From Flavobacteriales bacterium (GTDB lineage: Bacteria; Bacteroidota; Bacteroidia; Flavobacteriales_F; PHOS-HE28): a stretch of DNA of 64,000 nucleotides. Below are positions 1-64,000 of the stretch, in pieces. The position numbers were made by a program, and so were the translations under genes. The stretch spans positions 287,522 through 351,521 of the forward strand of contig JADJXH010000004.1 of NCBI GenBank assembly GCA_016715895.1. Reading direction: 5' to 3'. Below the pieces are notes generated by a model that worked only from the letters and a program-made list of their open reading frames with translations, did not search any database and was not told the origin of the DNA. Position 1 is the stretch's first letter. Each line of letters starts with the position of its first letter.

Positions 1-68
1 GTAATCGGAAAGCGGATCATGACGGGCGGCTTCCCCAGTGCCCGGAAGCTCATACCTCTGGACCGAGG

Positions 69-1718
69 TCAGTTGTCGCTGAAGGCGATCTCCACCCACT
101 TGACGCCGTTCCAGACCAGGGTCATCGAATCGTCCTGGGTCAGGCTTCTTCCGAAGAACCCCCCACCGACAGCTTGGGTCGGTGAGTCGGAGATCAGGAT
201 ACCATTGCCGCCAGTGGCGGTGCATTCGATGATGAGGAGCTGGCCGGCTGCCGAACCGGCACCCAGTGCGACCTGGCGAAACCCGGGAGTTCCCGTGGAT
301 CCGATCTGGAAATAGGTCCGATCGGTGGGATCGATCGGGAATCCTGTGAACGTGGCGGTCACCACGGCAGGCGTGGCCGTCACCGCGCCGTTCACATGCA
401 GGGTGGTGGCGGGTGCCGTGGTGCGGATACCCACACGCCCGGTGGCGTCGATCCGCATGCGTTCTCCGCCGCCGTTCACGAACTGGATGTTGCGGCTTAC
501 GGAGTTGTGCCCGATCTGCAACCCCACATCGTTGAGCTCCATGGTGGCGGTATACCCGCTGCTGCTGTTCGCGCGGAACTCGAACTGGGCATTGGTCTGA
601 TTGAAGCGGACCTTTCCGCCCGGCACGTTCACGTCCAGGCCGTTGGCATTGCCCGCCGAGGCATTGGCACTGCCGAAGAGCGCGATGGCGGCACCGTTCG
701 CACTGCTGCCTGACTGAGGACCGAGGAACATGTAGTCCGTGTTGTTGCGATACAGCAGCGCCGCGTTGTCCGCACTGAAGCCACCGTGGAAGAGCGCGCG
801 GCCGACCACATGGAATCGCTCCAAGGGTGTTTGCGTGCCGATCCCCACGCTGGCGGTCACCGTGGCGCCATTCTGGCCGGCGATGGCTCCGAGCACGATG
901 GCGTGGCTCTGGCTCACCTGGGCCCGGGCACCGACCGCCGTGGCATCGGTCAGCGAACCGGAGCCGAATCTGGTCATGAAGCCGAGGCCGGTGTTCCGTG
1001 ATCCGGTGGTGAGGTCGATCCCTGCATCGGTCCCCACGAACGTGTTGCCGAGCCCGGCGCCGTTCAACCAGGACCCGGCACTTCGGCCGATCGCGGTATT
1101 GGCCTGCGAGAACGGCGCGGCCACACCGGCGTTCGCGCCGATGAAGGTGTTGAAGGACCCGTTCGCGTTCATCCGTCCGGCCTCGGCACCGACGTAGGTG
1201 TTGTCCGTGCCCGCCACGGTGGTGAACCGCCCGGCCTCCGCACCGATGCTCACGCCTCTTGTACCGCCGTTCGTTGCGCCGGCCAGGGTCCCGTACGCCA
1301 CGCTCAACACTGGCGCGGCCTTGATGTAGCCGGAGGGAAGGTTGTTCACCCTGAAGTTCAAGCTCTGTGCGTCCGTGGTGCCGATGAACTGGGTGGCCGG
1401 GTCGGTGCCTGAGTTCCCCGCAAGCCGCCAGCCGGGACCCATGCTCAGCGGGGTCCACACCGTGCCATCGAAGTAGAAGAAACCGCCGGCCGTGCTGTTG
1501 AACACCAACAGACTGGTGGCCGGGGCGGGGATGGCGTTCATCTCGGCCGCGGTGACCCGAGGGATCAGCAGGCCGCGCTTGGTGCCGGCGATGGCGCTGC
1601 CGTCGATGTCCAGCAACGCGCTCGGGTGGGGCACCGAACCGTCCACGTTGATCCCGATGTTCTGCGCGGCCAGTGGAAGGGCCGCGGCGAGGACGAGGAA
1701 AAGCTGAAGGGCACGCAT
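69..1718 (-). CDS. Secreted protein with phage tail-fibre-like Gly/Thr/Asn-rich beta-helix repeats
   Basis: N-terminal signal peptide MRALQLFLVLAAALPLAAQ. Long run of degenerate ~14-aa repeats (NTxxGxxAGxxxTTG-like: NTYVGAEAG, NTFIGANAG, NTAIGRSAG, NTFVGTDAG, NTGLGF), then a 'VGIGTQTPLERFHVVG' segment typical of Bacteroidota 'tail fibre domain' proteins. Runs to the window edge at its 3' end (stop at 69). Confidence 0.45.
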   Translation of the reverse strand: MRALQLFLVLAAALPLAAQNIGINVDGSVPHPSALLDIDGSAIAGTKRGLLIPRVTAAEMNAIPAPATSLLVFNSTAGGFFYFDGTVWTPLSMGPGWRLAGNSGTDPATQFIGTTDAQSLNFRVNNLPSGYIKAAPVLSVAYGTLAGATNGGTRGVSIGAEAGRFTTVAGTDNTYVGAEAGRMNANGSFNTFIGANAGVAAPFSQANTAIGRSAGSWLNGAGLGNTFVGTDAGIDLTTGSRNTGLGFMTRFGSGSLTDATAVGARAQVSQSHAIVLGAIAGQNGATVTASVGIGTQTPLERFHVVGRALFHGGFSADNAALLYRNNTDYMFLGPQSGSSANGAAIALFGSANASAGNANGLDVNVPGGKVRFNQTNAQFEFRANSSSGYTATMELNDVGLQIGHNSVSRNIQFVNGGGERMRIDATGRVGIRTTAPATTLHVNGAVTATPAVVTATFTGFPIDPTDRTYFQIGSTGTPGFRQVALGAGSAAGQLLIIECTATGGNGILISDSPTQAVGGGFFGRSLTQDDSMTLVWNGVKWVEIAFSDN

Positions 1719-1786
1719 GGCGGGATCGTTGGAGCCTCAAAGCTCCAGGGCGGGCCAGACGGGCACAATAGAACCTTCGTTGACGA

Positions 1787-2458
1787 TCAGCGCCCGTAGT
1801 AGCGGTTCACCGCCTCGGTGCGGTTGCCCACATGCATCTTCTTGTAGATGCGGTGGATGCTCTGCTTCACCGTGCCCTCACTGACGCCGAACCGGTCGGC
1901 GATCTCCTTGTAGAGGGAACCTTCGGCCAGGAGCTCGAGCACGGCCATGTCGCGATCGGAAAGGCCGGCGGCGACCTGCAGTCCGCCGGCCGGTGCGGGA
2001 CGGAAGTGACGGATCACACGGCGCGCCACGGTCATGCTCATCGGGGCGCCGCCCTGATGGATGTCGAACACGGACGCGGCGATGCGCTCGGGGGATGCGT
2101 TCTTGAGGAGGTAGCCGTTGGCGCCGGCACGAAGGGCCTCGAAGACGAGCTCATCGGTGTCGTTCACGGTGTACATCATGAACTGCGCATCGGGCCATCG
2201 ATGGCGCAGCCCGATGATGCACTCGATGCCGGAGGCCCCGGGCAGGTTGATGTCCATGATGACCACATCGGGCGCTTCCTGCACGTCGGCCGTGGCCAGG
2301 ATCTCCTCGGCCGAACCGTGGACACCGCGAAGCCGGATGCCTTCGGTGGCGATGAACACGGCGCTGAGGACCTCCCGGATCACGGGGTCGTCCTCCACGA
2401 TCCGCAGGGCGATGGGCGGGCGGGCTGCCATGGGGCGAAGGTGGCCGGTGGCGGCCAT
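1787..2458 (-). CDS. Two-component response regulator, NarL/LuxR family (REC + LuxR HTH)
   Basis: REC motifs 'VVIMDINLPGASGIECI'. C-terminal LuxR-type HTH 'LSDRDMAVLELLAEGSLYKEIADRFGVSEGTVKQSIHRIYKKMHV'. Stop is 4 nt from the upstream HK gene. Confidence 0.85.
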   Translation of the reverse strand: MAATGHLRPMAARPPIALRIVEDDPVIREVLSAVFIATEGIRLRGVHGSAEEILATADVQEAPDVVIMDINLPGASGIECIIGLRHRWPDAQFMMYTVNDTDELVFEALRAGANGYLLKNASPERIAASVFDIHQGGAPMSMTVARRVIRHFRPAPAGGLQVAAGLSDRDMAVLELLAEGSLYKEIADRFGVSEGTVKQSIHRIYKKMHVGNRTEAVNRYYGR

Positions 2459-2462
2459 CCCA

Positions 2463-4301
2463 TCAAGCTAACTTTCGTTGCCCGAGGGGCACGGTGAAGC
2501 GCAGATGCGTGCCCCGCCCGACGGGAACGAGCTCCACGCCGCCTCCGATGCCGGCCATGCGCTTGCGCATGTTGGGCAGGCCATTGCCACTGGAGCCGTT
2601 CAACCCCGACAGCCCGCGGCCGTCATCGATCACCTCGATGATCAGGCCCTCTGACCACCGCAGCACCAGGGTCACCCGGGTGGCATCCGCATGCTTCACG
2701 ATGTTGTGCAGCGCCTCCTTCACGACCAGGAAACAATTGCGTCGCTCGGTGGTGCCCACGGTCAGGGACGGCCAGGGACCGTCGGCCTTCACGTCGAGCG
2801 GGATGCCGTGCTCCGCGAGGTAGGTGCGCGCGTGGTTGTTGATGTAGGCCACGAGGTCGGCGAGCTCGCCCTGGTCGTCCTGCAGGGCCCAGATGATGTG
2901 GCGCATGCTGGCCATGAGCTCCTCGGCGCGGCGGGCCTGTTCGCGGAGGAGCGCCTCCCGGTCGATTCGGCTCCCGGGCATCAGGGCCATCTCGCTGCGC
3001 AGCTTCAACCCGCTGAGGCCCACACCAAGGTCGTCGTGCAGATCGCGGCCCACCTGTTCGCGCACCCGCAGCTCGGCGATGGTCCGGTTCTGCCGTTCAC
3101 GCATCAATTCGCTCTCCGCAAGACGACGACGCGTCTTCTGCCTGCCGGAGACGAGCAGGAAGATGACCACGATCACCCCCAGGAGCAGCCCGCCGATGGC
3201 CAGGATGAAGAGGCGGACGACGCGCGCGCGATCCAGCTCGGCGGCGATGCGCTGGCGCTCCAGACGCTCCACCTCCAGGTCGTTGTCCGCGCGGAGCAGC
3301 TCGTCCTGTGCGGCCAGGCCCGACCGGATGTTGCGGGCGGTGATGGTGCTGTCGATGCGGTGCCAGTCCGCCAGATCGGCCAGGGCCCCCTGGACATCCC
3401 CCAGCTGCCTCAGCGTGGCGCTGGCCACACGAGCGAAGTTGCGCTGGGTCACCAGCCCGATGCCGGAGCGGTTCTCCAACAGGTAGGCGCGGGCGCGTTC
3501 CAATGCACGGAGCGCATCCTCCCGCCTCGCGGCGACGGCCAGCGCCCGTGCGCGCCCCACCAGCGCATCCACGCCGATGTCGTGATCGGCGTGTTCGGCG
3601 GCGATCGCGAAGGAGCGGTCATACCGGTGCAGGGCGCTGTCGGCGCGATGCCGCTGCACGGCCAGGTTGCCAAGGCCCCACCAGGCCACGGCGGCGGCAC
3701 GGCCCACCCCGGCCTCCTCGGCCAGGGCCAGCGAACGGCGCAGATGCCATTCGGCACTGCCATGCGCGCCCAGGGTGGTGAGGTAGGTGCCGAGGTTGCC
3801 ATGGATGTGGTGCAGCTCGGTGACGGGATAACGCGCTTCGGGCCGCTGCGGGAACAGCCGCAGGGCCGCCCTGAGGTAGGGCAGGGCGAGCCGGTTGTCC
3901 TGGATGTTCTCGTGCAGCAGGCCCTTCATGTTGAGGACGTTCGCCATCAGCGTGCTGTCGCCGAGCCGGTCGGCCAGCGCTCCGCACGCATCAAGGTCCC
4001 GCATGGCCTCGTTGAAGAGGCCTTCGTAGTAAAGCACCTCGGCGCGATAGCTGAGCAGGTAACAGCGCGCCTCCTCATCGGCCTGCGTGCGAACCAGGGC
4101 CTCGTTGATCAAGCGCAGCGCCGAGTCCGCGTGGAAGGCGTCCATCTGCAGCAGGATGCCCTCCATCCTGCGGTGGAGGTCGGCATCGGGAAAGGGCGGG
4201 AGCTGGCGCATGGTGCGGCCCACGCGCTGCTGCGCACCAAGCGGTGGGACCATGCCGATCAGCACGGCCACGCACATGCAGGCCCTGACGAACGCCGTCA
4301 T
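2463..4301 (-). CDS. Sensor histidine kinase (TPR-like periplasmic region, TM, HisKA_3, HATPase_c)
   Basis: Signal peptide and TPR-like helical repeats. TM segment 'VVRLFILAIGGLLLGVIVVIFLLV'. HisKA_3 box 'DLHDDLGVGLSGLKLRSEMA'. ATPase G-boxes 'VVKEALHNIVKHA...IDDGRGL...GNGLPNMRKRMAGIGG'. Overlaps the upstream RR gene by 4 nt. Confidence 0.85.
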   Translation of the reverse strand: MTAFVRACMCVAVLIGMVPPLGAQQRVGRTMRQLPPFPDADLHRRMEGILLQMDAFHADSALRLINEALVRTQADEEARCYLLSYRAEVLYYEGLFNEAMRDLDACGALADRLGDSTLMANVLNMKGLLHENIQDNRLALPYLRAALRLFPQRPEARYPVTELHHIHGNLGTYLTTLGAHGSAEWHLRRSLALAEEAGVGRAAAVAWWGLGNLAVQRHRADSALHRYDRSFAIAAEHADHDIGVDALVGRARALAVAARREDALRALERARAYLLENRSGIGLVTQRNFARVASATLRQLGDVQGALADLADWHRIDSTITARNIRSGLAAQDELLRADNDLEVERLERQRIAAELDRARVVRLFILAIGGLLLGVIVVIFLLVSGRQKTRRRLAESELMRERQNRTIAELRVREQVGRDLHDDLGVGLSGLKLRSEMALMPGSRIDREALLREQARRAEELMASMRHIIWALQDDQGELADLVAYINNHARTYLAEHGIPLDVKADGPWPSLTVGTTERRNCFLVVKEALHNIVKHADATRVTLVLRWSEGLIIEVIDDGRGLSGLNGSSGNGLPNMRKRMAGIGGGVELVPVGRGTHLRFTVPLGQRKLA

Positions 4302-4933
4302 CGACCGAAGTAGCGGTTCACCGCCTCGGTGCGGTTCTGCACGTGCAGCTTCTCGTACATGCGGTGGATGTGCTGCTTGATGGTGCCCACGGTGATGCCC
4401 AACCGCTCACCGATCTCCTTGTACAACAGGCCTTCGGCCAGCAGCGAGAGGATCTGTTGCTCCCGTTCGGTGAGCCGCGCCCCGTCCACCGGGGCCGTCG
4501 ACCGCGGCCTCAGATGCGCCACCACCCGTCGTGCGACATGGGCGCTCATGGGGCTGCCTCCACCGTGCAGCTCCCTCACCGCCTCGATGATCTCGTCGGG
4601 GGTGGCGCTCTTCAGGATGTAGCCGTTCGCGCCGGCCTTCAACGCCTCGAACACCCGGTTGTCGTCGTCGTGCACGGTGTACATCAGGAACTGCGTGCCG
4701 ACGCACCGCCGGCTCAGCTCGCGCACACAGTCGATCCCGCTCAACCCCGGAAGGTTGATGTCCATGATGGCCACCTGCGGGCAGTTGGTGCCCAGTCGCA
4801 GCAGGGCGTCCTCCGCGCTGCTGTGGGCGGTGAAGAGCTCAAGCCCCGGCTCGTCCCCGAACAGGGTGCGGAGCGTCTCCCGGATGATGGGGTCATCCTC
4901 CACGATGCTCACACGGATGGGATCGGTGCTCAT
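4298..4933 (-). CDS. Two-component response regulator, NarL/LuxR family
   Basis: REC 'VAIMDINLPGLSGIDCVREL'. LuxR HTH 'LTEREQQILSLLAEGLLYKEIGERLGITVGTIKQHIHRMYEKLHV'. ATGA overlap with the upstream HK. Confidence 0.85.
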   Translation of the reverse strand: MSTDPIRVSIVEDDPIIRETLRTLFGDEPGLELFTAHSSAEDALLRLGTNCPQVAIMDINLPGLSGIDCVRELSRRCVGTQFLMYTVHDDDNRVFEALKAGANGYILKSATPDEIIEAVRELHGGGSPMSAHVARRVVAHLRPRSTAPVDGARLTEREQQILSLLAEGLLYKEIGERLGITVGTIKQHIHRMYEKLHVQNRTEAVNRYFGR

Positions 4934-7900
4934 GCGCTGCGAAGGTCCTCCGGCCGGGTCGGACGTCCTATAGAACGAAGGTTAGGGGGGGCTTCCATCG
5001 GCACACGGAAGCGGAGGCAGGCCCCGGGGTGGTCGGGATCCGTGGAGCGCTCCAGGGTGAGCGTTCCGCCCAGGGCCGCGATCCGCCGGCCCATGTTGCG
5101 CAGGCCGTTGCCCTCGGTGGCCTCGGCGTGGGCGGGAGGCCCCGGCCCATCATCCGCGATGCGGACGTCCAGCGCCCCCTCACGCCAGGCCATCACCAGG
5201 CGCACCTGACGGGCGGCGGCATGCTTCACCACGTTGTGCAGGGCCTCCTTCACGACGAGGAAGATGTTGCGCCGCTGCTCCGCGCTCAAGGTCCGCAGCG
5301 GCATCCGCTCCTCCACGTCCACCCGCAGACGGATGCCATGCTCATCGCAATAGCGGCGGGCGTGGTTGGTGGTGTAGGCCACCAGGTCGGCCAGCTCGGC
5401 CTGGTCGGCGTTCATGGCCCAGATGATCTGGCGCATGCTGCCGATGAGCTCCCCGGCGGTCCGGGCCAGGGAGCCGAGGTGCGCGCGTTTGGCGGGGTCC
5501 TGTTCCACGCGAAGGGCCATTTCGCTGCGCAGCTTCAGCGCGCTGAGCCCGGCCCCCAGGTCATCGTGCATGTCCCCGGCGATCCGCATGCGCTCGGCCA
5601 GTACGGCCTGCTCCCGCTCGAACGCCTCGCGCTGCCGCCGCAGCCGCGCATGGAGGTAGGCCTTGAACCCGGCGAAGGCGGCCGCACCGATCGCCAACAG
5701 GGCGAGCGCCCGGAACCACCAGGTGGCGTGAAAAGGGGGCAACACCTGCACGGCCACTGCGGCCTCCTCCGGCGCCCAATGCACGCCGTCAAGGCTCATC
5801 TGCACGACGAGCTGATGCGATCCGGGGTCCAGATCGAACAGATCGATCCGCTTGGCGGCACCGATCTCCTTCCAGGCGGTATCGGCGGGAAGGACGCGGT
5901 AGCGGAAGAGCGGGACCTCACCGGGCATCACGCCGAGGCCGCCCAGTTCGAGCATCAGGGCCTTCCGGTCGGGTTCAAGGACCAGGTCCGCCGGCGCACC
6001 GAGCACGGTCGCATCACCCACGCGGTGGGCGGTGAACACCGGGACCGGCGGCAGCCCGTGTCGTTCGCGCAGGGGATCGTGCAGCAGGATCCGCGGACCG
6101 ACCCCGATGGCGATGCGGCCGTCGGGAAGCTCCACCAGGGCCCGGGAGAACGCCTGCCCGTCCAGTGCCGAGGGCAGCAGCATCGCGGCGAAGGTGGCCG
6201 CGCCCGGTGGTCGACGCGCCAGCCCCTGTGGCGTGGCGGCCCAGATGGTACCGTCCCGCGTGGCGCACAGCGCCAGGATGCGCGTGCCGGGCAGTCCGTC
6301 GCGCCGCCCGATGTACCGCTCGGATACGCCGGCCGGGTCATGCACAACCAGCCCATGCTCATGGGTGCCCAGCCACAGCAGGCCATCCGGACCCTGGGCC
6401 ATGCAGCGCACCACGCCGCCCACATGGGCGCCCGCCGCGTTCATCACGGCCGACCAGCGGCCCGCATGGAACCGGGCCAGTCCTCCGCCGTTGTTCAGCC
6501 CGGCCCAATGGCCACCGTCGGCCGTGGAGAGCCAGCTGAGCAGCATGAGGTTCGGCAGCCGCCCCCATGGACCGTCCGCGGTGTCCACGCGCTGCGCTTC
6601 ACCCGTACGCGGGTCCACGCGCCACAGCCCGCGCTGCCAGGTGCCGAGCCACAGCGCATCATCGGTGCGCTCTGCGAAGGTGAAGGCGCTGACCGCACCG
6701 TTGGGCACCAGCGCGGTGATGCCGTCGGCGGGACGAAGGGTGGCGGCGTGTACATCCAGCTCGGCCAGGCCACGGCCCGTGCAGACCAGCACGCGCCCAT
6801 CGACCGTGGCACCGAAGGCATGCACCAGGTTGGCGGAGTAGCGGACATCATCGGGCGCTCCAGGCACCTCGACCCGGAGTGCGGTGGATGCGCCGGTCCG
6901 GTGATCGACGAGGTGCACACCACCACCCTCGGTGCCCACCAGCAGCGTATCCTCTCCCCAGGCACGGATGACCGAGACCGCGAAGGGCGACGCATCGAAG
7001 GGAAGGACGGTATGCGCCTGCGCCCCCGGCCGCAGCACGGCCAGGCCCCCTGCGGTCCCGAGCAGGAACACACCGGAGCGCATCGTCCGCAGGCACCCCG
7101 CACGGGTGGATGGCGATCCGATCCCATCCGGTCGCACCTCCGACCAGGGCCCGTTCGGCGCGCGTACGAACAGGCGGTGCGTCCAGGTGGCGATCCAATG
7201 GCGGCCCTCGGCATCGAAGGTCTGGCAGCGCAGCTCGAACCGATTGGGCTGTTCCTCGACATCGGGCAATGCGGTAAGGTCGCCGGTCCGCAGGTCGTAC
7301 CGGAACAGCGTGTAGGGGCCATGCCGCATGTACCACAAGGCCTGGTCATGCACGACCGGCGCCCCGGTGGCCGAGAGGTCCGACCATGGCAGCATCGTGC
7401 TGTTGCGGTGGTCCGTCCACCGATCGGTGGCCGCGTCCCACGACGCGATGCCCCGGGCCGTGGCGGCCCAGATGGTGGCCCTCGGTGCATCCCAGAAGAG
7501 CGAGGAGTTCGATCGCATGCGGCCGGCTGGTCCCTCCCCGGGTGGACGGTCCTGCACGCTGTGGAGCCGCCCGTTCCGCGGGTCGCCACGGAAAAGCCCC
7601 GCCTCGGTGACCACCCAGAGCAGGGTGTCGCCCACGGCCACCACCTGGCGCATGCGGTTGGCCTGCAGGGCGTCGTTGCCCGAGGCCGTGACCCGCACGT
7701 TGACGAAGGTGCCGGAGCGGGGCACGAACCGGGACAGCCCGCTCATGGTGGCGAACCAGAGGGTGCCATCAGGCGCCTGGTCGATGCAGTTGACCTGATC
7801 ATGCGCCAGGCTGCTGCTGTCGACCGGGTCATGATGGAACGTCCGCACACGGGTCCCCTCCAGCCGGGCGAGGCCATCGGTGGTGCCCACCCAGACGAAC

Positions 7901-8044
7901 CCATCACGGTCCTCGAAGACGGCGTGCACCTCGTCGGACGGCAGGCCCTGCTCCACACCGATACGGTCGAACAGCAGCTGGGCGTCCATGGCGAGGACCC
8001 TCAGCAAGGTGGCGATCAGCAGGATGGGACGCATGCGGGCCGGG
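4930..8044 (-). CDS. Hybrid-architecture sensor histidine kinase (periplasmic two-component-regulator beta-propeller repeats + Y_Y_Y + HisKA_3 + HATPase_c)
   Basis: The ORF track extends to 9183, but the plausible start is the ATG giving 'MRPILLIATLLRVLAMDAQLLFDRIGVEQGLPSDEVHAVFEDRDGFVWVGT', which is the typical beginning of Reg_prop proteins. Many 'DG.LW.GT..GL' propeller repeats. TM 'WWFRALALLAIGAAAFAGF'. HisKA_3 box 'DMHDDLGAGLSALKLRSEMA'. HATPase 'VVKEALHNVVKHA...DDGPGPP...GNGLRNMGRRIAALGG'. Confidence 0.8.
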
Positions 8045-8106
8045 CGGAAGCGCACAGGGCAAAGCTCGGCAAGCGGGACACCCGGGCGCGGGTCTATTTT
8101 TCGGGC

Positions 8107-9093
8107 ATGTTGACCGACCGGCACGGCCGCACGCACCGCAGCCTGCGCATCAGCATCGTGGACAAGTGCGACCTGCGCTGCACCTACTGCATGCCGGAGG
8201 ATCAACATTTCCTGAAGCGCGAGGAGTTGATGACCCGCGCGGAGATCCTCACCATCGCACGGCTCTTCGTGGAGCGCTATGGGATCGCCAAGATCCGGCT
8301 CACCGGAGGCGAACCACTGGTGCGACCCGATGTGGTGGACATCGTGCGCGACCTTTCGCAGCTGCCGGTGAAGCTGGGACTCACCACCAACGCGCTCAGT
8401 CTGCACAAGCACCTGGATGGGTTGATGGATGCCGGTCTGAAGGGGGTGAACGTCAGCCTGGACACCTTCGATGCGGATCGCTTCCGGAAGATCGCGCGAC
8501 GCGATGGTTTCGACACGGTGCATGCCAACATCCTGCTCGCCCTGCGGAAGGGCCTCCGGGTAAAAGTGAACATGGTGGTGATGCGCGGGGTGAACGACGA
8601 CGAGCTCCTGCGCTTCGTGGAGCTCACCCGCGACCACGACCTGCACGTCCGTTTCATCGAGTTCATGCCCTTTGCGGGCAATCAATGGGGCCGCGATCGC
8701 GTGTACACCTACGCCGAGATGCTGGGCCGCATTGGCAGTGCGCATGCCTTCGAGAAACTGAACGACGACCCGCACAGCACGGCCAAGGCCTACCGGGTAC
8801 CGGGCTGGCCCGGCACCTTCGCGGTGATCAGCACGGTGACGGAGCCCTTCTGCGGCACGTGTGACCGGCTGCGGGTGACCGCGGAGGGCAGGATGCGCAA
8901 CTGCCTCTTTGCCCGCGAGGAGACCGACCTGCTCTCCGCCCTGCGCCGTGGAGAGGACATCGCGCCCTTGATCGAGGCGAATGTGCTGGCCAAGCACGCC
9001 ATGCTCGGCGGCCTGCCGCCCTTCAGGCCCGAGAAGCAGGAGGAGGTCCTGCACGACCTGAGCGAACGGCCGATGGTGGCGATCGGGGGATAG
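8107..9093 (+). CDS. moaA: GTP 3',8-cyclase MoaA (radical SAM; Moco biosynthesis step 1)
   Basis: Motifs 'ISIVDKCDLRCTYCMP' (CxxxCxxC radical-SAM cluster) and C-terminal 'FCGTCDRLRVTAEGRMRNCLF' (second cluster). 328 aa, typical MoaA size. Confidence 0.9.
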   Translation: MLTDRHGRTHRSLRISIVDKCDLRCTYCMPEDQHFLKREELMTRAEILTIARLFVERYGIAKIRLTGGEPLVRPDVVDIVRDLSQLPVKLGLTTNALSLHKHLDGLMDAGLKGVNVSLDTFDADRFRKIARRDGFDTVHANILLALRKGLRVKVNMVVMRGVNDDELLRFVELTRDHDLHVRFIEFMPFAGNQWGRDRVYTYAEMLGRIGSAHAFEKLNDDPHSTAKAYRVPGWPGTFAVISTVTEPFCGTCDRLRVTAEGRMRNCLFAREETDLLSALRRGEDIAPLIEANVLAKHAMLGGLPPFRPEKQEEVLHDLSERPMVAIGG

Positions 9094-9095
9094 TT

Positions 9096-9131
9096 CATGT
9101 GCACATGTGCTCATGAGCACATGTGCACATG
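9096..9131. terminator. Perfect 36-bp palindrome between the convergent moaA and NAP-like genes (candidate bidirectional terminator or protein-binding site)
   Basis: CATGTGCACATGTGCTCATGAGCACATGTGCACATG is its own reverse complement. It lies exactly between the moaA stop (9091-9093) and the minus-strand gene stop (9134-9136). Confidence 0.5.
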
Positions 9132-9133
9132 CC

Positions 9134-10156
9134 CTAGAGTTCCTGCTCGTAGTAGATCTTGTAGAACTTCCGGCCCTGGTCATCCACCCCCCGCTCGATC
9201 TTGTTGCGGTCGCCGTGGATGTAGATGTGGAAGTTCTTGTCCAGTTTCAGCACGCTCTTGAACACACGGGCCTGCTTCTTCACGGCGTCGGCGCTGATGG
9301 CGAAGCGGTCCTCCAGGTCCACGGCGCGCTCCTCCTGGAAGCGGTCGCCGAAGCGCTCGAAGGAGCCGATCACCTCCTCGCTTTGGAACACCTCACGGGC
9401 GAAGGAGCTCCGGTCGAACTCGGTGTTGTCCTTGAAGTACTGGACGGAGCGGTTCAGCAGGTCGATCTGGTCGGCCTTGGGGATCTCGTAGTCCTGCGGC
9501 AGTTGCTCGGTGATGAACGAGCGCGTCATCTCCAGCAGGTTATTGGTGCTGTTCACGTGGTCCTGTTTGGCACGGAGCCCGGCGAAGGCCTGCTGCCAGA
9601 ACCCGCTGCGCGGATCGTCATCGATCACCAGCACGGTGTGCTCACCCGGGGTGAAGAGCACCAGCAGGGCCTGGTCCGGCCTGCGCCCCCCCAGCCCGCG
9701 TTTGAGGCGCATGCCGATGTGGCCCCCACTGACCTTGCTCTCCAGGAAGACCTCCTTGTCGTCGAACTTGAGGATGCCCAGCGCATCATGCACCGCCCCG
9801 GCCAGCTCCACGGCGTGGAAGCGGACGACGAAGAGGTCACCGCCGCGCACCTCATGCTCCGCGGCGGTGTCGATGAGGAGCTTGGCGATGGCCCGGGACA
9901 CCCCGACCAGGTCCTTCGCCTTCGCCGCCTTGGCGCACAGGGCCTGAAGGGCATTGCCAGCACCCTGTGCTCCGTCGCCGAAGGTGTGGGTGACGGCCAC
10001 CGAGGCGAAGGGCTTCAGGAAGAGGCGGCGCAGGAACTCCTGCTCCTCGGGCCCCTGCAGCACGGCGCTCACGTCGGAGAGCACGCTGGGCGATCCATCC
10101 GTGCCCACCCGGTGCAGCACCAATTCCTCCACCATCGCCTCCTTGCCGTTGATCAT
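9134..10156 (-). CDS. Nucleoid-associated protein, NdpA/YejK-like (PF04245-type)
   Basis: 340 aa. Layout resembles NdpA ('ELVLHRVGT' near the N-terminus, 'GGDLFVVRFH' block, charged C-terminal half). The family call is from memory of YejK, not from a search. Confidence 0.45.
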   Translation of the reverse strand: MINGKEAMVEELVLHRVGTDGSPSVLSDVSAVLQGPEEQEFLRRLFLKPFASVAVTHTFGDGAQGAGNALQALCAKAAKAKDLVGVSRAIAKLLIDTAAEHEVRGGDLFVVRFHAVELAGAVHDALGILKFDDKEVFLESKVSGGHIGMRLKRGLGGRRPDQALLVLFTPGEHTVLVIDDDPRSGFWQQAFAGLRAKQDHVNSTNNLLEMTRSFITEQLPQDYEIPKADQIDLLNRSVQYFKDNTEFDRSSFAREVFQSEEVIGSFERFGDRFQEERAVDLEDRFAISADAVKKQARVFKSVLKLDKNFHIYIHGDRNKIERGVDDQGRKFYKIYYEQEL

Positions 10157-10214
10157 GCGTTGCGCGCCTGGCCTGTTGGCGAAGGCGAGGCGGCGAAGGT
10201 ATTGGGGAGGGCTC

Positions 10215-11144
10215 TTACAGCGTGGCCTTGACGCCCGTGCGATAGTCCGTGGGGCGCACGTTCAGCGCCCGCTCCAACTTGCTGCTGTCGAAGCGGTAGT
10301 CGTGCTCGAACTGGTACATCATCTCCTTGTTCTCGCGCAGCACGGGCATGACCAGGCCCATCAGCGAGAGCATCCAACCCGGTGCCACCTGGATCGCGTA
10401 GGGCTTGCCGGCCAGCTCACAGGCCATGCGCACGAACTGCTCGCCGGTCATGTCCTCTTTGCTGGTGAGCGCATGCCACACCTGTCCGTAGGCGGAAGGC
10501 GTATTGCCCAGCAGCGCCACGCTCCTACCAGCATCCGGCGTGTAGGTGAAGGTGTGCACGGCCTTGGCATTGCCCACCCACTGCGGGGTCTTGCCCGCCC
10601 GCAGCCGCTCGAACACCGTGGCGTGGGTGAGGCTCAGGGTCGCGTTCGGTCCGTAGAAGTCGGCCGCCCGGATGATCATGGCCTGCAGCTCGCCACGCTT
10701 CACCTCGTCCATCAAGGTGGTGGCGATGCGGGCCCGCACTTCCCCTTTCCGGCTGCAGGGGTTGTAGGGCGTGTCCTCGGCCATCACGCCGTCCACCCGG
10801 CCGTAGGCGTAAACGTTATCGAAGAAGACCAGCTTTGCGACGTGGCGCTTGCAGGCATCGATGGTGTTGCGCATGACCCGCGGCCATTGGTCGGCCCACA
10901 CGTTGGCATCGTACTTAAGCCCGGCCACCAGGTAGGCGACGTCGCTGCCCTTCACGGCCTCGCTCAAGGCATTGGCATCCAGCAGATCGGCGGAGAACAG
11001 CTCATCGGTGGCGTTCACCTGCTTCGGGTGGCGGCTCACCTGACGGACCTTGTCCGTGTACTGGGGTAGGAGCATGGAAAGTTCGTTGCCGATGACGCCG
11101 TTGGCGCCGAGGATGGTCTGCATGGCCGTGCGTTTGAGGCTCAC
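10215..11144 (-). CDS. NAD(P)-dependent epimerase/dehydratase (SDR) family protein
   Basis: N-terminal Rossmann motif 'ILGANGVIGNEL'. Overall SDR/NmrA-like length and composition. Sits between the Moco genes and the NAP-like gene. Confidence 0.6.
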   Translation of the reverse strand: MSLKRTAMQTILGANGVIGNELSMLLPQYTDKVRQVSRHPKQVNATDELFSADLLDANALSEAVKGSDVAYLVAGLKYDANVWADQWPRVMRNTIDACKRHVAKLVFFDNVYAYGRVDGVMAEDTPYNPCSRKGEVRARIATTLMDEVKRGELQAMIIRAADFYGPNATLSLTHATVFERLRAGKTPQWVGNAKAVHTFTYTPDAGRSVALLGNTPSAYGQVWHALTSKEDMTGEQFVRMACELAGKPYAIQVAPGWMLSLMGLVMPVLRENKEMMYQFEHDYRFDSSKLERALNVRPTDYRTGVKATL

Positions 11145-11213
11145 AAGCTAGGATCGCCCCAGGCGCATCGCCCAACCGTTCCTGTAATTGACAGTGGATG
11201 GATCACACCCTGA

Positions 11214-12131
11214 TCACATCCCATGCCTGAACGCATGTTCCTGCACCTTCACCACATGAAGCACGAACGGAAAAAGCGCATCCATCGTCTCCTGCGCCCC
11301 ACGCGTGGATCCCGGCAGGGTGATCACCAGCGTTCTTCCGATCATGCCGGCGATGCCCCGGCTCATCATCGCCCAGGGCATGCGCTCCTGGCCATAGCTG
11401 CGCGCGGCCTCCATGATACCGGGTACCTCCCGGTCCATCAGGGGTGCGATGGCCTCGGGCGTGCGGTCGCGGGGCGAGAGGCCCGTGCCGCCTGTGGTGA
11501 GGATGAGGTCCAGGCCCTCGGTTGACCATGCGTTCACCCTGTTGGCGATCTGCTCAGGCTCGTCAGCGCACACGGCCTGCACGGGCACCTCAACACCCAG
11601 CTGCGCCAAGCGTTCCACGATCGCCGCGCCCGCCTTGTCCTCCTTCTTCCCACCGGCCACCCCATCGCTGATCACCAGCACGGCCGCCTTCACGGGCGTG
11701 TCGAAGCGGTCCTTCCAGTCGCTCTTGCCGCCCTTCTTCTCCAGCAGCCGGATGCCCGCGATCACCACGCCCTTGTCGATGGGCTTGAGCATGTCGTAGA
11801 TGGTGAGGGCCGCCACGCTGGCACCGTGCATGGCCTCCACCTCCACCCCGGTGCGGTAGATGGTGCGCACCCGCATGGTGACGACGATCTCCATCGCCCC
11901 CACCTCGAACGTGCACGCCGCATGCTCGATGGGCAGCGGATGGCAATCGGGGATCAGCTCGTGGGTCTTCTTTACGCCGAACAAGGCCGCCACGCGGGCG
12001 CTCTCCAGCACATCGCCCTTGGGCACCTGCTTCCCGATAACTGCGGCGATCGTCGCAGAATTGGAAACGGTCACCAGCGCGGTCGCCGTGGCCTCGCGCA
12101 GGGTGGTGGGCTTGTGGGTGATGTCGATCAT
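11214..12131 (-). CDS. moaC: Bifunctional MoaC (cyclic pyranopterin monophosphate synthase) / MogA-MoaB-like molybdopterin adenylyltransferase fusion
   Basis: N-terminal half has MoaC motifs 'KGDVLESARVAALFGVKKTHELIPDCHPLP...TGVEVEAMHGASVAALTIYDMLK'. C-terminal half has MogA/MoaB motifs 'AAVLVISDGVAGG...LILTTGGTGLSPRD...LPGSTRGAQE'. Start placed at the internal ATG (MIDITHK); the ORF track begins 23 codons earlier. Confidence 0.8.
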   Translation of the reverse strand: MIDITHKPTTLREATATALVTVSNSATIAAVIGKQVPKGDVLESARVAALFGVKKTHELIPDCHPLPIEHAACTFEVGAMEIVVTMRVRTIYRTGVEVEAMHGASVAALTIYDMLKPIDKGVVIAGIRLLEKKGGKSDWKDRFDTPVKAAVLVISDGVAGGKKEDKAGAAIVERLAQLGVEVPVQAVCADEPEQIANRVNAWSTEGLDLILTTGGTGLSPRDRTPEAIAPLMDREVPGIMEAARSYGQERMPWAMMSRGIAGMIGRTLVITLPGSTRGAQETMDALFPFVLHVVKVQEHAFRHGM

Positions 12132-12212
12132 GAATGCAGGCGAATAGCGAATGGTCATTGGAGAATGGAACCAGGATCGGCACCATTCGCTAATCGCCAA
12201 TGACCATTCACC

Positions 12213-12716
12213 CTATCCATTGGATTTCCAAATATGCCCACCACCCTCCACGATCTCCTTCCCGAAGATGGGCAGCTCGGCCTTGATGCGGTCCACCACC
12301 CAGGCCACGGCCTCGCGCGCGGCAGCACGATGCGGTGCGCTGGCGAAGACCATGAAGCACAGCTCGCCGGCCTTGATGGTGCCCAGGCTGTGGTGCACAT
12401 GCAGACAGGTGATGTCCGGCCATCGGGCGAAGGCCACCTCGCGGATGTCCGTCATGCGCTCCAGGGCCATGTCCCTGTATGCGGTGTACTCGATGGCGAC
12501 CACCGTTGCCGCAGGCGGATGACCATCCGCCCCTGCAACGTGGTCCGCGCGCACCTGGCCCAGGAAGATCTCGTGGGCACCGATGTCCGTGCGGGTGGCA
12601 TGCCTGGCGATGCTCGTGGCGATGAAGGCCGGTTCGATCGGCCCCTCCACGAAGATGTCCCGCTTCTTATGCGCGGATCTTGTCGCCTCGGGATCCATCG
12701 GTGTCATCTGTGCCAT
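12213..12716 (-). CDS. moaE: Molybdopterin synthase catalytic subunit MoaE
   Basis: 'LHVHHSLGTIKAGELCFMVFASAPHRAAAREA' matches the MoaE signature region. About 160 aa. Immediately downstream of moaD. Confidence 0.8.
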   Translation of the reverse strand: MAQMTPMDPEATRSAHKKRDIFVEGPIEPAFIATSIARHATRTDIGAHEIFLGQVRADHVAGADGHPPAATVVAIEYTAYRDMALERMTDIREVAFARWPDITCLHVHHSLGTIKAGELCFMVFASAPHRAAAREAVAWVVDRIKAELPIFGKEIVEGGGHIWKSNG

Positions 12717-12723
12717 CTGCGGA

Positions 12724-12948
12724 TCAACCTCCGGCGAACGGGGGCAGCACGGCGATCTCCTCGGTGCCTGTGAGGGGCATGTCGCCGTGCTGGATCCTCC
12801 GGTCCACGGCGATCGCGTAGCTCAACGCGGCCAGGCCTTCGATGCGCTCCGCCAGCCGGTCCTTCAGTTCGCTCGTGCTGCTGGCGGACAGCTCGATCCT
12901 GTGCGTACCCGCGCGTTCCGCGATCAGTCCGAAGAGCAGCACCTCCAT
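12724..12948 (-). CDS. moaD: Molybdopterin synthase sulfur-carrier subunit MoaD
   Basis: 74-aa product 'MEVLLFGLIAERAG...IAVLPPFAGG' with a C-terminal Gly-Gly. Start trimmed from the ORF-track start to the internal ATG. Confidence 0.75.
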   Translation of the reverse strand: MEVLLFGLIAERAGTHRIELSASSTSELKDRLAERIEGLAALSYAIAVDRRIQHGDMPLTGTEEIAVLPPFAGG

Positions 12949-12952
12949 GGGC

Positions 12953-13519
12953 TCAAAGATCGGCCGGCGTATTGATGTTGCGGAAAAGATCGGGCGGCCA
13001 GCCCCCACGCCCCGGGGTCACGTCCACGGAAGCCCACCGGACCCGCTCCAGCGCATCGGTGAGCTTCAGGTCGCCGGCGTCGGCCGCCTGCTCGAACGGC
13101 GACAGGCACCTGAGGTGGTACGCCGCCGCGAGCGGCTCGATGCCGCGATCGTGCACGGGCACCGCCGCATCCACGGATGCGTCGCAATGGGCCTTCAAGC
13201 GAAGGATCAGGCGGTCGTTCACCGCAGGCATGTCGCAGGCCAGGGCGATGATGCGGCCATAGCGGCTGCGTTCAAGCGCCGTGATCAGACCGCCCAGCGG
13301 GCCCAGACCGGGGCGGCGGTCGCCGATGGTGCGGGCATGCGGATGACCATGCCGGTCGACATCACCGATGATGAGCAGCTCCCGCGCATGCGGGCGCAGC
13401 AGCTCCACCGCACGGTCCAGCAGCGTCGACCCGTCCAGTTCGATCAGGGCCTTGTCCGTGCCCATGCGGCGGCTGCGGCCGCCGGCCAGCACCACACCGG
13501 TCCAGGTCCGATCGTTCAT
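12953..13519 (-). CDS. mobA: Molybdenum cofactor guanylyltransferase MobA
   Basis: 'GVVLAGGRSRRMGTDKALIELDGSTLLDRAVELL' nucleotidyltransferase fold motif. Start at the ATG (MNDRTW) overlapping the moeA stop (ATGA). Confidence 0.8.
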   Translation of the reverse strand: MNDRTWTGVVLAGGRSRRMGTDKALIELDGSTLLDRAVELLRPHARELLIIGDVDRHGHPHARTIGDRRPGLGPLGGLITALERSRYGRIIALACDMPAVNDRLILRLKAHCDASVDAAVPVHDRGIEPLAAAYHLRCLSPFEQAADAGDLKLTDALERVRWASVDVTPGRGGWPPDLFRNINTPADL

Positions 13520-14691
13520 GGCAGGGGACGGATCACGCGCACGCGGTCGCCGCTGTTGAGGCGGGTCCGCGCGGCCTCCAGGTGACACAGGACGGCGCCG
13601 CCCACCAGGCCGCCGAGCAGATGGGAGCCTTCATCCGGCAGCAGCTCCACCCGGCCGTCGCGCACGCGCGCCGCGCGGAACTCGTCGCGTTCGCCCTTGC
13701 GCTCCACGGATCCAGCCAGGGGCAGCAGCTCTTCCGCAGGACCGGGATGGCGGGCACCCTGCAGCGCGCGGAGGAAGCCGCGCACATACACCTCGAAGAG
13801 CACCAGCACCGCGCGGGGGTTGCCCGGCAGCCCGATCACGGGCGTTCCGTCCAACGTGGCGAAGAGCATCGGCTTGCCCGGTTTCTGGCGAACACCGTGG
13901 AAGTGGAGCGTGGCGCCCAAGTGCTCCAGCACGGGCCGCAGCAGGTCGTGCTCCCCTACGGAGGCTCCGCCGGTGGTGAGCACCAGGTCAGCTCCGGCAC
14001 AAGCCGTTCGGAGCGCTTCGCACAAACCGTCACGATCATCCTGCACGGCGATGGGGGGCGAGGCCATGGGCGCGCCCACCTCCTGAAGCGCCGCCTGGAG
14101 CATCACCTCATTGCTGCTGTGGATCCGCCCTTCGGCGGCGCCATCGAGCGTGATGAACTCACCCCCGGTGCGGACCACGGCCACCCGTGGTCGTCGAGCC
14201 ACGGTCACCGAACGGATCCCCGACGAGGCCAGCAGACCGATGGCGGCGGGGTCCAGGCGGTCGCCGCGATGCAGCAGCAGGTCGCCCTCGCGATAGCCCT
14301 CGGCACGGCGACGGATGTTGGCGCCGGGCGTGGGAGGTCCGACCAAGGTGCGGACCTGCCCGGCGGTCTCATCGCAACGCTCCTGCATCAGGACGGCCAC
14401 CGCGCCTTCGGGCACGCAGGCGCCCGTGAAGATGCGCGCGCACTCGTCCGCACCGATGGGCCGGTCCAGCGTGTCCCCCGCGGCTACGGTGCCGATGCGT
14501 CTCCAAGGGCCCGGGCCGGAGCCCACGGCGTAGCCGTCCACCGCGCTCATGTCGAACCGCGGAAAGGCATCGGTGGCCACGACATCCGCGCACAGGAAGC
14601 GACCCACGGCACCGGACAGGGGTGCGACCTCCGCGGGAAGTGCGCGGACATGCCGCATCAGCGTGGCCCGGGCCTCCTGTACGTCGATCAT
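13516..14691 (-). CDS. moeA: Molybdopterin molybdotransferase MoeA
   Basis: 391 aa from 'MIDVQEARATL'. MoeA motifs 'DMSAVDGYAV', 'LVLTTGGASVGEHDLL', 'GLPGNPRAVLV'. The upstream extension in the ORF track is rejected. Confidence 0.85.
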   Translation of the reverse strand: MIDVQEARATLMRHVRALPAEVAPLSGAVGRFLCADVVATDAFPRFDMSAVDGYAVGSGPGPWRRIGTVAAGDTLDRPIGADECARIFTGACVPEGAVAVLMQERCDETAGQVRTLVGPPTPGANIRRRAEGYREGDLLLHRGDRLDPAAIGLLASSGIRSVTVARRPRVAVVRTGGEFITLDGAAEGRIHSSNEVMLQAALQEVGAPMASPPIAVQDDRDGLCEALRTACAGADLVLTTGGASVGEHDLLRPVLEHLGATLHFHGVRQKPGKPMLFATLDGTPVIGLPGNPRAVLVLFEVYVRGFLRALQGARHPGPAEELLPLAGSVERKGERDEFRAARVRDGRVELLPDEGSHLLGGLVGGAVLCHLEAARTRLNSGDRVRVIRPLP

Positions 14692-15443
14692 GCCATCAGC
14701 AGCTTGGTGGAGGCGAGCAGAAGAACGGCGCCCAGCACCTGCCGCAGCCGGAGGTCGGGCAGCACGCGGGCACCCAGTGTACTGCCGATCAGCGCACCGG
14801 CCAGCGCGGCGAAAAGCCAACCGATGTGCAGGCCGGCCGGCGGGCCGACGGCGTGAAGCCCGACGAGCCCTGCGGCGCTGTTCACCAGGATGAAGGGTGC
14901 ACTGACCGCGGCGGTGCGATGGGCATCGCCCCAACGCAGCAACAGAATGGCCGGGCTCAGCAGCACGCCGCCGCCGATCCCGACGAGGCCGGAGACCAGA
15001 CCGATGGCCGCACCGAGGACGGGCGCACCCAGCGGATGAACGCGGCGCAGCGCAGTGGCCGGCGCTCCGAACACGCCCAGGAGGCGCAAGGCCGCCAGCA
15101 GCAGGCAGAACGCCAGAAGGCGCTCGTAGGTCTCCGCCTCCAGGGTGATCCGCGCTCCGAGGTAGGCCATCGGTACGGACAGGAGCGCGAAGGGCAGGAA
15201 GAGGCGCCATGTGAAGTGGCCGGCACGCGCGTATTGGACCGTGGCCACGGCGCTCACCAGCAGATTGAGCCACAGCGCGGCGGGGCGCATGTCCGCCGGG
15301 GCCTGCCCCATCAGGGCCATCAGCGCCAGGTAACCGCTGGCCCCACCGTGGCCCACGGAGGCGTACAGCAGGGCGATGATGGCGATGCCAAGGGCAGCGG
15401 GCATGGCGGTCAGGTCGGCTGCGGTGGCGCGAACCGGGTCCAT
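14688..15443 (-). CDS. TauE/SafE-family (sulfite exporter-like) integral membrane protein embedded in the Moco operon
   Basis: Seven to eight hydrophobic helices. Duplicated 'GxGGGxxxxP' TauE signature: 'VGHGGASGYLALMALMG' and 'LVGIGGGVLLSPAILLL'. An alternative start (MPAALG, 15404) would remove the 34-nt overlap with moeB. Confidence 0.65.
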   Translation of the reverse strand: MDPVRATAADLTAMPAALGIAIIALLYASVGHGGASGYLALMALMGQAPADMRPAALWLNLLVSAVATVQYARAGHFTWRLFLPFALLSVPMAYLGARITLEAETYERLLAFCLLLAALRLLGVFGAPATALRRVHPLGAPVLGAAIGLVSGLVGIGGGVLLSPAILLLRWGDAHRTAAVSAPFILVNSAAGLVGLHAVGPPAGLHIGWLFAALAGALIGSTLGARVLPDLRLRQVLGAVLLLASTKLLMA

Positions 15444-16078
15444 CGGCTCCCCGCGTACAGGTCCAGGGCACCGTTCTCCACAGGTCGACCGGCCATGAGG
15501 TCGCCCACCCGTTGCTGCATGCATGCGCCCACGGCCTCCAGAACCTCCAACGGCACCTGGCGCATGTCGCACTCGTCCTGCCCCGGACCCGGCCGTCCGG
15601 CGAACACCTGCACACGCGTAAGCGACGGATCGCCTTGACCGTCCGGCGCATGCAGCACCAGCACCTGGCCCTCGCTCCCATGCACGGCTCCGCTGACGAG
15701 GGGGATCCGATGTTCCATGCATACCCGATCGATCAGGGTCCGCGCATGCACATCGTCCGTGCAGTCCACCACGATGCTGTGCTGCTCGACCAGGTTCGGC
15801 AGCGAGTCCGCGTCAGCGAAGGCGTCCACCACGTCGATGAGGGTGCCCGGCATGGCCTGGCGCAGCCATGCGGCGGCCACGGCCACCTTGGGCCGTCCCA
15901 GGTCCACCGGCGCGAAGAGCGGCTGGCGCTCCAGGTTGTGCGGCTCCACCCGGTCGCCGTCGACCAAGGTGAGTCGCCGGACCGGCAGCCGGGCACAGCG
16001 TTCCAACAGCGCATGGCCCAACCCGCCGATGCCGATCACCAGCACAGTGGACCGGAGCGGTGGAGCCGTGGAGCGCAT
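15410..16078 (-). CDS. moeB: ThiF/MoeB-family E1-like adenylyltransferase (MoaD/ThiS activating)
   Basis: 'VLVIGIGGLGHALLERCARLPVRRLTLVDGDRVEPHNLERQPLF' is a Rossmann ATP-binding signature. No rhodanese domain. Start uncertain (ATGs at 16078, 16108, 16147). Confidence 0.75.
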   Translation of the reverse strand: MRSTAPPLRSTVLVIGIGGLGHALLERCARLPVRRLTLVDGDRVEPHNLERQPLFAPVDLGRPKVAVAAAWLRQAMPGTLIDVVDAFADADSLPNLVEQHSIVVDCTDDVHARTLIDRVCMEHRIPLVSGAVHGSEGQVLVLHAPDGQGDPSLTRVQVFAGRPGPGQDECDMRQVPLEVLEAVGACMQQRVGDLMAGRPVENGALDLYAGSRWTRFAPPQPT

Positions 16079-16165
16079 GCCGCCAAAGTAAGCCGACGGA
16101 ACAGGCATCAAACGAAGGAGCCTCCGGCGCGCGGCCGGAGGCTCCATTCACTCAATGACGATCGA

Positions 16166-18979
16166 TCAGCGCACCGTCAAGCGGGTCACGCGCTGGCGAT
16201 CGGCGGAGGCGAGGCGGACGATGTACTGTCCTGCGGCCAGATCGCTCACATCGAAGGTGAGGCGTCCCGCGTTGCCGGCACCGCCCACACTGCGCACCAC
16301 ACGACCGCTGAGGTCGGAGACCTCGACGGTGACGCGGGCTTCGCTGGCGGGGAACACCACGGCCACGGACTCATCGGCCGGGTTGGGCATCAGCTGAAGT
16401 GCATCCGCACCATCGTTCTCCCCGATGCCCACGGAGCTCACGGTGACGATGGCCTCGGTGCGCGGGCTGGCGCAGTCCACGCCGAAGGCCTCCACCTGCC
16501 AGTCGTAGAAGAAGTAATAGTACTGCAGGGCGTTCTGCCCACCGATGTTGGTGCCGGTGATGGCGCCGAGGGTGCCCAGGGCGTAGGGGTACGTGGGATT
16601 GCTGCCGAGGCCGTCCCGCCACAGGTTCGGCGTGCCCACGCAGCGCAGGGCATAGTTCCCGGGGCCCGGCACTTCCAGGCCGAGGGTCACCACCTGAGTG
16701 CCGGTGGGGATGTTGGGCGTGACGCTGGCCACCGTGCTGTTGTCGCTCATGTCGATCACCGAGATGGTGCGCACACCGGCGGTGTTGGAGTAGACCTTCA
16801 CCGTGTTGATGGTGAAGCGCTCATACGCATCGAACAGCAGGTAGAAGCCATCGTTCTGGTGGTACTGACCGCTGGTGGTGTTGTCCACACGGCCTCCGCT
16901 GGCCGCGCCACCTCCGAAGGTGTTCACATCCTCGGCCCAGAAGCTGGTGGTGCTGTTCACGAAGGGCGTCGTCCACGTGTTGCCGCCGCCCAGTGCGGTG
17001 CCGCCGGAAGGCAGATCGTACCAGGTGATGGCCGCGCCCGTGGCACTGATATCGGCCGTACCCGGTCCCAGGATCGTGGCGCCCGTGGTGGCCGGTGCAT
17101 CAGGCGTGTCGATCACCTCCAGTTCCACAGGGGCGGAGGTGAAGTTGCCACAAAGACCGGCCACGGTCACCGTGATCGGTCCGTCCGCTGTGGCCTGCAC
17201 CGTCTGCGTGGTGGCGCCGTTGCTCCACGTGTAGCCGTTCGCCGGCGAACAGGTCAACTCCACCGCACCTCCCTCACAGAAGGTGGTCTCGCCGTTCACC
17301 GTCACTGTCGGCGTCTCATCGGGGTTCTCGGTGACGGTCACCGAGGCCTGGCTCCAGCAGCCCGTACCATCATCGATGGTCACCGTGTAGGTACCCCCTG
17401 CGGTGACGTCGATGCTCTGGGTGGTGGCGTTGGTGCTCCAGGTGTACTGGAAGCCGGGGTTCGCCGTGAGCGTCAGCGGGGTTCCGCCTGCGCAAACGAC
17501 CAGATCCCCACCCGCCGCGATCTCGGCCACCGGCGCGATGCAGATGCCTTCGAGGAGGGTGATGGTCTGGTCCGCGTCGATGTCGGTGTAGCTGTCCACC
17601 TCACCGCTGGGCCATTGCACGACCAGGCTGTCCACCTCGGTGATGGAACCGAGGCCGAAGTGGAGGGTGGCGCTGTTCACCACACCATAGCTCTCGCCGC
17701 TGCGCACCTCGCGCACCTGGATGCCCCAGGGGCCCCAGATCTTCACCTTGGCACCGATGGCCTCCTTGTTGCTCTGCACGCCCACCAGATCGATGTCCAG
17801 CCAGTGGTTCCCGTTCGGGGTGTTCATCCACAGCCGGTCGGGGAAGCTGGGGTCGCCGTCCACATAGGCATCCCCATAGCTGGCGTACACGTCCGTGAAC
17901 CCGTCCTCGTTGAGGTCGCCGAAGGCGAAGCTCAGCATGTTCTTGCCGGACGGGAACATGGAGGGCACCTCGGTGAACGTGCCGTCCCCGTTGCCCTTGA
18001 AGTAGTAGTCCGCCGAGCCGGTCATGATGTCCAGCCAGCCGTCATTGTCCAGGTCGCGGAACAGGCCCTGCAGGAAGAAGCCGGTGTAGGAGTCCAGGCC
18101 GCTGCCCGCCGTGACGTTCACGTAGTTGTTCGTGCCGTCGTTCTCGAACAGCATCAGCGTGGTGCTGTGGGTGGTGCTGAAGGCGTCGAGGTCGCCGTCG
18201 TTGTCGTAATCGCCGAAGTCGGTGGTCCACACCTGCTCGCGGTTCTGAAGACCGTAGTTGATGGCCAGGTCGGTGTAGTTGTTGTTGCCGTCGTTCACGA
18301 ACAGGCGGTCCCAGCGCCGGGGGTCGTTCGGGTTGTTCACGCCCTGGCGGCAGTGGCTGATGTGCAGGTCGATGTCGCCGTCGTCATCGAAATCGGTGAA
18401 CACGCTCGCGTAGTTCCCGCTCATGTCCGAGGCCGGGTTCGTGTTCCAGTCGATGAAGTTGCCATCGTAGAGCAGGTTCCCCGTGCCGTCGTTCATCCAG
18501 ATGTTGTTCGGACCCACATCGTTGCAGGCGTACAGATCGGCCCAGCCATCCCCGTTCATGTCGGCGATGCTCACACCCTGGTGGAAGATGGTGGGACCAT
18601 TGAGGTCGACGAGCTGGGACACGCCGCGCGAGGTGATGCGCAGGTACCGCGTGACGGACACGCCGCTCATGATGTCCTTGTGGCCGCTGCGGTCCATGTC
18701 CGCGATGGCCCAACCCCATTGGTTGCTGCCGTCCACCACCCCGTAATCGATCGTGGTGAAGGAGTGGTCGGGGTTCTGGTACAGGATGTACACATGCTTG
18801 CTCATGTCGAGCTGCACGATGTCATCCAGCCCGTCGAAGTCCATGTCCACCACGGCCATGCAACCTCCGCTGCTTGCGTTGTGCGACAGGTTGGTCGACT
18901 GGTTGGTGAACACGGGCTGCGCAAAAAGCCCGGTCGCGGACAACAGGAGCGCCGCCGCGGATGAGTAACGATGGACCAT
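16166..18979 (-). CDS. FG-GAP/VCBS (CRTAC1/ASPIC-UnbV-like) repeat protein with PKD-like modules and a type-A T9SS C-terminal sorting domain
   Basis: Signal peptide. Repeated 'DxDxDGxxD' FG-GAP calcium-binding loops (DFDDDGDIDL, DYDNDGDLDA, DLDNDGWLDI, DLNEDGFTDV). ASPIC/UnbV-like 'LWMNTPNGNHWLDIDLVGVQSNKEAIGAKV'. C-terminus 'LMPNPADESVAVVF...VEVSDLSGRVV...LAAGQYIVRL' is a canonical Por_Secre_tail. Confidence 0.8.
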   Translation of the reverse strand: MVHRYSSAAALLLSATGLFAQPVFTNQSTNLSHNASSGGCMAVVDMDFDGLDDIVQLDMSKHVYILYQNPDHSFTTIDYGVVDGSNQWGWAIADMDRSGHKDIMSGVSVTRYLRITSRGVSQLVDLNGPTIFHQGVSIADMNGDGWADLYACNDVGPNNIWMNDGTGNLLYDGNFIDWNTNPASDMSGNYASVFTDFDDDGDIDLHISHCRQGVNNPNDPRRWDRLFVNDGNNNYTDLAINYGLQNREQVWTTDFGDYDNDGDLDAFSTTHSTTLMLFENDGTNNYVNVTAGSGLDSYTGFFLQGLFRDLDNDGWLDIMTGSADYYFKGNGDGTFTEVPSMFPSGKNMLSFAFGDLNEDGFTDVYASYGDAYVDGDPSFPDRLWMNTPNGNHWLDIDLVGVQSNKEAIGAKVKIWGPWGIQVREVRSGESYGVVNSATLHFGLGSITEVDSLVVQWPSGEVDSYTDIDADQTITLLEGICIAPVAEIAAGGDLVVCAGGTPLTLTANPGFQYTWSTNATTQSIDVTAGGTYTVTIDDGTGCWSQASVTVTENPDETPTVTVNGETTFCEGGAVELTCSPANGYTWSNGATTQTVQATADGPITVTVAGLCGNFTSAPVELEVIDTPDAPATTGATILGPGTADISATGAAITWYDLPSGGTALGGGNTWTTPFVNSTTSFWAEDVNTFGGGAASGGRVDNTTSGQYHQNDGFYLLFDAYERFTINTVKVYSNTAGVRTISVIDMSDNSTVASVTPNIPTGTQVVTLGLEVPGPGNYALRCVGTPNLWRDGLGSNPTYPYALGTLGAITGTNIGGQNALQYYYFFYDWQVEAFGVDCASPRTEAIVTVSSVGIGENDGADALQLMPNPADESVAVVFPASEARVTVEVSDLSGRVVRSVGGAGNAGRLTFDVSDLAAGQYIVRLASADRQRVTRLTVR

Positions 18980-19071
18980 GTGAATGTTCGTGGTTGGGTG
19001 GTTCGGTTCCTTGCGGATCCCCCAAAGCTAGGCGGCTACCGCAGGCCGGACAACTGATCGTTGGCAGGTGC

Positions 19072-20193
19072 TTAGGATCCTGCCGCGGGTTCGAGGGCGC
19101 GTTCCCAGGCTTCGGTCTGTCGTCGGATGCTCTCCTGATGGACGGCGTTCATGAAGGCTTCGACGAAGGCCGGGCTGAGGCCTGAGCGGCGGCCCAGGTC
19201 GTGCTGGGCGGCCATGATGCGTTCCCAGCGCTCGGGCTGCAGGATGGCCACGTTGTGCTCCTTCTTGTACAACCCGATGCGTTCGGCGATGTCCAGGCGC
19301 TCGGCGAGCTTCTGGGCGATGTCCGCGTCCAGTTGGTCGATCTGATCGCGCAGTTCGTCCAAAAGATCCCGCAACCGGGGGCCCGGGGCTGCTTCGCGAT
19401 GCGCCAGACCGGCCAGAAGCGCGCCCAAGGCCTCAGGGGTCACCTGCTGATCGCCATCGCTCAGGGCGTGCTCCGGATCGGGGTGCGCCTCCACCATCAG
19501 CCCGCTGAAGTTGAGATCGAGCGCCTGCTGGGCCACATCGGCAAGCCGGTCGGGGTGGCCGGCGATGTGGCTGGGGTCGCACACCATGGGCAGCCCCGGG
19601 CAGGCGGCCATCAGCCGGATGGGGAACTCCCACATCGGGGTGTTGCGGAACGGGGTATGCCCCGACCAACTGAATCCGCGGTGCACGGCGGCCATGCGTC
19701 GGATGCCGGCGCGGTGCAGACGCTCCAGCGCACCCACCCACAAGGGCAGGTCCGGGTTGATGGGGTTCTTCACCAGCACGGGCACGTCCACCCCGGCAAG
19801 GGCGTCGGCGATGGCTTGGACGCTGAACGGATTGGGCGTGGTGCGGGCCCCCACCCAGAGCAGGTCGATCCCCGCCTTGAGCGCGGCCTCCACGTGGTGG
19901 GGTGTCGCCACCTCCGTGGCCACCAGCAATCCGGTGGCATCGGCCGCGGAACGCAGCCAGCGCAGCGCGGGTTCGCCGGCCCCCTCGAAGGCGCCGGGCC
20001 GGGTGCGCGGCTTCCACACCCCGGCGCGCAACACCCGTACACGGGGGGCATGCCGCCGGATGCCTGCGGCCACGGCCATCACCTGCTCCTCGCTTTCGGC
20101 ACTGCACGGTCCCGCGATGTGCAGTGGACGCTCCAAACCCAGACCCCATTGGTCCAGGGGGAGCGGGTCCAGTTCCGGCGTAAGGCGGCTCAT
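19072..20193 (-). CDS. Bifunctional 3-deoxy-7-phosphoheptulonate (DAHP) synthase / chorismate mutase
   Basis: N-terminal ~270 aa of a KDO8P/DAHPS class I-beta TIM barrel ('LHIAGPCSAESEEQV', 'VCDPSHIAG'). C-terminal ~90 aa helical AroQ-type chorismate mutase ('LRDLLDELRDQIDQLDADIAQKLAERLDIAERIGLYKKEH'). Confidence 0.8.
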   Translation of the reverse strand: MSRLTPELDPLPLDQWGLGLERPLHIAGPCSAESEEQVMAVAAGIRRHAPRVRVLRAGVWKPRTRPGAFEGAGEPALRWLRSAADATGLLVATEVATPHHVEAALKAGIDLLWVGARTTPNPFSVQAIADALAGVDVPVLVKNPINPDLPLWVGALERLHRAGIRRMAAVHRGFSWSGHTPFRNTPMWEFPIRLMAACPGLPMVCDPSHIAGHPDRLADVAQQALDLNFSGLMVEAHPDPEHALSDGDQQVTPEALGALLAGLAHREAAPGPRLRDLLDELRDQIDQLDADIAQKLAERLDIAERIGLYKKEHNVAILQPERWERIMAAQHDLGRRSGLSPAFVEAFMNAVHQESIRRQTEAWERALEPAAGS

Positions 20194-20251
20194 GCTGCAA
20201 AAGTAGACCGCTGTCCCCGGGACATTGTTCGCGGCGTGGGCCCAGGCCGGA

Positions 20252-21202
20252 TCAGTCCTTGACCAGGTTGTACAGCGCGGTAAGGTCCGGGGTGAGGATC
20301 ACTTCGATGCGGCGGTTCTTCGATTTATCGGCCGGGTCCACCGGCACGAACTCGCTCCGCCCCGCCGCCGTGATCCGTCGCGGTTCGATCGCGCTGCCCT
20401 CCTGGAGGATGCGCACCACGCTCGTGGCGCGTTCCACACTGAGCTCCCAGTTGTCCTTGTAGGTGCTGCCCGGCAGGATCTTGTCCGTATCGGTGTGGCC
20501 CTCCACCAGGATGCTGATGTCGCGGTCGGACTCGATGGCCTTGGCCAGTTTCACCAGGGCGTCGCGCCCCTGCTTGTCCACCGTGGCGCTTCCGCTGGGG
20601 AAGAGCAGCTTGTTCTCCAGGCTCACGTGAATGCGCCCGTCGCGCTGCTCCACGGTGAGGCCCTTGCCCTCGAACCCGGTGAGCGCCCGGCTCACACGGT
20701 CCTTCAGGTCGCGCATGGCCGCGTCCTTGCGGTCCAGCTCGGACTGCAGTTCCGACAACCGGGCCTCGCGCTCGGCCAGGCGCTTGCTGCTGCGGGCGAT
20801 GGAGTCCTCCTTGTTCTGGAGGTCGAGGCGCAGGGCCTCCAGATCGGTGAGCAGTTTGCGGTTCTCGCTGCGGTCGCCCGCGAGCAGCTTGTTGTACTTG
20901 TCCAGGAGCTCGTCGTTCAGTGCATTGATCTTGTCATACTGCTGCTGCATCTTCCGCAGGGAGGTGCCCAGCGTGGTGGTGTCCTGCTCCAAGAGCTTCA
21001 CACGACGCTTCAGGTCGCTCATCTCGTTGGCCTGGGCGTCCAGGGTCGCCTGGGCGTCACGCGCTTTCGCCAGCGCGGCCTCGGATTCGGTGCGCATGGC
21101 GTCCATGGAGGACTGGAGCTCCTCGTACTTGCGTTGCGGCACGCAGGCGGTGAACAACAGGGTGAACACGAGGGCGGCCGGGGCGATGGAACGAAGCTTC
21201 AT
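20252..21202 (-). CDS. OmpA/MotB-family lipoprotein with long coiled-coil stalk
   Basis: Lipobox 'LLFTAC'. About 200 aa of heptad-rich coiled coil. C-terminal OmpA_C domain 'ILVEGHTDTD...NWELSVERATSVVRIL...NRRIEVIL'. Start set at the ATG giving MKLRSIAPAALV. Confidence 0.8.
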   Translation of the reverse strand: MKLRSIAPAALVFTLLFTACVPQRKYEELQSSMDAMRTESEAALAKARDAQATLDAQANEMSDLKRRVKLLEQDTTTLGTSLRKMQQQYDKINALNDELLDKYNKLLAGDRSENRKLLTDLEALRLDLQNKEDSIARSSKRLAEREARLSELQSELDRKDAAMRDLKDRVSRALTGFEGKGLTVEQRDGRIHVSLENKLLFPSGSATVDKQGRDALVKLAKAIESDRDISILVEGHTDTDKILPGSTYKDNWELSVERATSVVRILQEGSAIEPRRITAAGRSEFVPVDPADKSKNRRIEVILTPDLTALYNLVKD

Positions 21203-21300
21203 GACATTACCTTTCGGTTCACACAAAGGTCCCGCCCCCCCGCGTGCGCCATCACCAGGGAGCAACCTTTTTTGTGAACACGCCGTTCATCGTACAAGCC

Positions 21301-22044
21301 ATGGCCCAAGCCCAGCTGCCCAAGGACTGGATCCTGATCCCGGCGATCGACCGGGAATTGAAGCACTATACCCTGCTGGCCTACCTGCAACGGGTCCGGC
21401 AGCGGTTCGCCGAGCGCAAGCTCTACCCCTACCTGCTGGATGTGGCCGACCACCTGAACGACCTGCTCGAACTACAGCAGCGCGCGGAGGGTCTGCGGGC
21501 CACCATGCCGCGGGACATCACCGGGCTAGACCCGCGCACGGGCACCGTGGCGTATGCCCCGCTGCCCGAGCCGACCGGTGCGCTGGGGGTGATCGATGAG
21601 GTGATCGACGATGCCGTTCCGGAGCTGCGCGACCACCTGGCCCAGGGCAGCGAGCTGCGCGAGCGCATCCGCGAGCACATCCAGTTCGGGCCGGTGGGGG
21701 TGCTTCCGCTCGATCCGCGCGCGGGCTACCTGCTGCTTCGCCAGGGCCCTGAGGCGCGCATCTACACCTATTCGGTCTCGCTGCTGCGTGATGCGGATGT
21801 CGACCTGCACTGGCGCAGCGTGGTGACGCACTACGTGGGCAGCCGGCCCCTGGGTCTGCGCACCACGTACGAGGTGATCCGCGCGGAGCTCATCGCCGGC
21901 CGGCCGCACCTGCCGGTGCCGGCCACCTTCGGCTTCGAGTGCGACTGGGAGGTGCCGCACATCGAGACCTTCATGCCGCTCGCCAAGCAGCTGGTGCACC
22001 GCTTCATCGCCACGGAAGTGGCGGGGGACCGGTTCAGCGGCTGA
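21301..22044 (+). CDS. Conserved hypothetical protein (no recognisable domain)
   Basis: Coding-like composition. Start could be 21244 (ORF track) or 21301 (MAQAQLPKDW). Not similar to any family I can name. Confidence 0.4.
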   Translation: MAQAQLPKDWILIPAIDRELKHYTLLAYLQRVRQRFAERKLYPYLLDVADHLNDLLELQQRAEGLRATMPRDITGLDPRTGTVAYAPLPEPTGALGVIDEVIDDAVPELRDHLAQGSELRERIREHIQFGPVGVLPLDPRAGYLLLRQGPEARIYTYSVSLLRDADVDLHWRSVVTHYVGSRPLGLRTTYEVIRAELIAGRPHLPVPATFGFECDWEVPHIETFMPLAKQLVHRFIATEVAGDRFSG

Positions 22045-23767
22045 CGCCGGGATCGGACCACACGCGGCCCAGGTCGCGCAGGTCCATCGCGTTCAAGGGC
22101 ATGTCCCGCACATCGGGTCGCAGCAACCGGATGGTACGCTCGTGGTAGAGCGGGGTCACCGGCGCATCGGCCATGGCCTTGTTCTCCGCGGCAGCATAGA
22201 GCTGCATGCGCCGGGCGTCATCCACGGTGCGCTGCGCTTCGGCGAAGAGGGAGTCGAAGCGCGCATCGGCATAGCGGGTGGTGTTCAGGTAGGTGGGCAG
22301 GGCCGTGTCCGCCTGGGCGTTCTTGCCGTACAGCAGGGAGAGGAAGTTCTCGGCGTCCGGCAGGTCGGCCACCCAGCCTTCGCGCCAGAAGCGTGCGCGT
22401 CCGCGCTCGATGGACGTGTAGTGCTGGTCCATGGGCAGTACGGACAGGATGAGGGGCACGCCGAGATGGCGCTGCAGCATGTCCTGCACGGCCTCCGCCA
22501 CCTGGATGTACCCAAAGCCGGGGCTGGCGTTCAGCACCACCTGGGGAAAGCCCTTCCCGCCGGGGAAGCCGGCCTCGGCCAGGAGCGCCCGCGCCGCCTC
22601 GGGGTCGAACCCGTGCCCGGCGACAACATCGTAGGGGTAACCGGACAGGCCGGGCGCCACCAGGCCATGCTCGGCGGGCACGGCCAGCCCGCCCAGCACA
22701 CTGTCCACCAGATAGCGCCGGTCGATCGCGAGGCTGAAGGCCCGGCGCACCCGGGGGTCCTCGAACGGGGGGGCGTGCAGGTTGAAGCCATAGAACTGCA
22801 CCGCCGAACCCGGGACGGACTGGAGGATGAACCGCTTCCGGCCGGACGCATCCACCGAGTCCTTCACCAAGCCGAGGCGGTCCACCGGCAGTTCGGTGAG
22901 GCAGGACAGGCGCCCGGCGAGGAAGGCCTCAAGCTCCTTGTTCTTGTCGGGGTCGAGGGTGATGCGGACGGCATCGAGGAAGGGAAGCGGGTTGCCATGC
23001 TCGTCGCGGTCCCAGTGATCGGGGTCGCGCTCCAGCACGAAGGCCTCGGCCGGCGAATAGGTGCGCAACTTGAACGGTCCCGTGCCGATGGCGTGCGCCA
23101 TCAGGTCATCACCGTAGGCCTCCACCAACTGCCGCGGATAGATCCAGCAGCCCTGGTGCGCCAGCACCTGCAGGAAACCGGCGTTGGGGTGGGCCAGCTT
23201 GATGCGGAAGGTGTGCCGATCAAGCACCTCAAGCCCGGCGATGGGCGCTTCCCGGTCGCCGCCGGCGGCGGTGTTCGCATAGTGGGTGTTGGCGCCGAGC
23301 ACCTTGTCCTGGAACAACCAGAACATGCGGTTCTCAGGGTCGGCCGTGCACAACGCGCGGAAGCAGTACAGGACGTCCTCCGCGTCCACCAGGCGGTCGT
23401 CCTCGGAGGTCAGCGCCGGATCCGCGTGGAAGCGGACGTCCTTGCGCAGGTATAGGGTGAAGGTGGTGGCGTCGGCATCCACCTCCCAGCGTTCGGCCAG
23501 GCAGGGCAGCACCTTCAGGTCGGCCGGATCGAAGCGCACCAGGCCTTGATAGATCTGCGAGGCGATGCGATGCTCGGCGGCCTGGGAGAGATGGAGCGGG
23601 AAGATGCTGCGCACCCCGCCGGCCTCGTTCATGTTGAAGACCCCGCCGTACTGCTTGCCTCCTTGAACGCGCCGAACGCGGTCCTCACCGTCGCCACCGC
23701 AGGCCATCAGCAGGGCCAGGGCCGCGGTGCACAACAGCCACGGGTTCCGTGCGTTCTCCAAGGTCAC
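22034..23767 (-). CDS. ABC transporter substrate-binding lipoprotein, family 5 (peptide/nickel-type SBP)
   Basis: Lipoprotein signal 'LLCTAALALLMACGG' (GTG start). About 575 aa with SBP_bac_5-like length and motifs ('YLRKDVRFHADPALTSEDV', 'GTGPFKL'). Confidence 0.65.
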   Translation of the reverse strand: MTLENARNPWLLCTAALALLMACGGDGEDRVRRVQGGKQYGGVFNMNEAGGVRSIFPLHLSQAAEHRIASQIYQGLVRFDPADLKVLPCLAERWEVDADATTFTLYLRKDVRFHADPALTSEDDRLVDAEDVLYCFRALCTADPENRMFWLFQDKVLGANTHYANTAAGGDREAPIAGLEVLDRHTFRIKLAHPNAGFLQVLAHQGCWIYPRQLVEAYGDDLMAHAIGTGPFKLRTYSPAEAFVLERDPDHWDRDEHGNPLPFLDAVRITLDPDKNKELEAFLAGRLSCLTELPVDRLGLVKDSVDASGRKRFILQSVPGSAVQFYGFNLHAPPFEDPRVRRAFSLAIDRRYLVDSVLGGLAVPAEHGLVAPGLSGYPYDVVAGHGFDPEAARALLAEAGFPGGKGFPQVVLNASPGFGYIQVAEAVQDMLQRHLGVPLILSVLPMDQHYTSIERGRARFWREGWVADLPDAENFLSLLYGKNAQADTALPTYLNTTRYADARFDSLFAEAQRTVDDARRMQLYAAAENKAMADAPVTPLYHERTIRLLRPDVRDMPLNAMDLRDLGRVWSDPGVSR

Positions 23768-23838
23768 CGGCCAAATGTACCCGGGCCCTCAGCGGAAGGT
23801 CAGCGGCCTCCGGGCCGCTCATCAACGATCGGATCTTG

Positions 23839-26800
23839 ATGGGCACCGGCTGCGTGAACGGGCTGGGTAATTTTCCGCCCTTGGGGCGCCACCCTTCCAC
23901 CACCGCACCACGTCCGGCCCGTTCCCGGGGGGTCGTGCTCCTGCCCCTGCTGCTGGTGCTGGTGCCGGCGCTGCAGGTCCTGGGTCAGGGCCCCGGTGAC
24001 AACCGGCGCACGCGCAGCATCGTGCTCACCGGCGACACCCTCGTGCTCGACACCCTGAGCATCGCACCGGGCAGCCTTTCCCTGTGGCGGGCAGGCGTCG
24101 AGATGCCGTCCACCGACCACTGGCTCGACCCCTACCGCGCCAGGCTCTGGGTGATCGGCGGCGCGGTCGGCGACACGCTCATCGCCCGGTACCGGGTGTG
24201 GCCCCTGCTCTTCGCCGGTGAACGGCGGCACAAGGACCGCATGCGGCTGCTGAGCGAGGACCCCGACCGGCGGGACCCGTTCAAGTACGAGGCGCCCTCG
24301 CAGCGCGAGGACCTCTTCGGCAACGCCGGCCTCAACAAGAGCGGCAGCATCTCGCGCGGCATCCTCTTCGGCAACAACCAGGACCTGTCGGTGAACTCCT
24401 CGCTGAACCTGGAGCTGAGCGGCCGCATCACGGACCGCATCCAGGTGCAGGCCTCGATCACGGACAACAACATCCCCATCCAGGCCGAGGGGAACACCCT
24501 GGAGCTGCAGGACTTCGACCAGGTGTTCATCAAGCTGTTCGAGGAGAACTGGGAGCTGATCGCCGGCGACTTCGTGCTTCAGCGCCCGAACAGCCACTTC
24601 CTCACCTACCTCAAGAAGTCGAAGGGCCTCTCGTTCAACACCCGCATCAAGGGTGCGAAGGCCACCAATGCGCTGGGCACCTCCGTCGCGATCTCCAAGG
24701 GCAAGTTCGCCCGCAATGTCATCCAGGGGGTCGAAGGCGTGCAGGGCCCCTACCGCCTGCGCGGTGATGCCGGTGAGACCTTCATCATCATCCTTTCGGG
24801 CACCGAGCGTGTGTTCATCGACGGCCAGCAACTGGTGCGCGGCCAGGAGAACGACTACGTGATCGACTACAACACCGCCGAGCTCACCTTCACCGCCCGC
24901 CGCCTGATCACCAAGGACCGCCGCATCACGGTGGAGTTCCAGTATTCGGACCGCAACTACATGCGCACGCTGGTGCGGCTGGACGACACCTGGACGCGCG
25001 GCCGGACGACGCTGCGGCTCAATGTGTTCAGCGAGCAGGACCACAAGGGGCAGCCGCTGCAGCAGGACCTCACGGACGAGGAGCAACGGGCCCTTGCCGA
25101 AGCGGGCGACGACCCCCTGGCCGCCGTGGCGCCCGGTGTGGATACCGTGGGCTACAACCCCGACCAGGTGCTGTACAAGGCGGTGGACTCCCTGGGCTAC
25201 AGCCCGGTGTACGTGTACAGCACCTCACCGGACAGCGCGCGGTACCGCATCACCTTTTCCACCGTCGGAGCCGGGCTGGGCGATTATGTGCAGCAGGAGT
25301 TCACGCCCAACGGCCGGGTGTTCCGCTGGGTGGCGCCGGACACGGTGGGCGGTGCCATCGTGCGGCGCGGTGACCATGCCCCGGTGCGTGTGCTGATCCC
25401 GCCCCGCTCCCAACAAGTGGTGACCCTGGGCGCGGACCACAGCACCGCCGGCGGGCTGAGGCTGAGCACCGAACTGGCCTACGGCCGCTACGACCGCAAC
25501 ACCTTCAGCAGCCGGGATGCGGCGGACGACCAGGCCTTCGCCGCACGGGTGAAGGCGGACCAGGCCATCCCCCTGCGTGCGGCCGACAGCACCTGGGCGC
25601 TGGAGCTGGGGCTGGAGACCGAGGCGCTCACCGCCTCCTTCACCCCCGTGGAACGGTACCGTGCGGTGGAGTTCGAGCGCAACTGGAACGCCGTGGGCCG
25701 TCCGCTCGACGGCGACCAACTGCTGGCCGGTTTGGGCGTGGGCCTTCGGGCGGGCAAGGCCGGTCGCCTTCGCTATGTGATCAACACCTTTCAGGTGCGC
25801 GACCGCTACGCCGGATGGCGCCACGACCTGATCAGCGACCTGCACCCCGGCCGCTTCGACCTCACCGGCACCGCCAGCCTGCTGACCACCACGGACCCGG
25901 TGCGCACCGAGTTCATGCGGCACAAGGCCCGGCTGGCGCGGCGCATGCGCTGGTTCACCATCGGCGTGCAGGATGAGCACGAGCGCAACCGCTTTCGGGC
26001 GGACACGGGCTCGGCCCTGCTGGCCGGCAGCTATCAGTTCTATGACTGGGAGGCCTTCATCCAGAGCCGCGACACGGCCCGCACCACCTTCCGCGTGGGC
26101 GGCGGCCAACGCTACGACCAGGGCCTGCGGGACGGCGGGCTCGCCCGCAGCACCGTGGCCACGGCCGGCACGGCCACCCTGGGCGTGGGCCGCGATGCCC
26201 GCCACCGGCTGGCCACCACCTTCACCTACCGGCAGCTCCGCATCGTGGACAGCACCCTCACCACCCAGCGGCCGGAGGACACCTACCTGATGCGCATCGA
26301 CCACGACCTCACCCTGGGCAAGGGCGTGGCCGTGTGGGACCTGTTCTATGAGCTGGGGTCGGGGCTGGAGCAGCAGCGCGAGTTCCTCTACGTGGAGGTG
26401 CCCGCCGGGCAGGGCCTGTACATCTGGAACGACTACAACGGCAACGGCATCAAGGAGCTCAACGAGTTCGAGCAGGCCAACTTCGGCTACGAGGCCAACT
26501 ACGTGCGCGTGTTCGTACCCAGCAACACCTACTCGCGCACCTTCAGCAACCAGCTCAGCGCCTCGCTGGACCTGCGGCCGTCGGTGGCCTGGGGCGGGCG
26601 CACGGGCATCCGCCGGTTCATCGCCAAGTTCTCCGACCTGGCCTCCTTTCGCAGCGACCGCAAGACGAGCACCGATGACCTGGGGCAGGCGCTCGACCCC
26701 TTCCGCATCGATCCGGCGGATACGCTGCTCACCGCCTTCACGAGCTCGCTGCGCAACACCCTGTTCTACGACCGCACCAGCCCCAAGTGGAGCGTGGACC

Positions 26801-27384
26801 ACACCTTCCAGAGCGACCGCACGAAGACCCTGTTGTTGAACGGCTTCGAATCACGGCTACGCGAGCTGAACCAGGTGCGCATCCGCTGGAACGCCACCCA
26901 GCAGTGGACAGCCGACCTGGAGAGTGAGGCCGGGCGGGTGGCCAACGCCTCCGATCTGCTGAGCGGCCGCACGTACAGCATCCGCCAGTACACCACCCGG
27001 CCACGGATCACCTGGAGGCCCAACACCGACCTGCGCGCAGCCTTGAGCTACCGCTACACCGACAAGCTGAACCGCGAGGAACTGGGCGGTGAGGCCGCCA
27101 CCGTGCAGAACCTGGGTCTGGAGGCCCGCTGGAACACCGCCGGCAAGGGCAGCATCCAGCTCAACCTGGACCTGGTGGACATCCGCTACGACGGCGACCC
27201 CAACACCAGCCTGGGCAACGAGATGCTCGCGGGCCTGAAGGTGGGCACCAACTGGACCTGGAGCCTCAGCATCCAACGGCGGCTGAACCAGAACCTGCAG
27301 GTGGACATCACCTACAACGGACGCAAGAGCGAGAACACCCCTGCGGTGCACGTGGGCGGCGCGCAGATCCGCGCCTTCTTCTGA
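23839..27384 (+). CDS. sprA: SprA-like T9SS/gliding outer-membrane protein (N-terminal SprA-type region; about half the canonical length)
   Basis: 'GNNQDLSVNSSLNLELSGRITDRIQVQASITDNNIPIQAEGNTLELQDFDQVFIKLFEENWELIAGDF' resembles the conserved SprA N-terminal repeat region. Ends in a terminal Phe (IRAFF), as beta-barrel OMPs do. Start ambiguous (GTG 23749, ATG 23839, or an internal TTG/GTG before 'VVLLPLLLVLVPALQVLGQ'). Confidence 0.5.
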   Translation: MGTGCVNGLGNFPPLGRHPSTTAPRPARSRGVVLLPLLLVLVPALQVLGQGPGDNRRTRSIVLTGDTLVLDTLSIAPGSLSLWRAGVEMPSTDHWLDPYRARLWVIGGAVGDTLIARYRVWPLLFAGERRHKDRMRLLSEDPDRRDPFKYEAPSQREDLFGNAGLNKSGSISRGILFGNNQDLSVNSSLNLELSGRITDRIQVQASITDNNIPIQAEGNTLELQDFDQVFIKLFEENWELIAGDFVLQRPNSHFLTYLKKSKGLSFNTRIKGAKATNALGTSVAISKGKFARNVIQGVEGVQGPYRLRGDAGETFIIILSGTERVFIDGQQLVRGQENDYVIDYNTAELTFTARRLITKDRRITVEFQYSDRNYMRTLVRLDDTWTRGRTTLRLNVFSEQDHKGQPLQQDLTDEEQRALAEAGDDPLAAVAPGVDTVGYNPDQVLYKAVDSLGYSPVYVYSTSPDSARYRITFSTVGAGLGDYVQQEFTPNGRVFRWVAPDTVGGAIVRRGDHAPVRVLIPPRSQQVVTLGADHSTAGGLRLSTELAYGRYDRNTFSSRDAADDQAFAARVKADQAIPLRAADSTWALELGLETEALTASFTPVERYRAVEFERNWNAVGRPLDGDQLLAGLGVGLRAGKAGRLRYVINTFQVRDRYAGWRHDLISDLHPGRFDLTGTASLLTTTDPVRTEFMRHKARLARRMRWFTIGVQDEHERNRFRADTGSALLAGSYQFYDWEAFIQSRDTARTTFRVGGGQRYDQGLRDGGLARSTVATAGTATLGVGRDARHRLATTFTYRQLRIVDSTLTTQRPEDTYLMRIDHDLTLGKGVAVWDLFYELGSGLEQQREFLYVEVPAGQGLYIWNDYNGNGIKELNEFEQANFGYEANYVRVFVPSNTYSRTFSNQLSASLDLRPSVAWGGRTGIRRFIAKFSDLASFRSDRKTSTDDLGQALDPFRIDPADTLLTAFTSSLRNTLFYDRTSPKWSVDHTFQSDRTKTLLLNGFESRLRELNQVRIRWNATQQWTADLESEAGRVANASDLLSGRTYSIRQYTTRPRITWRPNTDLRAALSYRYTDKLNREELGGEAATVQNLGLEARWNTAGKGSIQLNLDLVDIRYDGDPNTSLGNEMLAGLKVGTNWTWSLSIQRRLNQNLQVDITYNGRKSENTPAVHVGGAQIRAFF

Positions 27385-27398
27385 ACGCCTGGAACGCC

Positions 27399-28313
27399 CT
27401 ACTTCAGGTCGAAGGTGGCACGCCCCACCTTGCCCCCGCCCTCATACACCTCCACGATGTACTGACCGGTGGGCATCTCGCCGCTCGCGGTCCAGAACAT
27501 GCAGGCATCCACCGGCACGCCCTGATAGTTGACCTCACGCTTCACGCTGAACTCGCCCTCCACGCCCTCGAACTGGAAGCGGTTGTTGGACTCGCTGGCC
27601 GGCAGCACCTGGCCGTCCGGGCTGATGATGCGCATGTACAGCGTCTTGTCGCCGGTGCGGGCCACCCGGTTCTCCCCGATGGTGAAGCAGCACTTCACCA
27701 TCTCGGCCTTCTTGGCCCGGTCGGTGTCCACCTGCTTGCCGTTGTTGCGCAGCATCACGGCGCCGGCGCTCATGGTGGTGGCCGTGAGCACCGAGCCCTT
27801 GGCGATGAGGGCCTGCTGTTCAGCGGTCTGTTGCTCCAGCGCGTCCTTCTGTCCCTTCACGGTCCCCAGCTCCTGCGTCAGGTTGGCCTTGTCGGCGGTG
27901 AGCTGCAGATTCACCTGATTGAGCGAGTCGATGGTGGCCACATAGCCCTTCATGATCTTGCGCAGCGTGGCAGCCTCTTTCTGGGCCTTGGCGAGGCTGT
28001 AATTGCCCTTCTTCACCTGCTCCAGCAGGTTCTCGATCTGCTGCTTCTGGGCCTCCATCTCCACGTTCAGCTGCTCGTTCTCCGTCTCCAACGTGTCGTA
28101 CTGGGCCAGCATGTCCTCCAGCATGCGCGTCACGTTCTCCTTTTCACTCGTCACCTTCACCACCTCCCCCTGCGTCACTTCCTCCTGGCGCTTGCTCTGC
28201 ATGAGCAGATAGAGCATCACCACGTTGCTGATGAGCAGCAACACCACCAACGCCAGCAAGGCGACGTTGGAGCGGGGCTTGGCGGGTTGGGAGGGGCTGG
28301 AGGTCTGGTCCAT
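27399..28313 (-). CDS. Membrane-anchored coiled-coil protein (hypothetical)
   Basis: N-terminal TM 'VALLALVVLLLISNVVMLYLL', then ~150 aa of coiled coil and a C-terminal globular part. Start trimmed to the internal ATG, because the ORF-track start would overlap the divergent comF start. Confidence 0.45.
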   Translation of the reverse strand: MDQTSSPSQPAKPRSNVALLALVVLLLISNVVMLYLLMQSKRQEEVTQGEVVKVTSEKENVTRMLEDMLAQYDTLETENEQLNVEMEAQKQQIENLLEQVKKGNYSLAKAQKEAATLRKIMKGYVATIDSLNQVNLQLTADKANLTQELGTVKGQKDALEQQTAEQQALIAKGSVLTATTMSAGAVMLRNNGKQVDTDRAKKAEMVKCCFTIGENRVARTGDKTLYMRIISPDGQVLPASESNNRFQFEGVEGEFSVKREVNYQGVPVDACMFWTASGEMPTGQYIVEVYEGGGKVGRATFDLK

Positions 28314-28372
28314 GGGGGTTCGGGCTCGGGCGGCTAAATTACCCCCGTGATCAGCGGCCTTCAGGGCTTTCG

Positions 28373-29110
28373 ATGGCAATTATCAACACATCGACCGGGA
28401 TGGACCAGCGCTCGACGGCGGGCATCGGCCGGTGGGTGTTGGACGCCGTGGACCTGTTCCTGCCGCGCCGCTGCAGCGCCTGCGACCGTCCGCTGATGTC
28501 GCATGAGAAAGCCGTGTGTCTGCCCTGCGTGCACGACCTGCCGCGCACCGGCATGCACCTGCAGGCGGACAACCGGGTGGAGCGGCTCTTCCACGGCAAG
28601 GTGATGGTGGAGGCCGCCGCGGCCCTGCTCCAGTTCAACCGCCGGGGCCGCACCCAGCGGATGCTGCACCGCCTCAAGTACCAGGGTGACCACGCCGTGG
28701 GGCTCGAGATGGGCCGGTGGATGGCCGAAGCCCTGCGCGCCAGCCCCCGCTTCGCCACCGTGGACCACGTGATGGCCGTGCCGCTGCACCCGCAGCGGCT
28801 GCGCGAGCGCGGCTACAACCAGAGCCAGGTGCTGGTCGACGGCTTTCGCGAAGTGTGGCCCCTGCGCCTGCCCGACCAGGGGCTGATGCGCGTGGTGCGC
28901 ACCACCACCCAGACCCGCAAAGGCCGCTGGGAACGCTGGACCAACGTGAAGGAGGCCTTCGAGCTGGGCGATACCCGGTCGCTCGCCGGTGCGCATGTGC
29001 TGCTGGTCGATGATGTGGTCACCACGGGGGCCACCCTGGAAGGATGCATCCGTGCGTTGCTGCGCGTGCCCGACCTGCGGGTGAGCGTGTGCACGGCGGC
29101 GACGGCGTGA
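28373..29110 (+). CDS. comF: ComF-family protein (phosphoribosyltransferase domain; competence protein ComFC-like)
   Basis: N-terminal Zn-finger-like 'CSACDRPL...CLPCVHDL'. C-terminal PRTase motif 'HVLLVDDVVTTGATL'. Confidence 0.8.
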   Translation: MAIINTSTGMDQRSTAGIGRWVLDAVDLFLPRRCSACDRPLMSHEKAVCLPCVHDLPRTGMHLQADNRVERLFHGKVMVEAAAALLQFNRRGRTQRMLHRLKYQGDHAVGLEMGRWMAEALRASPRFATVDHVMAVPLHPQRLRERGYNQSQVLVDGFREVWPLRLPDQGLMRVVRTTTQTRKGRWERWTNVKEAFELGDTRSLAGAHVLLVDDVVTTGATLEGCIRALLRVPDLRVSVCTAATA

Positions 29111-29117
29111 GGGCGAT

Positions 29118-29352
29118 CAACCCATCACCGCAGGGCCTTCACCGATCGAACCGCACCGTTCGCTTCCTCCAAACGCGCCAGATACACGCCTGGTGCAGCT
29201 GCGGCCAGGTCCACCACGTGGCCGTCGCGGGCATGGCTTTGCATCAGCACCAAGCGGCCTTGCGCGTCCCACACGGCCAACTGGCCCACCACACCTGCCG
29301 GCAGCCGAAGCCGCCACTGGCCGGGCTCCAGGGGGATCAACCAGGGGGCTTC
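29118..29352. repeat. CTD-coding repeat copy A (~235 bp, ~80% identical to 30561..30795)
   Basis: DNA-level alignment, e.g. 'caccgcagggcctt[c/a]accgatcgaaccgcaccg...aacgcgccag[a/g]tacac...gggctccagggggatcaacca'. Confidence 0.8.
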
Positions 29353-30573
29353 GTCATCCTCCGCCGCTTCCATCACCGCCACCGGGGCGCTGCAATTCTC
29401 CACCTGGCCCAGCCACCGCGCCACGTGCCACAGGGTGTCGCCGTCGATGGTGATGAAACCGCCTGACATGTACAGCTCATCGCGCCACACGGTGAACCCG
29501 TTCGCTTTTCCACCCGGGGTTTGCATGGCATAGCTGCCCCCCAGGCCACACCAGCGGCTGCCGTCCCAGCGCGCGGCGTTCTCCGCCGGCACCCCGCCGG
29601 CGTAGTTGAACTGCCCGGCCACGTACAGGTCGCCGTTCCACGCGTGCAGGTCCAGCGCCACGCCTTGCGTGCTTGCGGGCAGCGCCGCCAGCAGCCCACT
29701 ACCCAGGGTCTGCCACTGGGTTCCGTTGAAGCGCGCCACCATGTTGCCCGGCGCTCCGCCCGCCTCGAAGAACCACCCGCACACGTACAGCCAGCCGTCC
29801 TTGATCAGCACGTCCTTGATCGGGTCCAGGGTGCTCCACCCCGGCACAGCCTCCCAGGCCGCGCCGTTCCAGCGCATGAAGCTGTAGTGCTGCCCTTGCA
29901 GGGGGTCGAAGAACAGGCCGGTGATGTAGGGCACGCCCTGGTACTTGAAGGCGAAGCCCACGTAGCTGGTGGGCCCGTGGTGCAGCACCGGCGCCCGGTA
30001 GGGGCTGGGCACGATGGTATCGCCCACGTAAGCGAACACGCAGCTGCTGTCGTAGCCGCACAGAGTGCCCCGGTAACCGGTGAGGTACATGGTGTCCTGC
30101 GGAAAGTGCGGCACCAGGGTGGCCATACCGCCCACGCCGGGGTTCACGCAGGGCAGGCGCTCCCACCCGTTGGTCTGCTCGTTCCAGCGGGCAAAGGACT
30201 CGTTCACCACCGAATCGGCGTCCCAAAAAACGAATGCACCATTTGCGTGCAAGCGGCCGTCGATCCGCATGAACTCGTACATGTTCGAACAAATATTCCC
30301 GCCACCACAAACGCCCACCGGAGCAGGCAGTGCAGACCAAGTTGCCCCGTCCCACATGGCCGCACCAGCGGTGTAGATCGAATCAGCCCCCACTACAGCC
30401 CACTTGAAATTGCCGCCAACTAAGAGCTTATCCCACACACTGTCCCCGTAAACCACATTCACCTGCGAGTGCAGCTTTGCCAAGGGCTGCAAGGGTGCCC
30501 AGTACTGCCCCATGCCCGCCGCTCCGGTACCGCACATCAGCAGCACCGCCAAGGTCCTGGCGCTCCTCATCAC
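29125..30573 (-). CDS. T9SS cargo protein (beta-propeller-like body, type-A C-terminal sorting domain)
   Basis: Signal peptide 'MMRSARTLAVLLMCGTGAAG'. W/G/Y-rich propeller-like repeats. Por_Secre_tail C-terminus 'APWLIPLEPGQWRLRLPAGVVGQLAVWDAQGRLV...APGVYLARLEEANGAVRSVKALR'. Overlaps the upstream cargo gene by 4 nt. Confidence 0.7.
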   Translation of the reverse strand: MMRSARTLAVLLMCGTGAAGMGQYWAPLQPLAKLHSQVNVVYGDSVWDKLLVGGNFKWAVVGADSIYTAGAAMWDGATWSALPAPVGVCGGGNICSNMYEFMRIDGRLHANGAFVFWDADSVVNESFARWNEQTNGWERLPCVNPGVGGMATLVPHFPQDTMYLTGYRGTLCGYDSSCVFAYVGDTIVPSPYRAPVLHHGPTSYVGFAFKYQGVPYITGLFFDPLQGQHYSFMRWNGAAWEAVPGWSTLDPIKDVLIKDGWLYVCGWFFEAGGAPGNMVARFNGTQWQTLGSGLLAALPASTQGVALDLHAWNGDLYVAGQFNYAGGVPAENAARWDGSRWCGLGGSYAMQTPGGKANGFTVWRDELYMSGGFITIDGDTLWHVARWLGQVENCSAPVAVMEAAEDDEAPWLIPLEPGQWRLRLPAGVVGQLAVWDAQGRLVLMQSHARDGHVVDLAAAAPGVYLARLEEANGAVRSVKALR

Positions 30574-30795
30574 CGCAGGGCCTTAACCGATCGAACCGCA
30601 CCGCTCACCTCCACCAAACGCGCCAGGTACACACCCGGTGCGCGGTCGGCCAGGTCCACCACATTCCCGTCCTGCGCCCTGGCGACCATCTGCACCAAGC
30701 GGCCCCGCGCGTCCCACAGCTCCAGGCGGCCCGCATGGCCCTGGGGCAAGCGTACCTGCCACCGCCCGGGCTCCAGGGGGATCAACCACGGGGCT
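30561..30795. repeat. CTD-coding repeat copy B
   Basis: See copy A. Covers the 3' end of the SBBP cargo gene plus a few nt of 3' flank. Confidence 0.8.
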
Positions 30796-33344
30796 TGGTC
30801 CTCAGGGGCTGTCTCGGACACGCTCAGGTTGGGCGAGAGCCCGAAGCTGCAGATAAAGCCATCGTGGCTGTGGCCGGGATGCGGGTCGGTGGCGAAGAAG
30901 TCGTCGATGGGGTTGTAGTAGTGGGTGTTGTTGGTGGAGATCCAGCCATAACCACCGCCCAGGTTGTTGGTGAGGTCGCCATCGTACCAATCCAGCGGAC
31001 TCAGGGGATCGAACTCGCGCAGGGGAAAGCTCAGCTGGTCGCTGATGGCGCCGCCGGCCAGGTAGAGCTCCGTGACGCTGGCGGCCACGCCCCAGCCACG
31101 ATCGGCGTGGATGCCGCCCCAGTAGGTGGTCCAGATGGGCTCCTGGGTGGCGCCGTTCACCGCCAGCACGAAGGCATCGCGCCGGTCGCCACCGAAGGTG
31201 CCCAGCAAGGGCTGGTCGTACAGGGTGCCCGCCCCGGCATGCCAGATGCCGGTGGCGCTGCCGGTCTCCCCGGTGGCGTATAGGCGGCAGCCGGTGCCAC
31301 CTGCGTTGCAGGCCGGGTCCACCTCCAGGTCCAGCACGGCATCGGGGCCCTCGCCGCCGTAGAGGCTACCCCAGAGCAGGGCGCTGTTGCCGTGGCCGAA
31401 CTTGAGCAGGTAGCCATCGCCCTGGCCACCGGGCACATCCTGGTGCAAGGCGATGGGACCACCGGCGGGCAGCTGGGCGGCGGTGAGGTTGGTGCTGCGG
31501 GTGGTGCCCCCCACCCAAATGAAGGTGCCGAAGGCCTCGCTGCTCATCACCTCCAAGGCAAGCCCCAGTTCGCGGCCATTGCCACCCCAGTAGGTACACC
31601 ATTCGATCTGGTAGGCGTCCAGGTTCAAGCGGTCCACATAGGCATCGCGCTGGCCGCCGCCGGGGGTGCCTTGGTAGAAGTCGGCCGTGCCGGGCAGGTC
31701 CACCACGTCCAGGGGAAAGAGCGCCGGGTCCGCCAGCCCCGCCGTGGTGCCGGTGAGGTAGGCGTAGCGGCCCTGGGTGGTGTTGAGCAGGCGCAGGTCG
31801 GCCAGGCCGGTGATCTCGCCCATGCTGCCGAAGGGGGTGCGCCACTCGGCCTGGTAAGCGCTGTTGAAGAGGGTGAAGAAGCCCCCGCCTACCGGCTTGC
31901 TGAAGGCGCCCGACGGCGTCACATACGGATAATCGTATTGCAAGGGGTCCAGCGGCGTCTCGCTCAGGCGGCCGCCCCAGGCCACGATCCCGTCCGCATC
32001 CACGTCCACGGCCATGCCTTCGGCCAGCCACACATCGCCCAGCGGGGCGCCGTGCGTGGTGCTCCAGTCCATGCGCCCATCCAGTTTCCGGAACGCGCTG
32101 AGGTAGGCGTTCGGCTTGGACCAGACCTGAACAGGATCGGTATCCGCATTCGCAAATGCCGATCCCGGCCAAGCTTGCAAAGGAAAATTCAAGCTCACCG
32201 TACTTCCGGTGACGAAGACATAATCCTTGTCGGTGTCGGGTCCGCGGTACACGGCCAGGTCATAGGCTTTGTCCAGGTCGGCCGCGCCGCCGCCGGCCGC
32301 GCCACCGCCCAGGTAGGTGGCCCATAGGATGCGCTTGGTGCTGCCCTCGAACTTCATCACCACCGCATCCTCGCCGCCCATCAGGTTGTCGAAGGCAGGT
32401 GGATAGAACTGCGTTCCCGTACCGATCGGAAAGTGCGACTCGTATGCATACCCGCAGACGTAGGCGTTGCCGTCCTCGTCCACATCAGCGGCGGTGAGCT
32501 CATCGGCATCGTTGCCGCCCACATAGGTGCTCCAGCCGAGGTTGCGCGGGTCGGTGGGTTCCCAGGCGCCCAAGGGCGGCGGGCCGATCTGGAAGATGAG
32601 GGGCAGGTGAATGTCGTAGGGGCCGAAGTCGAAGGTGACCTGCGTGCTGCCCTGCACGTGCTCGTACTCGGCGCTCCAATAAACTGGCACAATGGTCCCC
32701 TGGCCGTCCACTTGGAAGGCGATCGCCTCCTCCAAGCGGAGGAACTTCTCACCGAAGTACATGCGCAGGGCCCCTTGCCAGTCCACGTTCAGGCTGTCCT
32801 GCCCGGTGAACTGGAGGATGATCTGCCCGGGTTCGCTGCCCGGCTGGCACACGAAGGCCATCTTGGGCCCGGAGCGGCCGCCGTAGAAATGCTGGTCGAT
32901 CTTGGGGTACACCTCTTTCTTGATGATGCGGCCTTTGGGATGCAGTCCGGTGGTGGCCGATGTACACCAAGGGAAGTAGAAGTTCTGTACCCAAGGCAGT
33001 TCGGCCGCATGGCCGATGATCGGCTCCTCGTTCGCGGATTCTCCCACAAGGGCCAGCTCCACGGAGCGCAAGGTGTCCGGTGTGCTCGCTGAGGTGTCGC
33101 GTTGGGCGAGGACGAAGCGTGAGCGGGTACCGGTCTGCACATAAACGCGCGGCAGCGTGCCACCGGTGTAGGCGATCACATCCTCATTCACGCTGCCATC
33201 ATCGTTCAGGAGCTGCCCGGCGTTCAGGGTGTACCAAGCATTCCCCACGGTATCGCCGAAGAAATCGGGAACCTGTGCGCACAACGGGCCTGCGGCCAAT
33301 ATCCATGCAACAAGGAACGATACGGGTCGAAGTTGCTGTTCCAT
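30570..33344 (-). CDS. T9SS cargo protein with SBBP-like beta-propeller repeats and type-A C-terminal sorting domain
   Basis: Signal peptide. Repeated 'TYLGG...D.A.AVD..GN.YV.G.T.S..FP'-type (SBBP-like) units. C-terminal 75 aa nearly identical to the CTD of the downstream gene ('APWLIPLEPGRWQVRLPQGHAGRLELWDARGRLV...APGVYLARLVEVSGAVRSVKALR'). Confidence 0.7.
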   Translation of the reverse strand: MEQQLRPVSFLVAWILAAGPLCAQVPDFFGDTVGNAWYTLNAGQLLNDDGSVNEDVIAYTGGTLPRVYVQTGTRSRFVLAQRDTSASTPDTLRSVELALVGESANEEPIIGHAAELPWVQNFYFPWCTSATTGLHPKGRIIKKEVYPKIDQHFYGGRSGPKMAFVCQPGSEPGQIILQFTGQDSLNVDWQGALRMYFGEKFLRLEEAIAFQVDGQGTIVPVYWSAEYEHVQGSTQVTFDFGPYDIHLPLIFQIGPPPLGAWEPTDPRNLGWSTYVGGNDADELTAADVDEDGNAYVCGYAYESHFPIGTGTQFYPPAFDNLMGGEDAVVMKFEGSTKRILWATYLGGGAAGGGAADLDKAYDLAVYRGPDTDKDYVFVTGSTVSLNFPLQAWPGSAFANADTDPVQVWSKPNAYLSAFRKLDGRMDWSTTHGAPLGDVWLAEGMAVDVDADGIVAWGGRLSETPLDPLQYDYPYVTPSGAFSKPVGGGFFTLFNSAYQAEWRTPFGSMGEITGLADLRLLNTTQGRYAYLTGTTAGLADPALFPLDVVDLPGTADFYQGTPGGGQRDAYVDRLNLDAYQIEWCTYWGGNGRELGLALEVMSSEAFGTFIWVGGTTRSTNLTAAQLPAGGPIALHQDVPGGQGDGYLLKFGHGNSALLWGSLYGGEGPDAVLDLEVDPACNAGGTGCRLYATGETGSATGIWHAGAGTLYDQPLLGTFGGDRRDAFVLAVNGATQEPIWTTYWGGIHADRGWGVAASVTELYLAGGAISDQLSFPLREFDPLSPLDWYDGDLTNNLGGGYGWISTNNTHYYNPIDDFFATDPHPGHSHDGFICSFGLSPNLSVSETAPEDQAPWLIPLEPGRWQVRLPQGHAGRLELWDARGRLVQMVARAQDGNVVDLADRAPGVYLARLVEVSGAVRSVKALR

Positions 33345-33479
33345 GGTGATGCGGGTTGATGTCCCGAAAGTAAGGCCTGTTGATCACGAATGATCGACTT
33401 TTTATCCACCGTTCCTCGATCCATAACGACCGGTCCGCCCCACCCCGCCCCCTCAGATACCTTTGCGGCCCTTCCCCCT

Positions 33480-33968
33480 ATGGAGACCACGCTTTCACTG
33501 CCCGCCACCACGGACCGGGTGTCGCTCTACGCCGCGCTGATGCCCCAATTGCGGGCGCTGTTGGCGGAGGAACGTGACCCCATCGCCGCCATGGCCAACG
33601 TGAGCGCCGCCCTGCACCAGGCCTTCGGCTGGCATTGGGTGGGCTTCTACCGCGTGCTGGGCGCCGAGCTGGTGCTGGGTCCCTTCCAAGGGCCGGTGGC
33701 CTGCATGCGCATCGGCTTCGGCAAGGGCGTGTGCGGGGCGGCCTGGCAGCAGGAACGCACGTTGGTGGTGCCCGATGTGGAGCAGTTCCCCGGGCACATC
33801 GCCTGCAGCCCCCTGAGCCGGTCGGAGATCGTGGTGCCCCTGCGCGACCGGCACGGGCACGTGGCCGCCGTGCTCGACATCGACAGCAGCATGCTGAACG
33901 ACTTCAGCGAGGTGGATGCCCATGCCCTGGCGCAGGTGGGCGCCCTGCTGGAACCCCTCTTCGAATGA
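33480..33968 (+). CDS. GAF-domain protein, free methionine-(R)-sulfoxide reductase (MsrC/YebR-like)
   Basis: 162 aa. 'HWVGFYRV...ELVLGPFQGPVACMRIGFGKGVCGAAWQQERTLVVPDV...GHIACSPLSRSEIVVPL' matches the fRMsr GAF family, including its conserved Cys residues. Start trimmed to METTLSL. Confidence 0.75.
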   Translation: METTLSLPATTDRVSLYAALMPQLRALLAEERDPIAAMANVSAALHQAFGWHWVGFYRVLGAELVLGPFQGPVACMRIGFGKGVCGAAWQQERTLVVPDVEQFPGHIACSPLSRSEIVVPLRDRHGHVAAVLDIDSSMLNDFSEVDAHALAQVGALLEPLFE

Positions 33969-35533
33969 GCCGGCACGCGGCGACCGCCCTGGTGGTGTTC
34001 CTAGCAGCCTGTGCCCAGGTGCGCGACCCCACCGGCGGCCCCAAGGACGAGGATCCACCACAGCTGGTGTCCGCCGAACCACCGAGCGGCACCACGGGCT
34101 TCACGGGCGGGGCCATCACCCTGCGGTTCGACGAACGGATCGACCTGCGCAAGGTGCGCGATAACGTGGTGGTGTCACCACCCTTGGAGACCCCCTTGGA
34201 GGTGACCCGCACCGGTCCGCGGGACGTGCGGATCGACCTGCCCGGCCCGTTGCTGCCCAACACCACCTACGTGATCAACCTGGGCCAGGCCGTGGTGGAC
34301 CTCACCGAAGGCAACGCCGCGGACGAGCTGGTGCACGTGGTGGCCACGGGCGATGTGGTGGACAGCCTGGAGGTGGCCGGAGCGGTGCGCCACGCCTACA
34401 CCGGGATGCCGGAAAAGGCCGTGGCCGTCCTGCTCTACGCCGAAGGCGACACCGCGGCCTTCACCACCGGCCGCCCGCGCTACATCGCCCGCACCGATGC
34501 CGAGGGCCGCTTCCGGCTGCGCTACCTGGCCGGGGGCCGCTACGCCCTTCGCGCGCTGCGCGACATGAACGGCAACCTGCGCTACGACCTGCCCGGCGAG
34601 GAGATCGCCTGCGACACCGCGGTGGTGGCGCTGCCCGGCGACAGTGCCATTCATGTGCTGGAACTGTACCGCGAGCCGGGCCTTCAGCCGCAGGTGATGG
34701 ACGACCGAGTGCTGCCGGAAGGCGCGCTGCAGCTGGTGTTCAGCAAGCCGGTGGACAGCCTCTCGGTGCTCACCCCGGCGGATGGGCCCCGTCCCGTCTG
34801 GACCTTGGAGTGGGGCCTCGGAAGGGACACGGTGTTGGCGTGGCCGCAGGACACCACCCTGCTGCACGGCGTGCGCGTGATCCTGAGGCCGGATACCGCC
34901 CCGGCGGACACGGTGACCTATCGCAGGCCGCCTCGCCCCCCCTTCAACCTGGTGCTGCGCGCGGGTGGCCCCGGGCCCAAGGGGGTGCCCCTGCGCGCCT
35001 CCCGTCCGATCGACCGGGTGGACACGGATCGGATCGCGGCCACCGGCCCGGGGGCGGATAGCGTGCGCTTCGCGGTGGAGCGGGATACGACCGACCGACG
35101 CGTGCTTTGGATCAGGCCGAAGGCCGGACCGTCGGGCTCCATCCTGCTGAAAACCAAGGCCGTGCACGATCTGTATGGCGGCTGGAACGACAGCACCACG
35201 GTGGCCTTGGCGGCGCCTGACCCGGACACGTTCGGCAGCCTGAAGCTCACGTTCGACGGCGGATCCGAGGAGGCCCTGATCGCCCTGCTGCAGGATGCCC
35301 AGGGGCGGGCCGTGCGCCGGCAGCCGCTCTCCGGCGGGCTGCGAAGCGTGGTGTGGGAGGGGCTCACCGCCGGCACCTACGCCATCCGCGTGGTGCGGGA
35401 TGCCAACGGGAACGGCCGCTGGGACCCCGGACGCTGGCGGGAGGGCACTCTGCCGGAGCCCGTGCTGACCCATCCCGAGCCCGTGAACGTGCGCGCCGGC
35501 TGGGACCTGGAGGTGAACTGGACCCTGCCCTGA
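33965..35533 (+). CDS. Lipoprotein with tandem Ig-like/beta-sandwich domains (hypothetical)
   Basis: ATGA overlap with the msrC-like stop. Lipobox 'LVVFLAACAQ'. Several ~90-aa beta-rich units. Confidence 0.5.
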   Translation: MSRHAATALVVFLAACAQVRDPTGGPKDEDPPQLVSAEPPSGTTGFTGGAITLRFDERIDLRKVRDNVVVSPPLETPLEVTRTGPRDVRIDLPGPLLPNTTYVINLGQAVVDLTEGNAADELVHVVATGDVVDSLEVAGAVRHAYTGMPEKAVAVLLYAEGDTAAFTTGRPRYIARTDAEGRFRLRYLAGGRYALRALRDMNGNLRYDLPGEEIACDTAVVALPGDSAIHVLELYREPGLQPQVMDDRVLPEGALQLVFSKPVDSLSVLTPADGPRPVWTLEWGLGRDTVLAWPQDTTLLHGVRVILRPDTAPADTVTYRRPPRPPFNLVLRAGGPGPKGVPLRASRPIDRVDTDRIAATGPGADSVRFAVERDTTDRRVLWIRPKAGPSGSILLKTKAVHDLYGGWNDSTTVALAAPDPDTFGSLKLTFDGGSEEALIALLQDAQGRAVRRQPLSGGLRSVVWEGLTAGTYAIRVVRDANGNGRWDPGRWREGTLPEPVLTHPEPVNVRAGWDLEVNWTLP

Positions 35534-35674
35534 GATGTTTTTCTGCGGCTGGCAACGCCGGGCGGACCCTTCGCGTCATGTAGTCGGTCCACCAGCGGCT
35601 GTGCACGACCGGTTCCCGTTCCCTGCGGTACCTTTCAGCACCGGCCGACCTTTGAGACCCGAACGAACCTGACG

Positions 35675-38600
35675 ATGATGATGCGATCCTTTCTGTGCGC
35701 ACTGCCCGTGGTGGCGGTGCTGAGCCTGGGCCAGGTCCATGGCCAGGGTGTGGTGCCTACGATGGGCAAGGAGTTCTGGCTCGGTTTCATGCAGAACTAC
35801 CAGGGCAACCCCACCCAGAGCCTGGACATCTTCATCAGCTCCCCCGTGGCCACGGTGGGCGTGGTGACCATGCCGCTCGTGGGCTGGACGCAGGCGTTCA
35901 ACGTGAGCCCGAACGTCACCACCACCGTGACGATCCCCATCGCCACTGCGATGCACTATCAATCGGACATCATCGACAACAAGTCGGTGCTGGTGCAGAC
36001 GCAGGACACGGTGGCGGTGTTCGCCATCAACTTCGAGCAGTACACGGCGGACGGCACCACGGTGTATCCTGTGCAGTCCCTGGGCACCGAATACCGGATC
36101 CACGCGTATGGCGGTCTATCCGGTGTGGCCGGCCTCGCCTCCGAGTTCCTGATCGTCTCCACCCAGGATGACACCGAGGTGGAGATCACCACGACGGTGA
36201 ACACCGAGGGTGGCCACGTGGCCGGTGTGCCATGGACGGTGCAGCTGGACTCCGGGCAGACCTACCAGGTGAAGGCGGCAGGAACCAACGTCACAGACGA
36301 CTTCACCGGGACGACGATCATCGGGACGGCGCAGAGCGGTAGTTGCAGGCCGTTCGCGGTCTTCAGCGGTTCGGTGTGCACCAACATCCCCACCGGCTGT
36401 TACGCCTGTGACCACGTGGTGGAACAGAACCTGCCCAGGAACGTGTGGGGCCGGAAGTACTATTCCGTCCCCTACTCCACCACCACGGGCTACACATACC
36501 GCATCCTGGCCGATCAGAACGGCACGGTGGTGACGGTGAACGGTGGTCCGCCCATCAACCTGAACGCCGGACAGTTCACCGAGGTGAACGCTTACGGACA
36601 GGCGGCCTGCTTCGAGGGCAACGTGCCCTTCAGCGTGGCGCAGCTCATGGAGGGCATCACCTGCAGCGGCAACGGCGACCCTGCGCTGCTGATCCTGAAC
36701 GCCGAGGAGCAGCAGATCGACAACATCACCTTCAGCACGGTGTCGTCCACGGTGATCACGAACCACTACCTGAACATCATCACGGAGACGGCGAACATCA
36801 ACCAGGTCTCGCTGGACGGTGTGCTGGTGCCGGCGGCCAGCTTCACGGCCTACCCGGCCTGCCCCACAGCGGCCTATGCCAGCGTGCCCCTGACCCAGGG
36901 AAGCCACACGCTCACCTGCCCGGGTGGCCTGTCGGCCTATGTGTACGGCATGGGCAGTGCGGAGAGCTACGCCTACTCGGTGGGCTCCTTCACCCCGCTG
37001 CCGCCCATCAACATCGACTCGGTGTTCTGTGGTGTGGACAGCACCGGCACGCTGACCCTGGCCCCGCCCAACCCGCTCTTCAACCCGTTCTGGACGGTGA
37101 TCTCCGACCCGACGGACACCCTGCACTACGGGTTCTCCTACACCTTCACGCCCCCCGGTAGTGACGTGTACGTGGTCACGGGTTATGAGAACCTGAGCCA
37201 GTGCGAGGAGCAGTACTTCTTCAGCGTGGAAGTGGACACGCCGCCGCTGCTGACACCTACCGCCAATGGGGTGCCTTCACCGGCCTCGATCACGATCTGT
37301 GAGTATGAGACGGTGCAGTTGAACGTGGATGTGGACCCACCCGGCACCTACCTCTACAACTGGTGGCCGGACCCGCAGTTGAACGATGGATCGCTGCAGA
37401 ACCCGATCGCCACGCCCACGCAGAGCGGCTGGTTCTATGTGAGCGTGAGCACCCTGAACGGGTGCGCCGTGAGCCTGGACAGCGTGTACATCGACGTGAT
37501 CCAGGGCGACATCCTGCTCTACGAGGCCAGCACGGCCGTGGACGCCCTGTGCCTGGGTGATTCCTCGCAGCTGGACCTGCAGGTGCACCAGATCATCGCC
37601 GAGGACCCCTTCGACCTGGTGTTCTCGCCGATGTGGAGCTCGATCCAGGGCGGCACGATCAGCAATGCCTGCGGATCGGTGTTCGGCGATGCGCTCTATT
37701 TCGACGGCGTGAATCCGCGGCAGGCCACCACGGGTGCGATGAACGTGATCAACGGCGGCAGTGTGAGCTTCGCCATCAAGATCGGTGCGGCGGCCCCGCC
37801 CTGCGACGATGCGGACCCGGGCGAGGACGTGGTGCTGGAATACTCCACGAACGGCGGTGGTGCGTGGACCGTGATGGCCACCCTCTGGGAGTACCTCTAC
37901 CCGAACTTCACCACGGTGAGCTACCCCATTCCCCCTGCCGCGCAGACGGGAGCCACCCTCTTCCGTTGGCGGCAGCTGGCCAGCAGCGGCCCCGGCAACG
38001 ACAACTGGAGCCTGGACAACGTCGCCATCGGCGCCCAAGGCACCACGGGGCTCACGATCAACTGGTCGCCCGCCGCCACCCTCAGCGCGGCGAACATCAC
38101 CAACCCGATGGCCTACCCCACCAGCACGGGGTGGTACTATGTGCAGAGCACGCTCACCGGCACCCAGTGCAGCTATCAGGACTCGGTGTACATCGAGGTG
38201 GGTGCGCCGTTCAGCATCGCCATGACCCCGGACACCGCGATCTGCGACCTGGGCGGCATCCAGCTCGATGCAGCGCCGAGCTCGGGCACCAACCACACCT
38301 GGACGTGGACCCCGAACAACGGCACGCTCTCGGCCACCTTCGTCCAATCACCCATCGCCACACCGGCCACCACCACGGAGTACTTCGTGACGGTGACCAC
38401 CGGCCAGGGCTGCAGCGCCACCGACAGCGTGACCATCACCGTGAACCAACTGCTGGGGCTGACGATCACCACACCGGATGACGACCTGTGCCAGGGGGAA
38501 AGCACCCTGCTCGATGCCACCATCGCCGGCAACACCACCAACCTGGTGTACAGCTGGACGCCTGCCGGCTCGTTGAGCGACGGCACCGTGCAGGATCCCA

Positions 38601-40282
38601 CGGCCACGCCGTTGACCACCACCACCTATGTGCTGGCCGTCACGGACACCATCAGTGGATGCGTGCTGACGGAGGACATTGACATCACGGTGAGCACGGC
38701 CTACGTGGTGGAGGCCACCCCGGACACCTCGCTCTGCGATCCGGTGGGCTTCGTCCTTGACGTGCAGCACAACGTGCCGGGGGCCATCATCAGCTGGACC
38801 CCGACGAACCAGCTCGTGGGGGCCAACACCGCGAACCCGGTGATCACGTTCGACTCCACCGCCCAGTACATCGTGGTGGTGCAGGATGCCCTAGGCTGTT
38901 CGGCCCGTGACACGGTGAACATCAACGTTCCTTTCGACGACCTCACCTTCATCTCCGACTCGTCGCTGTGCGCGGGCCAGAGCATGGTGATCGATGCAGG
39001 ATACCCGGGCAGCACGTATGCCTGGAGCACCACCGCCACCACACAGAGCATCACCGTCTCCGCAGCGGGCGCCTACACCGTGGTCATCACCGACACGCTC
39101 GGCTGCCAGGCCACCTTCACCACCAACGTGACGGTGGACCCCCTGCCGGTGATCGTCCTCGGGCCTGACACCTCGCTGTGCATCGGACAGAACTGGACCC
39201 TGGACGCCGGCAACCCGGGCAGCCAGTACCTGTGGAACACCACGGCCGTCACGCAGGCCATCACGGTGAGCACGAACGACCTGTACTGGGTCGAGGTGAC
39301 GGATGGGAACGATTGTGTGAACACCGACAGCATCAACGTCGTGTTCGACCCGCTGCCGGTGATCGACCTGCGCGACACCACGGTGTGCATCAGCGAGACG
39401 ATCACGCTGGACGCGGGCAACGCGGGCAGCAGCTACCTCTGGAGCACGGGTGAGACCACCCAGGCCATCCAGGTGGACAGCGTGAGCGCGACCTACTCGG
39501 TGGTGGTGACCACGCCCACCTGGTGCGTCGATTCCGCCGATGCGGTGATCGACATCATCCCCTTCCCCATCGTGGACCTTGGTCCGGACACGGCGCTGTG
39601 CGACACCGACACCATGGACCTGAACGCGGGCAACCCCGGCCAGGCCTACATCTGGAGCAACGGCGCCCTGACGCAGACGACCTTCGTCACCACCACGCAA
39701 CAGGTGTGGGTGGACGTGTTCAACGGGTATTGCACCACGCGCGACACCGTGGAGGTGGTCTTCAACCCCCTGCCGAACATCATCACCGAGGAGGAGCAGG
39801 TGATCTGCCTGGACCACTGGCCGAAGAAAACCCTCCTGGATGCCGGAAACCCCGGTTGCACCTACCTGTGGAGCACCGACGAGGAGACACAGACCATCGA
39901 GGTGAACACCTACGGCTGGTACATCGTGGACATCACCACCCCGCTGAACTGCACCATCACCGACTCGATCGAAGTGGTGGAGTACTGCCCTCCGCAGTGC
40001 TTCGTGCCGAACAGCTTCACGCCGGACGGTGACGGGGTGAACGACCTGTTCATGCCGAGCGGCTACAACATCGCCACCATGGAGATGAAGATCTTCGACC
40101 GGTGGGGCGAGGAGATCTTCGCCGGCAAGGATGCGGAAGTGGGATGGGATGGCAAGCGCAACGGCACGGACGTCCAGGACGGCGTGTATGTGTGGAAGCT
40201 GAAGTACCGCTTCATCGAGGACGTGAACGGCATGATCGGCGCGGAGAAGGAGAGCGTGGGCCATGTGACCCTGATCCGCTGA
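35675..40282 (+). CDS. Giant (1,535 aa) repeat-rich adhesin-like protein: IgGFc-binding-like N-terminal domain, ~10 tandem ~75-aa Ig/PKD-like modules, type-B T9SS (gliding-associated CHU_C) C-terminal domain
   Basis: Signal peptide MMMRSFLCALPVVAVLSLGQVHGQ. N-terminal 'GKEFWLGFMQNY...DIFISSP' domain. Modules of the form 'LDAGNPGS.YLWSTG.TTQ.I.V...G.Y.V.VT...GC...D.I.V.F.PLP...LG.DT..C'. C-terminus 'CPPQCFVPNSFTPDGDGVNDLFMPSGYNIATMEMKIFDRWGEEIF...GWDGKRNGTDVQDGVYVWKLKYRF' is a type-B sorting domain. Confidence 0.8.
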   Translation: MMMRSFLCALPVVAVLSLGQVHGQGVVPTMGKEFWLGFMQNYQGNPTQSLDIFISSPVATVGVVTMPLVGWTQAFNVSPNVTTTVTIPIATAMHYQSDIIDNKSVLVQTQDTVAVFAINFEQYTADGTTVYPVQSLGTEYRIHAYGGLSGVAGLASEFLIVSTQDDTEVEITTTVNTEGGHVAGVPWTVQLDSGQTYQVKAAGTNVTDDFTGTTIIGTAQSGSCRPFAVFSGSVCTNIPTGCYACDHVVEQNLPRNVWGRKYYSVPYSTTTGYTYRILADQNGTVVTVNGGPPINLNAGQFTEVNAYGQAACFEGNVPFSVAQLMEGITCSGNGDPALLILNAEEQQIDNITFSTVSSTVITNHYLNIITETANINQVSLDGVLVPAASFTAYPACPTAAYASVPLTQGSHTLTCPGGLSAYVYGMGSAESYAYSVGSFTPLPPINIDSVFCGVDSTGTLTLAPPNPLFNPFWTVISDPTDTLHYGFSYTFTPPGSDVYVVTGYENLSQCEEQYFFSVEVDTPPLLTPTANGVPSPASITICEYETVQLNVDVDPPGTYLYNWWPDPQLNDGSLQNPIATPTQSGWFYVSVSTLNGCAVSLDSVYIDVIQGDILLYEASTAVDALCLGDSSQLDLQVHQIIAEDPFDLVFSPMWSSIQGGTISNACGSVFGDALYFDGVNPRQATTGAMNVINGGSVSFAIKIGAAAPPCDDADPGEDVVLEYSTNGGGAWTVMATLWEYLYPNFTTVSYPIPPAAQTGATLFRWRQLASSGPGNDNWSLDNVAIGAQGTTGLTINWSPAATLSAANITNPMAYPTSTGWYYVQSTLTGTQCSYQDSVYIEVGAPFSIAMTPDTAICDLGGIQLDAAPSSGTNHTWTWTPNNGTLSATFVQSPIATPATTTEYFVTVTTGQGCSATDSVTITVNQLLGLTITTPDDDLCQGESTLLDATIAGNTTNLVYSWTPAGSLSDGTVQDPTATPLTTTTYVLAVTDTISGCVLTEDIDITVSTAYVVEATPDTSLCDPVGFVLDVQHNVPGAIISWTPTNQLVGANTANPVITFDSTAQYIVVVQDALGCSARDTVNINVPFDDLTFISDSSLCAGQSMVIDAGYPGSTYAWSTTATTQSITVSAAGAYTVVITDTLGCQATFTTNVTVDPLPVIVLGPDTSLCIGQNWTLDAGNPGSQYLWNTTAVTQAITVSTNDLYWVEVTDGNDCVNTDSINVVFDPLPVIDLRDTTVCISETITLDAGNAGSSYLWSTGETTQAIQVDSVSATYSVVVTTPTWCVDSADAVIDIIPFPIVDLGPDTALCDTDTMDLNAGNPGQAYIWSNGALTQTTFVTTTQQVWVDVFNGYCTTRDTVEVVFNPLPNIITEEEQVICLDHWPKKTLLDAGNPGCTYLWSTDEETQTIEVNTYGWYIVDITTPLNCTITDSIEVVEYCPPQCFVPNSFTPDGDGVNDLFMPSGYNIATMEMKIFDRWGEEIFAGKDAEVGWDGKRNGTDVQDGVYVWKLKYRFIEDVNGMIGAEKESVGHVTLIR

Positions 40283-40302
40283 CGACGGGCGACCGTTGCT
40301 GC

Positions 40303-40329
40303 GAAGGGCCGGGGTTCTCCCGGCCCTTC
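40303..40329 (+). terminator. GC-rich hairpin 21 nt after the stop of the first giant gene (candidate intrinsic terminator or attenuator)
   Basis: GAAGGGCCGGG-gttct-CCCGGCCCTTC: 11-bp perfect stem, extendable to 13 bp. No U-tract follows, which is common in high-GC genomes. Confidence 0.4.
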
Positions 40330-40402
40330 GCCGTTCCAGGCCGGGAACCTTGACGGGTGGATCCCGTATGCACGGCGCGAACCACCCCGCTCTTCGGTGG
40401 AC

Positions 40403-43400
40403 ATGACCGCCCGAACCCCCTTCCTGCACATGCGCCCGGCACTGGTCGTCGGCCTTGTCGTCCTGTGCCTGAGCAGTGCATCGGCCCAGGTCAACGGCCC
40501 GATGCCGACCCTCGGCACGGACCTGTGGACCGGCTTCATGCAGAACGCCTATGGTGCCCAGGAGACGCGGTTGTACATCAGCGCGCCCTCCGCCACCACT
40601 GGCACGGTGAGCATTCCCCAGACCGGCTGGAGCCAGGCCTTCAGTGTTCCGGCGAACGGGGTCGTGCAGGTGAACGTCCCCAACACCGCCGAACATGTCG
40701 GTTCCGAAACAGTGACCGGAAAAGGGGTCCGGATCCAGGCGGTCGCACCCGTGGCCGTCACCGCGGTGAGCTACCAGAGCTACACCCATGATGGCACCCA
40801 GGTGCTTCCGGTGGAAGCGCTGGGCACCGACTACTTCGCCGAGGCCTACCGCGGCCTCCCCGGGTTCAACGAATTCTACAAGAGCGAGCTGCTCATCGTG
40901 GCCACCACCGATGACACGGAAGTGGAGATCACCCCCAGCGTGAACACCGCCGGGGGGCGGCCCGCAGGCGTCCCCTTCACGGTGATGCTCGACGAGGGCC
41001 AGAGCTATCAGGTGCAATCGGCCCTGTCGTCGCTGGACCTCACGGGCACGCGCGTCCGGGCCACAGCGGCGAGCGGTCCCTGCCGTCCCTTCGTGGTGCT
41101 CAGCGGGAGCATGTGCGCCAATGTGCCGGTGGGCTGCCCGGCCTGCGACCACGTGGTGGAGCAGATGCTCCCACTGGAGCGCTGGGGCACCTCGTTCAAG
41201 ACCTTCCTGCCCGGCGGGATCTCCAATGCGACCGTGCGCGTCCTTGCCGGCCAGAACGGCACCAGCGTCACCGTGAACGGAGGCGCGCCCATCTCCCTGA
41301 ACGCCGGCCAGGCCCACGAACTGAACGGACTTGCAGGCACCGCGTGCATCAACGCGTCGGCGCCCGTCTCGGTGGTCGTCATCTATGAAGGGTACAACTG
41401 CGCCAACGCGGGCGACCCCTCGATGGTGGTGATCGAACCGGACGACCGCACGACCACCTCCACCACCTTCAGCACGGTGAGTTCGCCGCAGATCACCGGC
41501 CACCGGGTGGAACTGGTGGTGCCCACCGCCGTGGTGGGCCAGGTGGCCGTGGATGGCACAGCCGTGCCGGCCGGCAGCTTCACGGCCTTCGCCACGTGCC
41601 CCACCTGGTCGCATGCCAGCCGCACGATCACCTCGGGCACGCACCGCGTCACCGCTCCGCAGGGCATCCATGTGTACGCCACCGGCTTCGGCACGGGCGA
41701 GAGCTATGCGTTCAACGCCAACGCCACCGAGGTACCGGTGGTGGTGCAGGACTCGCTGCTGTGCGTGAACGGGCCGGTGACGTTGACCTCGCCCGAGCCC
41801 ATGGACAACCCGCAGTGGGAGGCCGCCAGCACACCGGGGGTGGTGCTCGCCAACGGGCTGAGCTACTCGTTCACACCCACCACCAACGACACGTACACGG
41901 TCTCCGGCACGGCACCGGGATCCACCTGTCCCCTGGAGTTCACGTTCCATGTCGGCATCCAGGTGCCCGTGACGGTGGAGGCCACGGCCAACGGAGGGAA
42001 CGCGGCCCAGATCTGCCAGTACCAGCCCGTGCAGCTCGGCACCACGCCGAACCTCGACCCCAATGCCTATGCGCTGAACTGGACACCGGCGGCCGTGGTG
42101 AGCGACCCCACCATCCCCGACCCGGTGGCCTATCCGATGACCACCACGTGGTTCAAGCTGAACGTGACCAGCCCACTGGGCTGCGGCAGCGCCACCGACA
42201 GTGTGCTCGTTCAGGTGACACCGAACACGGTGCACAGTGTGGAGGCCATCACGGCCGACAGCATCATCTGCCTGGGGGACGCGGTGCAACTGGGCACCCG
42301 CACGCAGCGGATGATCGGCTTCGACCCGTTGGACAACACCACCTCGGCGATGTGGGCCCAGGTGCAGGGCGGTGGCGTGAGCGGCACCTGTGGGGCGGTC
42401 AACGGCAACGCGCTCCTGTTCAATGGAACGGGCACGCGGCAGGCACGCACCACCCCCGCCAACGTGCCCCAGGGCGGCACCCTGATGTTCAGCCTGTGGA
42501 TCTCGGGCGGCACGGCACCCTGTGACGGTGCCGAACCCGGGGAGGACGTGGTGGTGGAATACAGCTTGAACGGGGTGGCCTGGACGGTGATCCAGACCTT
42601 GAACGAGTCGCAATACCCGGCCTTCACCCCGCTCACCCTGGCCATCCCGCCCGCCGCATGGTCCGCCGCCACGCACTTCCGCTGGCGCCAGCTGGCCAAC
42701 AGCGGTGCCGCGCAGGATGTGTGGGCACTGGACAACGTGACGCTCACCCGGGTGGACAACACCGGGGTGCCGCTCCTGTGGTCGCCTGGCGCCACGCTGA
42801 ACGATCCGACGAGCGCGAGCCCGGTGGCCACACCCCTGGCCGACACCTGGTACACCGTGGAGGCCACCAGCGGAACGGGATGCACGGTCAGCGATCCGGT
42901 GTTCGTCCAAGTGGCCCCGGCCTTCACCATCAACGCCGGGAATGACGTGCTGCTCTGCGGCGGCGGACAGATCCAGCTGCAGGCCACCGCCAGTTCCGGC
43001 CAGGGCATCCAATGGAGCTGGGCCCCGAACAACGGAAGCCTGAACAGCACGACCATCGCTGCGCCCATGGCCAGCCCCACCGCCACCACGACCTACACCG
43101 CCACGGCCACCAGCAGCATCGGATGCACGGCGAGCGATGCGGTGACCGTGACGATGGGGCCCCAATTGGGCCTCAGCCTCAGCGCCAGTGACCTCACGCT
43201 GTGCCAGGGGGAGAGCAGCCAGTTGAACGCCGTGATGCAGGGCACAGGGACCTTGCAGCTCCTCTGGAACAACGCCGGCAGCCTCAGCAGCGCCACCGCC
43301 CCGAACCCTGTGGCCACGCCAAGCGGGACGACCACCTACACGGCCACCCTCACGGACACGCAGACCGGCTGCAGCACCCAGGCCTCGATCACGATCGCGG

Positions 43401-45406
43401 TGACCACCGCGTACAGCATCGCGGCCACGGAGGACACCACCCTGTGCAACGCACTGGGCTTCCAGCTCGATGTGCAGCACAACGTGCCCGCACCGTTCAC
43501 CATCGCGTGGACCCCGGCCGCCCTCCTGAACTCAGGGAGCATCGCATCCCCCACGGTGATGGCCGACACCACGATGCTCTTCGAGGTGACGATCACCGAT
43601 GCGAACGGCTGCTCGGTGACGGATTCCGTGCGCATCACCGATGCGTTCGACAGCATGGTGAACCCGGTGAACATCGCGGGATGCGTCGGCCAGAACGTGG
43701 TGCTGGACGCCGGGTTCCCCGGAAGCACCTACGTCTGGGCGCACGGCCCGACCACGCAGACGGTCACGGTGACCGCCAGCGGCACGTACGTGGTGGAGAT
43801 CACGGACGCCCAGGGCTGCCAGACCACCAAGACCTTCAACGTCGCGCTGAACGCCTTGCCAGCGCTCGACCTGGGGCCTGACAGCCTGCTCTGCGGGGTC
43901 ACCGCGTTCACCATCCAGGCCAACAGCCCGGGCAGCACTGTGGTGTGGGGCAATGGCAGCACGGGGCAGCAGTTCCAAGCGACGGGCAGCGGCACCTACA
44001 CCGCCACCGCCACCAGCGCACAAGGATGCGTGAGCACGGACGCGGTGACCCTCACCTTCGCGCCGATGCCGATCGACGCATTGCAGGACATCACGGCCTG
44101 CTCCACCACTTCGGTGACGCTCGACGCGGGCAACCCCGGGAGCTCCTACCTGTGGAACACGAACGCGACCGGCCAGTCGATCCCGGTGACCACGAGCGGC
44201 ACGTACAGTGTGCTTGTGACCGATCCCCAGGGCTGCAGCGCCACGTTCGATGCCCAGGTCGTTCTGGTGGAACCGCCTGTGGTCGACCTGGGACCCGACA
44301 CCACGGTTTGCACCGGTCCGGGTGTCGTGCTGGACGCCGGCAACCCGGGCAGCACCTACCTGTGGAGCACCGGCGCCACGGGACAGACCATCAGCCCCTC
44401 GCAGAGCGGCCTCTACGGGGTCCTGGTCAGCAACTCCGTCTGCCAGGCGTCGGACAGCGTGATGCTCACCGTGCTTCCCGGGCCGGTGGACGGACCGATC
44501 GACGCCACCGCGTGCACCGGCGAACCCGTGCTGCTCGACGCCGGCAACCCCGGAAGCACCTACGCCTGGAGCACCGGGGCGACCACACGGACCATCACAG
44601 CTGCCACGGCGGGAACGTACACCGTGCTGGTGACCACGGCGCAGGGCTGCACCGGTTCCTTTGATGCCGCGGTGACCTTCGTCCCCTGGCCCGTCGTGGA
44701 CCTGGGACCGGACACGGCCCTGTGCCAGGGCGATGTGCTGACCCTGGATGCAGGCAACCCCGGCGCAGCGTACACCTGGAGCACGGGCGCCACTGCACGC
44801 ACCATCGACGTGGTGCAGAACGGCACATACAGCGTCACCGTGGACAACGGATACTGCAGCGTGAGCGACGCCGTGGTGACCGGTTTCAATCCGCGTCCCA
44901 GCAGCATGCCCGTGCACCAGATCTTCACCTGCCTGGACGAGGAGCCGCATTTCGTGGTGATCGATGCCGGCAATCCGGGCTCGCGCTTCGACTGGAGTTC
45001 GGGGGAGACCGCACAGATCATCCTTGCCGGCGCGTACGGCTGGTACTTCGTCGACATCACCAACACGTTCAACTGCGGTCTGCGCGACTCGGTGAAGGTG
45101 AACGAGTTCTGCCCGGCGAGCATCTATGTGCCCAACACCTTCACCCCCAACGCCGATGGCATCAACGACACCTGGGGGCCGGTGGGCAAGAACGTGGCCA
45201 CGATGGAACTGATCGTGTTCGACCGCTGGGGTGGAGTGCTTTGGCAGACCAACAGCCCCACCGACCAATGGGACGGCACCGCACATGGTGCGGAGGTCCC
45301 CAACGAGGTCTATGTGTGGAAGATGCGCTACCGCTTCGTGGACGACGAGCAGGGTGGCGTGGGCATGGAACAGGAGCGCATGGGGCACGTGACGGTCATG
45401 CGCTGA
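40403..45406 (+). CDS. Giant (~1,667 aa) paralogue of the preceding adhesin-like protein (same N-domain, repeat modules, type-B T9SS CTD)
   Basis: 'PTLGTDLWTGFMQNAYG...LYISAP' N-domain. The same 'LDAGNPGSTY.WSTGATTQTI' modules. C-terminus 'EFCPASIYVPNTFTPNADGINDTWGPVGKNVATMELIVFDRWGGVLW...QWDGTAHGAEVPNEVYVWKMRYRF'. First ATG is at 40403 (the ORF track starts at GTG 40397). Confidence 0.8.
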   Translation: MTARTPFLHMRPALVVGLVVLCLSSASAQVNGPMPTLGTDLWTGFMQNAYGAQETRLYISAPSATTGTVSIPQTGWSQAFSVPANGVVQVNVPNTAEHVGSETVTGKGVRIQAVAPVAVTAVSYQSYTHDGTQVLPVEALGTDYFAEAYRGLPGFNEFYKSELLIVATTDDTEVEITPSVNTAGGRPAGVPFTVMLDEGQSYQVQSALSSLDLTGTRVRATAASGPCRPFVVLSGSMCANVPVGCPACDHVVEQMLPLERWGTSFKTFLPGGISNATVRVLAGQNGTSVTVNGGAPISLNAGQAHELNGLAGTACINASAPVSVVVIYEGYNCANAGDPSMVVIEPDDRTTTSTTFSTVSSPQITGHRVELVVPTAVVGQVAVDGTAVPAGSFTAFATCPTWSHASRTITSGTHRVTAPQGIHVYATGFGTGESYAFNANATEVPVVVQDSLLCVNGPVTLTSPEPMDNPQWEAASTPGVVLANGLSYSFTPTTNDTYTVSGTAPGSTCPLEFTFHVGIQVPVTVEATANGGNAAQICQYQPVQLGTTPNLDPNAYALNWTPAAVVSDPTIPDPVAYPMTTTWFKLNVTSPLGCGSATDSVLVQVTPNTVHSVEAITADSIICLGDAVQLGTRTQRMIGFDPLDNTTSAMWAQVQGGGVSGTCGAVNGNALLFNGTGTRQARTTPANVPQGGTLMFSLWISGGTAPCDGAEPGEDVVVEYSLNGVAWTVIQTLNESQYPAFTPLTLAIPPAAWSAATHFRWRQLANSGAAQDVWALDNVTLTRVDNTGVPLLWSPGATLNDPTSASPVATPLADTWYTVEATSGTGCTVSDPVFVQVAPAFTINAGNDVLLCGGGQIQLQATASSGQGIQWSWAPNNGSLNSTTIAAPMASPTATTTYTATATSSIGCTASDAVTVTMGPQLGLSLSASDLTLCQGESSQLNAVMQGTGTLQLLWNNAGSLSSATAPNPVATPSGTTTYTATLTDTQTGCSTQASITIAVTTAYSIAATEDTTLCNALGFQLDVQHNVPAPFTIAWTPAALLNSGSIASPTVMADTTMLFEVTITDANGCSVTDSVRITDAFDSMVNPVNIAGCVGQNVVLDAGFPGSTYVWAHGPTTQTVTVTASGTYVVEITDAQGCQTTKTFNVALNALPALDLGPDSLLCGVTAFTIQANSPGSTVVWGNGSTGQQFQATGSGTYTATATSAQGCVSTDAVTLTFAPMPIDALQDITACSTTSVTLDAGNPGSSYLWNTNATGQSIPVTTSGTYSVLVTDPQGCSATFDAQVVLVEPPVVDLGPDTTVCTGPGVVLDAGNPGSTYLWSTGATGQTISPSQSGLYGVLVSNSVCQASDSVMLTVLPGPVDGPIDATACTGEPVLLDAGNPGSTYAWSTGATTRTITAATAGTYTVLVTTAQGCTGSFDAAVTFVPWPVVDLGPDTALCQGDVLTLDAGNPGAAYTWSTGATARTIDVVQNGTYSVTVDNGYCSVSDAVVTGFNPRPSSMPVHQIFTCLDEEPHFVVIDAGNPGSRFDWSSGETAQIILAGAYGWYFVDITNTFNCGLRDSVKVNEFCPASIYVPNTFTPNADGINDTWGPVGKNVATMELIVFDRWGGVLWQTNSPTDQWDGTAHGAEVPNEVYVWKMRYRFVDDEQGGVGMEQERMGHVTVMR

Positions 45407-45411
45407 CCCGA

Positions 45412-46191
45412 TCAGAGGCGCAGCTCGAACGCATCGGCCTCCAGGGCCACCGGGAACTTCGCCCGGAAGTCCTCCAGCTCCGCACGATCCAGGATGGCGG
45501 TCACCAGGCCCTCCTGGGAGGGCTCCACAGCGGCCACCGCGGCCCCACGGGGACCGATCACCACACTGTCGCCGCTGTAGTGGATGCCCTTGCCGTCCAT
45601 GCCCACTCGGTTGACCCCGGCCACGTAGCACTGGTTCTCGATGGCGCGTGCGATGAGCAACTGGCTCCACGGATAGCGCCGCGCCTCCGGCCAGTTCGCG
45701 ACGTACAGGATGGCATCGTAGTCGCCGCGGTTGCGCGCGAACACCGGGAAGCGCAGGTCGAAGCAGATCTGCAGCAACAGCCGCCATCCCTGCCACTCCA
45801 CCACCACCCGCTCACGGCCCGGGCTGTAGTGGTCCGTCTCGTTCGCGAAGCGGAAGAGGTGCCGCTTGTCATACACGGTGACCTGCCCGTCGGGCTTCAC
45901 GAAGAGCCCGCGGTTGAAGCGGTGGCCGCCCTCGGCAATGATCACGCTCCCATAGAGGGCCGCATCCAGCGCGGCGGCCTGCGTTCGCATCCACTCCACG
46001 GTCGGACCATTCAAGGCCTCCGCGAGTTCATGGCTGCGCATGCTGAAGCCCGTTGTGAACATTTCCGGCAGCACGACGAGGTCGGTCGTGCCTTTCGATC
46101 CAGCGAGTTTATCGCTGAACATCGCCCGGTTCGCGGCCGCATCCTCCCAATGGAGCATGCTTTGCACCAACGTCATCCTCAGATCCCGCAT
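45412..46191 (-). CDS. Carbon-nitrogen hydrolase family protein (omega-amidase, YafV-like)
   Basis: Nitrilase-superfamily catalytic triad context 'VLPEMF' (Glu), 'YDKRHLF' (Lys), 'LLQICFDLRFP' (Cys). Confidence 0.75.
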   Translation of the reverse strand: MRDLRMTLVQSMLHWEDAAANRAMFSDKLAGSKGTTDLVVLPEMFTTGFSMRSHELAEALNGPTVEWMRTQAAALDAALYGSVIIAEGGHRFNRGLFVKPDGQVTVYDKRHLFRFANETDHYSPGRERVVVEWQGWRLLLQICFDLRFPVFARNRGDYDAILYVANWPEARRYPWSQLLIARAIENQCYVAGVNRVGMDGKGIHYSGDSVVIGPRGAAVAAVEPSQEGLVTAILDRAELEDFRAKFPVALEADAFELRL

Positions 46192-47321
46192 AGCTTCTCG
46201 ATCGCTGCGTCCAAGGTAGCGTCCTGCTTGGCGAAGCAGAAGCGCAGCAGTCGTTGACCGGGCGGAGGCTCCTGGTAGAAGGGAGAAAGCGGGATCGTCG
46301 CCACCCCGAACTCCCTCGCCACGCGTTCGGCAAAGGCCCGATCGCCCTCGTCGCTGATGGCACTGTAATCGGCCGTCTGGAAGTACGAGCCCTCGCAGGG
46401 CAGCAGCGTGAACCGCGAGTTCCTCATGCCGGCCACGAAGCGATCCCGCTTGGCCTGGTAGAAGGCCGAGACCTGCTCGTAATGCGCGGGCTCCTGCATG
46501 TAGGCCGCCAAGGCATGCTGCATCGGTGTGTTCGCGCTGAACACGTTGAACTGGTGCACCTTGCGGAACTCAGCCATCAGGGCCTTCGGGGCCAGGGCAT
46601 AGCCCATCTTCCAGCCGGTGGCGTGGAACACCTTGCCGAAGCTGAAGATCACAAAGGCGCGTTCGCGCAGCTCCGGGTAGTTGATCGCGGAAGCGTGGGG
46701 CTCGCCATCGAAGACCAAGTGCTCGTAAACCTCGTCGCTCAGCAGCAGGATGTCGGTGCCGCGCAGCAGGTCGGCGATCCGCCGCATGTCCGCATCGCGC
46801 AGGATGGTGCCTGCCGGGTTGTGCGGCGTGTTGATCATCAGCATGCGGGTGCGGGGCGTGATGGCCGCCTTCACCGCTCCCGCATCGAACTTCATGTCCG
46901 CACCCAGGCGCACATGCACCGGCCTGCCGCCGAACAGCTCCACCGTGGGCGCGTAGCAGTCATAGGCAGGATCGATGATGATCACCTCATCGCCGGGATG
47001 GACGACCGCCCCCAGGGCCGTGAAGATGGCCTGGGTACCGCCCGCTGTCACCGTCACCTCCGTGTCGGGATCATAGTTGAAGCCGTACAGCCGCTTCACC
47101 TTGACCGCGATGGCCTCCCGCAAGGCCGGCAGACCCGGCATGGGCGCGTACTGGTTGTGCCCGGCCCGCATGGCCTTGTCCACCAACTCGATGAGCCTGC
47201 TGTCGATGGGGAAGTCGGGGAAGCCCTGGCTCAGGTTGATGGCGCCGCACTCCTGCGCGAGCTTGCTCATCACCGTGAAGATGGTGGTGCCGACGTGGGG
47301 GAGCTTGCTGGTCAACCGCAT
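46179..47321 (-). CDS. PLP-dependent aminotransferase class I (methionine aminotransferase, YbdL-like)
   Basis: 'NLSQGFPDFP' N-terminus. PLP-lysine region 'FSFGKVFHATGWKMGY'. About 380 aa. Adjacent to the omega-amidase, as in methionine/2-oxoacid salvage pairs. Confidence 0.75.
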   Translation of the reverse strand: MRLTSKLPHVGTTIFTVMSKLAQECGAINLSQGFPDFPIDSRLIELVDKAMRAGHNQYAPMPGLPALREAIAVKVKRLYGFNYDPDTEVTVTAGGTQAIFTALGAVVHPGDEVIIIDPAYDCYAPTVELFGGRPVHVRLGADMKFDAGAVKAAITPRTRMLMINTPHNPAGTILRDADMRRIADLLRGTDILLLSDEVYEHLVFDGEPHASAINYPELRERAFVIFSFGKVFHATGWKMGYALAPKALMAEFRKVHQFNVFSANTPMQHALAAYMQEPAHYEQVSAFYQAKRDRFVAGMRNSRFTLLPCEGSYFQTADYSAISDEGDRAFAERVAREFGVATIPLSPFYQEPPPGQRLLRFCFAKQDATLDAAIEKLCGI

Positions 47322-47382
47322 GCTCGGCTAAGCTAAATGGACGCGGGTCCGAGTTCACCACGGGCCATAGATAGGGAACAAG

Positions 47383-47405
47383 AAAGGCCGTCGATGACGG
47401 CCTTT
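47383..47405 (-). terminator. Intrinsic terminator-like hairpin downstream of sdhB
   Basis: AAAGGCCGTC-gat-GACGGCCTTT, a perfect 10-bp stem with A/T flanks. On the minus strand it is followed by 'cttgttccc'. Lies between the sdhB stop (47428) and the ybdL-like start (47321). Confidence 0.55.
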
Positions 47406-47427
47406 CCAGTAGTTCATCAGTGATCTT

Positions 47428-48177
47428 TCACTCCTTCGTCACGCTCGCCGCCAGGTATTCCCTGTTCATGCGGGCGATGTGCTCCAAGCTGATGCCCTTG
47501 GGGCATTCCACCTCGCAGGCGCCGGTGTTGCTGCAGTTGCCGAAGCCCTCCTTGTCCATCTGGTCCACCATGGCCAGCACGCGGCGCTTGGCCTCGGGAC
47601 GACCCTGGGGCAGCAGGGCGAACTGGCTCACCTTGGCGGCCACGAAGAGCATGGCGCTGCCGTTGGGGCAGGTGGCCACGCAGGCCCCACAGCCGATGCA
47701 GGTAGCGGCGTCGAAGGCCTTATCGGCATCATCCTTCGGGATGGGCACCGCGTTGCCGTCCACCAGGTTCCCGCTGGTGTTCACACTGACGAAACCGCCG
47801 GCGGCCTGGATGCGATCGAAGGACCCGCGGTTCACGGCCAGGTCCTTGATCACGGGGAAGGCCGCGCTGCGCCAAGGCTCGATGAATATGGTGTCCCCAT
47901 CCTTGAACTTGCGCATGTGCAACTGGCAGGTGGTGATGCCGCGGCCCGGGCCGTGGGGTTCACCATTGATGAACAGGCTGCACATGCCACAGATGCCCTC
48001 GCGGCAGTCGTGGTCGAAGGCGACCGGGTCCTTGCCCTCGCGGATCAGCTGGTCGTTCAGCACGTCCAGCATCTCCAGGAAGGACATGTCCTCGGACACG
48101 TCGTTCACGGGATAGGTCTCCATGCGGCCCTTGTCGTTGGGACCGTTCTGGCGCCAGATCTTCAGTGTCAGTTTCAT
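47428..48177 (-). CDS. sdhB: Succinate dehydrogenase/fumarate reductase iron-sulfur subunit
   Basis: 2Fe-2S and 4Fe-4S/3Fe-4S Cys clusters: '[17 protein letters not shown]', '[15 protein letters not shown]', '[15 protein letters not shown]'. Confidence 0.9.
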
Positions 48178-48207
48178 GGTGAATGGTCAATGGTGAATGG
48201 CGAATGG
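48178..48207. repeat. Heptad-repeat arm (GGTGAATGG TCAATGG TGAATGG CGAATGG), inverted partner of 48699..48727
   Basis: Starts 1 nt after the sdhB ATG and ends 7 nt before the stop of the four-helix-bundle gene. Built from 7-mer units xGAATGG. Confidence 0.8.
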
Positions 48208-48214
48208 GCAGGCC

Positions 48215-48679
48215 TCATCTGCCATCACGGTCCTTGCGAAGTGATTCGTAACGGGCCTCGATCTTCACGATCATTTTGTTCAACATCCGCGCTATCGAGG
48301 TGAGGCGAGATGTGATCGGCGTAGGGTCCAAGCGGAGCTTGCGGTATAGCCGACGAGCAAGTTCCAGATGTGTTTCGAGCTCGTACAGTGAACCACGCGT
48401 GATCCGGAGGTAACTGAGCAGTTGGCGATCACTACTGGTGCCGCGGCCCCATCCTTCTGCGATGTTGGCAGGCATGGAAACCGCCGCCCGGCACATTTGG
48501 CTGACCAGGCCGAAACGCTCCTCGTTGGGCAGCAGCGCCGCGAACTCATACACCATCTCTGTGGTGTCCATGGAGTGTTGCCAGATGATGAGGTCACGGT
48601 AGCTGCTGATGGACCCATAGGGCTCGTTCGGCTCCTCCACGCAGAGTTCATTGAAGGCATCCAATCGTTCCTGGCTCAT
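48215..48679 (-). CDS. Four-helix-bundle protein (23S rRNA intervening-sequence-protein family, TIGR02436/PF05635-like)
   Basis: 154 aa from MSQERLDAF. All-helical, with 'ANIAEGWGR' and 'LRITRGSLYELETHLELA' motifs typical of this family. Visibly lower GC than the flanking sdh genes. The 89-codon N-terminal extension in the ORF track is rejected. Confidence 0.7.
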   Translation of the reverse strand: MSQERLDAFNELCVEEPNEPYGSISSYRDLIIWQHSMDTTEMVYEFAALLPNEERFGLVSQMCRAAVSMPANIAEGWGRGTSSDRQLLSYLRITRGSLYELETHLELARRLYRKLRLDPTPITSRLTSIARMLNKMIVKIEARYESLRKDRDGR

Positions 48680-48698
48680 GTCAGCTCCGGGTATTTCC

Positions 48699-48727
48699 CA
48701 TTCACCATTGACCTTTCGCCATTCACC
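48699..48727. repeat. Heptad-repeat arm (reverse-complement orientation: CCATTCACC ATTGACC TTTCGCC ATTCACC)
   Basis: Overlaps the sdhA stop codon by 1 nt. Its reverse complement GGTGAATGG CGAAAGG TCAATGG TGAATGG uses the same units as the left arm in permuted order. Confidence 0.8.
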
Positions 48728-50742
48728 TACTTGTAGCTCCGCTGCGTCAGTTTCACCTCCTCGAAGGTCAGCGGCTCCTTGTGCAGCTCGGCCTTGCCGG
48801 CCTCGCCCAGCCACTCCCAGGCGGCCACGTAGGCGAAGTTGGCGTCGTCGCGCTTGGCCTCGCCCTGCTGCGGCCCCTCCATCTCCTGGTACTCCTCGCG
48901 GAAATGGCCGCCACAACTCTCGTTGCGGTGCAGTGCATCCATGCACATCAGCTCACCCAGCTCCAGGAAGTCGGCCACGCGACCGGCCTTCTCCAGTTCC
49001 TGGTTGAACTCGTCGGCCTTGCCGGGTACGCGCACATCCTTCCAGAACTCTTCACGGATCTGGCGGATCTCCTGGATGGCCTCCTTCAGGCCCTGCTCGT
49101 TGCGCGCCATGCCGCACTTGTCCCACATCACCTTGCCCAGTCGGCGGTGGAACTCATCCACCGGCTTGGTGCCCTTGTTGTTGATGAAGTGGTTGATGCG
49201 GTCGGTCACCTCCTTCTCGGCGGCGTCGAACTCGGGACGCTTGGTGTCGATGGGGCCGGTGCGGATGTCGTCGGCCAGGTAATCGCCCACGGTGTAGGGG
49301 ATCACGAAGTAGCCGTCGGCCAGGCCCTGCATCAGCGCTGAGGCACCGAGGCGATTGGCGCCGTGGTCGCTGAAGTTGGCCTCGCCCAGCGCGAAGAGGC
49401 CCGGTACGGTGGTCTGCAGGTTGTAATCCACCCACAGGCCGCCCATGGTGTAGTGCACGGCGGGGTAGATCTTCATCGGCTCCTTATAGGGGTTCTCGCC
49501 GACGATGTTCTCGTACATGTCGAAGAGGTTCCCGTACTTCTCGCTCACGACCGCCTCGCCCAGCTCGCGGATCTTCTCCTTGCTGGGGTTCTCCAGCTTC
49601 AGGATGTTCGCCTGGAGCTTGCCGTAGCGCTCGATGGCCGCGCTGAAGTCCAGGTAAACGGCCTCACCGGTCTTGTTCACGCCGAAGCCCGCATCGCAAC
49701 GCTCCTTGGCGGCACGGCTGGCCACGTCACGCGGTACCAGGTTGCCGAAAGCCGGGTAGCGGCGCTCCAGGTAGTAGTCGCGGTCGGCCTCGGGGATGTC
49801 GCTGCCCTTCTTCTTCCCTTCGCGGATGGCCTTGGCATCCTCCAACTTGGCCGGCACCCAGATGCGGCCGTCGTTGCGGAGCGACTCCGACATCAGCGTG
49901 AGCTTGCTCTGGTGCGTGCCGCTCACCGGAATGCAGGTGGGGTGGATCTGCGTGTAGCAGGGGTTGCCGAAGAAGGCCCCGCGCTTGTGCGCCTTCCACG
50001 CGGCGGTGACGTTGCTGCCCATGGCGTTCGTGCTCAGGAAGAACACGTTGCCGTAGCCGCCGGTGCACAGGAGCACCGCGTGCGCGCCGTGCCGCTCGAT
50101 CTCGCCGGTGATCAGGTTGCGGGCGATGATGCCGCGCGCCTTGCCGTCCACGACCACCACATCGAGCATCTCGTGTCGGTCGTACATCTTCACCGTGCCC
50201 TTGCCCACCTGGCGCATCAGCGCGCTGTAGGCACCGAGCAGCAGCTGCTGGCCGGTCTGTCCGCGGGCATAGAAGGTGCGGCTCACCTGCACCCCGCCGA
50301 AGGAGCGGTTGTCCAGCAGTCCGCCGTAGTCGCGGGCGAAGGGCACTCCCTGCGCGACGCACTGGTCGATGATGTTCGCGCTCACCTCGGCCAGGCGGTA
50401 CACATTGGCCTCGCGGGCCCGGTAATCGCCGCCCTTCACGGTGTCGTAGAACAGACGGTACACACTGTCACCGTCGTTCATGTAGTTCTTGGCGGCGTTG
50501 ATACCCCCCTGCGCGGCGATGCTGTGGGCGCGGCGGGCGCTGTCCTGGAAGCAGAAGGCCTTCACGTTGTAGCCCATCTCCGCCAACGAGGCCGCGGCGG
50601 CACCACCGGCCAGGCCGGTGCCCACCACGATGACATCGATGCGGCGCTTGTTCGCAGGCGCCACGATGCGCATGTGCCCCTTGTGGTAGGTCCACTTCTT
50701 GTCGATGGGACCGGGAGGGATCTTGCTGTCGAGCTTGCTCAT
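48727..50742 (-). CDS. sdhA: Succinate dehydrogenase/fumarate reductase flavoprotein subunit
   Basis: FAD-binding '[21 protein letters not shown]'. Covalent-FAD histidine context '[15 protein letters not shown]'. 671 aa. Confidence 0.9.
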
Positions 50743-50770
50743 GGAATTGCGGACGGATCTAAGGGAAGGA

Positions 50771-51448
50771 TCAACCGGGGAAAGCGAACATCCACACCGG
50801 GATGAGGGCGAAGAGGATGGGCACCACCACGCCGAAGAACACCCCCACGTTCTTGATGATCGGGGTGTAGCGCGGATGGTTCAGGCCCAGGCTCTGGAAG
50901 GCGCTCTGGAACCCGTGCAGCAGGTGGAAGCCCAGCACGGCCATGGCCACCACATAGAACAGCACGTACAGGGGCTGCTGGAAGGCGGCCGCCACCACGG
51001 TGAAGAGGTCGGTGTTGCCCTCGGCATCCATCGGCAGGCCACCCCAGTGCATCTCGTACCAGAAGTGCTTCATGTGCATCACGATGAACACCAGCAGCAA
51101 GGTGCCCAACAGCGCCATCTGGCCGCTGTACCAGGTGCGGTTGGCGGAAGGCTTCTCCTTCACGTAACGGGTTGGACGGGCCTGGCGGTTCTGCATGGCC
51201 AGCAGGATGCCGTCAAAGGCGTGGAACAGGATGCTGAAGTAGAGCAGGTAGCTTACCACCTTGATCAACGGGAAGGTGGTCATGAACTTGGCGTAGGCGT
51301 TGAACTTCAGCCTGCCTTCCGGGCTGGCGTCCAGCAACTGCAGGTTGCCGGCCAGATGGATCACCAGGAACAGGCAAAGGAAAAGGCCCGTGAGGGCCAT
51401 CCAATACTTCTTCGTGAGGGAGGAACCGAGGAGGGCTGTTCGTGCCAT
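50771..51448 (-). CDS. sdhC: Succinate dehydrogenase cytochrome b558-type membrane subunit
   Basis: Five TM helices with conserved His ligands ('HLAGNLQLL', 'HAFDGILLA', 'HMKHFW', '[10 protein letters not shown]'). Immediately upstream of sdhA. Confidence 0.8.
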
Positions 51449-51486
51449 GTCTTCTTAACAGCGAACCACTGAGGTTCGTTCGGCCG

Positions 51487-51494
51487 CAAACTTA
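51487..51494 (-). promoter_or_regulatory. Candidate Bacteroidota sigma-A -7 element (TAAGTTTG = TAnnTTTG) ~39 nt upstream of the sdhC ATG
   Basis: Reverse complement of 51487..51494 reads TAAGTTTG. No clean -33 TTG at the expected spacing, so this is weak. Confidence 0.3.
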
Positions 51495-51595
51495 CGGGGC
51501 GAGCGGTTGGCATGGAAGCCGAGGGGGGTGCGTCCCTTGTTTAGAACGGTTCTGATCAGGGCTGCCGCCGCCAATGGCAGATGGTCGGGCACGGC

Positions 51596-52018
51596 TTACT
51601 GACCTGGGTAGGCCTTCCGCGTGGCCGCGATGGACCGCTTGATCATCGCCTTCAACACCCTCAGGTCGATGTCGGCCAGGCGCTTCACGTACAAGCAGCC
51701 CTTCGTGGCCTTGTGCTTCCCCAGTTTGGCCAGCACCTCCGGCTCCAAGGCCTCCTGGCCCAGGTAGATGACCAGCTCCGGCTTGCGCGGGCTGAAGGCC
51801 GCGAGGGGCGCGCTGCCCGAATGACCGCTGGCGTAAGTGTAGTGGTAGGTTCCGAAGCCGATGATTGACGGGCCGTACATGTGGGGCTGCTCGCCGGTCA
51901 GCTCCTGCATCAGATTCACAAGCACCCGGCTGTCATCGCGCATCTCCTCCTTGGGGTGCTTGTCGATGAAAGCCTCCACATTAGCGGTGGTGGCCTGGGT
52001 CTTGTTGGCCTTCGCCAT
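51596..52018 (-). CDS. DUF1801 (YdhG-like) domain protein
   Basis: 140 aa. 'VEAFIDKHPKEEMRDDSRVLVNLMQELTGEQPHMYGPSIIGFG' and 'GCLYVKRLADIDLRVLKAMI' match the DUF1801 layout. Confidence 0.55.
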   Translation of the reverse strand: MAKANKTQATTANVEAFIDKHPKEEMRDDSRVLVNLMQELTGEQPHMYGPSIIGFGTYHYTYASGHSGSAPLAAFSPRKPELVIYLGQEALEPEVLAKLGKHKATKGCLYVKRLADIDLRVLKAMIKRSIAATRKAYPGQ

Positions 52019-52021
52019 GGC

Positions 52022-52294
52022 TCAGAACTGCTTGTCCAGCTCGACGTACTGCACCTGGGCCATGTGCGGGAAGTAGGGCAGGGTGCCGATCAGCTCCTTC
52101 GCCCGGCCCAACTCCACCCCGCTCAGGAGCAGGAACGCCCCCGTCCGGTCGGTGCTGATGAAGAAGCTCTCGAGGAGCCCCTCCTCCTTCCACCGGTTGA
52201 CGAACTCCATCTCCACCTTCTGTAGCTCCGGGGTGGCCCGGATGTGCGCCATGCCTTCGGGGGAAAGGGAGATGGAGACGAGGATGCGTTTCAT
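52022..52294 (-). CDS. Small muconolactone-isomerase-like (dimeric alpha/beta barrel) protein
   Basis: 90 aa. 'LIGTLPYFPHMAQVQYVEL' resembles the MIase 'LPLFPYMDIEV' region. Tentative. Confidence 0.35.
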   Translation of the reverse strand: MKRILVSISLSPEGMAHIRATPELQKVEMEFVNRWKEEGLLESFFISTDRTGAFLLLSGVELGRAKELIGTLPYFPHMAQVQYVELDKQF

Positions 52295-52538
52295 CGGGAT
52301 CGGGTTGGACGGGGCAAGAATAAGGAGCGGAGGTGATGAAGGTGGTATGGCCCCATGTGGTCAGTAATCCTGGGGATGATGTGCCGCGTGAGGGATAGGA
52401 GCAAGTAGCCCGCACCCCGAGGCTTTGCGAGGGGGAGGACTACTGCGGATAGCCCGACGGCGCGCTCCCGAGCGGAGGCTTTGCGCAGCGAAGGGACGGC
52501 GCCGGCACGCCCAGAACAAGCCTCAAGTCACAAAGCTA

Positions 52539-53654
52539 TTGATCCGGCATTCATGATCTGGACTCAGGCTGCGTAACGAACGGTGTCTTTCTGGAACAGT
52601 GCGATGATGCGCTTGGGGTGTCGCTGGAGGGAACGCAGGAAGCGTGATGTGAAGAGTTCAAGCTGCCCCTTCTTGCGTGCTGGAGCGTGCTTGGTGACGG
52701 CATCCTTCAGCGCTGCGTTCGCTACTTCCACCGGGTTGAGTTCGGGCGAATAACTCGGCAGGTGGAAGACCTCGATGCTCTCCAGATGCTCCTCGAGCCA
52801 TTCCTTGACCGGCTTGCTGTGGTGGACCCTGAGGTTGTCCAAGATCAGGAACACCTTGTTGTCGCTATCCTTGACCAGTCTTCTCAGAAAGCCGATCAGG
52901 ATGCTGCTGTTCAGTGCGCCCTTGAAGACCATCCAGCGCATTTCCCCGCGATTGGTCACCGTGGAGATCACCGAACAGCCGTGGCGGTTGTGGTTCACCC
53001 TGACCACGGGAGTGTGGCCTCGCAGGGAGTAGCTGCGCCCGCGAACGTCATCACTGCGCAGACCGGTCTCATCGCCCCAGTGGATCACGGCACCTTCAGC
53101 CTTGGCACGTGCACGGATGGCCGGATAATCCTCGTGCAGCCACTTGCGCACCGCCTCCGGTCGCTGCTCGTAGGCCTTGCGCAGTGGCTTCTGCGGCGTA
53201 AATCCCCAGCGCTCCAGATAGAGCCCCACACTGCGTATGGCCAGCTTGCGGTCGTAGCGCCGCTCGATCAGCTCGCGCACCGCTTGCCGGTTCCACAACG
53301 CATAAGGCATTTTCAACTGATCGGGCGTTCTGTCACGGATCAGCCGTTGTGTCTCCTTCTCCTGCTCACTTGTCAGGATGCGTCCCTTGCCCACCGGGCG
53401 ACCGGTCTTCCACACACGAATGGCCTTCCAGCCACCGGCCTTGTACCGTTGCCAGGCTTCGTTCACCGTGTTGCGGGACATGCCACAGAGTTCGGCCGTT
53501 TCCTTCAGGCCCATGCCCTTGAGCCTGCATTGCACCGCCTGCCTACGACGCTCATTGAGCTCGGGCATCGACAGCTTCCTGGAGTCGTTCTCGCGCATGC
53601 CTCGGCAAGATCCACAGATCGTGCCGATCGTCCGCTATATCGATGCCGGATCAA
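52539..53654 (-). mobile_element. IS630-family insertion sequence (1,116 bp) with 12-bp terminal inverted repeats and TA target-site duplication
   Basis: Ends TTGATCCGGCAT (52539..52550) and ATGCCGGATCAA (53643..53654). Each is flanked by TA (52537-38 and 53655-56), the hallmark IS630/Tc1 target duplication. Interior is a single DDE transposase gene. Lower GC than the flanks. Confidence 0.75.
52564..53598 (-). CDS. IS630-family transposase (N-terminal HTH + DDE_3 domain)
   Basis: 344 aa. HTH 'ELCGMSRNTVNEAWQRYKAGG'. DDE_3 motifs 'VIHWGDETGLRSDD', 'FLILDNLRVHHSKPVKEWL', 'FHLPSYSPELNPVEVANAALK'. Confidence 0.85.
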   Translation of the reverse strand: MRENDSRKLSMPELNERRRQAVQCRLKGMGLKETAELCGMSRNTVNEAWQRYKAGGWKAIRVWKTGRPVGKGRILTSEQEKETQRLIRDRTPDQLKMPYALWNRQAVRELIERRYDRKLAIRSVGLYLERWGFTPQKPLRKAYEQRPEAVRKWLHEDYPAIRARAKAEGAVIHWGDETGLRSDDVRGRSYSLRGHTPVVRVNHNRHGCSVISTVTNRGEMRWMVFKGALNSSILIGFLRRLVKDSDNKVFLILDNLRVHHSKPVKEWLEEHLESIEVFHLPSYSPELNPVEVANAALKDAVTKHAPARKKGQLELFTSRFLRSLQRHPKRIIALFQKDTVRYAA

Positions 53655-53774
53655 TAAAGCCCCAAGCTTCAAAGGCGTGCCTTGGGCCTTGATGCTTGTA
53701 GCTTGAGAATTGAAGCTTCGCTCCCTCCCCTACCTTCGCCCTATTCACCTACGCCGAGGCTTCGGCGAATTACA

Positions 53775-55079
53775 ATGCGATACACACCGCTCTCTGCGTC
53801 CACCTACCGCGAGCACCGCGCCCGTTTCCGCCAGCACCTGGAGAAAGGGGGTCTGGCCGTGTTCCACAGCAACGACATCATGCCCACCAGCGCCGATGGC
53901 ACGATGCCGTTCAAGCAGGCCAGCGACATCTTCTACCTCACCGGCATCGACCAGGAGGAGACGATCCTGCTGCTGTTCCCTGATGCGGTGGACCCGAAGG
54001 ACCGCGAGATCCTCTTCGTGCGCGAGACCAGCGAGCTGATCGCGATCTGGGAGGGCGCCAAGTTCAGCCAGCAGGAGGCACGCGACCTGAGCGGCATCGC
54101 CACCGTGCTGTGGACGAGCAGCTACGAGGCCACGATCAAGCGCCTGGTGCCGCAGTGCGAGCACCTGTACCTGAACAGCAACGAGCACCTGCGCCAGCAC
54201 AACGAGGTGGAGACGCGCGAGGACCGCAAGAACAAGGAACTGCGCGCCCAGTACCCGCTGCACAGCGTGAAGCGCAGCGCGCCGATCATGCACCGCATCC
54301 GCAGCCGCAAGACGCAGGAGGAAGTGGCGCAGATGAAGCGCGCGATCGCCATCACCGGCAAGGCCTTCGAGCGGGTGTGCGGCTTCGTGAAGCCCGGCGT
54401 GAAGGAGTACGAGATCGAAGCGGAGATCACGCACGAGTTCCTGCGCAACGGCTCACGCGGCCATGCCTACACGCCCATCATCGCCAGCGGCTACAACGCC
54501 TGCGTGCTGCACTACATCACCAACGACCAGGTGTGCATCGATGGCGATGTGATCCTGATGGACTTCGGCAGCGAGTACGGCGGCTACGCCAGCGACCTCA
54601 CCCGCTGCATCCCCGTGAACGGCCGCTTCACCGACCGCCAGCGCGCGGTGTACAACGCCGTGCTCCGCGTGAAGAACGAAGCCACGCAACTGCTGCGTCC
54701 CGGCACCCTGCTGGCCGACTACCACAAGGAAGTGGGGAAGATCATGGAGAGCGAGCTGATCGGCCTGGGCCTGCTGGACAAGACCGATGTGGCGAAGCAG
54801 GACCCCGAGCGTCCGCTGTACAAGAAGTACTTCATGCACGGCACCAGCCACTTCCTGGGCCTGGATGTGCACGATGTGGGCCTGTGGAACGAGATGATCC
54901 AGCCGGACATGGTCTTCACCGTGGAGCCGGGCATCTACATCCGCGAGGAGAAGCTGGGCATCCGCTTGGAGAACAACATCCTGGTGACGCGCGACAACCC
55001 GATCGACCTGTTCGCGGACATCCCCGTGGAGGCGGAGGCGGTGGAGGAGTTGATGAGCCGGAGGAAGGTTGAGGCGTGA
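53775..55079 (+). CDS. pepP: Xaa-Pro aminopeptidase (M24B family, PepP-like)
   Basis: Creatinase/prolidase N-domain, then the M24 pita-bread metal-binding motifs 'DFGSEYGGYASDLTR', 'HGTSHFLGLDVHD', 'VFTVEPGIY'. Start trimmed to MRYTPLSAST. Confidence 0.85.
   Translation: MRYTPLSASTYREHRARFRQHLEKGGLAVFHSNDIMPTSADGTMPFKQASDIFYLTGIDQEETILLLFPDAVDPKDREILFVRETSELIAIWEGAKFSQQEARDLSGIATVLWTSSYEATIKRLVPQCEHLYLNSNEHLRQHNEVETREDRKNKELRAQYPLHSVKRSAPIMHRIRSRKTQEEVAQMKRAIAITGKAFERVCGFVKPGVKEYEIEAEITHEFLRNGSRGHAYTPIIASGYNACVLHYITNDQVCIDGDVILMDFGSEYGGYASDLTRCIPVNGRFTDRQRAVYNAVLRVKNEATQLLRPGTLLADYHKEVGKIMESELIGLGLLDKTDVAKQDPERPLYKKYFMHGTSHFLGLDVHDVGLWNEMIQPDMVFTVEPGIYIREEKLGIRLENNILVTRDNPIDLFADIPVEAEAVEELMSRRKVEA
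54966..55079. repeat. Direct repeat copy 1 (authentic 3' end of pepP incl. TGA)
   Basis: About 112 bp, ~96% identical to 56106..56217 (55-nt identical run, then 2 mismatches, a 38-nt identical run, 2 mismatches, then 'aggcgtga'). Confidence 0.85.
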
Positions 55080-55408
55080 GCGGCTCTGCTCTCCGGGTTC
55101 GTGGCATCGTTCGGAACGTGGGACGCACACTACAGTTCCTGCAACTGGGGCTCATCCTGTTCTTCGTGTACCACATCGTGGACGCATTCATCACGCCGTA
55201 TCAAAGCGAGTGGCTCACGGCTGAAGCCTTTGTACCCGGGCTTATCCTCGCGATCCTCTTCTACAGCTTCTGTCTGCTGGTCACCCAATGGGTCGTCGTG
55301 TTCGCGGAACACCGGCTTGCTTGGTTGCTCTTGATCCCGATCGCGGTGGTCACGCTGGTGCCCTTTGCACTCCTCCTGCTGGAGCCGATACGCGTGATGG
55401 GCGCGTGA
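55076..55408 (+). CDS. Small 3-TM membrane protein (hypothetical), first gene of the inserted cassette
   Basis: GTG start overlapping the pepP stop (GTGA). Three hydrophobic helices (LQLGLILFFVYHIV, FVPGLILAILFYSFCLLV, LAWLLLIPIAVVTLVPFALLLL). Confidence 0.45.
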   Translation: MSGSALRVRGIVRNVGRTLQFLQLGLILFFVYHIVDAFITPYQSEWLTAEAFVPGLILAILFYSFCLLVTQWVVVFAEHRLAWLLLIPIAVVTLVPFALLLLEPIRVMGA

Positions 55409-55446
55409 TCGCGCATGAGCCCTAGCATTGCATTTAACTTCGCTCC

Positions 55447-55776
55447 ATGCTCGCCGACCTGATCAACGGCCATCGTCAACAGTTCATCGACCTGTGCAAG
55501 GCGCACCGGGTAAAGGAACTGTATGCCTTTGGATCGGCGGTCAACGGCCCGTTCACGGCGCAGAGCGACGTGGACCTGTTGGTGGAGATCGAGCTGGACA
55601 ACCCCGTGGAGGATGGTGAACGGCTATGGTCGTTCTGGGATCGGATGGAAGCGTTCTTCCAGCGCAAGGTGGACCTGCTTACGCCCCGCTCTTTACAGAA
55701 CCCGGTGAAGAAGCGCGCCATCGAGGCCTCCAAGAAGCTGATCTACGATGGAGCGACTGGACGGCTACTATGCTGA
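55447..55776 (+). CDS. Nucleotidyltransferase (Pol-beta superfamily, MNT-type antitoxin)
   Basis: 'LYAFGSAVNGPFTAQSDVDLLVE' is the GSx9-13DxD minimal NTase motif. 109 aa. 3' end overlaps the HepT start. Confidence 0.75.
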   Translation: MLADLINGHRQQFIDLCKAHRVKELYAFGSAVNGPFTAQSDVDLLVEIELDNPVEDGERLWSFWDRMEAFFQRKVDLLTPRSLQNPVKKRAIEASKKLIYDGATGRLLC

Positions 55777-56086
55777 TATCCTTCGGGCCATTGACCTGAT
55801 CGAGGCCTTCATGGCCCAGGGGAATGTCTCCTCGTTCGAGGCATACACCCGGCACGCACTGGTGAAGAGCGCCGTGGAGCGCCAGCTTGGCATCATCGGT
55901 GAAGCAGTGAACAAGATCCGGAAGCTCGACCCGTCACATCCGATCCCCGAGGCGGACCGCATCGTGCAGTTCAGGAACCGGTTGATCCATTCGTACGATA
56001 CGATCGACGACACGTTCGTGTGGCCCATCCTCCAGAAGCACCTACCTGCTTTGAAGAACGCCATTCAGCAGGCGCGGAAGAGCTGA
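55748..56086 (+). CDS. HepT-like (DUF86) RNase toxin
   Basis: 112 aa, all-helical. Rx4HxY active-site motif 'RNRLIHSYD' near the C-terminus. Overlaps the MNT gene by 29 nt, the typical MNT-HepT arrangement. Confidence 0.75.
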   Translation: MERLDGYYADILRAIDLIEAFMAQGNVSSFEAYTRHALVKSAVERQLGIIGEAVNKIRKLDPSHPIPEADRIVQFRNRLIHSYDTIDDTFVWPILQKHLPALKNAIQQARKS

Positions 56087-56105
56087 ACACCTAGGGCAAA
56101 CGCGT

Positions 56106-56217
56106 GGAGAACAACATCCTGGTGACGCGCGACAACCCGATCGACCTGTTCGCGGACATTCCGGTGGAGGCGGAGGCGGTGGAGGAGTTGATGAGCCGGA
56201 GGAAGGTAGAGGCGTGA
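56106..56217. repeat. Direct repeat copy 2 (duplicate of the pepP 3' end, downstream of the cassette)
   Basis: See copy 1. Would encode the last 36 aa of PepP plus TGA. No upstream ORF continues into it in frame. Confidence 0.85.
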
Positions 56218-56237
56218 TCCGCTCCTCCATGCACCAG

Positions 56238-56265
56238 GGAGCCCCGCGAACGATCGCGGGGCTCC
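56238..56265. terminator. GC-rich hairpin between convergent units (candidate bidirectional terminator; likely the ancestral pepP terminator)
   Basis: GGAGCCCCGCG-aacgat-CGCGGGGCTCC: 11-bp perfect stem. Lies 21 nt after repeat copy 2 and 24 nt before the stop of the minus-strand cargo gene. Confidence 0.45.
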
Positions 56266-56288
56266 TATGGTCGAGATCGGGCCTGCCG

Positions 56289-58124
56289 CTACTCCTTCAC
56301 CACCATTCGGGTGAAGCGTGCTCCGCTGCCCATCACCTCACAGAGGTATACACCCTTTGCCAGGTCGCTCACATCAACGGCCGAGCGTTCACCGGAAGTG
56401 CGCATCGCACGGACGACGCGCCCGGAGGCATCACGCAGCGTGAGCTCGGCGCCAGCGGCGATACCCGGTGTCAGCACCACGAGCTGCTCGGTCGCCGGGT
56501 TGGGGAACACCTGAACCCCCATGGAGCGGCGGTGGTCCGACAATCCCACGGTGACGAGGTGCGGAGCACAAACGGACAAGGCGTTCTCCTCGGCGATGCC
56601 GAACACTTCGGCCATGCCGCCCACGTCGCCGATGACGCTGGCGAGCGCACTGTCCGCCGCGGCCTGCAGGGCGTTGACACTGGCCAGCGGACCGCCGGAG
56701 GGTGCTTGGGCGAAGAGGTAGGCGAACAGCAGGTCGGCATGTTCGCCGGACTCCAGAACGAAGGGTCCGGTGACGCCGATCATGCGGCGGTCGCCCGGTG
56801 TGTTGCCCTCACCCACCTCGGACCACGGCGCCTGTGCCGCACCATCCGTGCCCGCTCCGAGGGGATCGCTGTCGCCAGGGTACATGAACCGCGCTGGCAC
56901 CGCGTTCGGGTCCTGCGAGTACCCGTTCCCCCCGTAGGTCTGCGGCAGGCCGTCCAGCCATTGCCCGGCCAGGTAACGCTCCACATCAACGGCGGTCTGA
57001 GGGATGCCGGTGGCGCCGGATGCCGTGGAGTAGATGCGGCTGCTCGTGAGCCCGAAGCGCTCATTGTCGATCTGCTGGTCTGCAAAGCCCTGGCCGTTGA
57101 AGCCGGGGATGAGGGGAACGACCGGGTCGTCATTGCCATCGGCCTCCACCAGCGGACCCTTGATGAGCCGCACACCGAAGGCGGGGGGCTGGCCGCCATA
57201 GCCGGGGCCCCAGAAGGACGGACCATCGAATCCATCCCCGTTGTACGCGTACCACAGGTTGCGCGACGGGTCGGTCCCGATCATGTCATCCTCCGGGTCT
57301 CCCAGGTCGAAGTCGGTGTGCAACCCGATGCGCACATCGGTGTACGCGTTGCTGCTGCGGTTGATGACGTGCGCGCGCAGAAAGAGCGTGTTGGCCAGTT
57401 CGGGGTCGTTCGTATCGAAGACGAAGGGCATCAACCTGAGCTCGATGCCGAGCGGCGGACCCTGCGAGAAACTGTGCGGCCGTTGGTCGTTCAGCACCAT
57501 GAAGCAGGCACGATCGCCCAGGATGCAGGGCACATCACCGAAGGCCGGATCGTAGGTGCCATCCCCATCGCGGTCCACGAACGGTGCCTGATAGGGGGCC
57601 AGGCCGAGGGCGATATCCCCCATCGCCGGCCAGTCGAGCAGGGACTGCGCGGGTTGGTATCCAGGGTACACGAGGGCCTCCTCGCAATCGGGGTCGTCCA
57701 CACAGTCGTGGTAGTTCAGGTGCTGTTCGATGTCGAAGCGCTCCACGCACCAGATGCGGTCGTAGGCCTGGGCCACACCGGGCAGGGCGGTGGCGGAGCC
57801 GTCGGTGGTGAGCGGACCGGTCCAATAATCGGAATCGAACAGACCTCCATAGTCCGCCCCGGCGGCATGCAGCGTATCACCCGGACCACGCCCGGTGACC
57901 CACAATCCGCTGCCCCAGAGGACATGGGCGCCCGTTCCCGGCGGCACTTCGAACGCGGGGCTGGCCCCATCGGCCCCCGCACCGATCAAGCCCCAGGAGG
58001 TGAGCCCCACCTCCAGGCGGTCGTTCCCGATGGATGTGATCGCGGTGCCCTGTGCGGTCCCGTCAACGGGGATCGCCCAGGCATGCGCGGACAACAGCGC
58101 GAGGCAGAGTGAAGATCGGATCAT
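56289..58124 (-). CDS. T9SS cargo protein (hypothetical body, type-A C-terminal sorting domain)
   Basis: Signal peptide 'MIRSSLCLALLSAHAWA'. Asp/Gly-rich body. C-terminus 'VFPNPATEQLVVL...LTLRDASGRVVRAM...LAKGVYLCEV' is a Por_Secre_tail. Confidence 0.65.
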   Translation of the reverse strand: MIRSSLCLALLSAHAWAIPVDGTAQGTAITSIGNDRLEVGLTSWGLIGAGADGASPAFEVPPGTGAHVLWGSGLWVTGRGPGDTLHAAGADYGGLFDSDYWTGPLTTDGSATALPGVAQAYDRIWCVERFDIEQHLNYHDCVDDPDCEEALVYPGYQPAQSLLDWPAMGDIALGLAPYQAPFVDRDGDGTYDPAFGDVPCILGDRACFMVLNDQRPHSFSQGPPLGIELRLMPFVFDTNDPELANTLFLRAHVINRSSNAYTDVRIGLHTDFDLGDPEDDMIGTDPSRNLWYAYNGDGFDGPSFWGPGYGGQPPAFGVRLIKGPLVEADGNDDPVVPLIPGFNGQGFADQQIDNERFGLTSSRIYSTASGATGIPQTAVDVERYLAGQWLDGLPQTYGGNGYSQDPNAVPARFMYPGDSDPLGAGTDGAAQAPWSEVGEGNTPGDRRMIGVTGPFVLESGEHADLLFAYLFAQAPSGGPLASVNALQAAADSALASVIGDVGGMAEVFGIAEENALSVCAPHLVTVGLSDHRRSMGVQVFPNPATEQLVVLTPGIAAGAELTLRDASGRVVRAMRTSGERSAVDVSDLAKGVYLCEVMGSGARFTRMVVKE

Positions 58125-58401
58125 GGCAACAGGGTTTGCCGCCAACCTATCGGAAGGTGAAGCGACCCGCATGCGCCGATCGACGGAAGGCGGTATCGGT
58201 TCAGGGACCGGTGCGGGAGAACGGCTCAGCTGCGCTCCCCGGTTGCGCCGGGCACCAGCACAAAGACCACCTCGACCTCTTTGCCGGCCGTGGTGCCGCT
58301 CTCGAAAGGAACATGGGCCATGCCGTTGCGATCGATGCGCAGCACATTGCCCACGATGGTGAGGGCCCGGTAAGAGGGAATGACGGCGGCGGGTGCGTGC
58401 A

Positions 58402-58767
58402 TCAGACGGCGCGGCGCAGGTGGATGGGCTTCACCGTGCTCACTTCGCCATCGAGCACCATCAGGAAATACTCCTCCCCATCCAGGTCGGTGATGCGCAC
58501 GCGCGTGACGGGTCCACTGACATCGCCGGTCTTGACGATCCGGCCGCTGGGGTCCACGATGTCGAACAGCGCATCCTGGGAGGCGGGGTCATAGTCGAAC
58601 ATCAGCAGGCGCTCGAGCTGGTCGATGCGCACGTGGATCTCGTGGGGGGTGGTGTGCTGGGCCATGGGCCTGTTCTTCACCCCGTTGTACGACATCATCG
58701 GGGGCAGGGTTGCCCAAGAACGCCGGAGGGCCGGCCCACCACCCGGCGGACCGACCCTCCACACCAA
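58402..58767 (-). CDS. Small hypothetical protein (~97-121 aa)
   Basis: Coding-like ORF. Probable start at MMSYNG or MAQHTT. An overlapping 59-aa ORF (ATG at 58410-58412, 'MHAPAAVIPSYRALTIVGNV...') continues downstream. No recognisable domain. Confidence 0.3.
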   Translation of the reverse strand: MVWRVGPPGGGPALRRSWATLPPMMSYNGVKNRPMAQHTTPHEIHVRIDQLERLLMFDYDPASQDALFDIVDPSGRIVKTGDVSGPVTRVRITDLDGEEYFLMVLDGEVSTVKPIHLRRAV

Positions 58768-58995
58768 AACCTGACATGAGCACTGCGCGGTTCAACTGCC
58801 CTGGTCGGAGAAGATCCAGAGCTTGTGATGGGAGTTCATGGAAGCCATGGCAACAAGGGGTTTGCGTTCAATGGTGACCCCAACCTACCATGCCCGACGC
58901 CCGATCGCCAGCGCGATCCGGGCAACGGTCGCGACGAAGAGAAGAACGGTCGCTCCGGTGGTGCCGCTATTTTCGCCGGCATGGGGTCGCGGCGG

Positions 58996-59754
58996 ATGCG
59001 GGCATTGATCGTGGACGATGAGGAACCGGCCCGGGAGAACCTGCGCCTGATGCTGGAGGACCTCTGCCCCGAGGTGGAGGTGGCGGGAACGGCCGATGGA
59101 CCGGCGAGCGCGCGCGAGCGGATCGCGGAGCTTGACCCCGACCTGCTCTTCCTGGACATCCGCATGCCCAGTGGCACCGAGGGCCTCGACCTGCTGGCCG
59201 AGCTCCGCGACCTGCGCGCCCTGGTCGTCTTCGTCACGGCCTTCAAGGACTACGCGCTGCAGGCCTTTCACACCCATGCGGTGGACTACCTGTTGAAGCC
59301 GATCGATCCCGATGAGCTGCGGGCGGCGGTGATGAAGGCCCTCGAGCGGGTGCGTGAACAGCATGAACGGCCAGCGGAGGCCACGGCGTATCGCGCAAGG
59401 TTGAACGCCGCCGTCCGCGAGGCCTCGCTGCCCGCGGGCCGCATCGTGATCGATCACGCCAAAGGGTTCAAGCTCTTCGACCCGCACAACATCAGCCACC
59501 TGGAGGCCGAGGGCAACTGCACCCAGCTGCACTTCAGCGATGGCACGCGCTACCTCGACACCCGCACCCTGCGTGTGTATGAGGAACTGCTCGATCCGTC
59601 CTTGTTCCTGCGGGTGCATCGCTCGCACATCGTGAACCTGGAGCACCTGCGTGAATACCTGCGCGACGACGGCCATTGGGCGGTGCTCCGCGACGGGCGG
59701 AGGGTCCCGATCGCTCGCGAGCGCGTGGCCGAGTTCCTCGAACGCGTCCGCTGA
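58996..59754 (+). CDS. Response regulator, LytTR family (REC + LytTR DNA-binding domain)
   Basis: REC 'MRALIVDDEEPARENL...LLFLDIRMP...VVFVTAF'. LytTR 'HLEAEGNCTQLHFSDGTRYLDTRTLRVYEELLDPSLFLRVHRSHIVNLEHL'. Start trimmed to MRALIV. Confidence 0.85.
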   Translation: MRALIVDDEEPARENLRLMLEDLCPEVEVAGTADGPASARERIAELDPDLLFLDIRMPSGTEGLDLLAELRDLRALVVFVTAFKDYALQAFHTHAVDYLLKPIDPDELRAAVMKALERVREQHERPAEATAYRARLNAAVREASLPAGRIVIDHAKGFKLFDPHNISHLEAEGNCTQLHFSDGTRYLDTRTLRVYEELLDPSLFLRVHRSHIVNLEHLREYLRDDGHWAVLRDGRRVPIARERVAEFLERVR

Positions 59755-59864
59755 CGGTCCACATGGCCGGGATGACGGTCCGCTCGATCGGGCGCACCGG
59801 TCAGGCGACGGTCACCCAAGCCACCGCGGACCGACCTAGCTTGAGCCCACCAAACCCATCGGCC

Positions 59865-60617
59865 ATGCGTGTACTGATCGTGGACGACGAACCCGACGCC
59901 CGGGAGAACCTGCGGATGATGCTGGAGGAGCACTGCCCCGACCTGGTCGTGGTGGGCTCGGCGGGAAGCGCCCAGGAGGCGCGCGAACTGATCGCGATGG
60001 AACACCCGCAGGCGCTCTTCCTCGACATCAAGATGCCGGGAGAGGATGGCTTTGCGCTGCTTCATTCCCTGCAAGGGCAGGAGCTTCCGGTGGTCTTCAC
60101 CACCGCCTACGACGAATATGCGCTGCAGGCCTTCAAGGAGAACGCCCTGGACTACCTCGAGAAGCCGATCGATGTGGAGGAGCTCAAGCGGGCGGCCGCA
60201 AAGCTCCGCCGCATGGCGTCGGACCCCGCGGCCGCACCGCAACAGACCGGTGCCATCGCGGCGCTGCTCCTGGACCCCGCCTCCCCCTTGAGCAAACGCA
60301 TGGCCGTTCCGGGTCGCGACGGGCTCACCTTGGTGAAGCATGAGGACATCCTCTACCTGGAGGCCAGCGACAGCTACACCACCATCCACACACGCGACGG
60401 CAAGCGGCAGATCAGCAGCAAGCACATCCGGGTCTTTGAGAACAACCTGGACCCGAAGCGCTTCTTCCGCGTCCACAAGTCATACATCATCAACCTGGAG
60501 CACCTGCGCGCGTTCAGCCGGGGGGAAGGCAACATGGCCGTGCTGGACAACGGCGCCATGATCCCCGTTTCGCGCCGCAAAATGCCCGACTTCCTTGCCC
60601 TGATCCCCACCTTCTGA
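59865..60617 (+). CDS. Response regulator, LytTR family (second, tandem copy)
   Basis: REC 'MRVLIVDDEPDARENL...ALFLDIKMPGEDG...VVFTTAY'. LytTR 'YLEASDSYTTIHTRDGKRQISSKHIRVFENNLDPKRFFRVHKSYIINLEHL'. Stop overlaps the HK start. Confidence 0.85.
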   Translation: MRVLIVDDEPDARENLRMMLEEHCPDLVVVGSAGSAQEARELIAMEHPQALFLDIKMPGEDGFALLHSLQGQELPVVFTTAYDEYALQAFKENALDYLEKPIDVEELKRAAAKLRRMASDPAAAPQQTGAIAALLLDPASPLSKRMAVPGRDGLTLVKHEDILYLEASDSYTTIHTRDGKRQISSKHIRVFENNLDPKRFFRVHKSYIINLEHLRAFSRGEGNMAVLDNGAMIPVSRRKMPDFLALIPTF

Positions 60618-63600
60618 TGCGGCGCACGGGCTTGCTGCTCGGGCTGTTGCTCGGTTCCATGGGCCTGCTGCGGGCCCAGCAGTTCGGCTTCATCCACTAC
60701 ACCACCAGGGACGGGCTCGCCCAAAGCCAGGTGCGCACGATCGCACAGGATGAGCAGGGCTTCCTCTGGATCGGCACACTGGGCGGCGTGAGCCGGTTCG
60801 ACGGCAGCGGGTTCCGCAACCACGCCCTGCAACAGGGGTTGCCCGATGCGCAGGTGAACGCCCTTCTTCCGCGTCCCGACGGCTCGATGTGGTGCGGCAC
60901 CGGAGGAGGCCTCGTGAGCTTCAGGCACGGCACGGAGGTGATCCCCATCCCGCTGCCGGGCCTCGACCGCCCGCGCATCACCGCCCTGGCCACGGATGCG
61001 CGTGGGCGGGTGCTGATCGGGGTGGAGGACCGGGGTGTGCTGGTGCACGAGGACGGCAGGGTGCATGGTCTGGAGGGCTTTCCCACAGATACCGCCGGTA
61101 CGGTGCGATCGCTGCTCTGCCTGGCGGATGGCACCGTCTACATCGGCCTGCGCAATGGCCTGCTCCGATGGGCCGATGGCCGCTGCACGACCGTGATCCT
61201 GGGCCGCGAGGACCGCTCCAACGTGAGCAGCATGGCCGCAGGCGAGGATGGCACCCTTTGGGTGGCCACGTTCGGACAAGGGGTCTTCGCGCTCCGGCCC
61301 GATGGCACCGTGGAGGAGATCGATGAGACCGACGGGCTCCTGCAGAACAATGTGCGCAGCGTGACGATCGATCGCCAGGGCCGCGTGTGGCTGGCCAGCA
61401 AGTTCGGCGTCAACGTCATCGAAGGCGGCCGCATCCGGGCGCTCACGGTGAACCAGGGCATGCCGAACGACAACATCTGGTGCGTATCGGTGGACGACAA
61501 TGGCGACCTGTGGCTCGGAACGGATGGAGCGGGGATCCTGCGCTGGACCGGGGACCGGTTCGTCACCTACACGCAGCGCGATGGATTGTGCAGCGATCAG
61601 GTGATGTGCCTGGTGGCCGACAGCGCGAACGACCTGTGGTTGGGCACATATGGCAACGGGATCTGCCGGATGGATGGCATGGCGCTGGTGAGCACGTTGG
61701 ACGGGCTGCCGAACAACACCGTATGGACCGGGCTGCGGCGCCGGGACAACAGCCTGTGGTTCGGCACCAGCGACGGGTTGTGCAGGCTGCGCAACGGCGT
61801 GGTGGTGCCGCTTCCGGACAGCTTGTCCCTTCGGGATGAACGCATCGTTGCCCTGCACGAGGACCCCGACGGCACGCTGTGGTGCGGCGCCCGGGAAGGG
61901 CTCTTCTCGATCCGCGAGGACCGGTTGCGGCGGGAACCCGGGCCGCCCGGCGTACCGCTCCGGTCCATCCGGGCCCTGCATCGCGACGGCGATGGCCGCT
62001 TATGGGTGGCCCATGAGGTGGGCGTGGCGCGGCGGGGCGCGAACGGCTGGACGACATGGGCCGCCGGGCGGGAGCTCCCGACCGGGGCGGTGTACTGCCT
62101 GGCCGAGGACCGCCGCGGAAGGGTCTGGGCCGGCACCGCGGACGGGCTGGTCTGCTTCACCGGATCCGGCCCTCGTGTGCTCCGCCTGGCACCGGACTTC
62201 GGCTCCAACTACATCGACCTGCTGCGTGTCACGAGCGACGGACGGATCTGGGTGGGCACCAACAACGGCCTGTTCCAGGTGGCACCGGACAGCCTGCTGA
62301 CCACCGGGGGCGGGGTGACCCACTACACCAGCAGCGACGGGCTGCTGAGCCTGGAGTGCAACCTGAACGCATCGCATCTGGACACCAAGGGCCGGCTGTT
62401 CTTCGGCACTTCGCGCGGCCTGGTCCTGCATCCGCCCGCATCCGAGCCCACCCGGCACACGGACGTCATCCCGCTCCACATCACCGGCCTGCGCTGGTTC
62501 CTCCGACCCTCGGGCTGGGAAGGGCGGTCCACCGGTACCGACCGCTTTTCGGGGCTTCCCACAGGCCTTCTGCTCCCCTACGAACGCAACCACCTGACCT
62601 TCGATTTCACCGGCATCAGCCTGAGCGCGCCCGAACAGGTGGTCTACCGCTATCGCCTGCTGGGCCATGACAATGACTGGCTGCCGGAAACGGACGTGCG
62701 ATCGGCGAGTTTCAGCAACCTGCCCCACGGTCACTACGTGTTCCAAGTGATGGCCAGGGGGCGCAACGGCCGATGGAGCCCACCGAAGGAATACGCATTT
62801 GATGTACAGCCGCCGTTCTGGGCCCGGTGGTGGTTCTTCGCGCTCACCGGGGCGGTGGTGATCGGCTCGGTGGGCGGTGTGGCCCGGTATCGTTCCGTTC
62901 AGCGTCATCGCCTGGAGCGCACCCGCCAGTTGATGCTCCGGTCACGCATGCTCCAGCTCGAGCAGCAGGCATTGAACGCCAACATGAACCGGCACTTCAT
63001 CTTCAATGCCCTGAACAGCATCCAGTTCCACATCAACAAACAGGACCGGGCCACGGCGAACCGCTATCTCACGAGCTTCGCCAAGCTCATCCGCAAGAAC
63101 CTCGATGCCAGCCAGAGCGACACCACTTCCCTGGCCGAGGAGCTCGAACGACTGGAGCTGTACCTCGTCCTGGAGCACATGCGCTTCAAGGACCGCTTCC
63201 GCTACATCCTGACGGTGGATCCGGGGGTGGACACGCTCCAGGTGCGGTTGCCGGCCATGATGCTGCAGCCCTACGTGGAGAACAGCATCTGGCATGGCAT
63301 CCTGCCCACCGAGCGCCAAGGTCAGGTCACCATCCGGGTCGACCCGGGAGAGGCCGGCCGGGTGCGGGTCATTATCGCCGATGATGGGCTGGGCATCGAA
63401 CAGAGCAAGGCGCGCAAGCAGAGCGGTGACCACATCTCCAGGGGGATCGAGATCACCAAAGGCCGGGCGGACGTGCTGCGGAACCTCCAAGTGACGGACA
63501 TCAGGATCACCGGTCCCGAGCAGGTGCAGGGCGCGGACGGTCGGATCATGGGCACACAGGTCACCATCGACCTGCCGAGCAACGGTCCATCCCCTTCCAC

Positions 63601-63649
63601 CGGTCCGGATTTGCGATCCGGCCCCGGGCACCTTACCTTTGGAACATGA
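60617..63649 (+). CDS. LytS/YehU-type sensor histidine kinase with periplasmic two-component-regulator beta-propeller + Y_Y_Y domain
   Basis: Signal peptide. Many 'DG.LW.GT..GL' propeller repeats. Y_Y_Y 'YRYRLLGHDNDWLP'. TM 'WWFFALTGAVVIGSVGG'. His_kinase (PF06580) box 'MNRHFIFNALNSIQFHI'. HATPase 'ENSIWHGI...IADDGLGI'. Confidence 0.85.
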   Translation: MRRTGLLLGLLLGSMGLLRAQQFGFIHYTTRDGLAQSQVRTIAQDEQGFLWIGTLGGVSRFDGSGFRNHALQQGLPDAQVNALLPRPDGSMWCGTGGGLVSFRHGTEVIPIPLPGLDRPRITALATDARGRVLIGVEDRGVLVHEDGRVHGLEGFPTDTAGTVRSLLCLADGTVYIGLRNGLLRWADGRCTTVILGREDRSNVSSMAAGEDGTLWVATFGQGVFALRPDGTVEEIDETDGLLQNNVRSVTIDRQGRVWLASKFGVNVIEGGRIRALTVNQGMPNDNIWCVSVDDNGDLWLGTDGAGILRWTGDRFVTYTQRDGLCSDQVMCLVADSANDLWLGTYGNGICRMDGMALVSTLDGLPNNTVWTGLRRRDNSLWFGTSDGLCRLRNGVVVPLPDSLSLRDERIVALHEDPDGTLWCGAREGLFSIREDRLRREPGPPGVPLRSIRALHRDGDGRLWVAHEVGVARRGANGWTTWAAGRELPTGAVYCLAEDRRGRVWAGTADGLVCFTGSGPRVLRLAPDFGSNYIDLLRVTSDGRIWVGTNNGLFQVAPDSLLTTGGGVTHYTSSDGLLSLECNLNASHLDTKGRLFFGTSRGLVLHPPASEPTRHTDVIPLHITGLRWFLRPSGWEGRSTGTDRFSGLPTGLLLPYERNHLTFDFTGISLSAPEQVVYRYRLLGHDNDWLPETDVRSASFSNLPHGHYVFQVMARGRNGRWSPPKEYAFDVQPPFWARWWFFALTGAVVIGSVGGVARYRSVQRHRLERTRQLMLRSRMLQLEQQALNANMNRHFIFNALNSIQFHINKQDRATANRYLTSFAKLIRKNLDASQSDTTSLAEELERLELYLVLEHMRFKDRFRYILTVDPGVDTLQVRLPAMMLQPYVENSIWHGILPTERQGQVTIRVDPGEAGRVRVIIADDGLGIEQSKARKQSGDHISRGIEITKGRADVLRNLQVTDIRITGPEQVQGADGRIMGTQVTIDLPSNGPSPSTGPDLRSGPGHLTFGT

Positions 63650-63957
63650 TGGTCCGGAACCTCATCGTCTTCCTGCTCATGGTGGTGGCCTTGGCCGCCT
63701 GCACCAAGGAGCAGGTCGCGCCTGCAGGAGAGGTGCTGACCGGAGAGGACAAGCGTCTGCAGCAGGGACCGAACGAGGCTGACCACGGTTCGACGTCCAT
63801 CCTGAAGGAAGAGCCGCAGAGCTCGGAAGGCATTCTGCGCTCCGGTGACCTCGATGAGCAGGGGGGCGAGGACGACGGTGACATCTCCGATGATGGGGAT
63901 GAGGATGCCGATGGTGAGCGCAACAAGAAGAAGAACATCGGTTCGTCAGGGAACTGA
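63646..63957 (+). CDS. Small acidic lipoprotein (hypothetical)
   Basis: ATGA overlap with the HK stop. Lipobox 'LMVVALAACT'. Asp/Glu/Gly-rich tail. 103 aa. Confidence 0.4.
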   Translation: MMVRNLIVFLLMVVALAACTKEQVAPAGEVLTGEDKRLQQGPNEADHGSTSILKEEPQSSEGILRSGDLDEQGGEDDGDISDDGDEDADGERNKKKNIGSSGN

Positions 63958-64000
63958 ACCTGACGAACGAACGTGATCGACGCCCTGGTCTGGTCCAGGG

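Follow-up and report, generated by a model that had tools for sequence, protein, structure and literature searches.

The window, which is the whole 64,000-nucleotide stretch analyzed here, contains five co-oriented minus-strand open reading frames (ORFs) that are real genes with high third-position GC. They encode the sensor kinases HK1 and HK2, the response regulators RR1 and RR2, and a secreted fiber-like protein, PTL (Table 1). An earlier note on this DNA had described the same five minus-strand genes, and its 68-nt gap between RR2 and the fiber gene was also recovered (1719 to 1786). Its start for HK1, at 8044, is out of frame; the gene starts at ATG 8034, with GTG 8055 as the alternative. 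The 4-nt overlaps that it described at every junction are present at two, HK1/RR1 and RR1/HK2, each an ATGA. HK2 and RR2 are separated by a gap. A stretch of 4 nt separates the HK2 stop codon, at 2463 to 2465, from the first RR2 ATG, at 2458. RR2 contains 223 aa from this ATG and 214 aa from ATG 2431, with a gap to HK2 of 31 nt. ATG 2431 is the likelier start. It was the gene callers' choice for the 99%-identical copy in locus L001, and a 214-aa product was also called in L002.

No terminator-like hairpins were found between any of the five genes. A long ORF at 4930 to 9183 was rejected as an artifact, with its 5' part antisense to the moaA-like gene. The contig was followed past window position 1 via L001, where tag (Adenine_glyco), fdhD, GrpB, and YCII come next.

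TABLE 1 Genes and promoter-like elements of the locus (positions in the window)
Feature	Position	Strand	Description	Basis
PTL (fiber) gene	69..1718	-	549-aa secreted fiber-like protein	
P_PTL element	1738..1784	-	GTCAACGAAGGTTCTATTG-N20-GAGCTTTG; in the 68-nt RR2-PTL gap, end 19 nt before PTL ATG	
RR2	1787..2458 (or from 2431)	-	NarL/LuxR-type response regulator, REC + GerE	Pfam, NCBIfam
P_RR2 element	2436..2479	-	AACGAAAGTTAGCTTG-N20-CACCTTCG; overlaps HK2 stop codon, end 4 nt before ATG 2431	
HK2	2463..4301	-	612-aa sensor kinase	Pfam, hydropathy, orthologue alignment, DHp typing
RR1	4298..4933	-	211-aa NarL/LuxR-type response regulator	Pfam, NCBIfam
HK1	4930..8034	-	1034-aa sensor kinase	Start codon, Pfam, hydropathy, DHp typing
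P_RR1-like element	4940..4983	-	AACCTTCGTTCTATAG-N20-GACCTTCG; inside HK1 ORF 3' tail, end 6 nt before RR1 ATG	
HK1 upstream box	8060..8067	-	GAGCTTTG, -7-like, 25 nt before HK1 ATG, no dyad; in the 72-nt gap to moaA	
moaA-like gene	8107..9093	+	Divergent from HK1 across a 72-nt gap	

HK1 contains an N-terminal hydrophobic segment, periplasmic Reg_prop beta-propellers (E = 5e-23), a transmembrane helix (residues 776 to 794), HisKA_3, and HATPase_c. HK2 contains an N-terminal hydrophobic segment, a periplasmic TPR region (TPR_12), one transmembrane helix (366 to 384), HisKA_3 with its His in LHDDLG, and HATPase_c. It is 61 to 65% identical to its orthologues by alignment. Pfam and NCBIfam thus return the HisKA_3 kinases, NarL/LuxR regulators, and propeller and TPR sensors called earlier. 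The Y_Y_Y domain called in HK1 is sub-threshold (residues 708 to 765; E = 0.1), though at the expected position. Both regulators contain Response_reg and GerE domains, and their top NCBIfam match is NarL. The kinase cores are 51% identical, the regulators are 55% identical, and the HK1-RR1 and HK2-RR2 segments align at 66% nucleotide identity. Both pairs would have been born from duplication of a kinase core and its regulator. RR1 and RR2 have nearly the same DNA-recognition helix, and the sequence GT(V/I)KQ(H/S)IHR(I/M)Y.K(L/M)HV.NRTEAVNRY is common to the orthologues of both.

The DHp signature is A-G-Q in HK1 and V-E-H in HK2. Among 41 HK-RR neighbor pairs, A-G-Q kinases adjoin an RR1-type receiver (23/23) and V-(E/G)-(H/D) kinases an RR2-type receiver (17/17); one pair is intermediate. 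Regulator type tracks DHp type and not sensor type, and TPR kinases are found with either DHp type. The covarying residues are A/V, G/E, and Q/H in the DHp and helix alpha-1, the beta4 loop, and beta5-alpha5 (VHDD/ILKS versus VNDT/LLKN) in the receiver. They are conserved within each orthologue group. The covariation is 40/40, including single-pair loci with an unambiguous partner; part of it is co-inheritance, since the pairs share phylogenetic history. It points to two HK-RR pairs that would be insulated at phosphotransfer rather than open to cross-talk.

The HK1-RR1-HK2-RR2 cassette was recovered from 12 loci in about 11 Flavobacteriales genomes, and the genes flanking it differ between loci. 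In seven, the next gene downstream is a PTL gene (the window, L003, L008, L010, L012, L013, and L052). At L015, the contig end carries the box. The two closest relatives, L011 (95% nucleotide identity over 7.5 kb) and L009, have an intact four-gene cassette and cleanly lack the fiber gene and its box, so the cassette must have other targets or functions. No PTL gene was found within 10 kb of about 20 single TPR-HK/RR loci.

The fiber protein has a single N-terminal hydrophobic segment by hydropathy. This is consistent with a signal peptide and with the 549-aa secreted protein proposed before. It contains the signal peptide (about residues 1 to 19), a conserved N-terminal domain (about 20 to 95), YadA-head-like beta-roll repeats (about 105 to 300), the fiber motif VGIGTxxPxxxxHV at about 291 to 305 and 427 to 441, and a C-terminal Phage_depo_C beta-sandwich (465 to 541). 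The repeats read earlier as tail-fiber-like fold instead as a YadA-like head. The window's copy has no S74 chaperone; S74-tipped members also exist in its family. Pfam and NCBIfam recognized no T9SS C-terminal domain, lipobox, or beta-barrel anchor. PTL belongs to a large Bacteroidota family (Pfam PTL_trimer) with more than 1,265 detected members, and 5 of 8 sampled distant members adjoin a two-component system (TCS); such a linkage is not the unusual arrangement it was taken for. The protein is probably trimeric and likely acts as a surface adhesin whose tip varies among strains.

The only PDB matches by sequence are the Bdellovibrio mosaic adhesive trimer (MAT) surface fibers Bd3182, Bd2439, and Bd2133, through the motif ERMRIDxxGRVGIxTTAPxxxLHV (E = 8e-5 to 5e-4). 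As described in the MAT report (PMC10769870), the non-S74 subgroup of Bdellovibrio bacteriovorus MAT fibers (e.g., Bd2133) is likewise chromosomal and outside prophage. The order of parts is also similar: a conserved N-terminal domain comes immediately after the signal peptide and leads into a fiber and a variable tip; Bd2133 and PTL both have a beta-sandwich tip in place of the S74 chaperone. The structures solved for MATs are beta-prisms, whereas the center of PTL is a YadA-like head. Bdellovibrio is also from a different phylum, and the PTL host is not known as a predator. In contrast to trimeric autotransporter adhesins (YadA, BoaA, UspA1, and EibD), PTL lacks a C-terminal YadA_anchor beta-barrel and a coiled-coil stalk, and export or anchoring as an autotransporter is impossible.

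PTL shares its C-terminal Phage_depo_C match with phage tail fibers and tailspikes (endosialidase-type S74 fibers and capsule depolymerases). A viral structure library returned 114 structural matches at E ≤ 0.001. The conserved N-terminal domain is present in 76 IMG/VR contigs, and in L062 its protein directly follows a portal gene. Annotated phage genomes show only weak sequence similarity to PTL, all of it within the repeat region. Unlike phage fibers, the window's PTL lacks the S74 chaperone and has no phage genes nearby; tag and fdhD lie downstream, and the TCS and then moaA lie upstream.

We recovered three copies of a composite element, AAC-N4-GTT-N3-TTG-N20-A(G/C)CTT(T/C)G, in the window; they precede RR1, RR2, and the fiber gene. 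The pattern has 66 matches in 905 kb (the window and related loci, all fetched via these regulators or their fiber targets) and 0 in each of 20 shuffles. All 66 have a spacing of exactly 20 nt and the orientation of the TCS genes, and most directly adjoin an RR gene of the RR1/RR2 family. The strict box has one match in the window, P_PTL, against 0.02 expected. P_PTL reads as a Bacteroidetes-type -33 TTG and a -7 box, with an AAC-N4-GTT dyad abutting the TTG. The Bacteroidetes housekeeping consensus is TAnnTTTG. We take the -33 and -7 assignments from the promoter consensus of that phylum, which presumably places the dyad center near -41.5. GerE-type regulators typically bind dyads beside the -35 region. 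Dyad-less promoter elements occur upstream of a T9SS cargo gene at 19029 (TTG-N20-TAGCTTTG) and of HK1, which suggests that the dyad is the special part; the HK1 box is a candidate unregulated promoter.

The element precedes only RR genes and genes for secreted proteins, which are PTL (at least 13 loci other than the window), a DUF5122 T9SS cargo (L017), and a Kelch protein (L023). In eight loci a PTL-type box follows an RR2-type regulator, and in eight an identical box follows an RR1-type regulator. PTL genes with no adjacent TCS (L006 and L045) also carry the box, and it is absent from distant PTL loci whose regulators belong to other families (LytTR; L054 and L058). P_RR2, which sits between the two candidate RR2 ATGs, is kept in every RR2-type locus, single-pair loci included, and is non-coding in L012 and L015. 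P_RR1 is intergenic in L008, L012, L013, L015, L041, L042, and L052. In the window its TTG is TAG and it lies inside the HK1 ORF, so this copy may be inactive here.

We propose, at a probability of roughly 0.55, that each pathway is insulated from the other at the phosphotransfer step, that the two converge at promoters and include autoregulation, and that the fiber gene has its own regulated promoter. The locus would be a regulatory module conserved in a high-GC lineage of uncultured Flavobacteriales. HK1 (beta-propeller) would phosphorylate RR1, and HK2 (TPR) would phosphorylate RR2. The kinase-regulator interfaces would have diverged after duplication, hence the insulation. With recognition helices almost unchanged, RR1 and RR2 may both bind the dyad, whose center near -41.5 is a class II activator position; activation rather than repression is presumed. 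Both signals would then exert positive feedback on RR1-HK2 and RR2 and would switch on the fiber gene from its own promoter. The shared box before both regulator genes and the fiber gene suggests this integration at promoters. The product would be Sec-exported, with its conserved N-terminal domain, YadA-like head, and beta-sandwich tip, and presumably surface located. Synteny, the shared box, and the near-identical helices fit the earlier suggestion that two different periplasmic sensors serve one output, the downstream surface protein.

The same note considered plausible cross-talk or a branched or serial phosphorelay, in which either kinase may phosphorylate either regulator. The four genes are neighboring and paralogous, and only two small residues separate DHp helix 1 of HK1 and HK2 (MHDDLGAGLSALKLRSEMAL versus LHDDLGVGLSGLKLRSEMAL). 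However, the covariation of signature residues is the pattern expected of insulated paralogues, and Pfam recognized no Hpt or hybrid receiver domain in the cassette proteins. This reading is quite improbable, and signal integration more likely takes place at DNA. A single operon from the HK1 promoter through the fiber gene, with boxes that have no promoter function, is somewhat less improbable but still unlikely. It accords with the shared strand, the two overlaps and short gaps elsewhere, the lack of hairpins, and the damaged P_RR1 copy. It fails because the fiber gene has its own conserved promoter-like element, as do both RR genes. The full TTG-N20-GAGCTTTG in the 68-nt gap is invariant among loci with otherwise unalignable intergenic DNA, and it recurs at the PTL genes that have no upstream TCS. 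RR-PTL gaps vary from 68 to 635 nt among relatives, and in L011 and L009 gene and box are both missing next to an intact cassette. Read-through into the fiber gene is possible, since no terminator was found.

Another factor, such as an alternative sigma factor or a transcription factor encoded elsewhere, might read the element, with the TCS and fiber genes as co-regulated targets. Two conserved blocks at an exact distance of 20 nt resemble a sigma-factor promoter, and the RR promoters have a -7 block (ACCTTCG) that deviates from the housekeeping consensus. The closest relatives also retain the cassette without the fiber gene. However, spacing and blocks fit a housekeeping promoter, because dyad-less versions occur at unrelated genes. 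The adjacency of most elements to an RR gene, their source in loci fetched via these regulators or their fiber targets, their absence at the LytTR loci, and the usual binding position of GerE-type regulators also make such a factor doubtful. The insulated, converging pathways remain the preferred reading.

This is an ordinary kind of system, to which the locus adds a useful new regulatory detail. It shares with NarXL/NarQP-type systems the HisKA_3 H-box HDDLG, HATPase_c, the REC and GerE output, and the NarL top match. All scores are far under the equivalog cutoffs (e.g., 111 to 133 bits versus 250 for NarL), so these proteins are not NarL/NarX orthologues. Bacteroides hybrid two-component systems sense glycans through Reg_prop/Y_Y_Y sensors. 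HK1 has the same periplasmic sensor type (Reg_prop, here with a weak Y_Y_Y), but the regulators here are separate proteins with LuxR-type and not AraC-type output.

The five genes between 69 and 8034 are real ORFs, with third-position GC of 0.80 to 0.89. They encode two two-component systems (TCSs), HK1-RR1 and HK2-RR2, and a 549-amino-acid secreted fiber-like protein. The earlier note had this layout right, but with small coordinate and junction errors. Its HK1 start at 8044 is out of frame, and the ATG at 8034 is the start. A longer ORF to 9183 was rejected as antisense to the divergent moaA-like gene. The 4-nt overlap proposed for every junction was found as ATGA at HK1/RR1 and RR1/HK2, but HK2 and RR2 are separated by a gap. 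From the HK2 stop codon (2463-2465), the gap is 4 nt to the ATG at 2458 and 31 nt to the ATG at 2431, which is the start chosen by gene callers in a 99%-identical copy (L001). The seeming N-terminal HLR extension of RR2 is a DNA box (CAC CTT CGC) that is noncoding in loci L012 and L015.

In the window, the final 18 codons of HK1 (4934-4990; PPNLRSIGRPTRPEDLRSA) run through a box that is intergenic in other genomes, where HK1 ends at the TAA of TAACCTTC, which marks the 4-nt overlap of HK1 with RR1 as derived in the clade of the window, L010, and L011. A terminator scan of 1-9300 returned a single terminator-like site, on the plus strand in the HK1-moaA gap. A sigma-70 promoter scan of the same segment, uninformative for Bacteroidota promoters, returned none. 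Rfam gave no matches in the whole window.

Table. Window positions of the locus genes, the promoter/operator elements, and other genes
Feature	Position	Strand	Remarks
HK1	4930-8034	minus	
RR1	4298-4933	minus	
HK2	2463-4301	minus	
RR2	1787-2458 (or 2431)	minus	
Fiber gene	69-1718	minus	
Fiber-gene element	1784-1738	minus	Fills most of the 68-nt gap
RR1 element	4983-4940	minus	TAACCTTCGTTCTATTG, N20, (C/G)A(G/C)CTT(T/C)G; geometry identical to fiber-type
RR2 element	2479-2436	minus	GAACGAAAGTTAGCTTG, N20, CACCTTCG; overlaps HK2 stop; geometry identical to fiber-type
moaA-like gene	8107-9093	plus	
NA37 nucleoid protein	9134-10156	minus	
Epimerase	10215-11144	minus	
MoaC-MoCF_biosynth fusion	11214-12200	minus	
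T9SS cargo gene	16166-18979	minus	Promoter 19023-19054, 43 nt before ATG
1,211-aa ORF	23749-27384	plus	
Giant gene, 1,535 aa	35675-40282	plus	
Giant gene, 1,669 aa	40397-45406	plus	
LytTR regulator	58825-59754	plus	
LytS-type kinase	60617-63649	plus	

The fiber gene and both regulator genes share a cis-element. Upstream DNA of TCS-linked fiber genes aligned at an invariant GTCAACnAAnGTTCTATTG, N20, and GAGCTTTG in otherwise unalignable spacers. The block ends 13 to 40 nt ahead of the ATG in the aligned loci. This fiber-type box, an AAC-N4-GTT dyad with TTG-N20 and a -7-type block, has a sole match in the 64 kb, against 0.02 expected. Related elements precede RR1 and RR2, and no further boxes were found elsewhere in the window. 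In the RR1 element, TTG is replaced by TAG, and the element sits inside the 3' extension of the HK1 ORF. Its 10-mer, AACCTTCGTT, is the exact reverse complement of the fiber-gene 10-mer, AACGAAGGTT, as is expected of a dyad-symmetric protein site.

The composite pattern AAC-N4-GTT-N3-T(T/A)G-N20-A(G/C)(C/A)TT(T/C)G had 66 matches in 905 kb (the window plus the other fetched loci) and none in each of 20 shuffles. All 66 had a spacing of exactly 20 nt and were co-oriented with the TCS genes. Three kinds of genes lie behind the boxes: regulators of the RR1/RR2 family, genes of the fiber family (PTL), and genes for other secreted proteins. The last are a DUF5122 propeller protein with a T9SS domain (L017), a Kelch protein (L023), and a protein in L051. 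The PTL genes of L006 and L045 have a box and no neighboring TCS. A scan of metagenomes with the strict PTL-type box returned only 7 contigs, too few to define a regulon.

The dyad-less TTG-N20-TAGCTTTG ahead of the unrelated T9SS cargo gene at 19029, a textbook promoter of Bacteroidetes type, is a control, and a dyad-less GAGCTTTG lies ahead of HK1 (8067-8060). The Bacteroidetes housekeeping promoter has TTG at -33, a spacer of 19 to 21 nt, and TAnnTTTG at -7. The dyad-less elements appear to fit this promoter. Given that fit, the AAC-N4-GTT dyad would be the regulated part, centered near -41.5. Inspection of 18 PTL-type sites found no consistent complementarity for an RNA hairpin between the dyad and the -7 box. 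A single operon through the fiber gene, as proposed earlier, is not favored; the fiber gene would be independently promoted from the shared promoter/operator class, and the regulator genes would be autoregulated. The T9SS cargo gene itself encodes FG-GAP_3, UnbV_ASPIC, Ig_7, and Por_Secre_tail domains.

Pfam and NCBIfam bore out the domain calls of the earlier note. HK1 contains Reg_prop repeats (E=5e-23), HisKA_3 (E=6e-11), and HATPase_c (E=9e-8) by Pfam. Y_Y_Y in HK1 was below threshold (E=0.1), at the expected place directly before the membrane helix. HK2 contains TPR_12, HisKA_3 (E=3e-6), and HATPase_c (E=4.5e-8). Both have the H-box HDDLG, which with HATPase_c gives the conserved His and ATPase of HisKA_3 kinases. 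Hydropathy places an N-terminal hydrophobic segment and one transmembrane helix ahead of each kinase core, and both sensor domains are therefore extracytoplasmic. RR1 and RR2 contain Response_reg (E=1e-20 and 2e-23) and GerE (E=1e-14 and 6.5e-16). The regulator alignment shows conserved EDD, MDINLPG, MYTV, and GY(I/L)LK motifs, as expected of a receiver with its acidic pocket, phospho-Asp, Thr/Ser, and Lys. The best NCBIfam match of both was NarL, below threshold. The Bacteroides-type hybrid two-component system (HTCS) carries sensor, kinase, receiver, and AraC-type DNA-binding domains in a single polypeptide, whereas HK1 lacks both REC and AraC domains and the regulators are separate and LuxR-type.

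RR1 and RR2 share 55% identity and the HK1 and HK2 cores 51%, which indicates that kinase core and regulator were duplicated together. Cross-talk or a phosphorelay between the pairs had been suggested; this is unsupported, as the interface residues covary by pair. HK1-type kinases have A..G..Q in the dimerization/phosphoacceptor domain (DHp), and HK2-type kinases have V..E/G..H/D. The receivers differ between the RR1 and RR2 groups in alpha-1 (IRETLRSLF versus IRE(V/L/M)L(S/T)AVF), in VHDD versus VNDT, and in ILKS versus LLKN. Among 41 adjacent kinase-regulator pairs, for which the signal is partly shared ancestry, A-G-Q was followed by an RR1-type receiver in 23 of 23 and V-(E/G)-(H/D) by an RR2-type receiver in 17 of 17; one was intermediate. 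Both DHp types are found among TPR kinases, and it is the DHp type, not the sensor type, that the regulator tracks. This pattern is the one expected of insulated paralogous pairs, and phosphotransfer would run from HK1 to RR1 and from HK2 to RR2. The helix-turn-helix recognition region is nearly the same in both regulator groups across orthologues. The fiber-type box was found behind RR2-type regulators in 8 loci and behind RR1-type regulators in 8 loci. Both pathways would converge at the shared promoter/operator class.

The fiber protein has a sole hydrophobic segment, N-terminal and signal-like by hydropathy. It belongs to a family with more than 1,265 detected relatives, a lower bound, mostly in Flavobacteriales and other Bacteroidota MAGs and often several per genome. 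No other PTL paralogues were found in the 64-kb window. Precomputed domains of the relatives are varying combinations of PTL_trimer (PF26696), Peptidase_S74, YadA_head, and Phage_depo_C. PF26696 is precomputed for the 97%-identical homologue P0001, as well as for most of the 120 homologues listed. Our own Pfam scan at E<=0.01, in a library copy that may omit the model, did not report it for the window protein. Conservation across the family is centered on about 75 residues behind the signal peptide and on VGIGTxxPxxxLHV motifs. The C terminus of the window protein is a Phage_depo_C beta-sandwich (465-541), modeled as a monomer with pLDDT of 81 to 89 except for one block at 58.

The only PDB relatives by sequence are the Bdellovibrio mosaic adhesive trimer (MAT) fibers Bd3182, Bd2439, and Bd2133 (residues 401-469; phmmer E of 8e-5 to 5e-4). 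As described in PMC10769870, MAT proteins are chromosomal surface fibers with a signal peptide, a conserved N-domain, a trimeric fiber, and an S74 or beta-sandwich tip, and their fiber repeats carry the capping-loop motif V-G-G/N-pi-x-x-P-x-x-x-L. The layout of the window fiber appears to be the same. Its matches to the three Bdellovibrio proteins contain the capping loop, and its Phage_depo_C tip is an independently folding alternative to S74. In Bdellovibrio the N-domain is beta-rich, follows directly on the signal peptide, and has about 130 aa, compared with the conserved stretch of about 75 aa behind the signal peptide here.

Other identities do not fit. A trimeric autotransporter adhesin ends in the 12-stranded beta-barrel translocator YadA_anchor; neither Pfam nor NCBIfam found this domain, and the C terminus is a beta-sandwich. 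A phage S74 or endosialidase-type fiber ends in the Peptidase_S74 intramolecular chaperone; many relatives have S74, but the window protein has no PF13884. It is not a recognized T9SS cargo, as Pfam and NCBIfam found neither Por_Secre_tail nor CHU_C, one of which is present in other window proteins. A prophage origin was rejected: matches to annotated phages are weak and confined to the repeats, and no phage genes flank the fiber gene. Its neighbors are the TCS on one side and tag, fdhD, GrpB, and YCII on the other, as seen in L001. The N-domain does occur in viruses. The N-domain alignment (A3), used in place of the more divergent full-length family alignment (A1), found the domain in 76 IMG/VR contigs (L059-L134). 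In one of these (L062:5704-7581), it spans residues ~100-160 of a 625-aa protein directly 3' of a portal gene, which makes the domain a phage virion module as well as a cellular one. A literature search for PTL_trimer, or for tail-fiber-domain proteins in Flavobacteria or with two-component systems, found nothing relevant.

The HK2 orthologue alignment (A2; 61 to 65% identity) gave 36 loci among the species representatives of GTDB, every one of them in a MAG of uncultured Flavobacteriales or related Bacteroidota. They were pooled with the fiber-homologue loci and searched with tblastn and a family HMM. The full HK1-RR1-HK2-RR2 cassette was present in 12 loci from about 11 genomes. PTL lies directly behind RR2 in the window, L003, L008 (the same as L014), L010, L012, L013, and L052; the L015 contig ends right behind the fiber-type box. 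The flanks vary, with Peptidase_C1 upstream in L003 and L008 and moaA upstream and tag downstream in the window. That cassette and PTL are kept amid differing flanks argues for selection on the five-gene neighborhood. Smaller versions also exist: a single TPR-HK/RR pair precedes PTL in L022, L026, and L030, and HK1-RR1 precedes it in L034.

L011 matches the window at 95% nucleotide identity across 7.5 kb, and L009 is also close; both keep the four TCS genes. Between the RR2 stop and tag (L011:12518-12753, L009:6391-6652), about 235 to 260 nt replace the 1.8-kb box-plus-fiber segment of the window (69-1786). No fiber-gene remnant was found in either; the replacement DNA is unrelated to the fiber, and the two differ from each other save for a 12-nt GCGCACCTTCGC. 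The fiber-TCS link is not obligatory. L010 has a different, 889-aa fiber in the same slot, with DNA homology only at the 5' end. The absence in L011 and L009 and the replacement in L010 show the fiber gene to be a cassette that varies among strains and species.

A secreted protein of about 510 aa lies 10 to 30 nt behind the fiber gene in L003 (12169-13710), L008 (11287-12816), and L052 (8301-9821) and is absent from the window. It has a weak Por_Secre_tail match in L003 and L008 and no Pfam match on record in L052. A secreted protein directly behind a box in L051 (~900-2357) has, by eye, a short motif in common with the L008 protein. Given this box placement, the ~510-aa protein may be a second regular regulon member. 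In L017, the box is followed by a 509-aa T9SS protein that has no homology to the L008 protein. Two RR1-HK2-RR2 copies occur on different contigs (L041 and L042) of MAG Fred_18-Q3-R57-64_BAT3C.352. HK2 and an RR are split there into several tblastn pieces, through long-read frameshifts or as pseudogenes.

A chromosomal fiber gene next to a TCS is common in Bacteroidota; the earlier note had called such a protein under TCS control unusual. Among eight PTL genes from beyond the near relatives, picked for their long contigs, five had a TCS within two genes. Seven of the distant proteins are shown at 32 to 39% identity; P0014 and P0046 are at 66 to 72% in alignments that cover a quarter to half of the protein. 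L052 has the same five-gene module. In L053 (Chitinophagaceae), a TPR/HisKA_3 kinase with a GerE regulator lies to one side of PTL, and a propeller LytS-type kinase with a LytTR regulator lies to the other. L054 (Patiriisocius hiemis) has a TPR-HisKA_2 kinase and a LytTR regulator near PTL, and L058 has a LytTR regulator and a propeller kinase there. In L057, the fiber gene is divergent from a GerE regulator and two HisKA_3 kinases. No TCS was found within two genes of PTL in L006, L055, and L056. This small sample suggests that sensor-gated expression may be a general property of the PTL family. The box had no match in L053-L058 and is, as judged from these sequences, lineage-specific.

A more far-reaching reading is speculative, with a probability of roughly 0.3. 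PTL/MAT-like fibers would be phylum-wide domesticated phage-fiber adhesins in Bacteroidota. They would be nonconstitutive and gated by dedicated periplasmic-sensor TCSs, whose kinases would be of TPR type, propeller type, or both and whose regulators would be LuxR-type or LytTR-type, according to lineage. In the present lineage, two insulated sensors would converge on one class of dyad promoter, by which their own genes would be driven as well, and the fiber gene would be a swappable strain-level cassette that is present, absent, or replaced. The earlier idea of two periplasmic sensors with one output holds insofar as that output includes the fiber gene, but not in its mechanism of a single operon and cross-talk. 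The components are ordinary, and the shared cis-element is new; we infer the steps of binding, transcription, phosphotransfer, oligomerization, and surface localization.

If this is true, PTL/MAT-like fibers are inducible, environment-sensing attachment organelles. Phage-fiber-like surface proteins are abundant in Bacteroidota and essentially uncharacterized outside Bdellovibrio. Their genes appear to be repeatedly wired to dedicated sensor systems, and a predicted 44-nt promoter/operator element would, in this lineage, tie two sensor pathways to their own genes and the fiber gene. The TCS wiring, the element, and the strain-variable slot give testable handles on when and why the fibers are made. 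The locus also provides a clean natural case of duplicated TCS pairs seemingly insulated at phosphotransfer and convergent at DNA.

The window contains a second propeller TCS, of a different class, which pairs a LytTR regulator with a Reg_prop/Y_Y_Y LytS-type kinase (His_kinase). This class adjoins fiber genes in the distant L053 and L058. The molybdenum-cofactor genes at 8107-12200 are split around unrelated genes, and fdhD is among the L001 genes beyond window position 1. The 1,211-aa ORF, with a GC3 of 0.91, is coding-like in composition but has no match in Pfam at E<=1e-4. The two giant genes are tandem paralogues with IgGFc_binding, Reelin_subrepeat-B, and Ig_7 domains and a CHU_C T9SS signal.

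Follow-up and report, generated by a model that had tools for sequence, protein, structure and literature searches.

We identified a perfect 36-base palindrome, CATGTGCACATGTGCTCATGAGCACATGTGCACATG, in a 64,000-nucleotide stretch of DNA from a Flavobacteriales bacterium (hereafter the window), where it lies between the convergent stop codons of moaA and of a gene for a nucleoid-associated protein (NAP) and is built as a short tandem array of octamers with a CATG core. The reading that we favor, to which we give about an even chance of being correct, is that an octamer array resembling the short tandem repeats (STRR) of cyanobacteria was made perfect by template switching, and that the stem formed by its transcripts defines or protects both mRNA 3' ends in a non-canonical manner. 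The features of the locus are as follows.

8107..9093, + strand: moaA, GTP 3',8-cyclase (Pfam Radical_SAM and Mob_synth_C; TIGR02666 331.9 bits, cut-off 284)
9091..9136, no strand: the entire stop-to-stop spacer (an inverted-repeat search covers the same region)
9096..9131, no strand: the perfect 36-bp palindrome (direct sequence reading)
9134..10156, - strand: NdpA/YejK-type nucleoid-associated protein gene (NAP gene; PF04245 (NA37), E 7.1e-20)

The palindrome is identical to its own reverse complement, and an earlier, sequence-only reading of this DNA had correctly placed it, as an exact palindrome, between the two convergent stop codons. That reading had given a gap of 3 nt to either TAG; the moaA stop codon TAG occupies 9091-9093 and the NAP stop codon 9134-9136, leaving 2 nt on each side (TT and CC), and the palindrome begins at the third base past TAG. 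Since both stop codons pair with one another, 9091-9136 constitutes a 46-nt quasi-palindrome. The runner-up perfect palindrome in the 64-kb window is 14 bp (22 bp shorter), the longest one in 100 shuffled windows was 24 bp, and about 5.6e-6 palindromes of at least 36 bp are expected by chance per window. A chance origin of the 36-bp palindrome is excluded, in agreement with the earlier remark that perfect palindromes of this length are uncommon in random sequence. The palindrome is located at the border of a molybdenum-cofactor cluster (moeA, mobA, moaD, moaE, moaC-moaB, an epimerase gene and the NAP gene) facing moaA, in a window with a GC content of 61-71%, and a neighboring gene encodes a type-IX secretion tail domain. 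We found 6187 homologues of the NAP, the closest of which to carry names came from uncultured Flavobacteriales MAGs.

The palindrome is not an assembly artefact. Four independent short-read Logan contigs stop inside it, three of them entering from the NAP side (SRR11674018, SRR11674019 and SRR11674021, each of which encodes the exact NAP protein) and one from the moaA side (L004, which encodes the exact MoaA protein), and all four run 30 nt into the palindrome, past its center, before they end. As successive 31-mers within a perfect palindrome are mutual reverse complements, the graph branches and unitigs stop there, and contig ends of this kind are probably what a perfect palindrome produces in a de Bruijn graph with k=31. 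Between the two sets of contigs the overlap is just 24 nt, and the exact length of the middle of the palindrome therefore depends on the window assembly. The convergent adjacency of moaA and the NAP gene was confirmed in an independent MAG (L015; CALMPI010000043.1). Perfect palindromes longer than k thus break k=31 assemblies reproducibly, which is useful when reading contig ends.

The palindrome consists of 4.5 head-to-tail copies of CATGNNNN, namely CATGTGCA CATGTGCT CATGAGCA CATGTGCA CATG. Tandem Repeats Finder (TRF) reported it with period 8, 4.5 copies, the consensus CATGTGCA and a score of 58, the top score among the short-period (6-10 nt) repeats of the window, and it is the only array of at least four units in the 64 kb, as compared with 0.005 expected in shuffles. 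Reverse-complementing CATGTGCA returns the unit moved by four bases, and any pure array of this unit is therefore self-complementary. The two central departures from the unit, T at 9111 and A at 9116, are complementary to each other, so that the symmetry exceeds a mere by-product of the repeat. The construction from CATGTGCA-type units around a central TCATGA had been noted previously and is seen in the sequence; what had been missed is that, as the relatives described below show, the palindrome represents a particular state, found at strain level, of a tandem CATG array that is conserved with period 8.

We compared this locus with 80 loci from species-representative genomes, 80 metagenomic loci and several loci obtained via exact-protein look-ups. 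Seven Flavobacteriales lineages (the window included) carried a period-8 CATG array that extends from the NAP stop codon to the moaA stop codon, with the number of units ranging from 2.5 to about 11.

Window (reference): 4.5 units
L015 (nucleotide identity 95% across 5 kb): 3.5 units, CATGTGCG CATGTGCA CATGGCCA CATG
L005 (GCA_963853025.1; NAP identity 91%): about 6 units
L017 (NAP identity 78%): about 10.5 units
L019 (NAP identity 78%): about 11 degenerate units
L025 (NAP identity 69%): 4-5 units
L063 (NAP identity 57%): 2.5 units

The closest of these, the 95% identical L015, has the array yet no perfect palindrome, and among the lineages with arrays a long hairpin arises from the array only in the window strain and L017. 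Across all related loci, three more CATG arrays occur elsewhere near moaA: those of L023 and L034 lie in the divergent moaA-tag spacer, where the final CATG holds the tag start codon, and that of L021 adjoins an apparent remnant of the moaA 3' end. The spacer itself varies among relatives, as the NAP and moaA stop codons overlap as CTAG in L011, leaving no spacer, 4-7 nt separate the two stops in L029 and L034 (the window without its palindrome would have a 4-nt spacer, like L034), and further relatives hold unrelated sequence between NAP and moaA. No CATG array was present in the 15 closest metagenome relatives inspected (58-79% NAP identity) of the 80 metagenomic loci, several of which carry other hairpins, and in the P0002 and P0004 lineages (NAP identity 88% and 86%) the array is absent and the locus rearranged.

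In order to describe what is conserved in these arrays, we built a unit profile from 55 units in 11 array segments of 10 lineages. The information content was 1.4-2.0 bits at the C-A-T-G positions and 0.2-0.5 bits at the remaining four positions. Between the window and L015 arrays, 0 of 16 core positions and 4 of 12 spacer positions differed, in addition to one 8-nt indel (a manual count on the alignment), and the third-codon divergence of the flanking genes was 10-12%. These alignments show constraint on the CATG cores and freedom in the 4-nt spacers between them. Certain cores are decaying in L019 (GACG, CACG), which indicates that the core constraint is real yet not absolute.

RNA of the stop-to-stop spacer was predicted to fold, on either strand, into a perfect stem of 16 bp closed by a 4-nt loop (CAUG); beyond a 2x2 mismatch, the two stop codons pair and extend the stem by 3 bp. 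The folding energy was -28.9 kcal/mol (+) and -31.8 kcal/mol (-), with z about -6 to -7, and no shuffle folded as well; the single-stranded DNA of the spacer gave -19.5 kcal/mol. Relative to composition-matched full shuffles, z was about -10 for the window and L017 arrays and -2 to -4 for those of L015, L019 and L025, and the folding of the L063 array was indistinguishable from full shuffles. Indels of whole units leave the alignment too unreliable for a covariation analysis, and shuffles of the spacer letters only, with the cores preserved, took its place; here the window (z -5.3) and L017 (z -4.8) again stood out, and the other eight arrays tested folded no better than their shuffles. As only the window and L017 beat the core-fixed shuffles, the long hairpin is not the conserved property, and the long perfect stem is a sporadic extra. 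On their own, the periodic self-complementary cores suffice for a hairpin of moderate stability, at -10 to -15 kcal/mol for each 36 nt. In the same spacer, L020 has unrelated strong hairpins (-38 and -44 kcal/mol), and inverted repeats were seen by eye in L317, L319 and L320.

The sequence-only reading had interpreted the palindrome most simply as a bidirectional intrinsic terminator. The structural half of that proposal held, since a very stable hairpin is possible on both transcripts and a stable stem-loop lies 2 nt past each stop codon; the other half did not, since neither strand has a T-run (5 or more T within 8 nt) just past the stem (flanks CCCTAGAG on + and AACTATCC on -) and a terminator consensus scan of window positions 1-20000 listed 5 sites, with the palindrome not among them. 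An A-tract 5' of the stem was likewise absent on both strands. Other hairpins of the window (16117-16145, 40301-40331 and 56238-56265) have GC-rich stems of 12-13 bp with weak or no T-runs, indicating that the absence of a U-tract is not unusual in this genome; the stem of the palindrome (50% GC, 16-19 bp) is longer and less GC-rich than these. On a rough GC3-based gene map, the other convergent gene pairs of the window overlap or lie 5-14 nt apart without a hairpin, with one exception, whose 202-nt spacer contains the hairpin at 56238-56265. The hairpin-free pairs show that convergent junctions here do not in general require a terminator. We found nothing specific in the literature on terminators in Bacteroidetes.

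The origin that we propose for the palindrome begins with the self-complementarity of CATG, by which each core would be able to pair with any other core. Replication slippage would shift the number of units, and template switching at the cores would copy one arm onto the other, so that the two processes together may have turned an imperfect, L015-like array into a perfect palindrome centered on CATG. We infer this sequence of events from the comparison with L015: template switching would account for the fact that the symmetry is perfect, that the central changes are symmetric and that a CATG lies at the center, and slippage for the changes in unit number. Three reports describe imperfect inverted repeats as being preferentially corrected to perfect ones by template switching (PMC5941160; PMC7202029; PMC8604942), and the STRR of cyanobacteria are hairpin-forming, intergenic short tandem repeats for which transcript stabilization has been proposed (PMC2670836).

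At the RNA level, either transcript entering the spacer would form a stem of 16-19 bp (-29 to -32 kcal/mol) just past its stop codon. Folding energy and position lead us to propose a role for this stem at the mRNA 3' ends, where it may act as a shared structure that blocks 3'-exonucleases and that pauses or partly stops RNA polymerase; it would then be a bidirectional 3' hairpin that lacks a U-tract and is distinct from the classical intrinsic terminator. This reading is supported by the tandem build, by the homologous period-8 CATG arrays in the same spacer of other lineages, by the constraint on their cores, by folding that in most lineages is better than that of composition-matched shuffles, by the unrelated hairpins that occupy this spacer in other relatives (L020, and by eye L317, L319 and L320), and by the U-tract-less hairpins elsewhere in the window, one of which (56238-56265) also lies between convergent genes. 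Several considerations count against it. The stem lacks a T-run on both strands, and only the window and L017 fold better than core-fixed shuffles. The footprint of a terminating ribosome would cover the 5' arm of a stem that starts 2 nt past the stop codon, and the hairpin-free convergent pairs, together with the relatives that have no spacer, argue that a terminator is not needed at this position.

Several other identities for the palindrome were considered and rejected. A dispersed repeat (REP or MITE) would be expected to recur, and there was no second copy in the 64 kb; a search for further copies of the palindrome or its half-site, which the sequence-only reading had recommended, returned self-matches only in the 64 kb when a 12-mer was used, and a short-query blastn matched orthologous arrays only. 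A CRP/FNR-type operator was dismissed on the counts of TGTGCN6GCACA (at most 1 mismatch), with 6 matches versus 5.3 expected, 3 of the 6 inside the palindrome. The more general suggestion of an operator for a dimeric protein fared no better, given that there is no promoter here (none was called near the palindrome, which is located between two stop codons), that the half-site is unique in the window and that the TGTGC-N6-GCACA spacing is unenriched. A dif site for Xer recombination is a 28-bp site with unequal arms at the replication terminus; the arms of the palindrome are identical and 18 bp long, and the cumulative GC skew has no turn near 9 kb. An Rfam scan of 6-20 kb for known structured RNAs gave chance matches only (the microRNA family mir-941, whose 31 bits fall short of its gathering score, 60). 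CATG avoidance or another restriction oddity was discarded since CATG occurs 340 times against an expected 200 and so shows no depletion; CTAG, by contrast, is depleted in the window, as is common to many bacteria. A viral class of CATG-specific arrays was also set aside, because viral contigs held 93 CATG loci as against at least 120 GTAC-control loci, the pattern of generic octamer repeats.

We observed many other short-period arrays in this clade. TRF detected numerous intergenic arrays of 7-10 nt units at the related loci (e.g., ACCAATC x14.6, TCTGATCG x6, TTTCAGC x6.6 and CAACGTC x4.9), about 13 of roughly 30 of which lie no more than 600 nt downstream of the NAP gene, and the spacer between moaE and moaC-moaB contains heptamer arrays or hairpins that differ per lineage and reach right up to the start codon. 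In L036 and L031, the NAP-moaA spacer contains a TIGR02436 four-helix-bundle gene flanked by inverted arrays of 9-nt AATG units. In L023, inverted CGCAAAG-type arrays enclose a GxxExxY-type gene in this spacer and, nested within them, a further pair of arrays that is empty; L313 and L314 have the same kind of arms with no gene enclosed. The window itself carries a PF05635 gene between sdhA and sdhB (at 48.2 kb), with inverted arrays of AATGG-core heptamers on both sides, which span from the sdhA stop codon and reach the sdhB start codon; relatives keep this arrangement. An ORF-less hairpin at 12132-12212 (-35.9 kcal/mol) is identical over its first 19 nt to an arm of the sdhA-sdhB cassette in a relative. 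Between L025 and L036, the flanks are 92.7% and 98.9% identical and the whole stop-to-stop spacer differs (a CATG array versus a cassette).

[quoted passage not shown] The architecture of the sdh and related cassettes matches that of 23S rRNA intervening sequences. It is conceivable, and in our estimation rather unlikely, that the palindrome and these cassettes belong to one undescribed class of modules whose arms consist of 7-9 nt units with short conserved cores (CATG, AATG(G), CGCAAAG), which come with or without a small selfish gene (PF05635 four-helix-bundle or GxxExxY) and pass as units between near-identical genomes. Such modules would fill gene-end spacers from a stop codon to the next stop or start codon; the palindrome would be an empty, loop-less member, and its cores would be read by a dedicated factor (a cassette protein or an RNase).

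Other explanations of the palindrome have to be weighed against an mRNA 3'-end structure, and the first three of those considered here differ from it mainly in the target of selection, be it the hairpin, the cores or nothing; no alternative would turn the locus into a system of a new kind. The one that we take most seriously, while still regarding it as unlikely, is that a junk array was reshaped by slippage and template switching and that the palindrome is a recent accident with no effect on fitness. The spacer positions do evolve at or above the synonymous rate (4/12 versus 10-12% at third codon positions), genomes that are 95% identical differ in unit number, long hairpins are sporadic, and many relatives have no spacer or unrelated sequence there. 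Octamer tandem repeats are generally common as well, as the viral counts given above for CATG cores and GTAC controls illustrate, and the clade is rich in other intergenic arrays with units of 7-10 nt. Even decay would, however, be expected of a purely neutral array, and here the cores are constant though the spacers are saturated with changes; arrays have also been kept in lineages whose NAP is only 57-98% identical to that of the window, and in a compact genome, where convergent pairs mostly overlap or lie 5-14 nt apart, a useless 36-nt insert is not the default. The palindrome could instead be an ORF-less, or empty, member of the array-built hairpin modules, exchanged as a unit and with its stem serving as an RNase III processing site, a reading that draws on the analogy with intervening sequences and that we consider decidedly unlikely. 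Different modules occupy the same NAP-moaA spacer in L036, L031, L023, L313 and L314, and L025 and L036 have swapped the entire stop-to-stop spacer (a 52-nt CATG array for a 568-nt cassette), although ordinary homologous recombination could explain this swap, the flank identities being unequal. The sdhA-sdhB PF05635 gene of the window, with an arrangement of inverted heptamer arrays that relatives keep, the 19/19-nt match of the ORF-less hairpin at 12132-12212 to a relative's cassette arm, and the Coxiella gene in its RNase III-cut stem with variable heptamers (PMC4990558) also favor modules of this kind. Against them, none of the four-helix-bundle genes in all fetched loci had CATG octamer arms, and no other gene-carrying module with such arms turned up; the palindrome does not resemble the AATG or CGCAAAG arms in sequence, and the 64 kb contain one CATG array only. 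RNase III prefers about two helical turns, and a stem of 16-19 bp is short for this enzyme.

If the cores are the target of selection, the array may serve as a row of recognition sites, with CATG read at intervals of 8 bp or 8 nt by a sequence-specific factor. Candidates are an oligomeric DNA-binding protein that binds cooperatively, in the manner of the MetJ repressor on its met boxes, the NAP itself, or an RNA-binding protein on CAUG repeats; the sites might also be a cluster for CATG methylation. The fixed 8-nt phase of conserved cores between variable spacers is the signature of a repeated recognition element, MetJ operators consist of tandem 8-bp palindromic units, and the arrays accompany the NAP gene or moaA (seven lineages have them directly past the NAP stop codon, L023 and L034 between moaA and tag). 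We nevertheless judge such a role very unlikely, given that the array lies between two stop codons and not at a promoter in the window and six relatives, that a second site is absent from the 64 kb, that CRP-like spacing is not enriched, and that CATG is neither depleted nor otherwise unusual at 340 observed versus 200 expected. The quite different cores of the other arrays of the clade argue against a common factor, and no candidate binding protein was identified. The classical bidirectional intrinsic (Rho-independent) terminator would fit the strong symmetric hairpin within 2 nt of both stop codons, but with no U-tract after and no A-tract before the stem on either strand, a consensus scan that does not call the site and a hairpin that is not conserved in the closest relative, we hold it to be highly improbable.

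An octamer array perfected by template switching, with a 3'-end role for its stem, is of little weight as a single locus, as it adds one more gene-end hairpin, without canonical terminator features, in an uncultured bacterium. It does provide a clean natural example of how a repeat with self-complementary cores becomes a perfect palindrome between genomes that are 95% identical, and it fits the template-switch model. Beyond the locus, it draws attention to what seems to be an undescribed and more widespread habit of the clade, the filling of intergenic spacers with core-conserved short-period arrays, some of which form stems around PF05635 or GxxExxY genes in operons. The array-built stems around small selfish genes inside operons are the more interesting lead, for if such stems were processed like rRNA intervening sequences, they would represent a new way of cutting polycistronic mRNAs.

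Among known systems, the STRR of filamentous cyanobacteria share with this locus the head-to-tail arrangement of short units between genes of one locus, the capacity to form hairpins and a variable copy number, and they have been suggested to act in transcript stabilization or translational coupling (PMC2670836). The locus described here has tandem intergenic units and copy-number variation, as STRR do, and no recurrence at many loci in the 64-kb window (one locus per 64 kb, whereas STRR are dispersed over many loci). It differs further in its unit of 8 nt instead of 7 nt, in the conservation of a 4-nt palindromic core with the other four positions free (STRR units are near-identical) and in its host, a high-GC Flavobacteriales bacterium. 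Bidirectional intrinsic terminators likewise use one symmetric hairpin, directly past both stops, to serve two convergent units, but the stem of the palindrome has no flanking U-tract or A-tract. The REP and BIME elements of enterobacteria are palindromes outside genes, found where genes end and where convergent genes meet, with a presumed role in stabilizing the upstream mRNA. The palindrome shares this location with them; REPs are high-copy, dispersed and conserved in sequence, whereas the palindrome is unique in the 64 kb and made of tandem octamers.

The met boxes bound by MetJ are tandem 8-bp palindromic units, in 2-5 contiguous copies with the consensus AGACGTCT, at the promoters of a regulon. 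They have in common with the palindrome the 8-bp periodicity, the palindromic units and the dyads every 4 bp, but no promoter, regulon or MetJ-like gene is in view here. The 23S rRNA intervening sequences (S23p/PF05635) are also hairpin modules whose stems carry short tandem repeats of variable number (as in the Coxiella IVS, PMC4990558), with inverted repeats of at least 20-28 bp around a loop and often a PF05635 ORF; the palindrome has a shorter stem (16-19 bp), a loop of 4 nt, different units and no ORF, and it lies between protein-coding genes, not in rRNA. Quasipalindrome correction by template switching (PMC5941160; PMC7202029; PMC8604942) explains both the change from an imperfect to a perfect repeat and the two symmetric central changes; it is a mutational mechanism and not a functional class, and its occurrence here would follow from the comparison with L015. 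Taken with these systems, the palindrome locus is a hairpin-forming short tandem repeat, a modest variation on known repeat hairpins and not a new system.

Intergenic tandem arrays are abundant in the Flavobacteriales clade to which the window belongs; they are built from units of 7-10 nt (among them 14.6 copies of ACCAATC, 6 of TCTGATCG, 6.6 of TTTCAGC and 4.9 of CAACGTC) in which a core is conserved and the other positions vary. Some of these arrays occupy the spacer right up to the next start codon, and about 13 of some 30 (the total is rough) are found at most 600 nt downstream of the gene for the NdpA/YejK-type nucleoid-associated protein (NAP). Period-8 CATG arrays were also observed in the divergent spacer between moaA and tag, the DNA-3-methyladenine glycosylase I gene, and in both loci the final CATG of the array supplies the tag start codon. 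CATG arrays are thus not confined to the 3' ends of genes.

Arrays in related loci (L-numbers)
L028 5395-5496: short-unit intergenic array
L027 5461-5508: short-unit intergenic array
L037 1494-1554 and 5482-5527: short-unit intergenic arrays
L313 1458-1491: short-unit intergenic array
L023 6634-6669: period-8 CATG array, divergent moaA-tag spacer
L034 6061-6080: period-8 CATG array, divergent moaA-tag spacer

Over the whole window, CATG is 1.7-fold and GATC 2.2-fold above expectation; CTAG is nearly missing (9 observed, about 200 expected from base composition), and TTAA, TATA and ATAT are likewise strongly depleted. A search of Rfam placed mir-941, a human microRNA family, at window 9098-9129 within the perfect 36-bp palindrome of CATG octamers, below threshold (31 bits; the gathering score is 60). 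We rejected this match, which is a chance likeness of two hairpins of similar sequence and is biologically meaningless here.

The NAP gene lies in a block that is a hotspot of rearrangement. The polymorphic part of that block in the window holds the following gene, which varies among relatives in both presence and position.

Window 10215-11144: epimerase/NmrA-like gene, within the polymorphic block 10160-11219

This gene is missing from the 95%-identical relative L015, which has 51 nt instead, and from L005, and in L011 it separates moaA from the NAP gene. The lineage with 86% NAP identity (P0004; L388-L390) shows a rearranged downstream region, where by eye an epimerase remnant appears to follow the NAP gene. 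In L005 (GCA_963853025.1, CAWKUS010000003.1; 91% NAP identity) the moa cluster at 5400-8100 is in decay: all that is left of moaA is a 3' fragment of 155 aa, which no longer has a stop codon and overlaps the end of the NAP gene; gene calling joins the NAP ORF to a piece of MoCF_biosynth in a fusion of 477 aa; and upstream of moaA the genes for the histidine kinase and the response regulator survive only as fragments.

Array-flanked modules that differ between lineages occupy the NAP-moaA spacer of several relatives; between L025 and L036 the flanks are 93-99% identical and the entire spacer is different. The window itself has such a module at one site and an ORF-less hairpin at another.

Array-flanked modules and hairpin
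L036 5022-5589 and L031 about 5025-5600: four-helix-bundle gene flanked by inverted AATG arrays (9-nt units), NAP-moaA spacer
L023 5024-5612: GxxExxY-type gene between inverted CGCAAAG-type arrays, NAP-moaA spacer
L313 and L314: empty arms of CGCAAAG type, NAP-moaA spacer
Window 48176-48728: array-flanked cassette in the sdhA-sdhB operon spacer, arrays at 48176-48207 and 48701-48728
Window about 48215-48680, - strand: PF05635/TIGR02436-type four-helix-bundle ORF within the sdhA-sdhB spacer
Window 12132-12212, - strand: ORF-less hairpin between the moaE stop and the moaC-moaB start, -35.9 kcal/mol

The hairpin, which L015 also carries, consists of AATGG-type heptamers like those of the sdh cassette, and the left arm of that cassette in L391, L394 and L395 matches the first 19 nt of the hairpin exactly. 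The hairpin appears to be a derivative of the sdh cassette that is empty and sits at a second locus. In this spacer, other relatives carry either direct heptamer arrays or a small GTCGACC/GGTCGAC hairpin that is conserved.

Perfect palindromes and array arms reproducibly fragment short-k assemblies. All four Logan contigs (k=31) carrying the exact NAP or MoaA protein of the window end exactly 30 nt inside the palindrome (window 9102 and 9125), and many contigs with a four-helix-bundle gene are just about 1-1.5 kb long, which may reflect breaks at the flanking arrays. Separately, L039, a long-read-derived MAG, has more than 80 nt of nearly pure C after the NAP gene (about 5030-5140), probably a homopolymer assembly artefact.

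In the sdh cassette, whose layout is the same in relatives L391-L396, the four-helix-bundle gene is enclosed by two arrays in inverted orientation, with units of 7 nt and the core AATGG/CCATT, one beginning at the sdhA stop codon and the other reaching the sdhB start codon. The encoded protein type is that of the 23S rRNA IVS protein family. The arrays could pair in the mRNA so that the gene is looped out, like an rRNA intervening sequence.

Follow-up and report, generated by a model that had tools for sequence, protein, structure and literature searches.

Bacterial paralogues are well known to exchange sequence by gene conversion. Duplicated sequences can undergo concerted evolution by RecA-dependent gene conversion, as do tufA and tufB in Salmonella. 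In the T9SS, the C-terminal sorting domains (CTDs) can be transplanted between cargo proteins by experiment. Among the T9SS cargo proteins of Porphyromonas gingivalis, RgpA, Kgp and HagA show rearrangement of adhesin modules and allelic exchange, with the CTD treated as simply conserved (Dashper et al. 2017, PMC5266723). This study of domain rearrangement was the only paper found in our literature search on gene conversion or concerted evolution of T9SS CTDs.

We analysed a 64-kb stretch of DNA (hereafter the window) from a MAG of an uncultured environmental Flavobacteriales, in which two adjacent genes, called A and B, end in similar CTDs. As for tufA/tufB of Salmonella, paralogous segments of one genome can be more alike than orthologues, their exchange would be non-reciprocal, and the tracts appear limited to the homologous region. 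Unlike in tufA/tufB, only a 0.23-kb domain segment is homologous and not the whole gene, and homogenization is incomplete and appears to have lapsed in the window genome. The CTD exchange is a new instance of a known process, ordinary recombination, and not a new mechanism. The locus resembles that of P. gingivalis in that discrete modules of T9SS surface proteins would be shuffled or replaced, in groupings incongruent with the rest of the gene and with a contribution of inter-strain exchange (PMC5266723). It differs in that the sorting domain itself would be exchanged, between two adjacent genes with unrelated bodies, in an uncultured environmental organism. The main features of the locus are the following.

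30570..33344, minus strand: gene B, an ORF of 924 aa with a putative signal peptide, a DUF7948 domain, SBBP-type beta-propeller repeats and a C-terminal sorting domain.
29125..30573, minus strand: gene A, an ORF of 482 aa as listed, with a DUF5122/Kelch-like beta-propeller and a C-terminal sorting domain.
29125..29358, minus strand: repeat copy 1, the gene A CTD, type 1 (..QLAVWDAQ..AAAAPG..EEANG..), stop codon included; found by blastn and repeat search.
30570..30803, minus strand: repeat copy 2, the gene B CTD, type 2 (..RLELWDAR..ADRAPG..VEVSG..), stop codon included, overlapping the start of gene A; found by blastn and repeat search.
30804..30839, minus strand: B-specific linker LSPNLSVSETAPED, directly upstream of the repeat; all exchange tracts have their 5' edge at the end of this linker.

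Both genes are on the minus strand, in head-to-tail orientation. PF25778 (DUF7948, E 5.7e-19) and PF06739 (SBBP) match gene B, and an identical public protein is deposited as 'SBBP repeat-containing protein [Flavobacteriales bacterium]'; a literature search on DUF7948 found no papers. Gene A scores 26.1 bits with PF17164, slightly below the cutoff of 27, and its homologues match PF17164, PF12768 or PF19565, and the distant ones PF18962. Its true start is probably the conserved ATG at 30570, which gives 481 aa; the deposited forms begin at later codons than the listed one and have 481 aa (NCBI MBK9274857.1) and 475 aa. The start of gene A is overlapped by the TGA stop of gene B, as GTGA or, if the ATG at 30570 is used, as TGATG. 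A scan of positions 28900-33700 for promoters and terminators revealed no promoter-like sites, and terminator-like sites were not clearly above the shuffled expectation. A 23-kb part of the window is reproduced, with 99.99-100% identity, by three sequencing runs that were assembled independently. Genes B and A probably form a pair that is conserved in a clade of high-GC Flavobacteriales, with translational coupling and with T9SS-secreted beta-propeller proteins as products.

The CTDs of both proteins score below the curated cutoffs of the sorting domain families, at 19.4 bits (gene A) and 14.9 bits (gene B) with TIGR04183 (cutoff 23), and at 16.3 with PF18962 for the gene A CTD alone (cutoff 27). 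Despite these scores, TIGR04183 and PF18962 are their top or only family matches, and PF18962 is the commonest Pfam match for the CTDs tested (15/15; best E 1.6e-6). Distant gene A homologues of low-GC Bacteroidota harbour canonical, PF18962-positive CTDs at the same position, and hhalign matched the profile of the clade CTDs to these domains with a probability of 97.7% (E 2e-12). The AlphaFold2 model of the gene A CTD (repeat copy 1) is confident, with a pLDDT of 91.4; it consists of seven strands, the last residue of the protein being also that of the domain. In Foldseek, its three best PDB matches are translocon-bound substrate CTDs of Flavobacterium johnsoniae (8GLK_D, 8GL6_D and 8GL8_D; TM 0.76-0.80). 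Their E-values (2e-3) are weak, in line with the small size of the Ig fold; the mirolase CTD was also matched, lower in the list.

The window also codes for T9SS cargo with scores above cutoff. Two of these genes, at 16166-18979 and 56289-58172, have canonical type A CTDs (46.9 and 38 bits), and another two, at 35675-40282 and 40397-45406, have CTDs of type B (49 and 58.3 bits). No gene of the T9SS core machinery was identified in the window, where a PorZ-like match reached only 74.8 against a cutoff of 260. On the basis of the sub-cutoff matches, the profile homology, the model and the T9SS cargo genes of the same window, we treat A and B as T9SS cargo and their CTDs as divergent type A sorting domains, a family with which homology is clear. 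Like other type A CTDs (TIGR04183/PF18962), such as those of RemA and NucA of F. johnsoniae bound to SprA (PDB 8GL6, 8GLK), they are C-terminal and of ~75 residues. They share with RemA and NucA the predicted seven-strand, Ig-like sandwich, at the above TM values, and homology at the profile level. Both proteins have putative N-terminal signal peptides, judged by eye only (MEQQLRPVSFLVAWILAAGPLCAQ for gene B and MRSARTLAVLLMCGTGAAGMGQ for gene A). Unlike canonical type A CTDs, the A/B CTDs fall under the curated HMM cutoffs, and a PLEPG.W motif replaces the usual N-terminal PNP motif.

A repeat search detected two in-register blocks, 29123-29226/30568-30671 (85% identity) and 29242-29358/30687-30803 (76%), with a spacing of 1445 bp for both. 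With blastn they form a single match of 236 nt (78.4% identity, E 3.4e-48), which bears out the ~235-bp DNA repeat reported by the first-pass annotation at the 3' ends of these overlapping, co-oriented cargo genes. No third copy was found by blastn in the 64-kb window. As baseline measures, we used ungapped nucleotide identity, amino acid identity and blastn; gapped global nucleotide identity was discarded, as shuffled sequences score 72% at 66% GC. BLASTP aligned 58/89 residues of the two proteins as identical (E 4e-32), at the C-termini only, and revealed no significant similarity between their bodies, which agrees with the earlier view that these are unrelated. Over the 74-residue CTD core, the two window copies are 72% identical in amino acids and 76% in nucleotides; 21/74 residues differ, and their description as 'near-identical' at the protein level was overstated.

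In the following, W_A and W_B denote the window copies of genes A and B, and L1_A, L1_B, L2_A, L3_A and L17_B those of the relatives L001, L002, L003 and L017. The homology between W_A and W_B is limited by the stop codon on the 3' side and by the codons for ED(E/Q)APW on the 5' side. Immediately upstream, the linkers of W_A and W_B are unrelated (44% nucleotide identity), whereas those of W_B and L1_B are 97.8% identical. The longest perfect run between the two CTD copies of the window is 23 nt.

We then placed this similarity against a family baseline. The two canonical type A CTDs of the window are 27-34% identical to the A/B CTDs in amino acids and have no DNA match to them, which is in keeping with the earlier proposal of a local exchange rather than generic CTD conservation. 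All six genetic contexts examined for gene A homologues with 46-57% identity (L010, L011, L012, L013, L014 and L016) contain an adjacent DUF7948 gene; the A/B gene pair is old. At these distant loci, the CTDs of A and B share 32-46% amino acid identity, against 72-97% in the window clade, and have no nucleotide repeat. Grouping of the CTDs follows the gene family in the three sampled genomes that have a single A and a single B. In the window clade, by contrast, all CTDs from both genes form one tight group in the CTD tree, with 70-97% identity. From this single group, set against the outgroup pairs, we infer that one CTD probably replaced the other in the common ancestor of the clade. The clade CTDs are 38-41% identical to outgroup CTDs of A type and 30-38% to those of B type, a weak hint that A might have overwritten B in that ancestor.

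The CTD variant is confined to the A/B gene pair. When its peptide pattern was sought across 185,579 species genomes and a metagenome collection, it occurred only at the A/B locus, in three related MAGs. A profile search of 1.84 billion representative proteins yielded 53 matches with E <= 0.001, of which only gene B itself was strong. Every A- and B-family homologue examined ends in a CTD of the same kind. This finding gives no support to the suggestion that one CTD was fused to different bodies to form the two genes. It also bears on the idea that such address-tag exchange is a route for recruiting new T9SS substrates: because all these homologues already end in a CTD, the exchange would be a like-for-like replacement of a homologous tag, with no new substrate recruited.

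Comparisons with the closest relatives, about five lineages that are all MAG- or metagenome-derived, revealed conflicts between the histories of the CTDs and those of the gene bodies. Type 1 CTDs are found in gene A of the window, L001, L002 and L018, and type 2 CTDs in gene B of the window and L017. Gene B of L001 has a type 1 CTD downstream of the B-specific linker; this CTD is 95-97% identical to the A-type copies and 77% identical to that of its orthologue W_B. The A and B CTDs of L001 are 93.8% identical in nucleotides, against 76.9% for L1_B and W_B. Between W_B and L1_B, 30 differences are found in 1178 nt of body (2.6%) and 52 in the last 196 nt (26.5%; Fisher p 1e-26). There is no difference from 233 to 196 nt before the stop, and differences are dense thereafter; the switch occurs within the conserved codons for APWLIPLEPG. 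L1_B matches the A type in a ratio of 45:4 (p 8e-10) at the 53 sites where W_A and W_B are not the same. Nevertheless, the closest CTD to that of L1_B is not L1_A, from which it differs at 14 positions, against 7 for L2_A.

The reverse pattern is found in L003. At the same 53 sites, L3_A matches the B type in a ratio of 34:14 (p 0.006), and its CTD is 85% identical in nucleotides to W_B, against 76% for its positional orthologue W_A. The gene A CTDs of L003 and L006 are thus type 2-like; L006 is an independent assembly that reproduces L003 at 99.76%. Between gene A of the window and that of L003, 68/726 sites differ in the body and 53/222 in the CTD (p 1e-7). Gene B of L003 is lost apart from a 114-nt CTD remnant, which is identical to the L003 gene A CTD at 110/114 positions and to W_B at 100/114. 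L017, a sister of L003, has a full-length gene B, whose CTD is identical to the L003 gene A CTD at 215/225 positions. The W_B CTD is 84-85% identical in nucleotides to those of L003 gene A and L017 gene B. In L001 and L003, the two paralogues of one genome are thus closer to each other than to their orthologues elsewhere, which is not so in the window, where they are at 76-78%. Both the L001 and the L003/L017 lineages carry one CTD type on both genes, the window being exceptional with one of each. With CTD and body phylogenies in conflict and breakpoints at the domain edge, these comparisons support the proposal that a CTD was copied between neighbours.

This copying cannot be called recent in the window genome, as had been suggested. 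The two CTD copies differ at 53/222 sites, with dN 0.218, dS 0.51 and a ratio of 0.43. The flanking genes of the window and its relatives have dS of 0.28-0.78, a divergence between related species, which puts the age of the two CTD types close to that of the species split. A different age is obtained for the gene bodies. By its flanks, the window is nearest to L003/L017, yet the bodies of A and B have a dS of 0.09 between the window and L001; the A/B cassette has therefore moved between lineages recently. In L018, the flanks are 96-100% identical to those of the window, yet gene A is differently mosaic. Furthermore, W_B and L17_B have a lower dS in the CTD (0.285) than in the body (0.572). One more feature is located within gene A:

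30169..30393, minus strand: divergent patch covering residues 61-135, a second short mosaic tract; dS between the window and L001 is 1.08 in the patch against 0.08-0.10 in the rest of gene A.

The reading that we favour, with a probability of roughly 80%, is CTD-limited gene conversion between the neighbouring genes B and A, first in an ancestor and then repeatedly in lineages of the clade. The CTD segments are direct repeats 1.45 kb apart with unrelated flanks, and homologous recombination between them, probably of RecA type, would result in non-reciprocal gene conversion. As the flanks are unrelated, conversion or heteroduplex tracts would stop at the CTD edges. One CTD would have overwritten the other in the common ancestor of the clade, and further CTD-limited replacements would have followed later in individual lineages. 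The direction proposed for each event is likewise conditional, as is the functional neutrality of the replacements. A plausible donor is adjacent in both L001 and L003. The window genome would represent the least homogenized state, with type 1 on A and type 2 on B, 22-24% apart in DNA. Given that the longest identical run is 23 nt, further conversion in this genome is probably inefficient. The A/B cassette has also moved between related species by homologous recombination, and inter-lineage import is evident from its dS (0.09 against 0.3-0.7); some of the mosaic may thus have arisen by replacement between genomes, with the CTD edges as breakpoints. Such inter-lineage recombination is clearly active at the A/B locus and could yield some of the same patterns without an intragenomic step.

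The strongest competitor develops this last point, and we give it a chance somewhat short of even. In that scenario, the two types are alleles of lineages, type 1 being the homogenized CTD of L001/L002 and type 2 that of the window, L003 and L017, with no conversion in the window's own history. An L001-like donor would have supplied the window genome, in short patches, with the B body and with gene A, type 1 CTD included, while gene B retained its native type 2 CTD. The contrast between the dS of 0.09 for both bodies and 0.28-0.68 for the flanking genes, which are nearest to L003/L017, fits such an import, as does the dS between type 1 and type 2 (0.51-0.79), which is on a par with the divergence between lineages. 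The lower dS of W_B and L17_B in the CTD than in the body is also in its favour, as are the short (~225 nt) foreign patches elsewhere in gene A and the differently mosaic gene A that L018 carries between near-identical flanks. However, a native island of ~200 nt would have to subsist between two imported stretches, and the dS contrast is based on only 74 codons. Above all, intragenomic homogenization is still required in each lineage, with the same type on both genes in L001 and in L003/L017, so patchy import refines the gene conversion reading and does not replace it. For the combination of types in the window, conversion of the L001 gene B after transfer can be opposed to patchy import with the native B CTD kept. 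We lean only slightly towards the second, because L1_B is not closest to L1_A and because of the W_B/L17_B contrast between CTD and body. By either route, a CTD-bounded replacement has occurred, and intragenomic homogenization is still needed for L001 and L003/L017.

The other alternatives are far less probable. An assembly artefact, in which the assembler switches paths at k-mers shared by the CTDs and creates false mosaics in the relatives, is very unlikely to account for the pattern, even though these relatives are all MAGs or metagenome contigs. The most exposed case is gene B of L001, known from a single MAG scaffold, with a suspicious and probably chimeric join to DNA of ~50% GC inside the gene, 1.1 kb upstream. 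Nevertheless, L1_B is no copy of L1_A, given their 14 differences, and two correctly ordered path switches would be needed to generate it; the arrangement of L003 is also seen in L006 and L017 and in cluster members from NCBI, JGI, ENA and Logan; and the window is identical in three runs. Pure family conservation, whereby the T9SS of the lineage would constrain all its CTDs with no exchange, can appeal to a CTD subfamily, characterized by loss of the PNP motif and a W after the first strand, that is common to the A- and B-family homologues of many high-GC Flavobacteriales. It is at odds with the low identities of the canonical type A CTDs of the same window (27-34%) and of the outgroup A/B pairs (32-46%). 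With synonymous sites sharing in the similarity, and with conflicting trees for CTDs and gene bodies, we regard conservation as an extremely improbable explanation. Least plausible of all, and close to dismissed, is a recent tandem duplication or fusion in the window genome that would have made the second CTD. Direct repeats in adjacent genes that end exactly at the stop codons are what such an event would leave, but a dS of 0.51 and dN of 0.218 between the copies are not. Moreover, the relatives and outgroups all have CTDs in both families already, and the adjacency of A and B is of long standing. The flanks were not duplicated along with the CTD, and the linkers and bodies are unrelated.

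At the A/B locus, the T9SS sorting domain behaves as an independent evolutionary module, whose history is decoupled from that of the exported protein, with breakpoints at the domain edges. The modularity of the A/B CTDs agrees with the transplantability of CTDs in experiments. A practical caution is that CTD sequences are unsuited to inferring cargo orthology. A more speculative, unlikely extension is that the ~230-bp CTD repeat serves as a portable homology arm, which swaps cargo bodies or cassettes between related species and re-matches tags within a genome; homogenization of the B and A tags might then be selected, the two proteins being exported and processed as a pair. If so, T9SS surface-protein repertoires would diversify by CTD-anchored recombination.

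Lastly, several minor sequence traits of the CTDs were considered. As a clue to the direction of copying, extension of the repeat past the stop codon is uninformative, W_A and L2_A sharing a 'TG' there that L1_A and L3_A do not have. Similarly, dS does not tell whether the CTD of W_B or that of L1_B is derived, the ranges overlapping over only 74 codons. A central patch of the L018 CTD was considered as a possible short tract of B-to-A conversion; this was rejected, as the patch is identical to W_B at 21/30 positions and to W_A at 19/30 and corresponds to a variable loop. The lone hint of recent conversion in the window is one shared synonymous variant (GTT).

Gene A diverges in patches between the window and its relatives.

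L018, 1-4015: locus from JGI Ga0394881_0047463
Window 30169-30393, minus strand, ~225 nt: divergent patch of gene A, residues 61-135

L018 shares 96-100% identity with the window across its flanks, which comprise a comF-like gene, a coiled-coil gene and a large outer-membrane-like gene. Its gene A, in contrast, is a mosaic, with 76-84% identity to the window over the first 400 nt, 98-99% over the next 400 nt and 84-90% thereafter. The first 400 nt are closer to L003, another related metagenome-derived locus. This mosaicism next to near-window flanks makes gene A a recombination hot spot at the strain level. Gene A of the related locus L001 is 97-99% identical to that of the window outside the patch, and 56 of the 225 nt differ within it (dS 1.08). 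The patch is equally divergent between the window and L003 (dS 1.10). It may represent a short tract acquired by recombination from a lineage outside those sampled, or else a propeller blade that is hypervariable.

The neighbouring gene B has been lost in several relatives and may be disrupted in another.

L002/L005, about 8700-9265: remnant of an IS30-type transposase (MSHITDEQRCIIQRMKKAGRQQKQIAEAIGKSASAVSRELRRN...)
L003, 8614-8819, and L006, same coordinates: gene B deletion site

At L002/L005, the transposase remnant, identified by eye, stands in place of gene B and of some 150 codons (~150) at the 5' end of gene A; the 3' two-thirds of gene A are still 95-99% identical to the window. In L003 and in L006, an independent assembly matching it, a deletion has removed gene B, and what is left of the interval is ~100 nt of unique sequence plus a 114-nt remnant of the gene's C-terminal sorting domain (CTD) immediately 5' of gene A. 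This deletion is recent, because L017, a sister lineage of L003, retains the full 924-aa gene B. In L001, DNA with no relation to the window sequence (positions 1-2200; ~50% GC, estimated by eye, versus 66-68% at the clade's loci) is joined within gene B at the point equivalent to window ~31945. Either the scaffold is chimeric or foreign DNA was inserted, in which case the latter is possibly phage-like.

In the distant locus L012, the B-A cassette has undergone amplification.

L012, 1-7235: tandem array, JGI Ga0335397_10008884

The array reads B (partial), A (485 aa), B fragment, A (487 aa), B fragment, A (484 aa). Both B fragments are of 209 aa, the first being listed with a CTD. The units are 77-87% identical to one another at the nucleotide level, and the CTDs of two A copies do not differ at all.

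The CTD profile also matched five giant proteins of 1351-3694 aa (P0002-P0006), each harbouring 5-13 internal copies of the CTD's Ig-like module. Thus, the CTD fold serves elsewhere as an internal repeat. At a single site, a synonymous GTT codon is common to the A and B CTDs of the window and the A CTD of L018, with GTG in all other lineages. This could reflect micro-conversion within the window's species, or coincidence.

Window 29160-29170 and 30605-30615: codon GTT in ..GCGGTTCGATCGG..

The window contains further T9SS cargo genes and one gene that may be T9SS-related.

16166-18979, minus strand: type A cargo gene, canonical CTD (TIGR04183, 46.9 bits)
56289-58172, minus strand: type A cargo gene, canonical CTD (TIGR04183, 38 bits)
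35675-40282, plus strand: giant type B cargo paralogue, 1535 aa (TIGR04131, 49 bits)
40397-45406, plus strand: giant type B cargo paralogue, 1669 aa (TIGR04131, 58 bits)
60617-63649, plus strand: 1010-aa protein, partial PorZ-like match at residues 200-306

The two type A genes served as the same-genome CTD baseline. The giant paralogues adjoin each other, and each has a type B sorting domain together with IgGFc-binding-like and CHU_C Pfam matches. The product of the first shares 45% identity with the beginning of the paralogue that lies downstream in the loci of the relatives. Lastly, the 1010-aa protein scores 74.8 bits against the PorZ-like model NF052228, below the cutoff of 260, and may be a T9SS-related beta-propeller protein.
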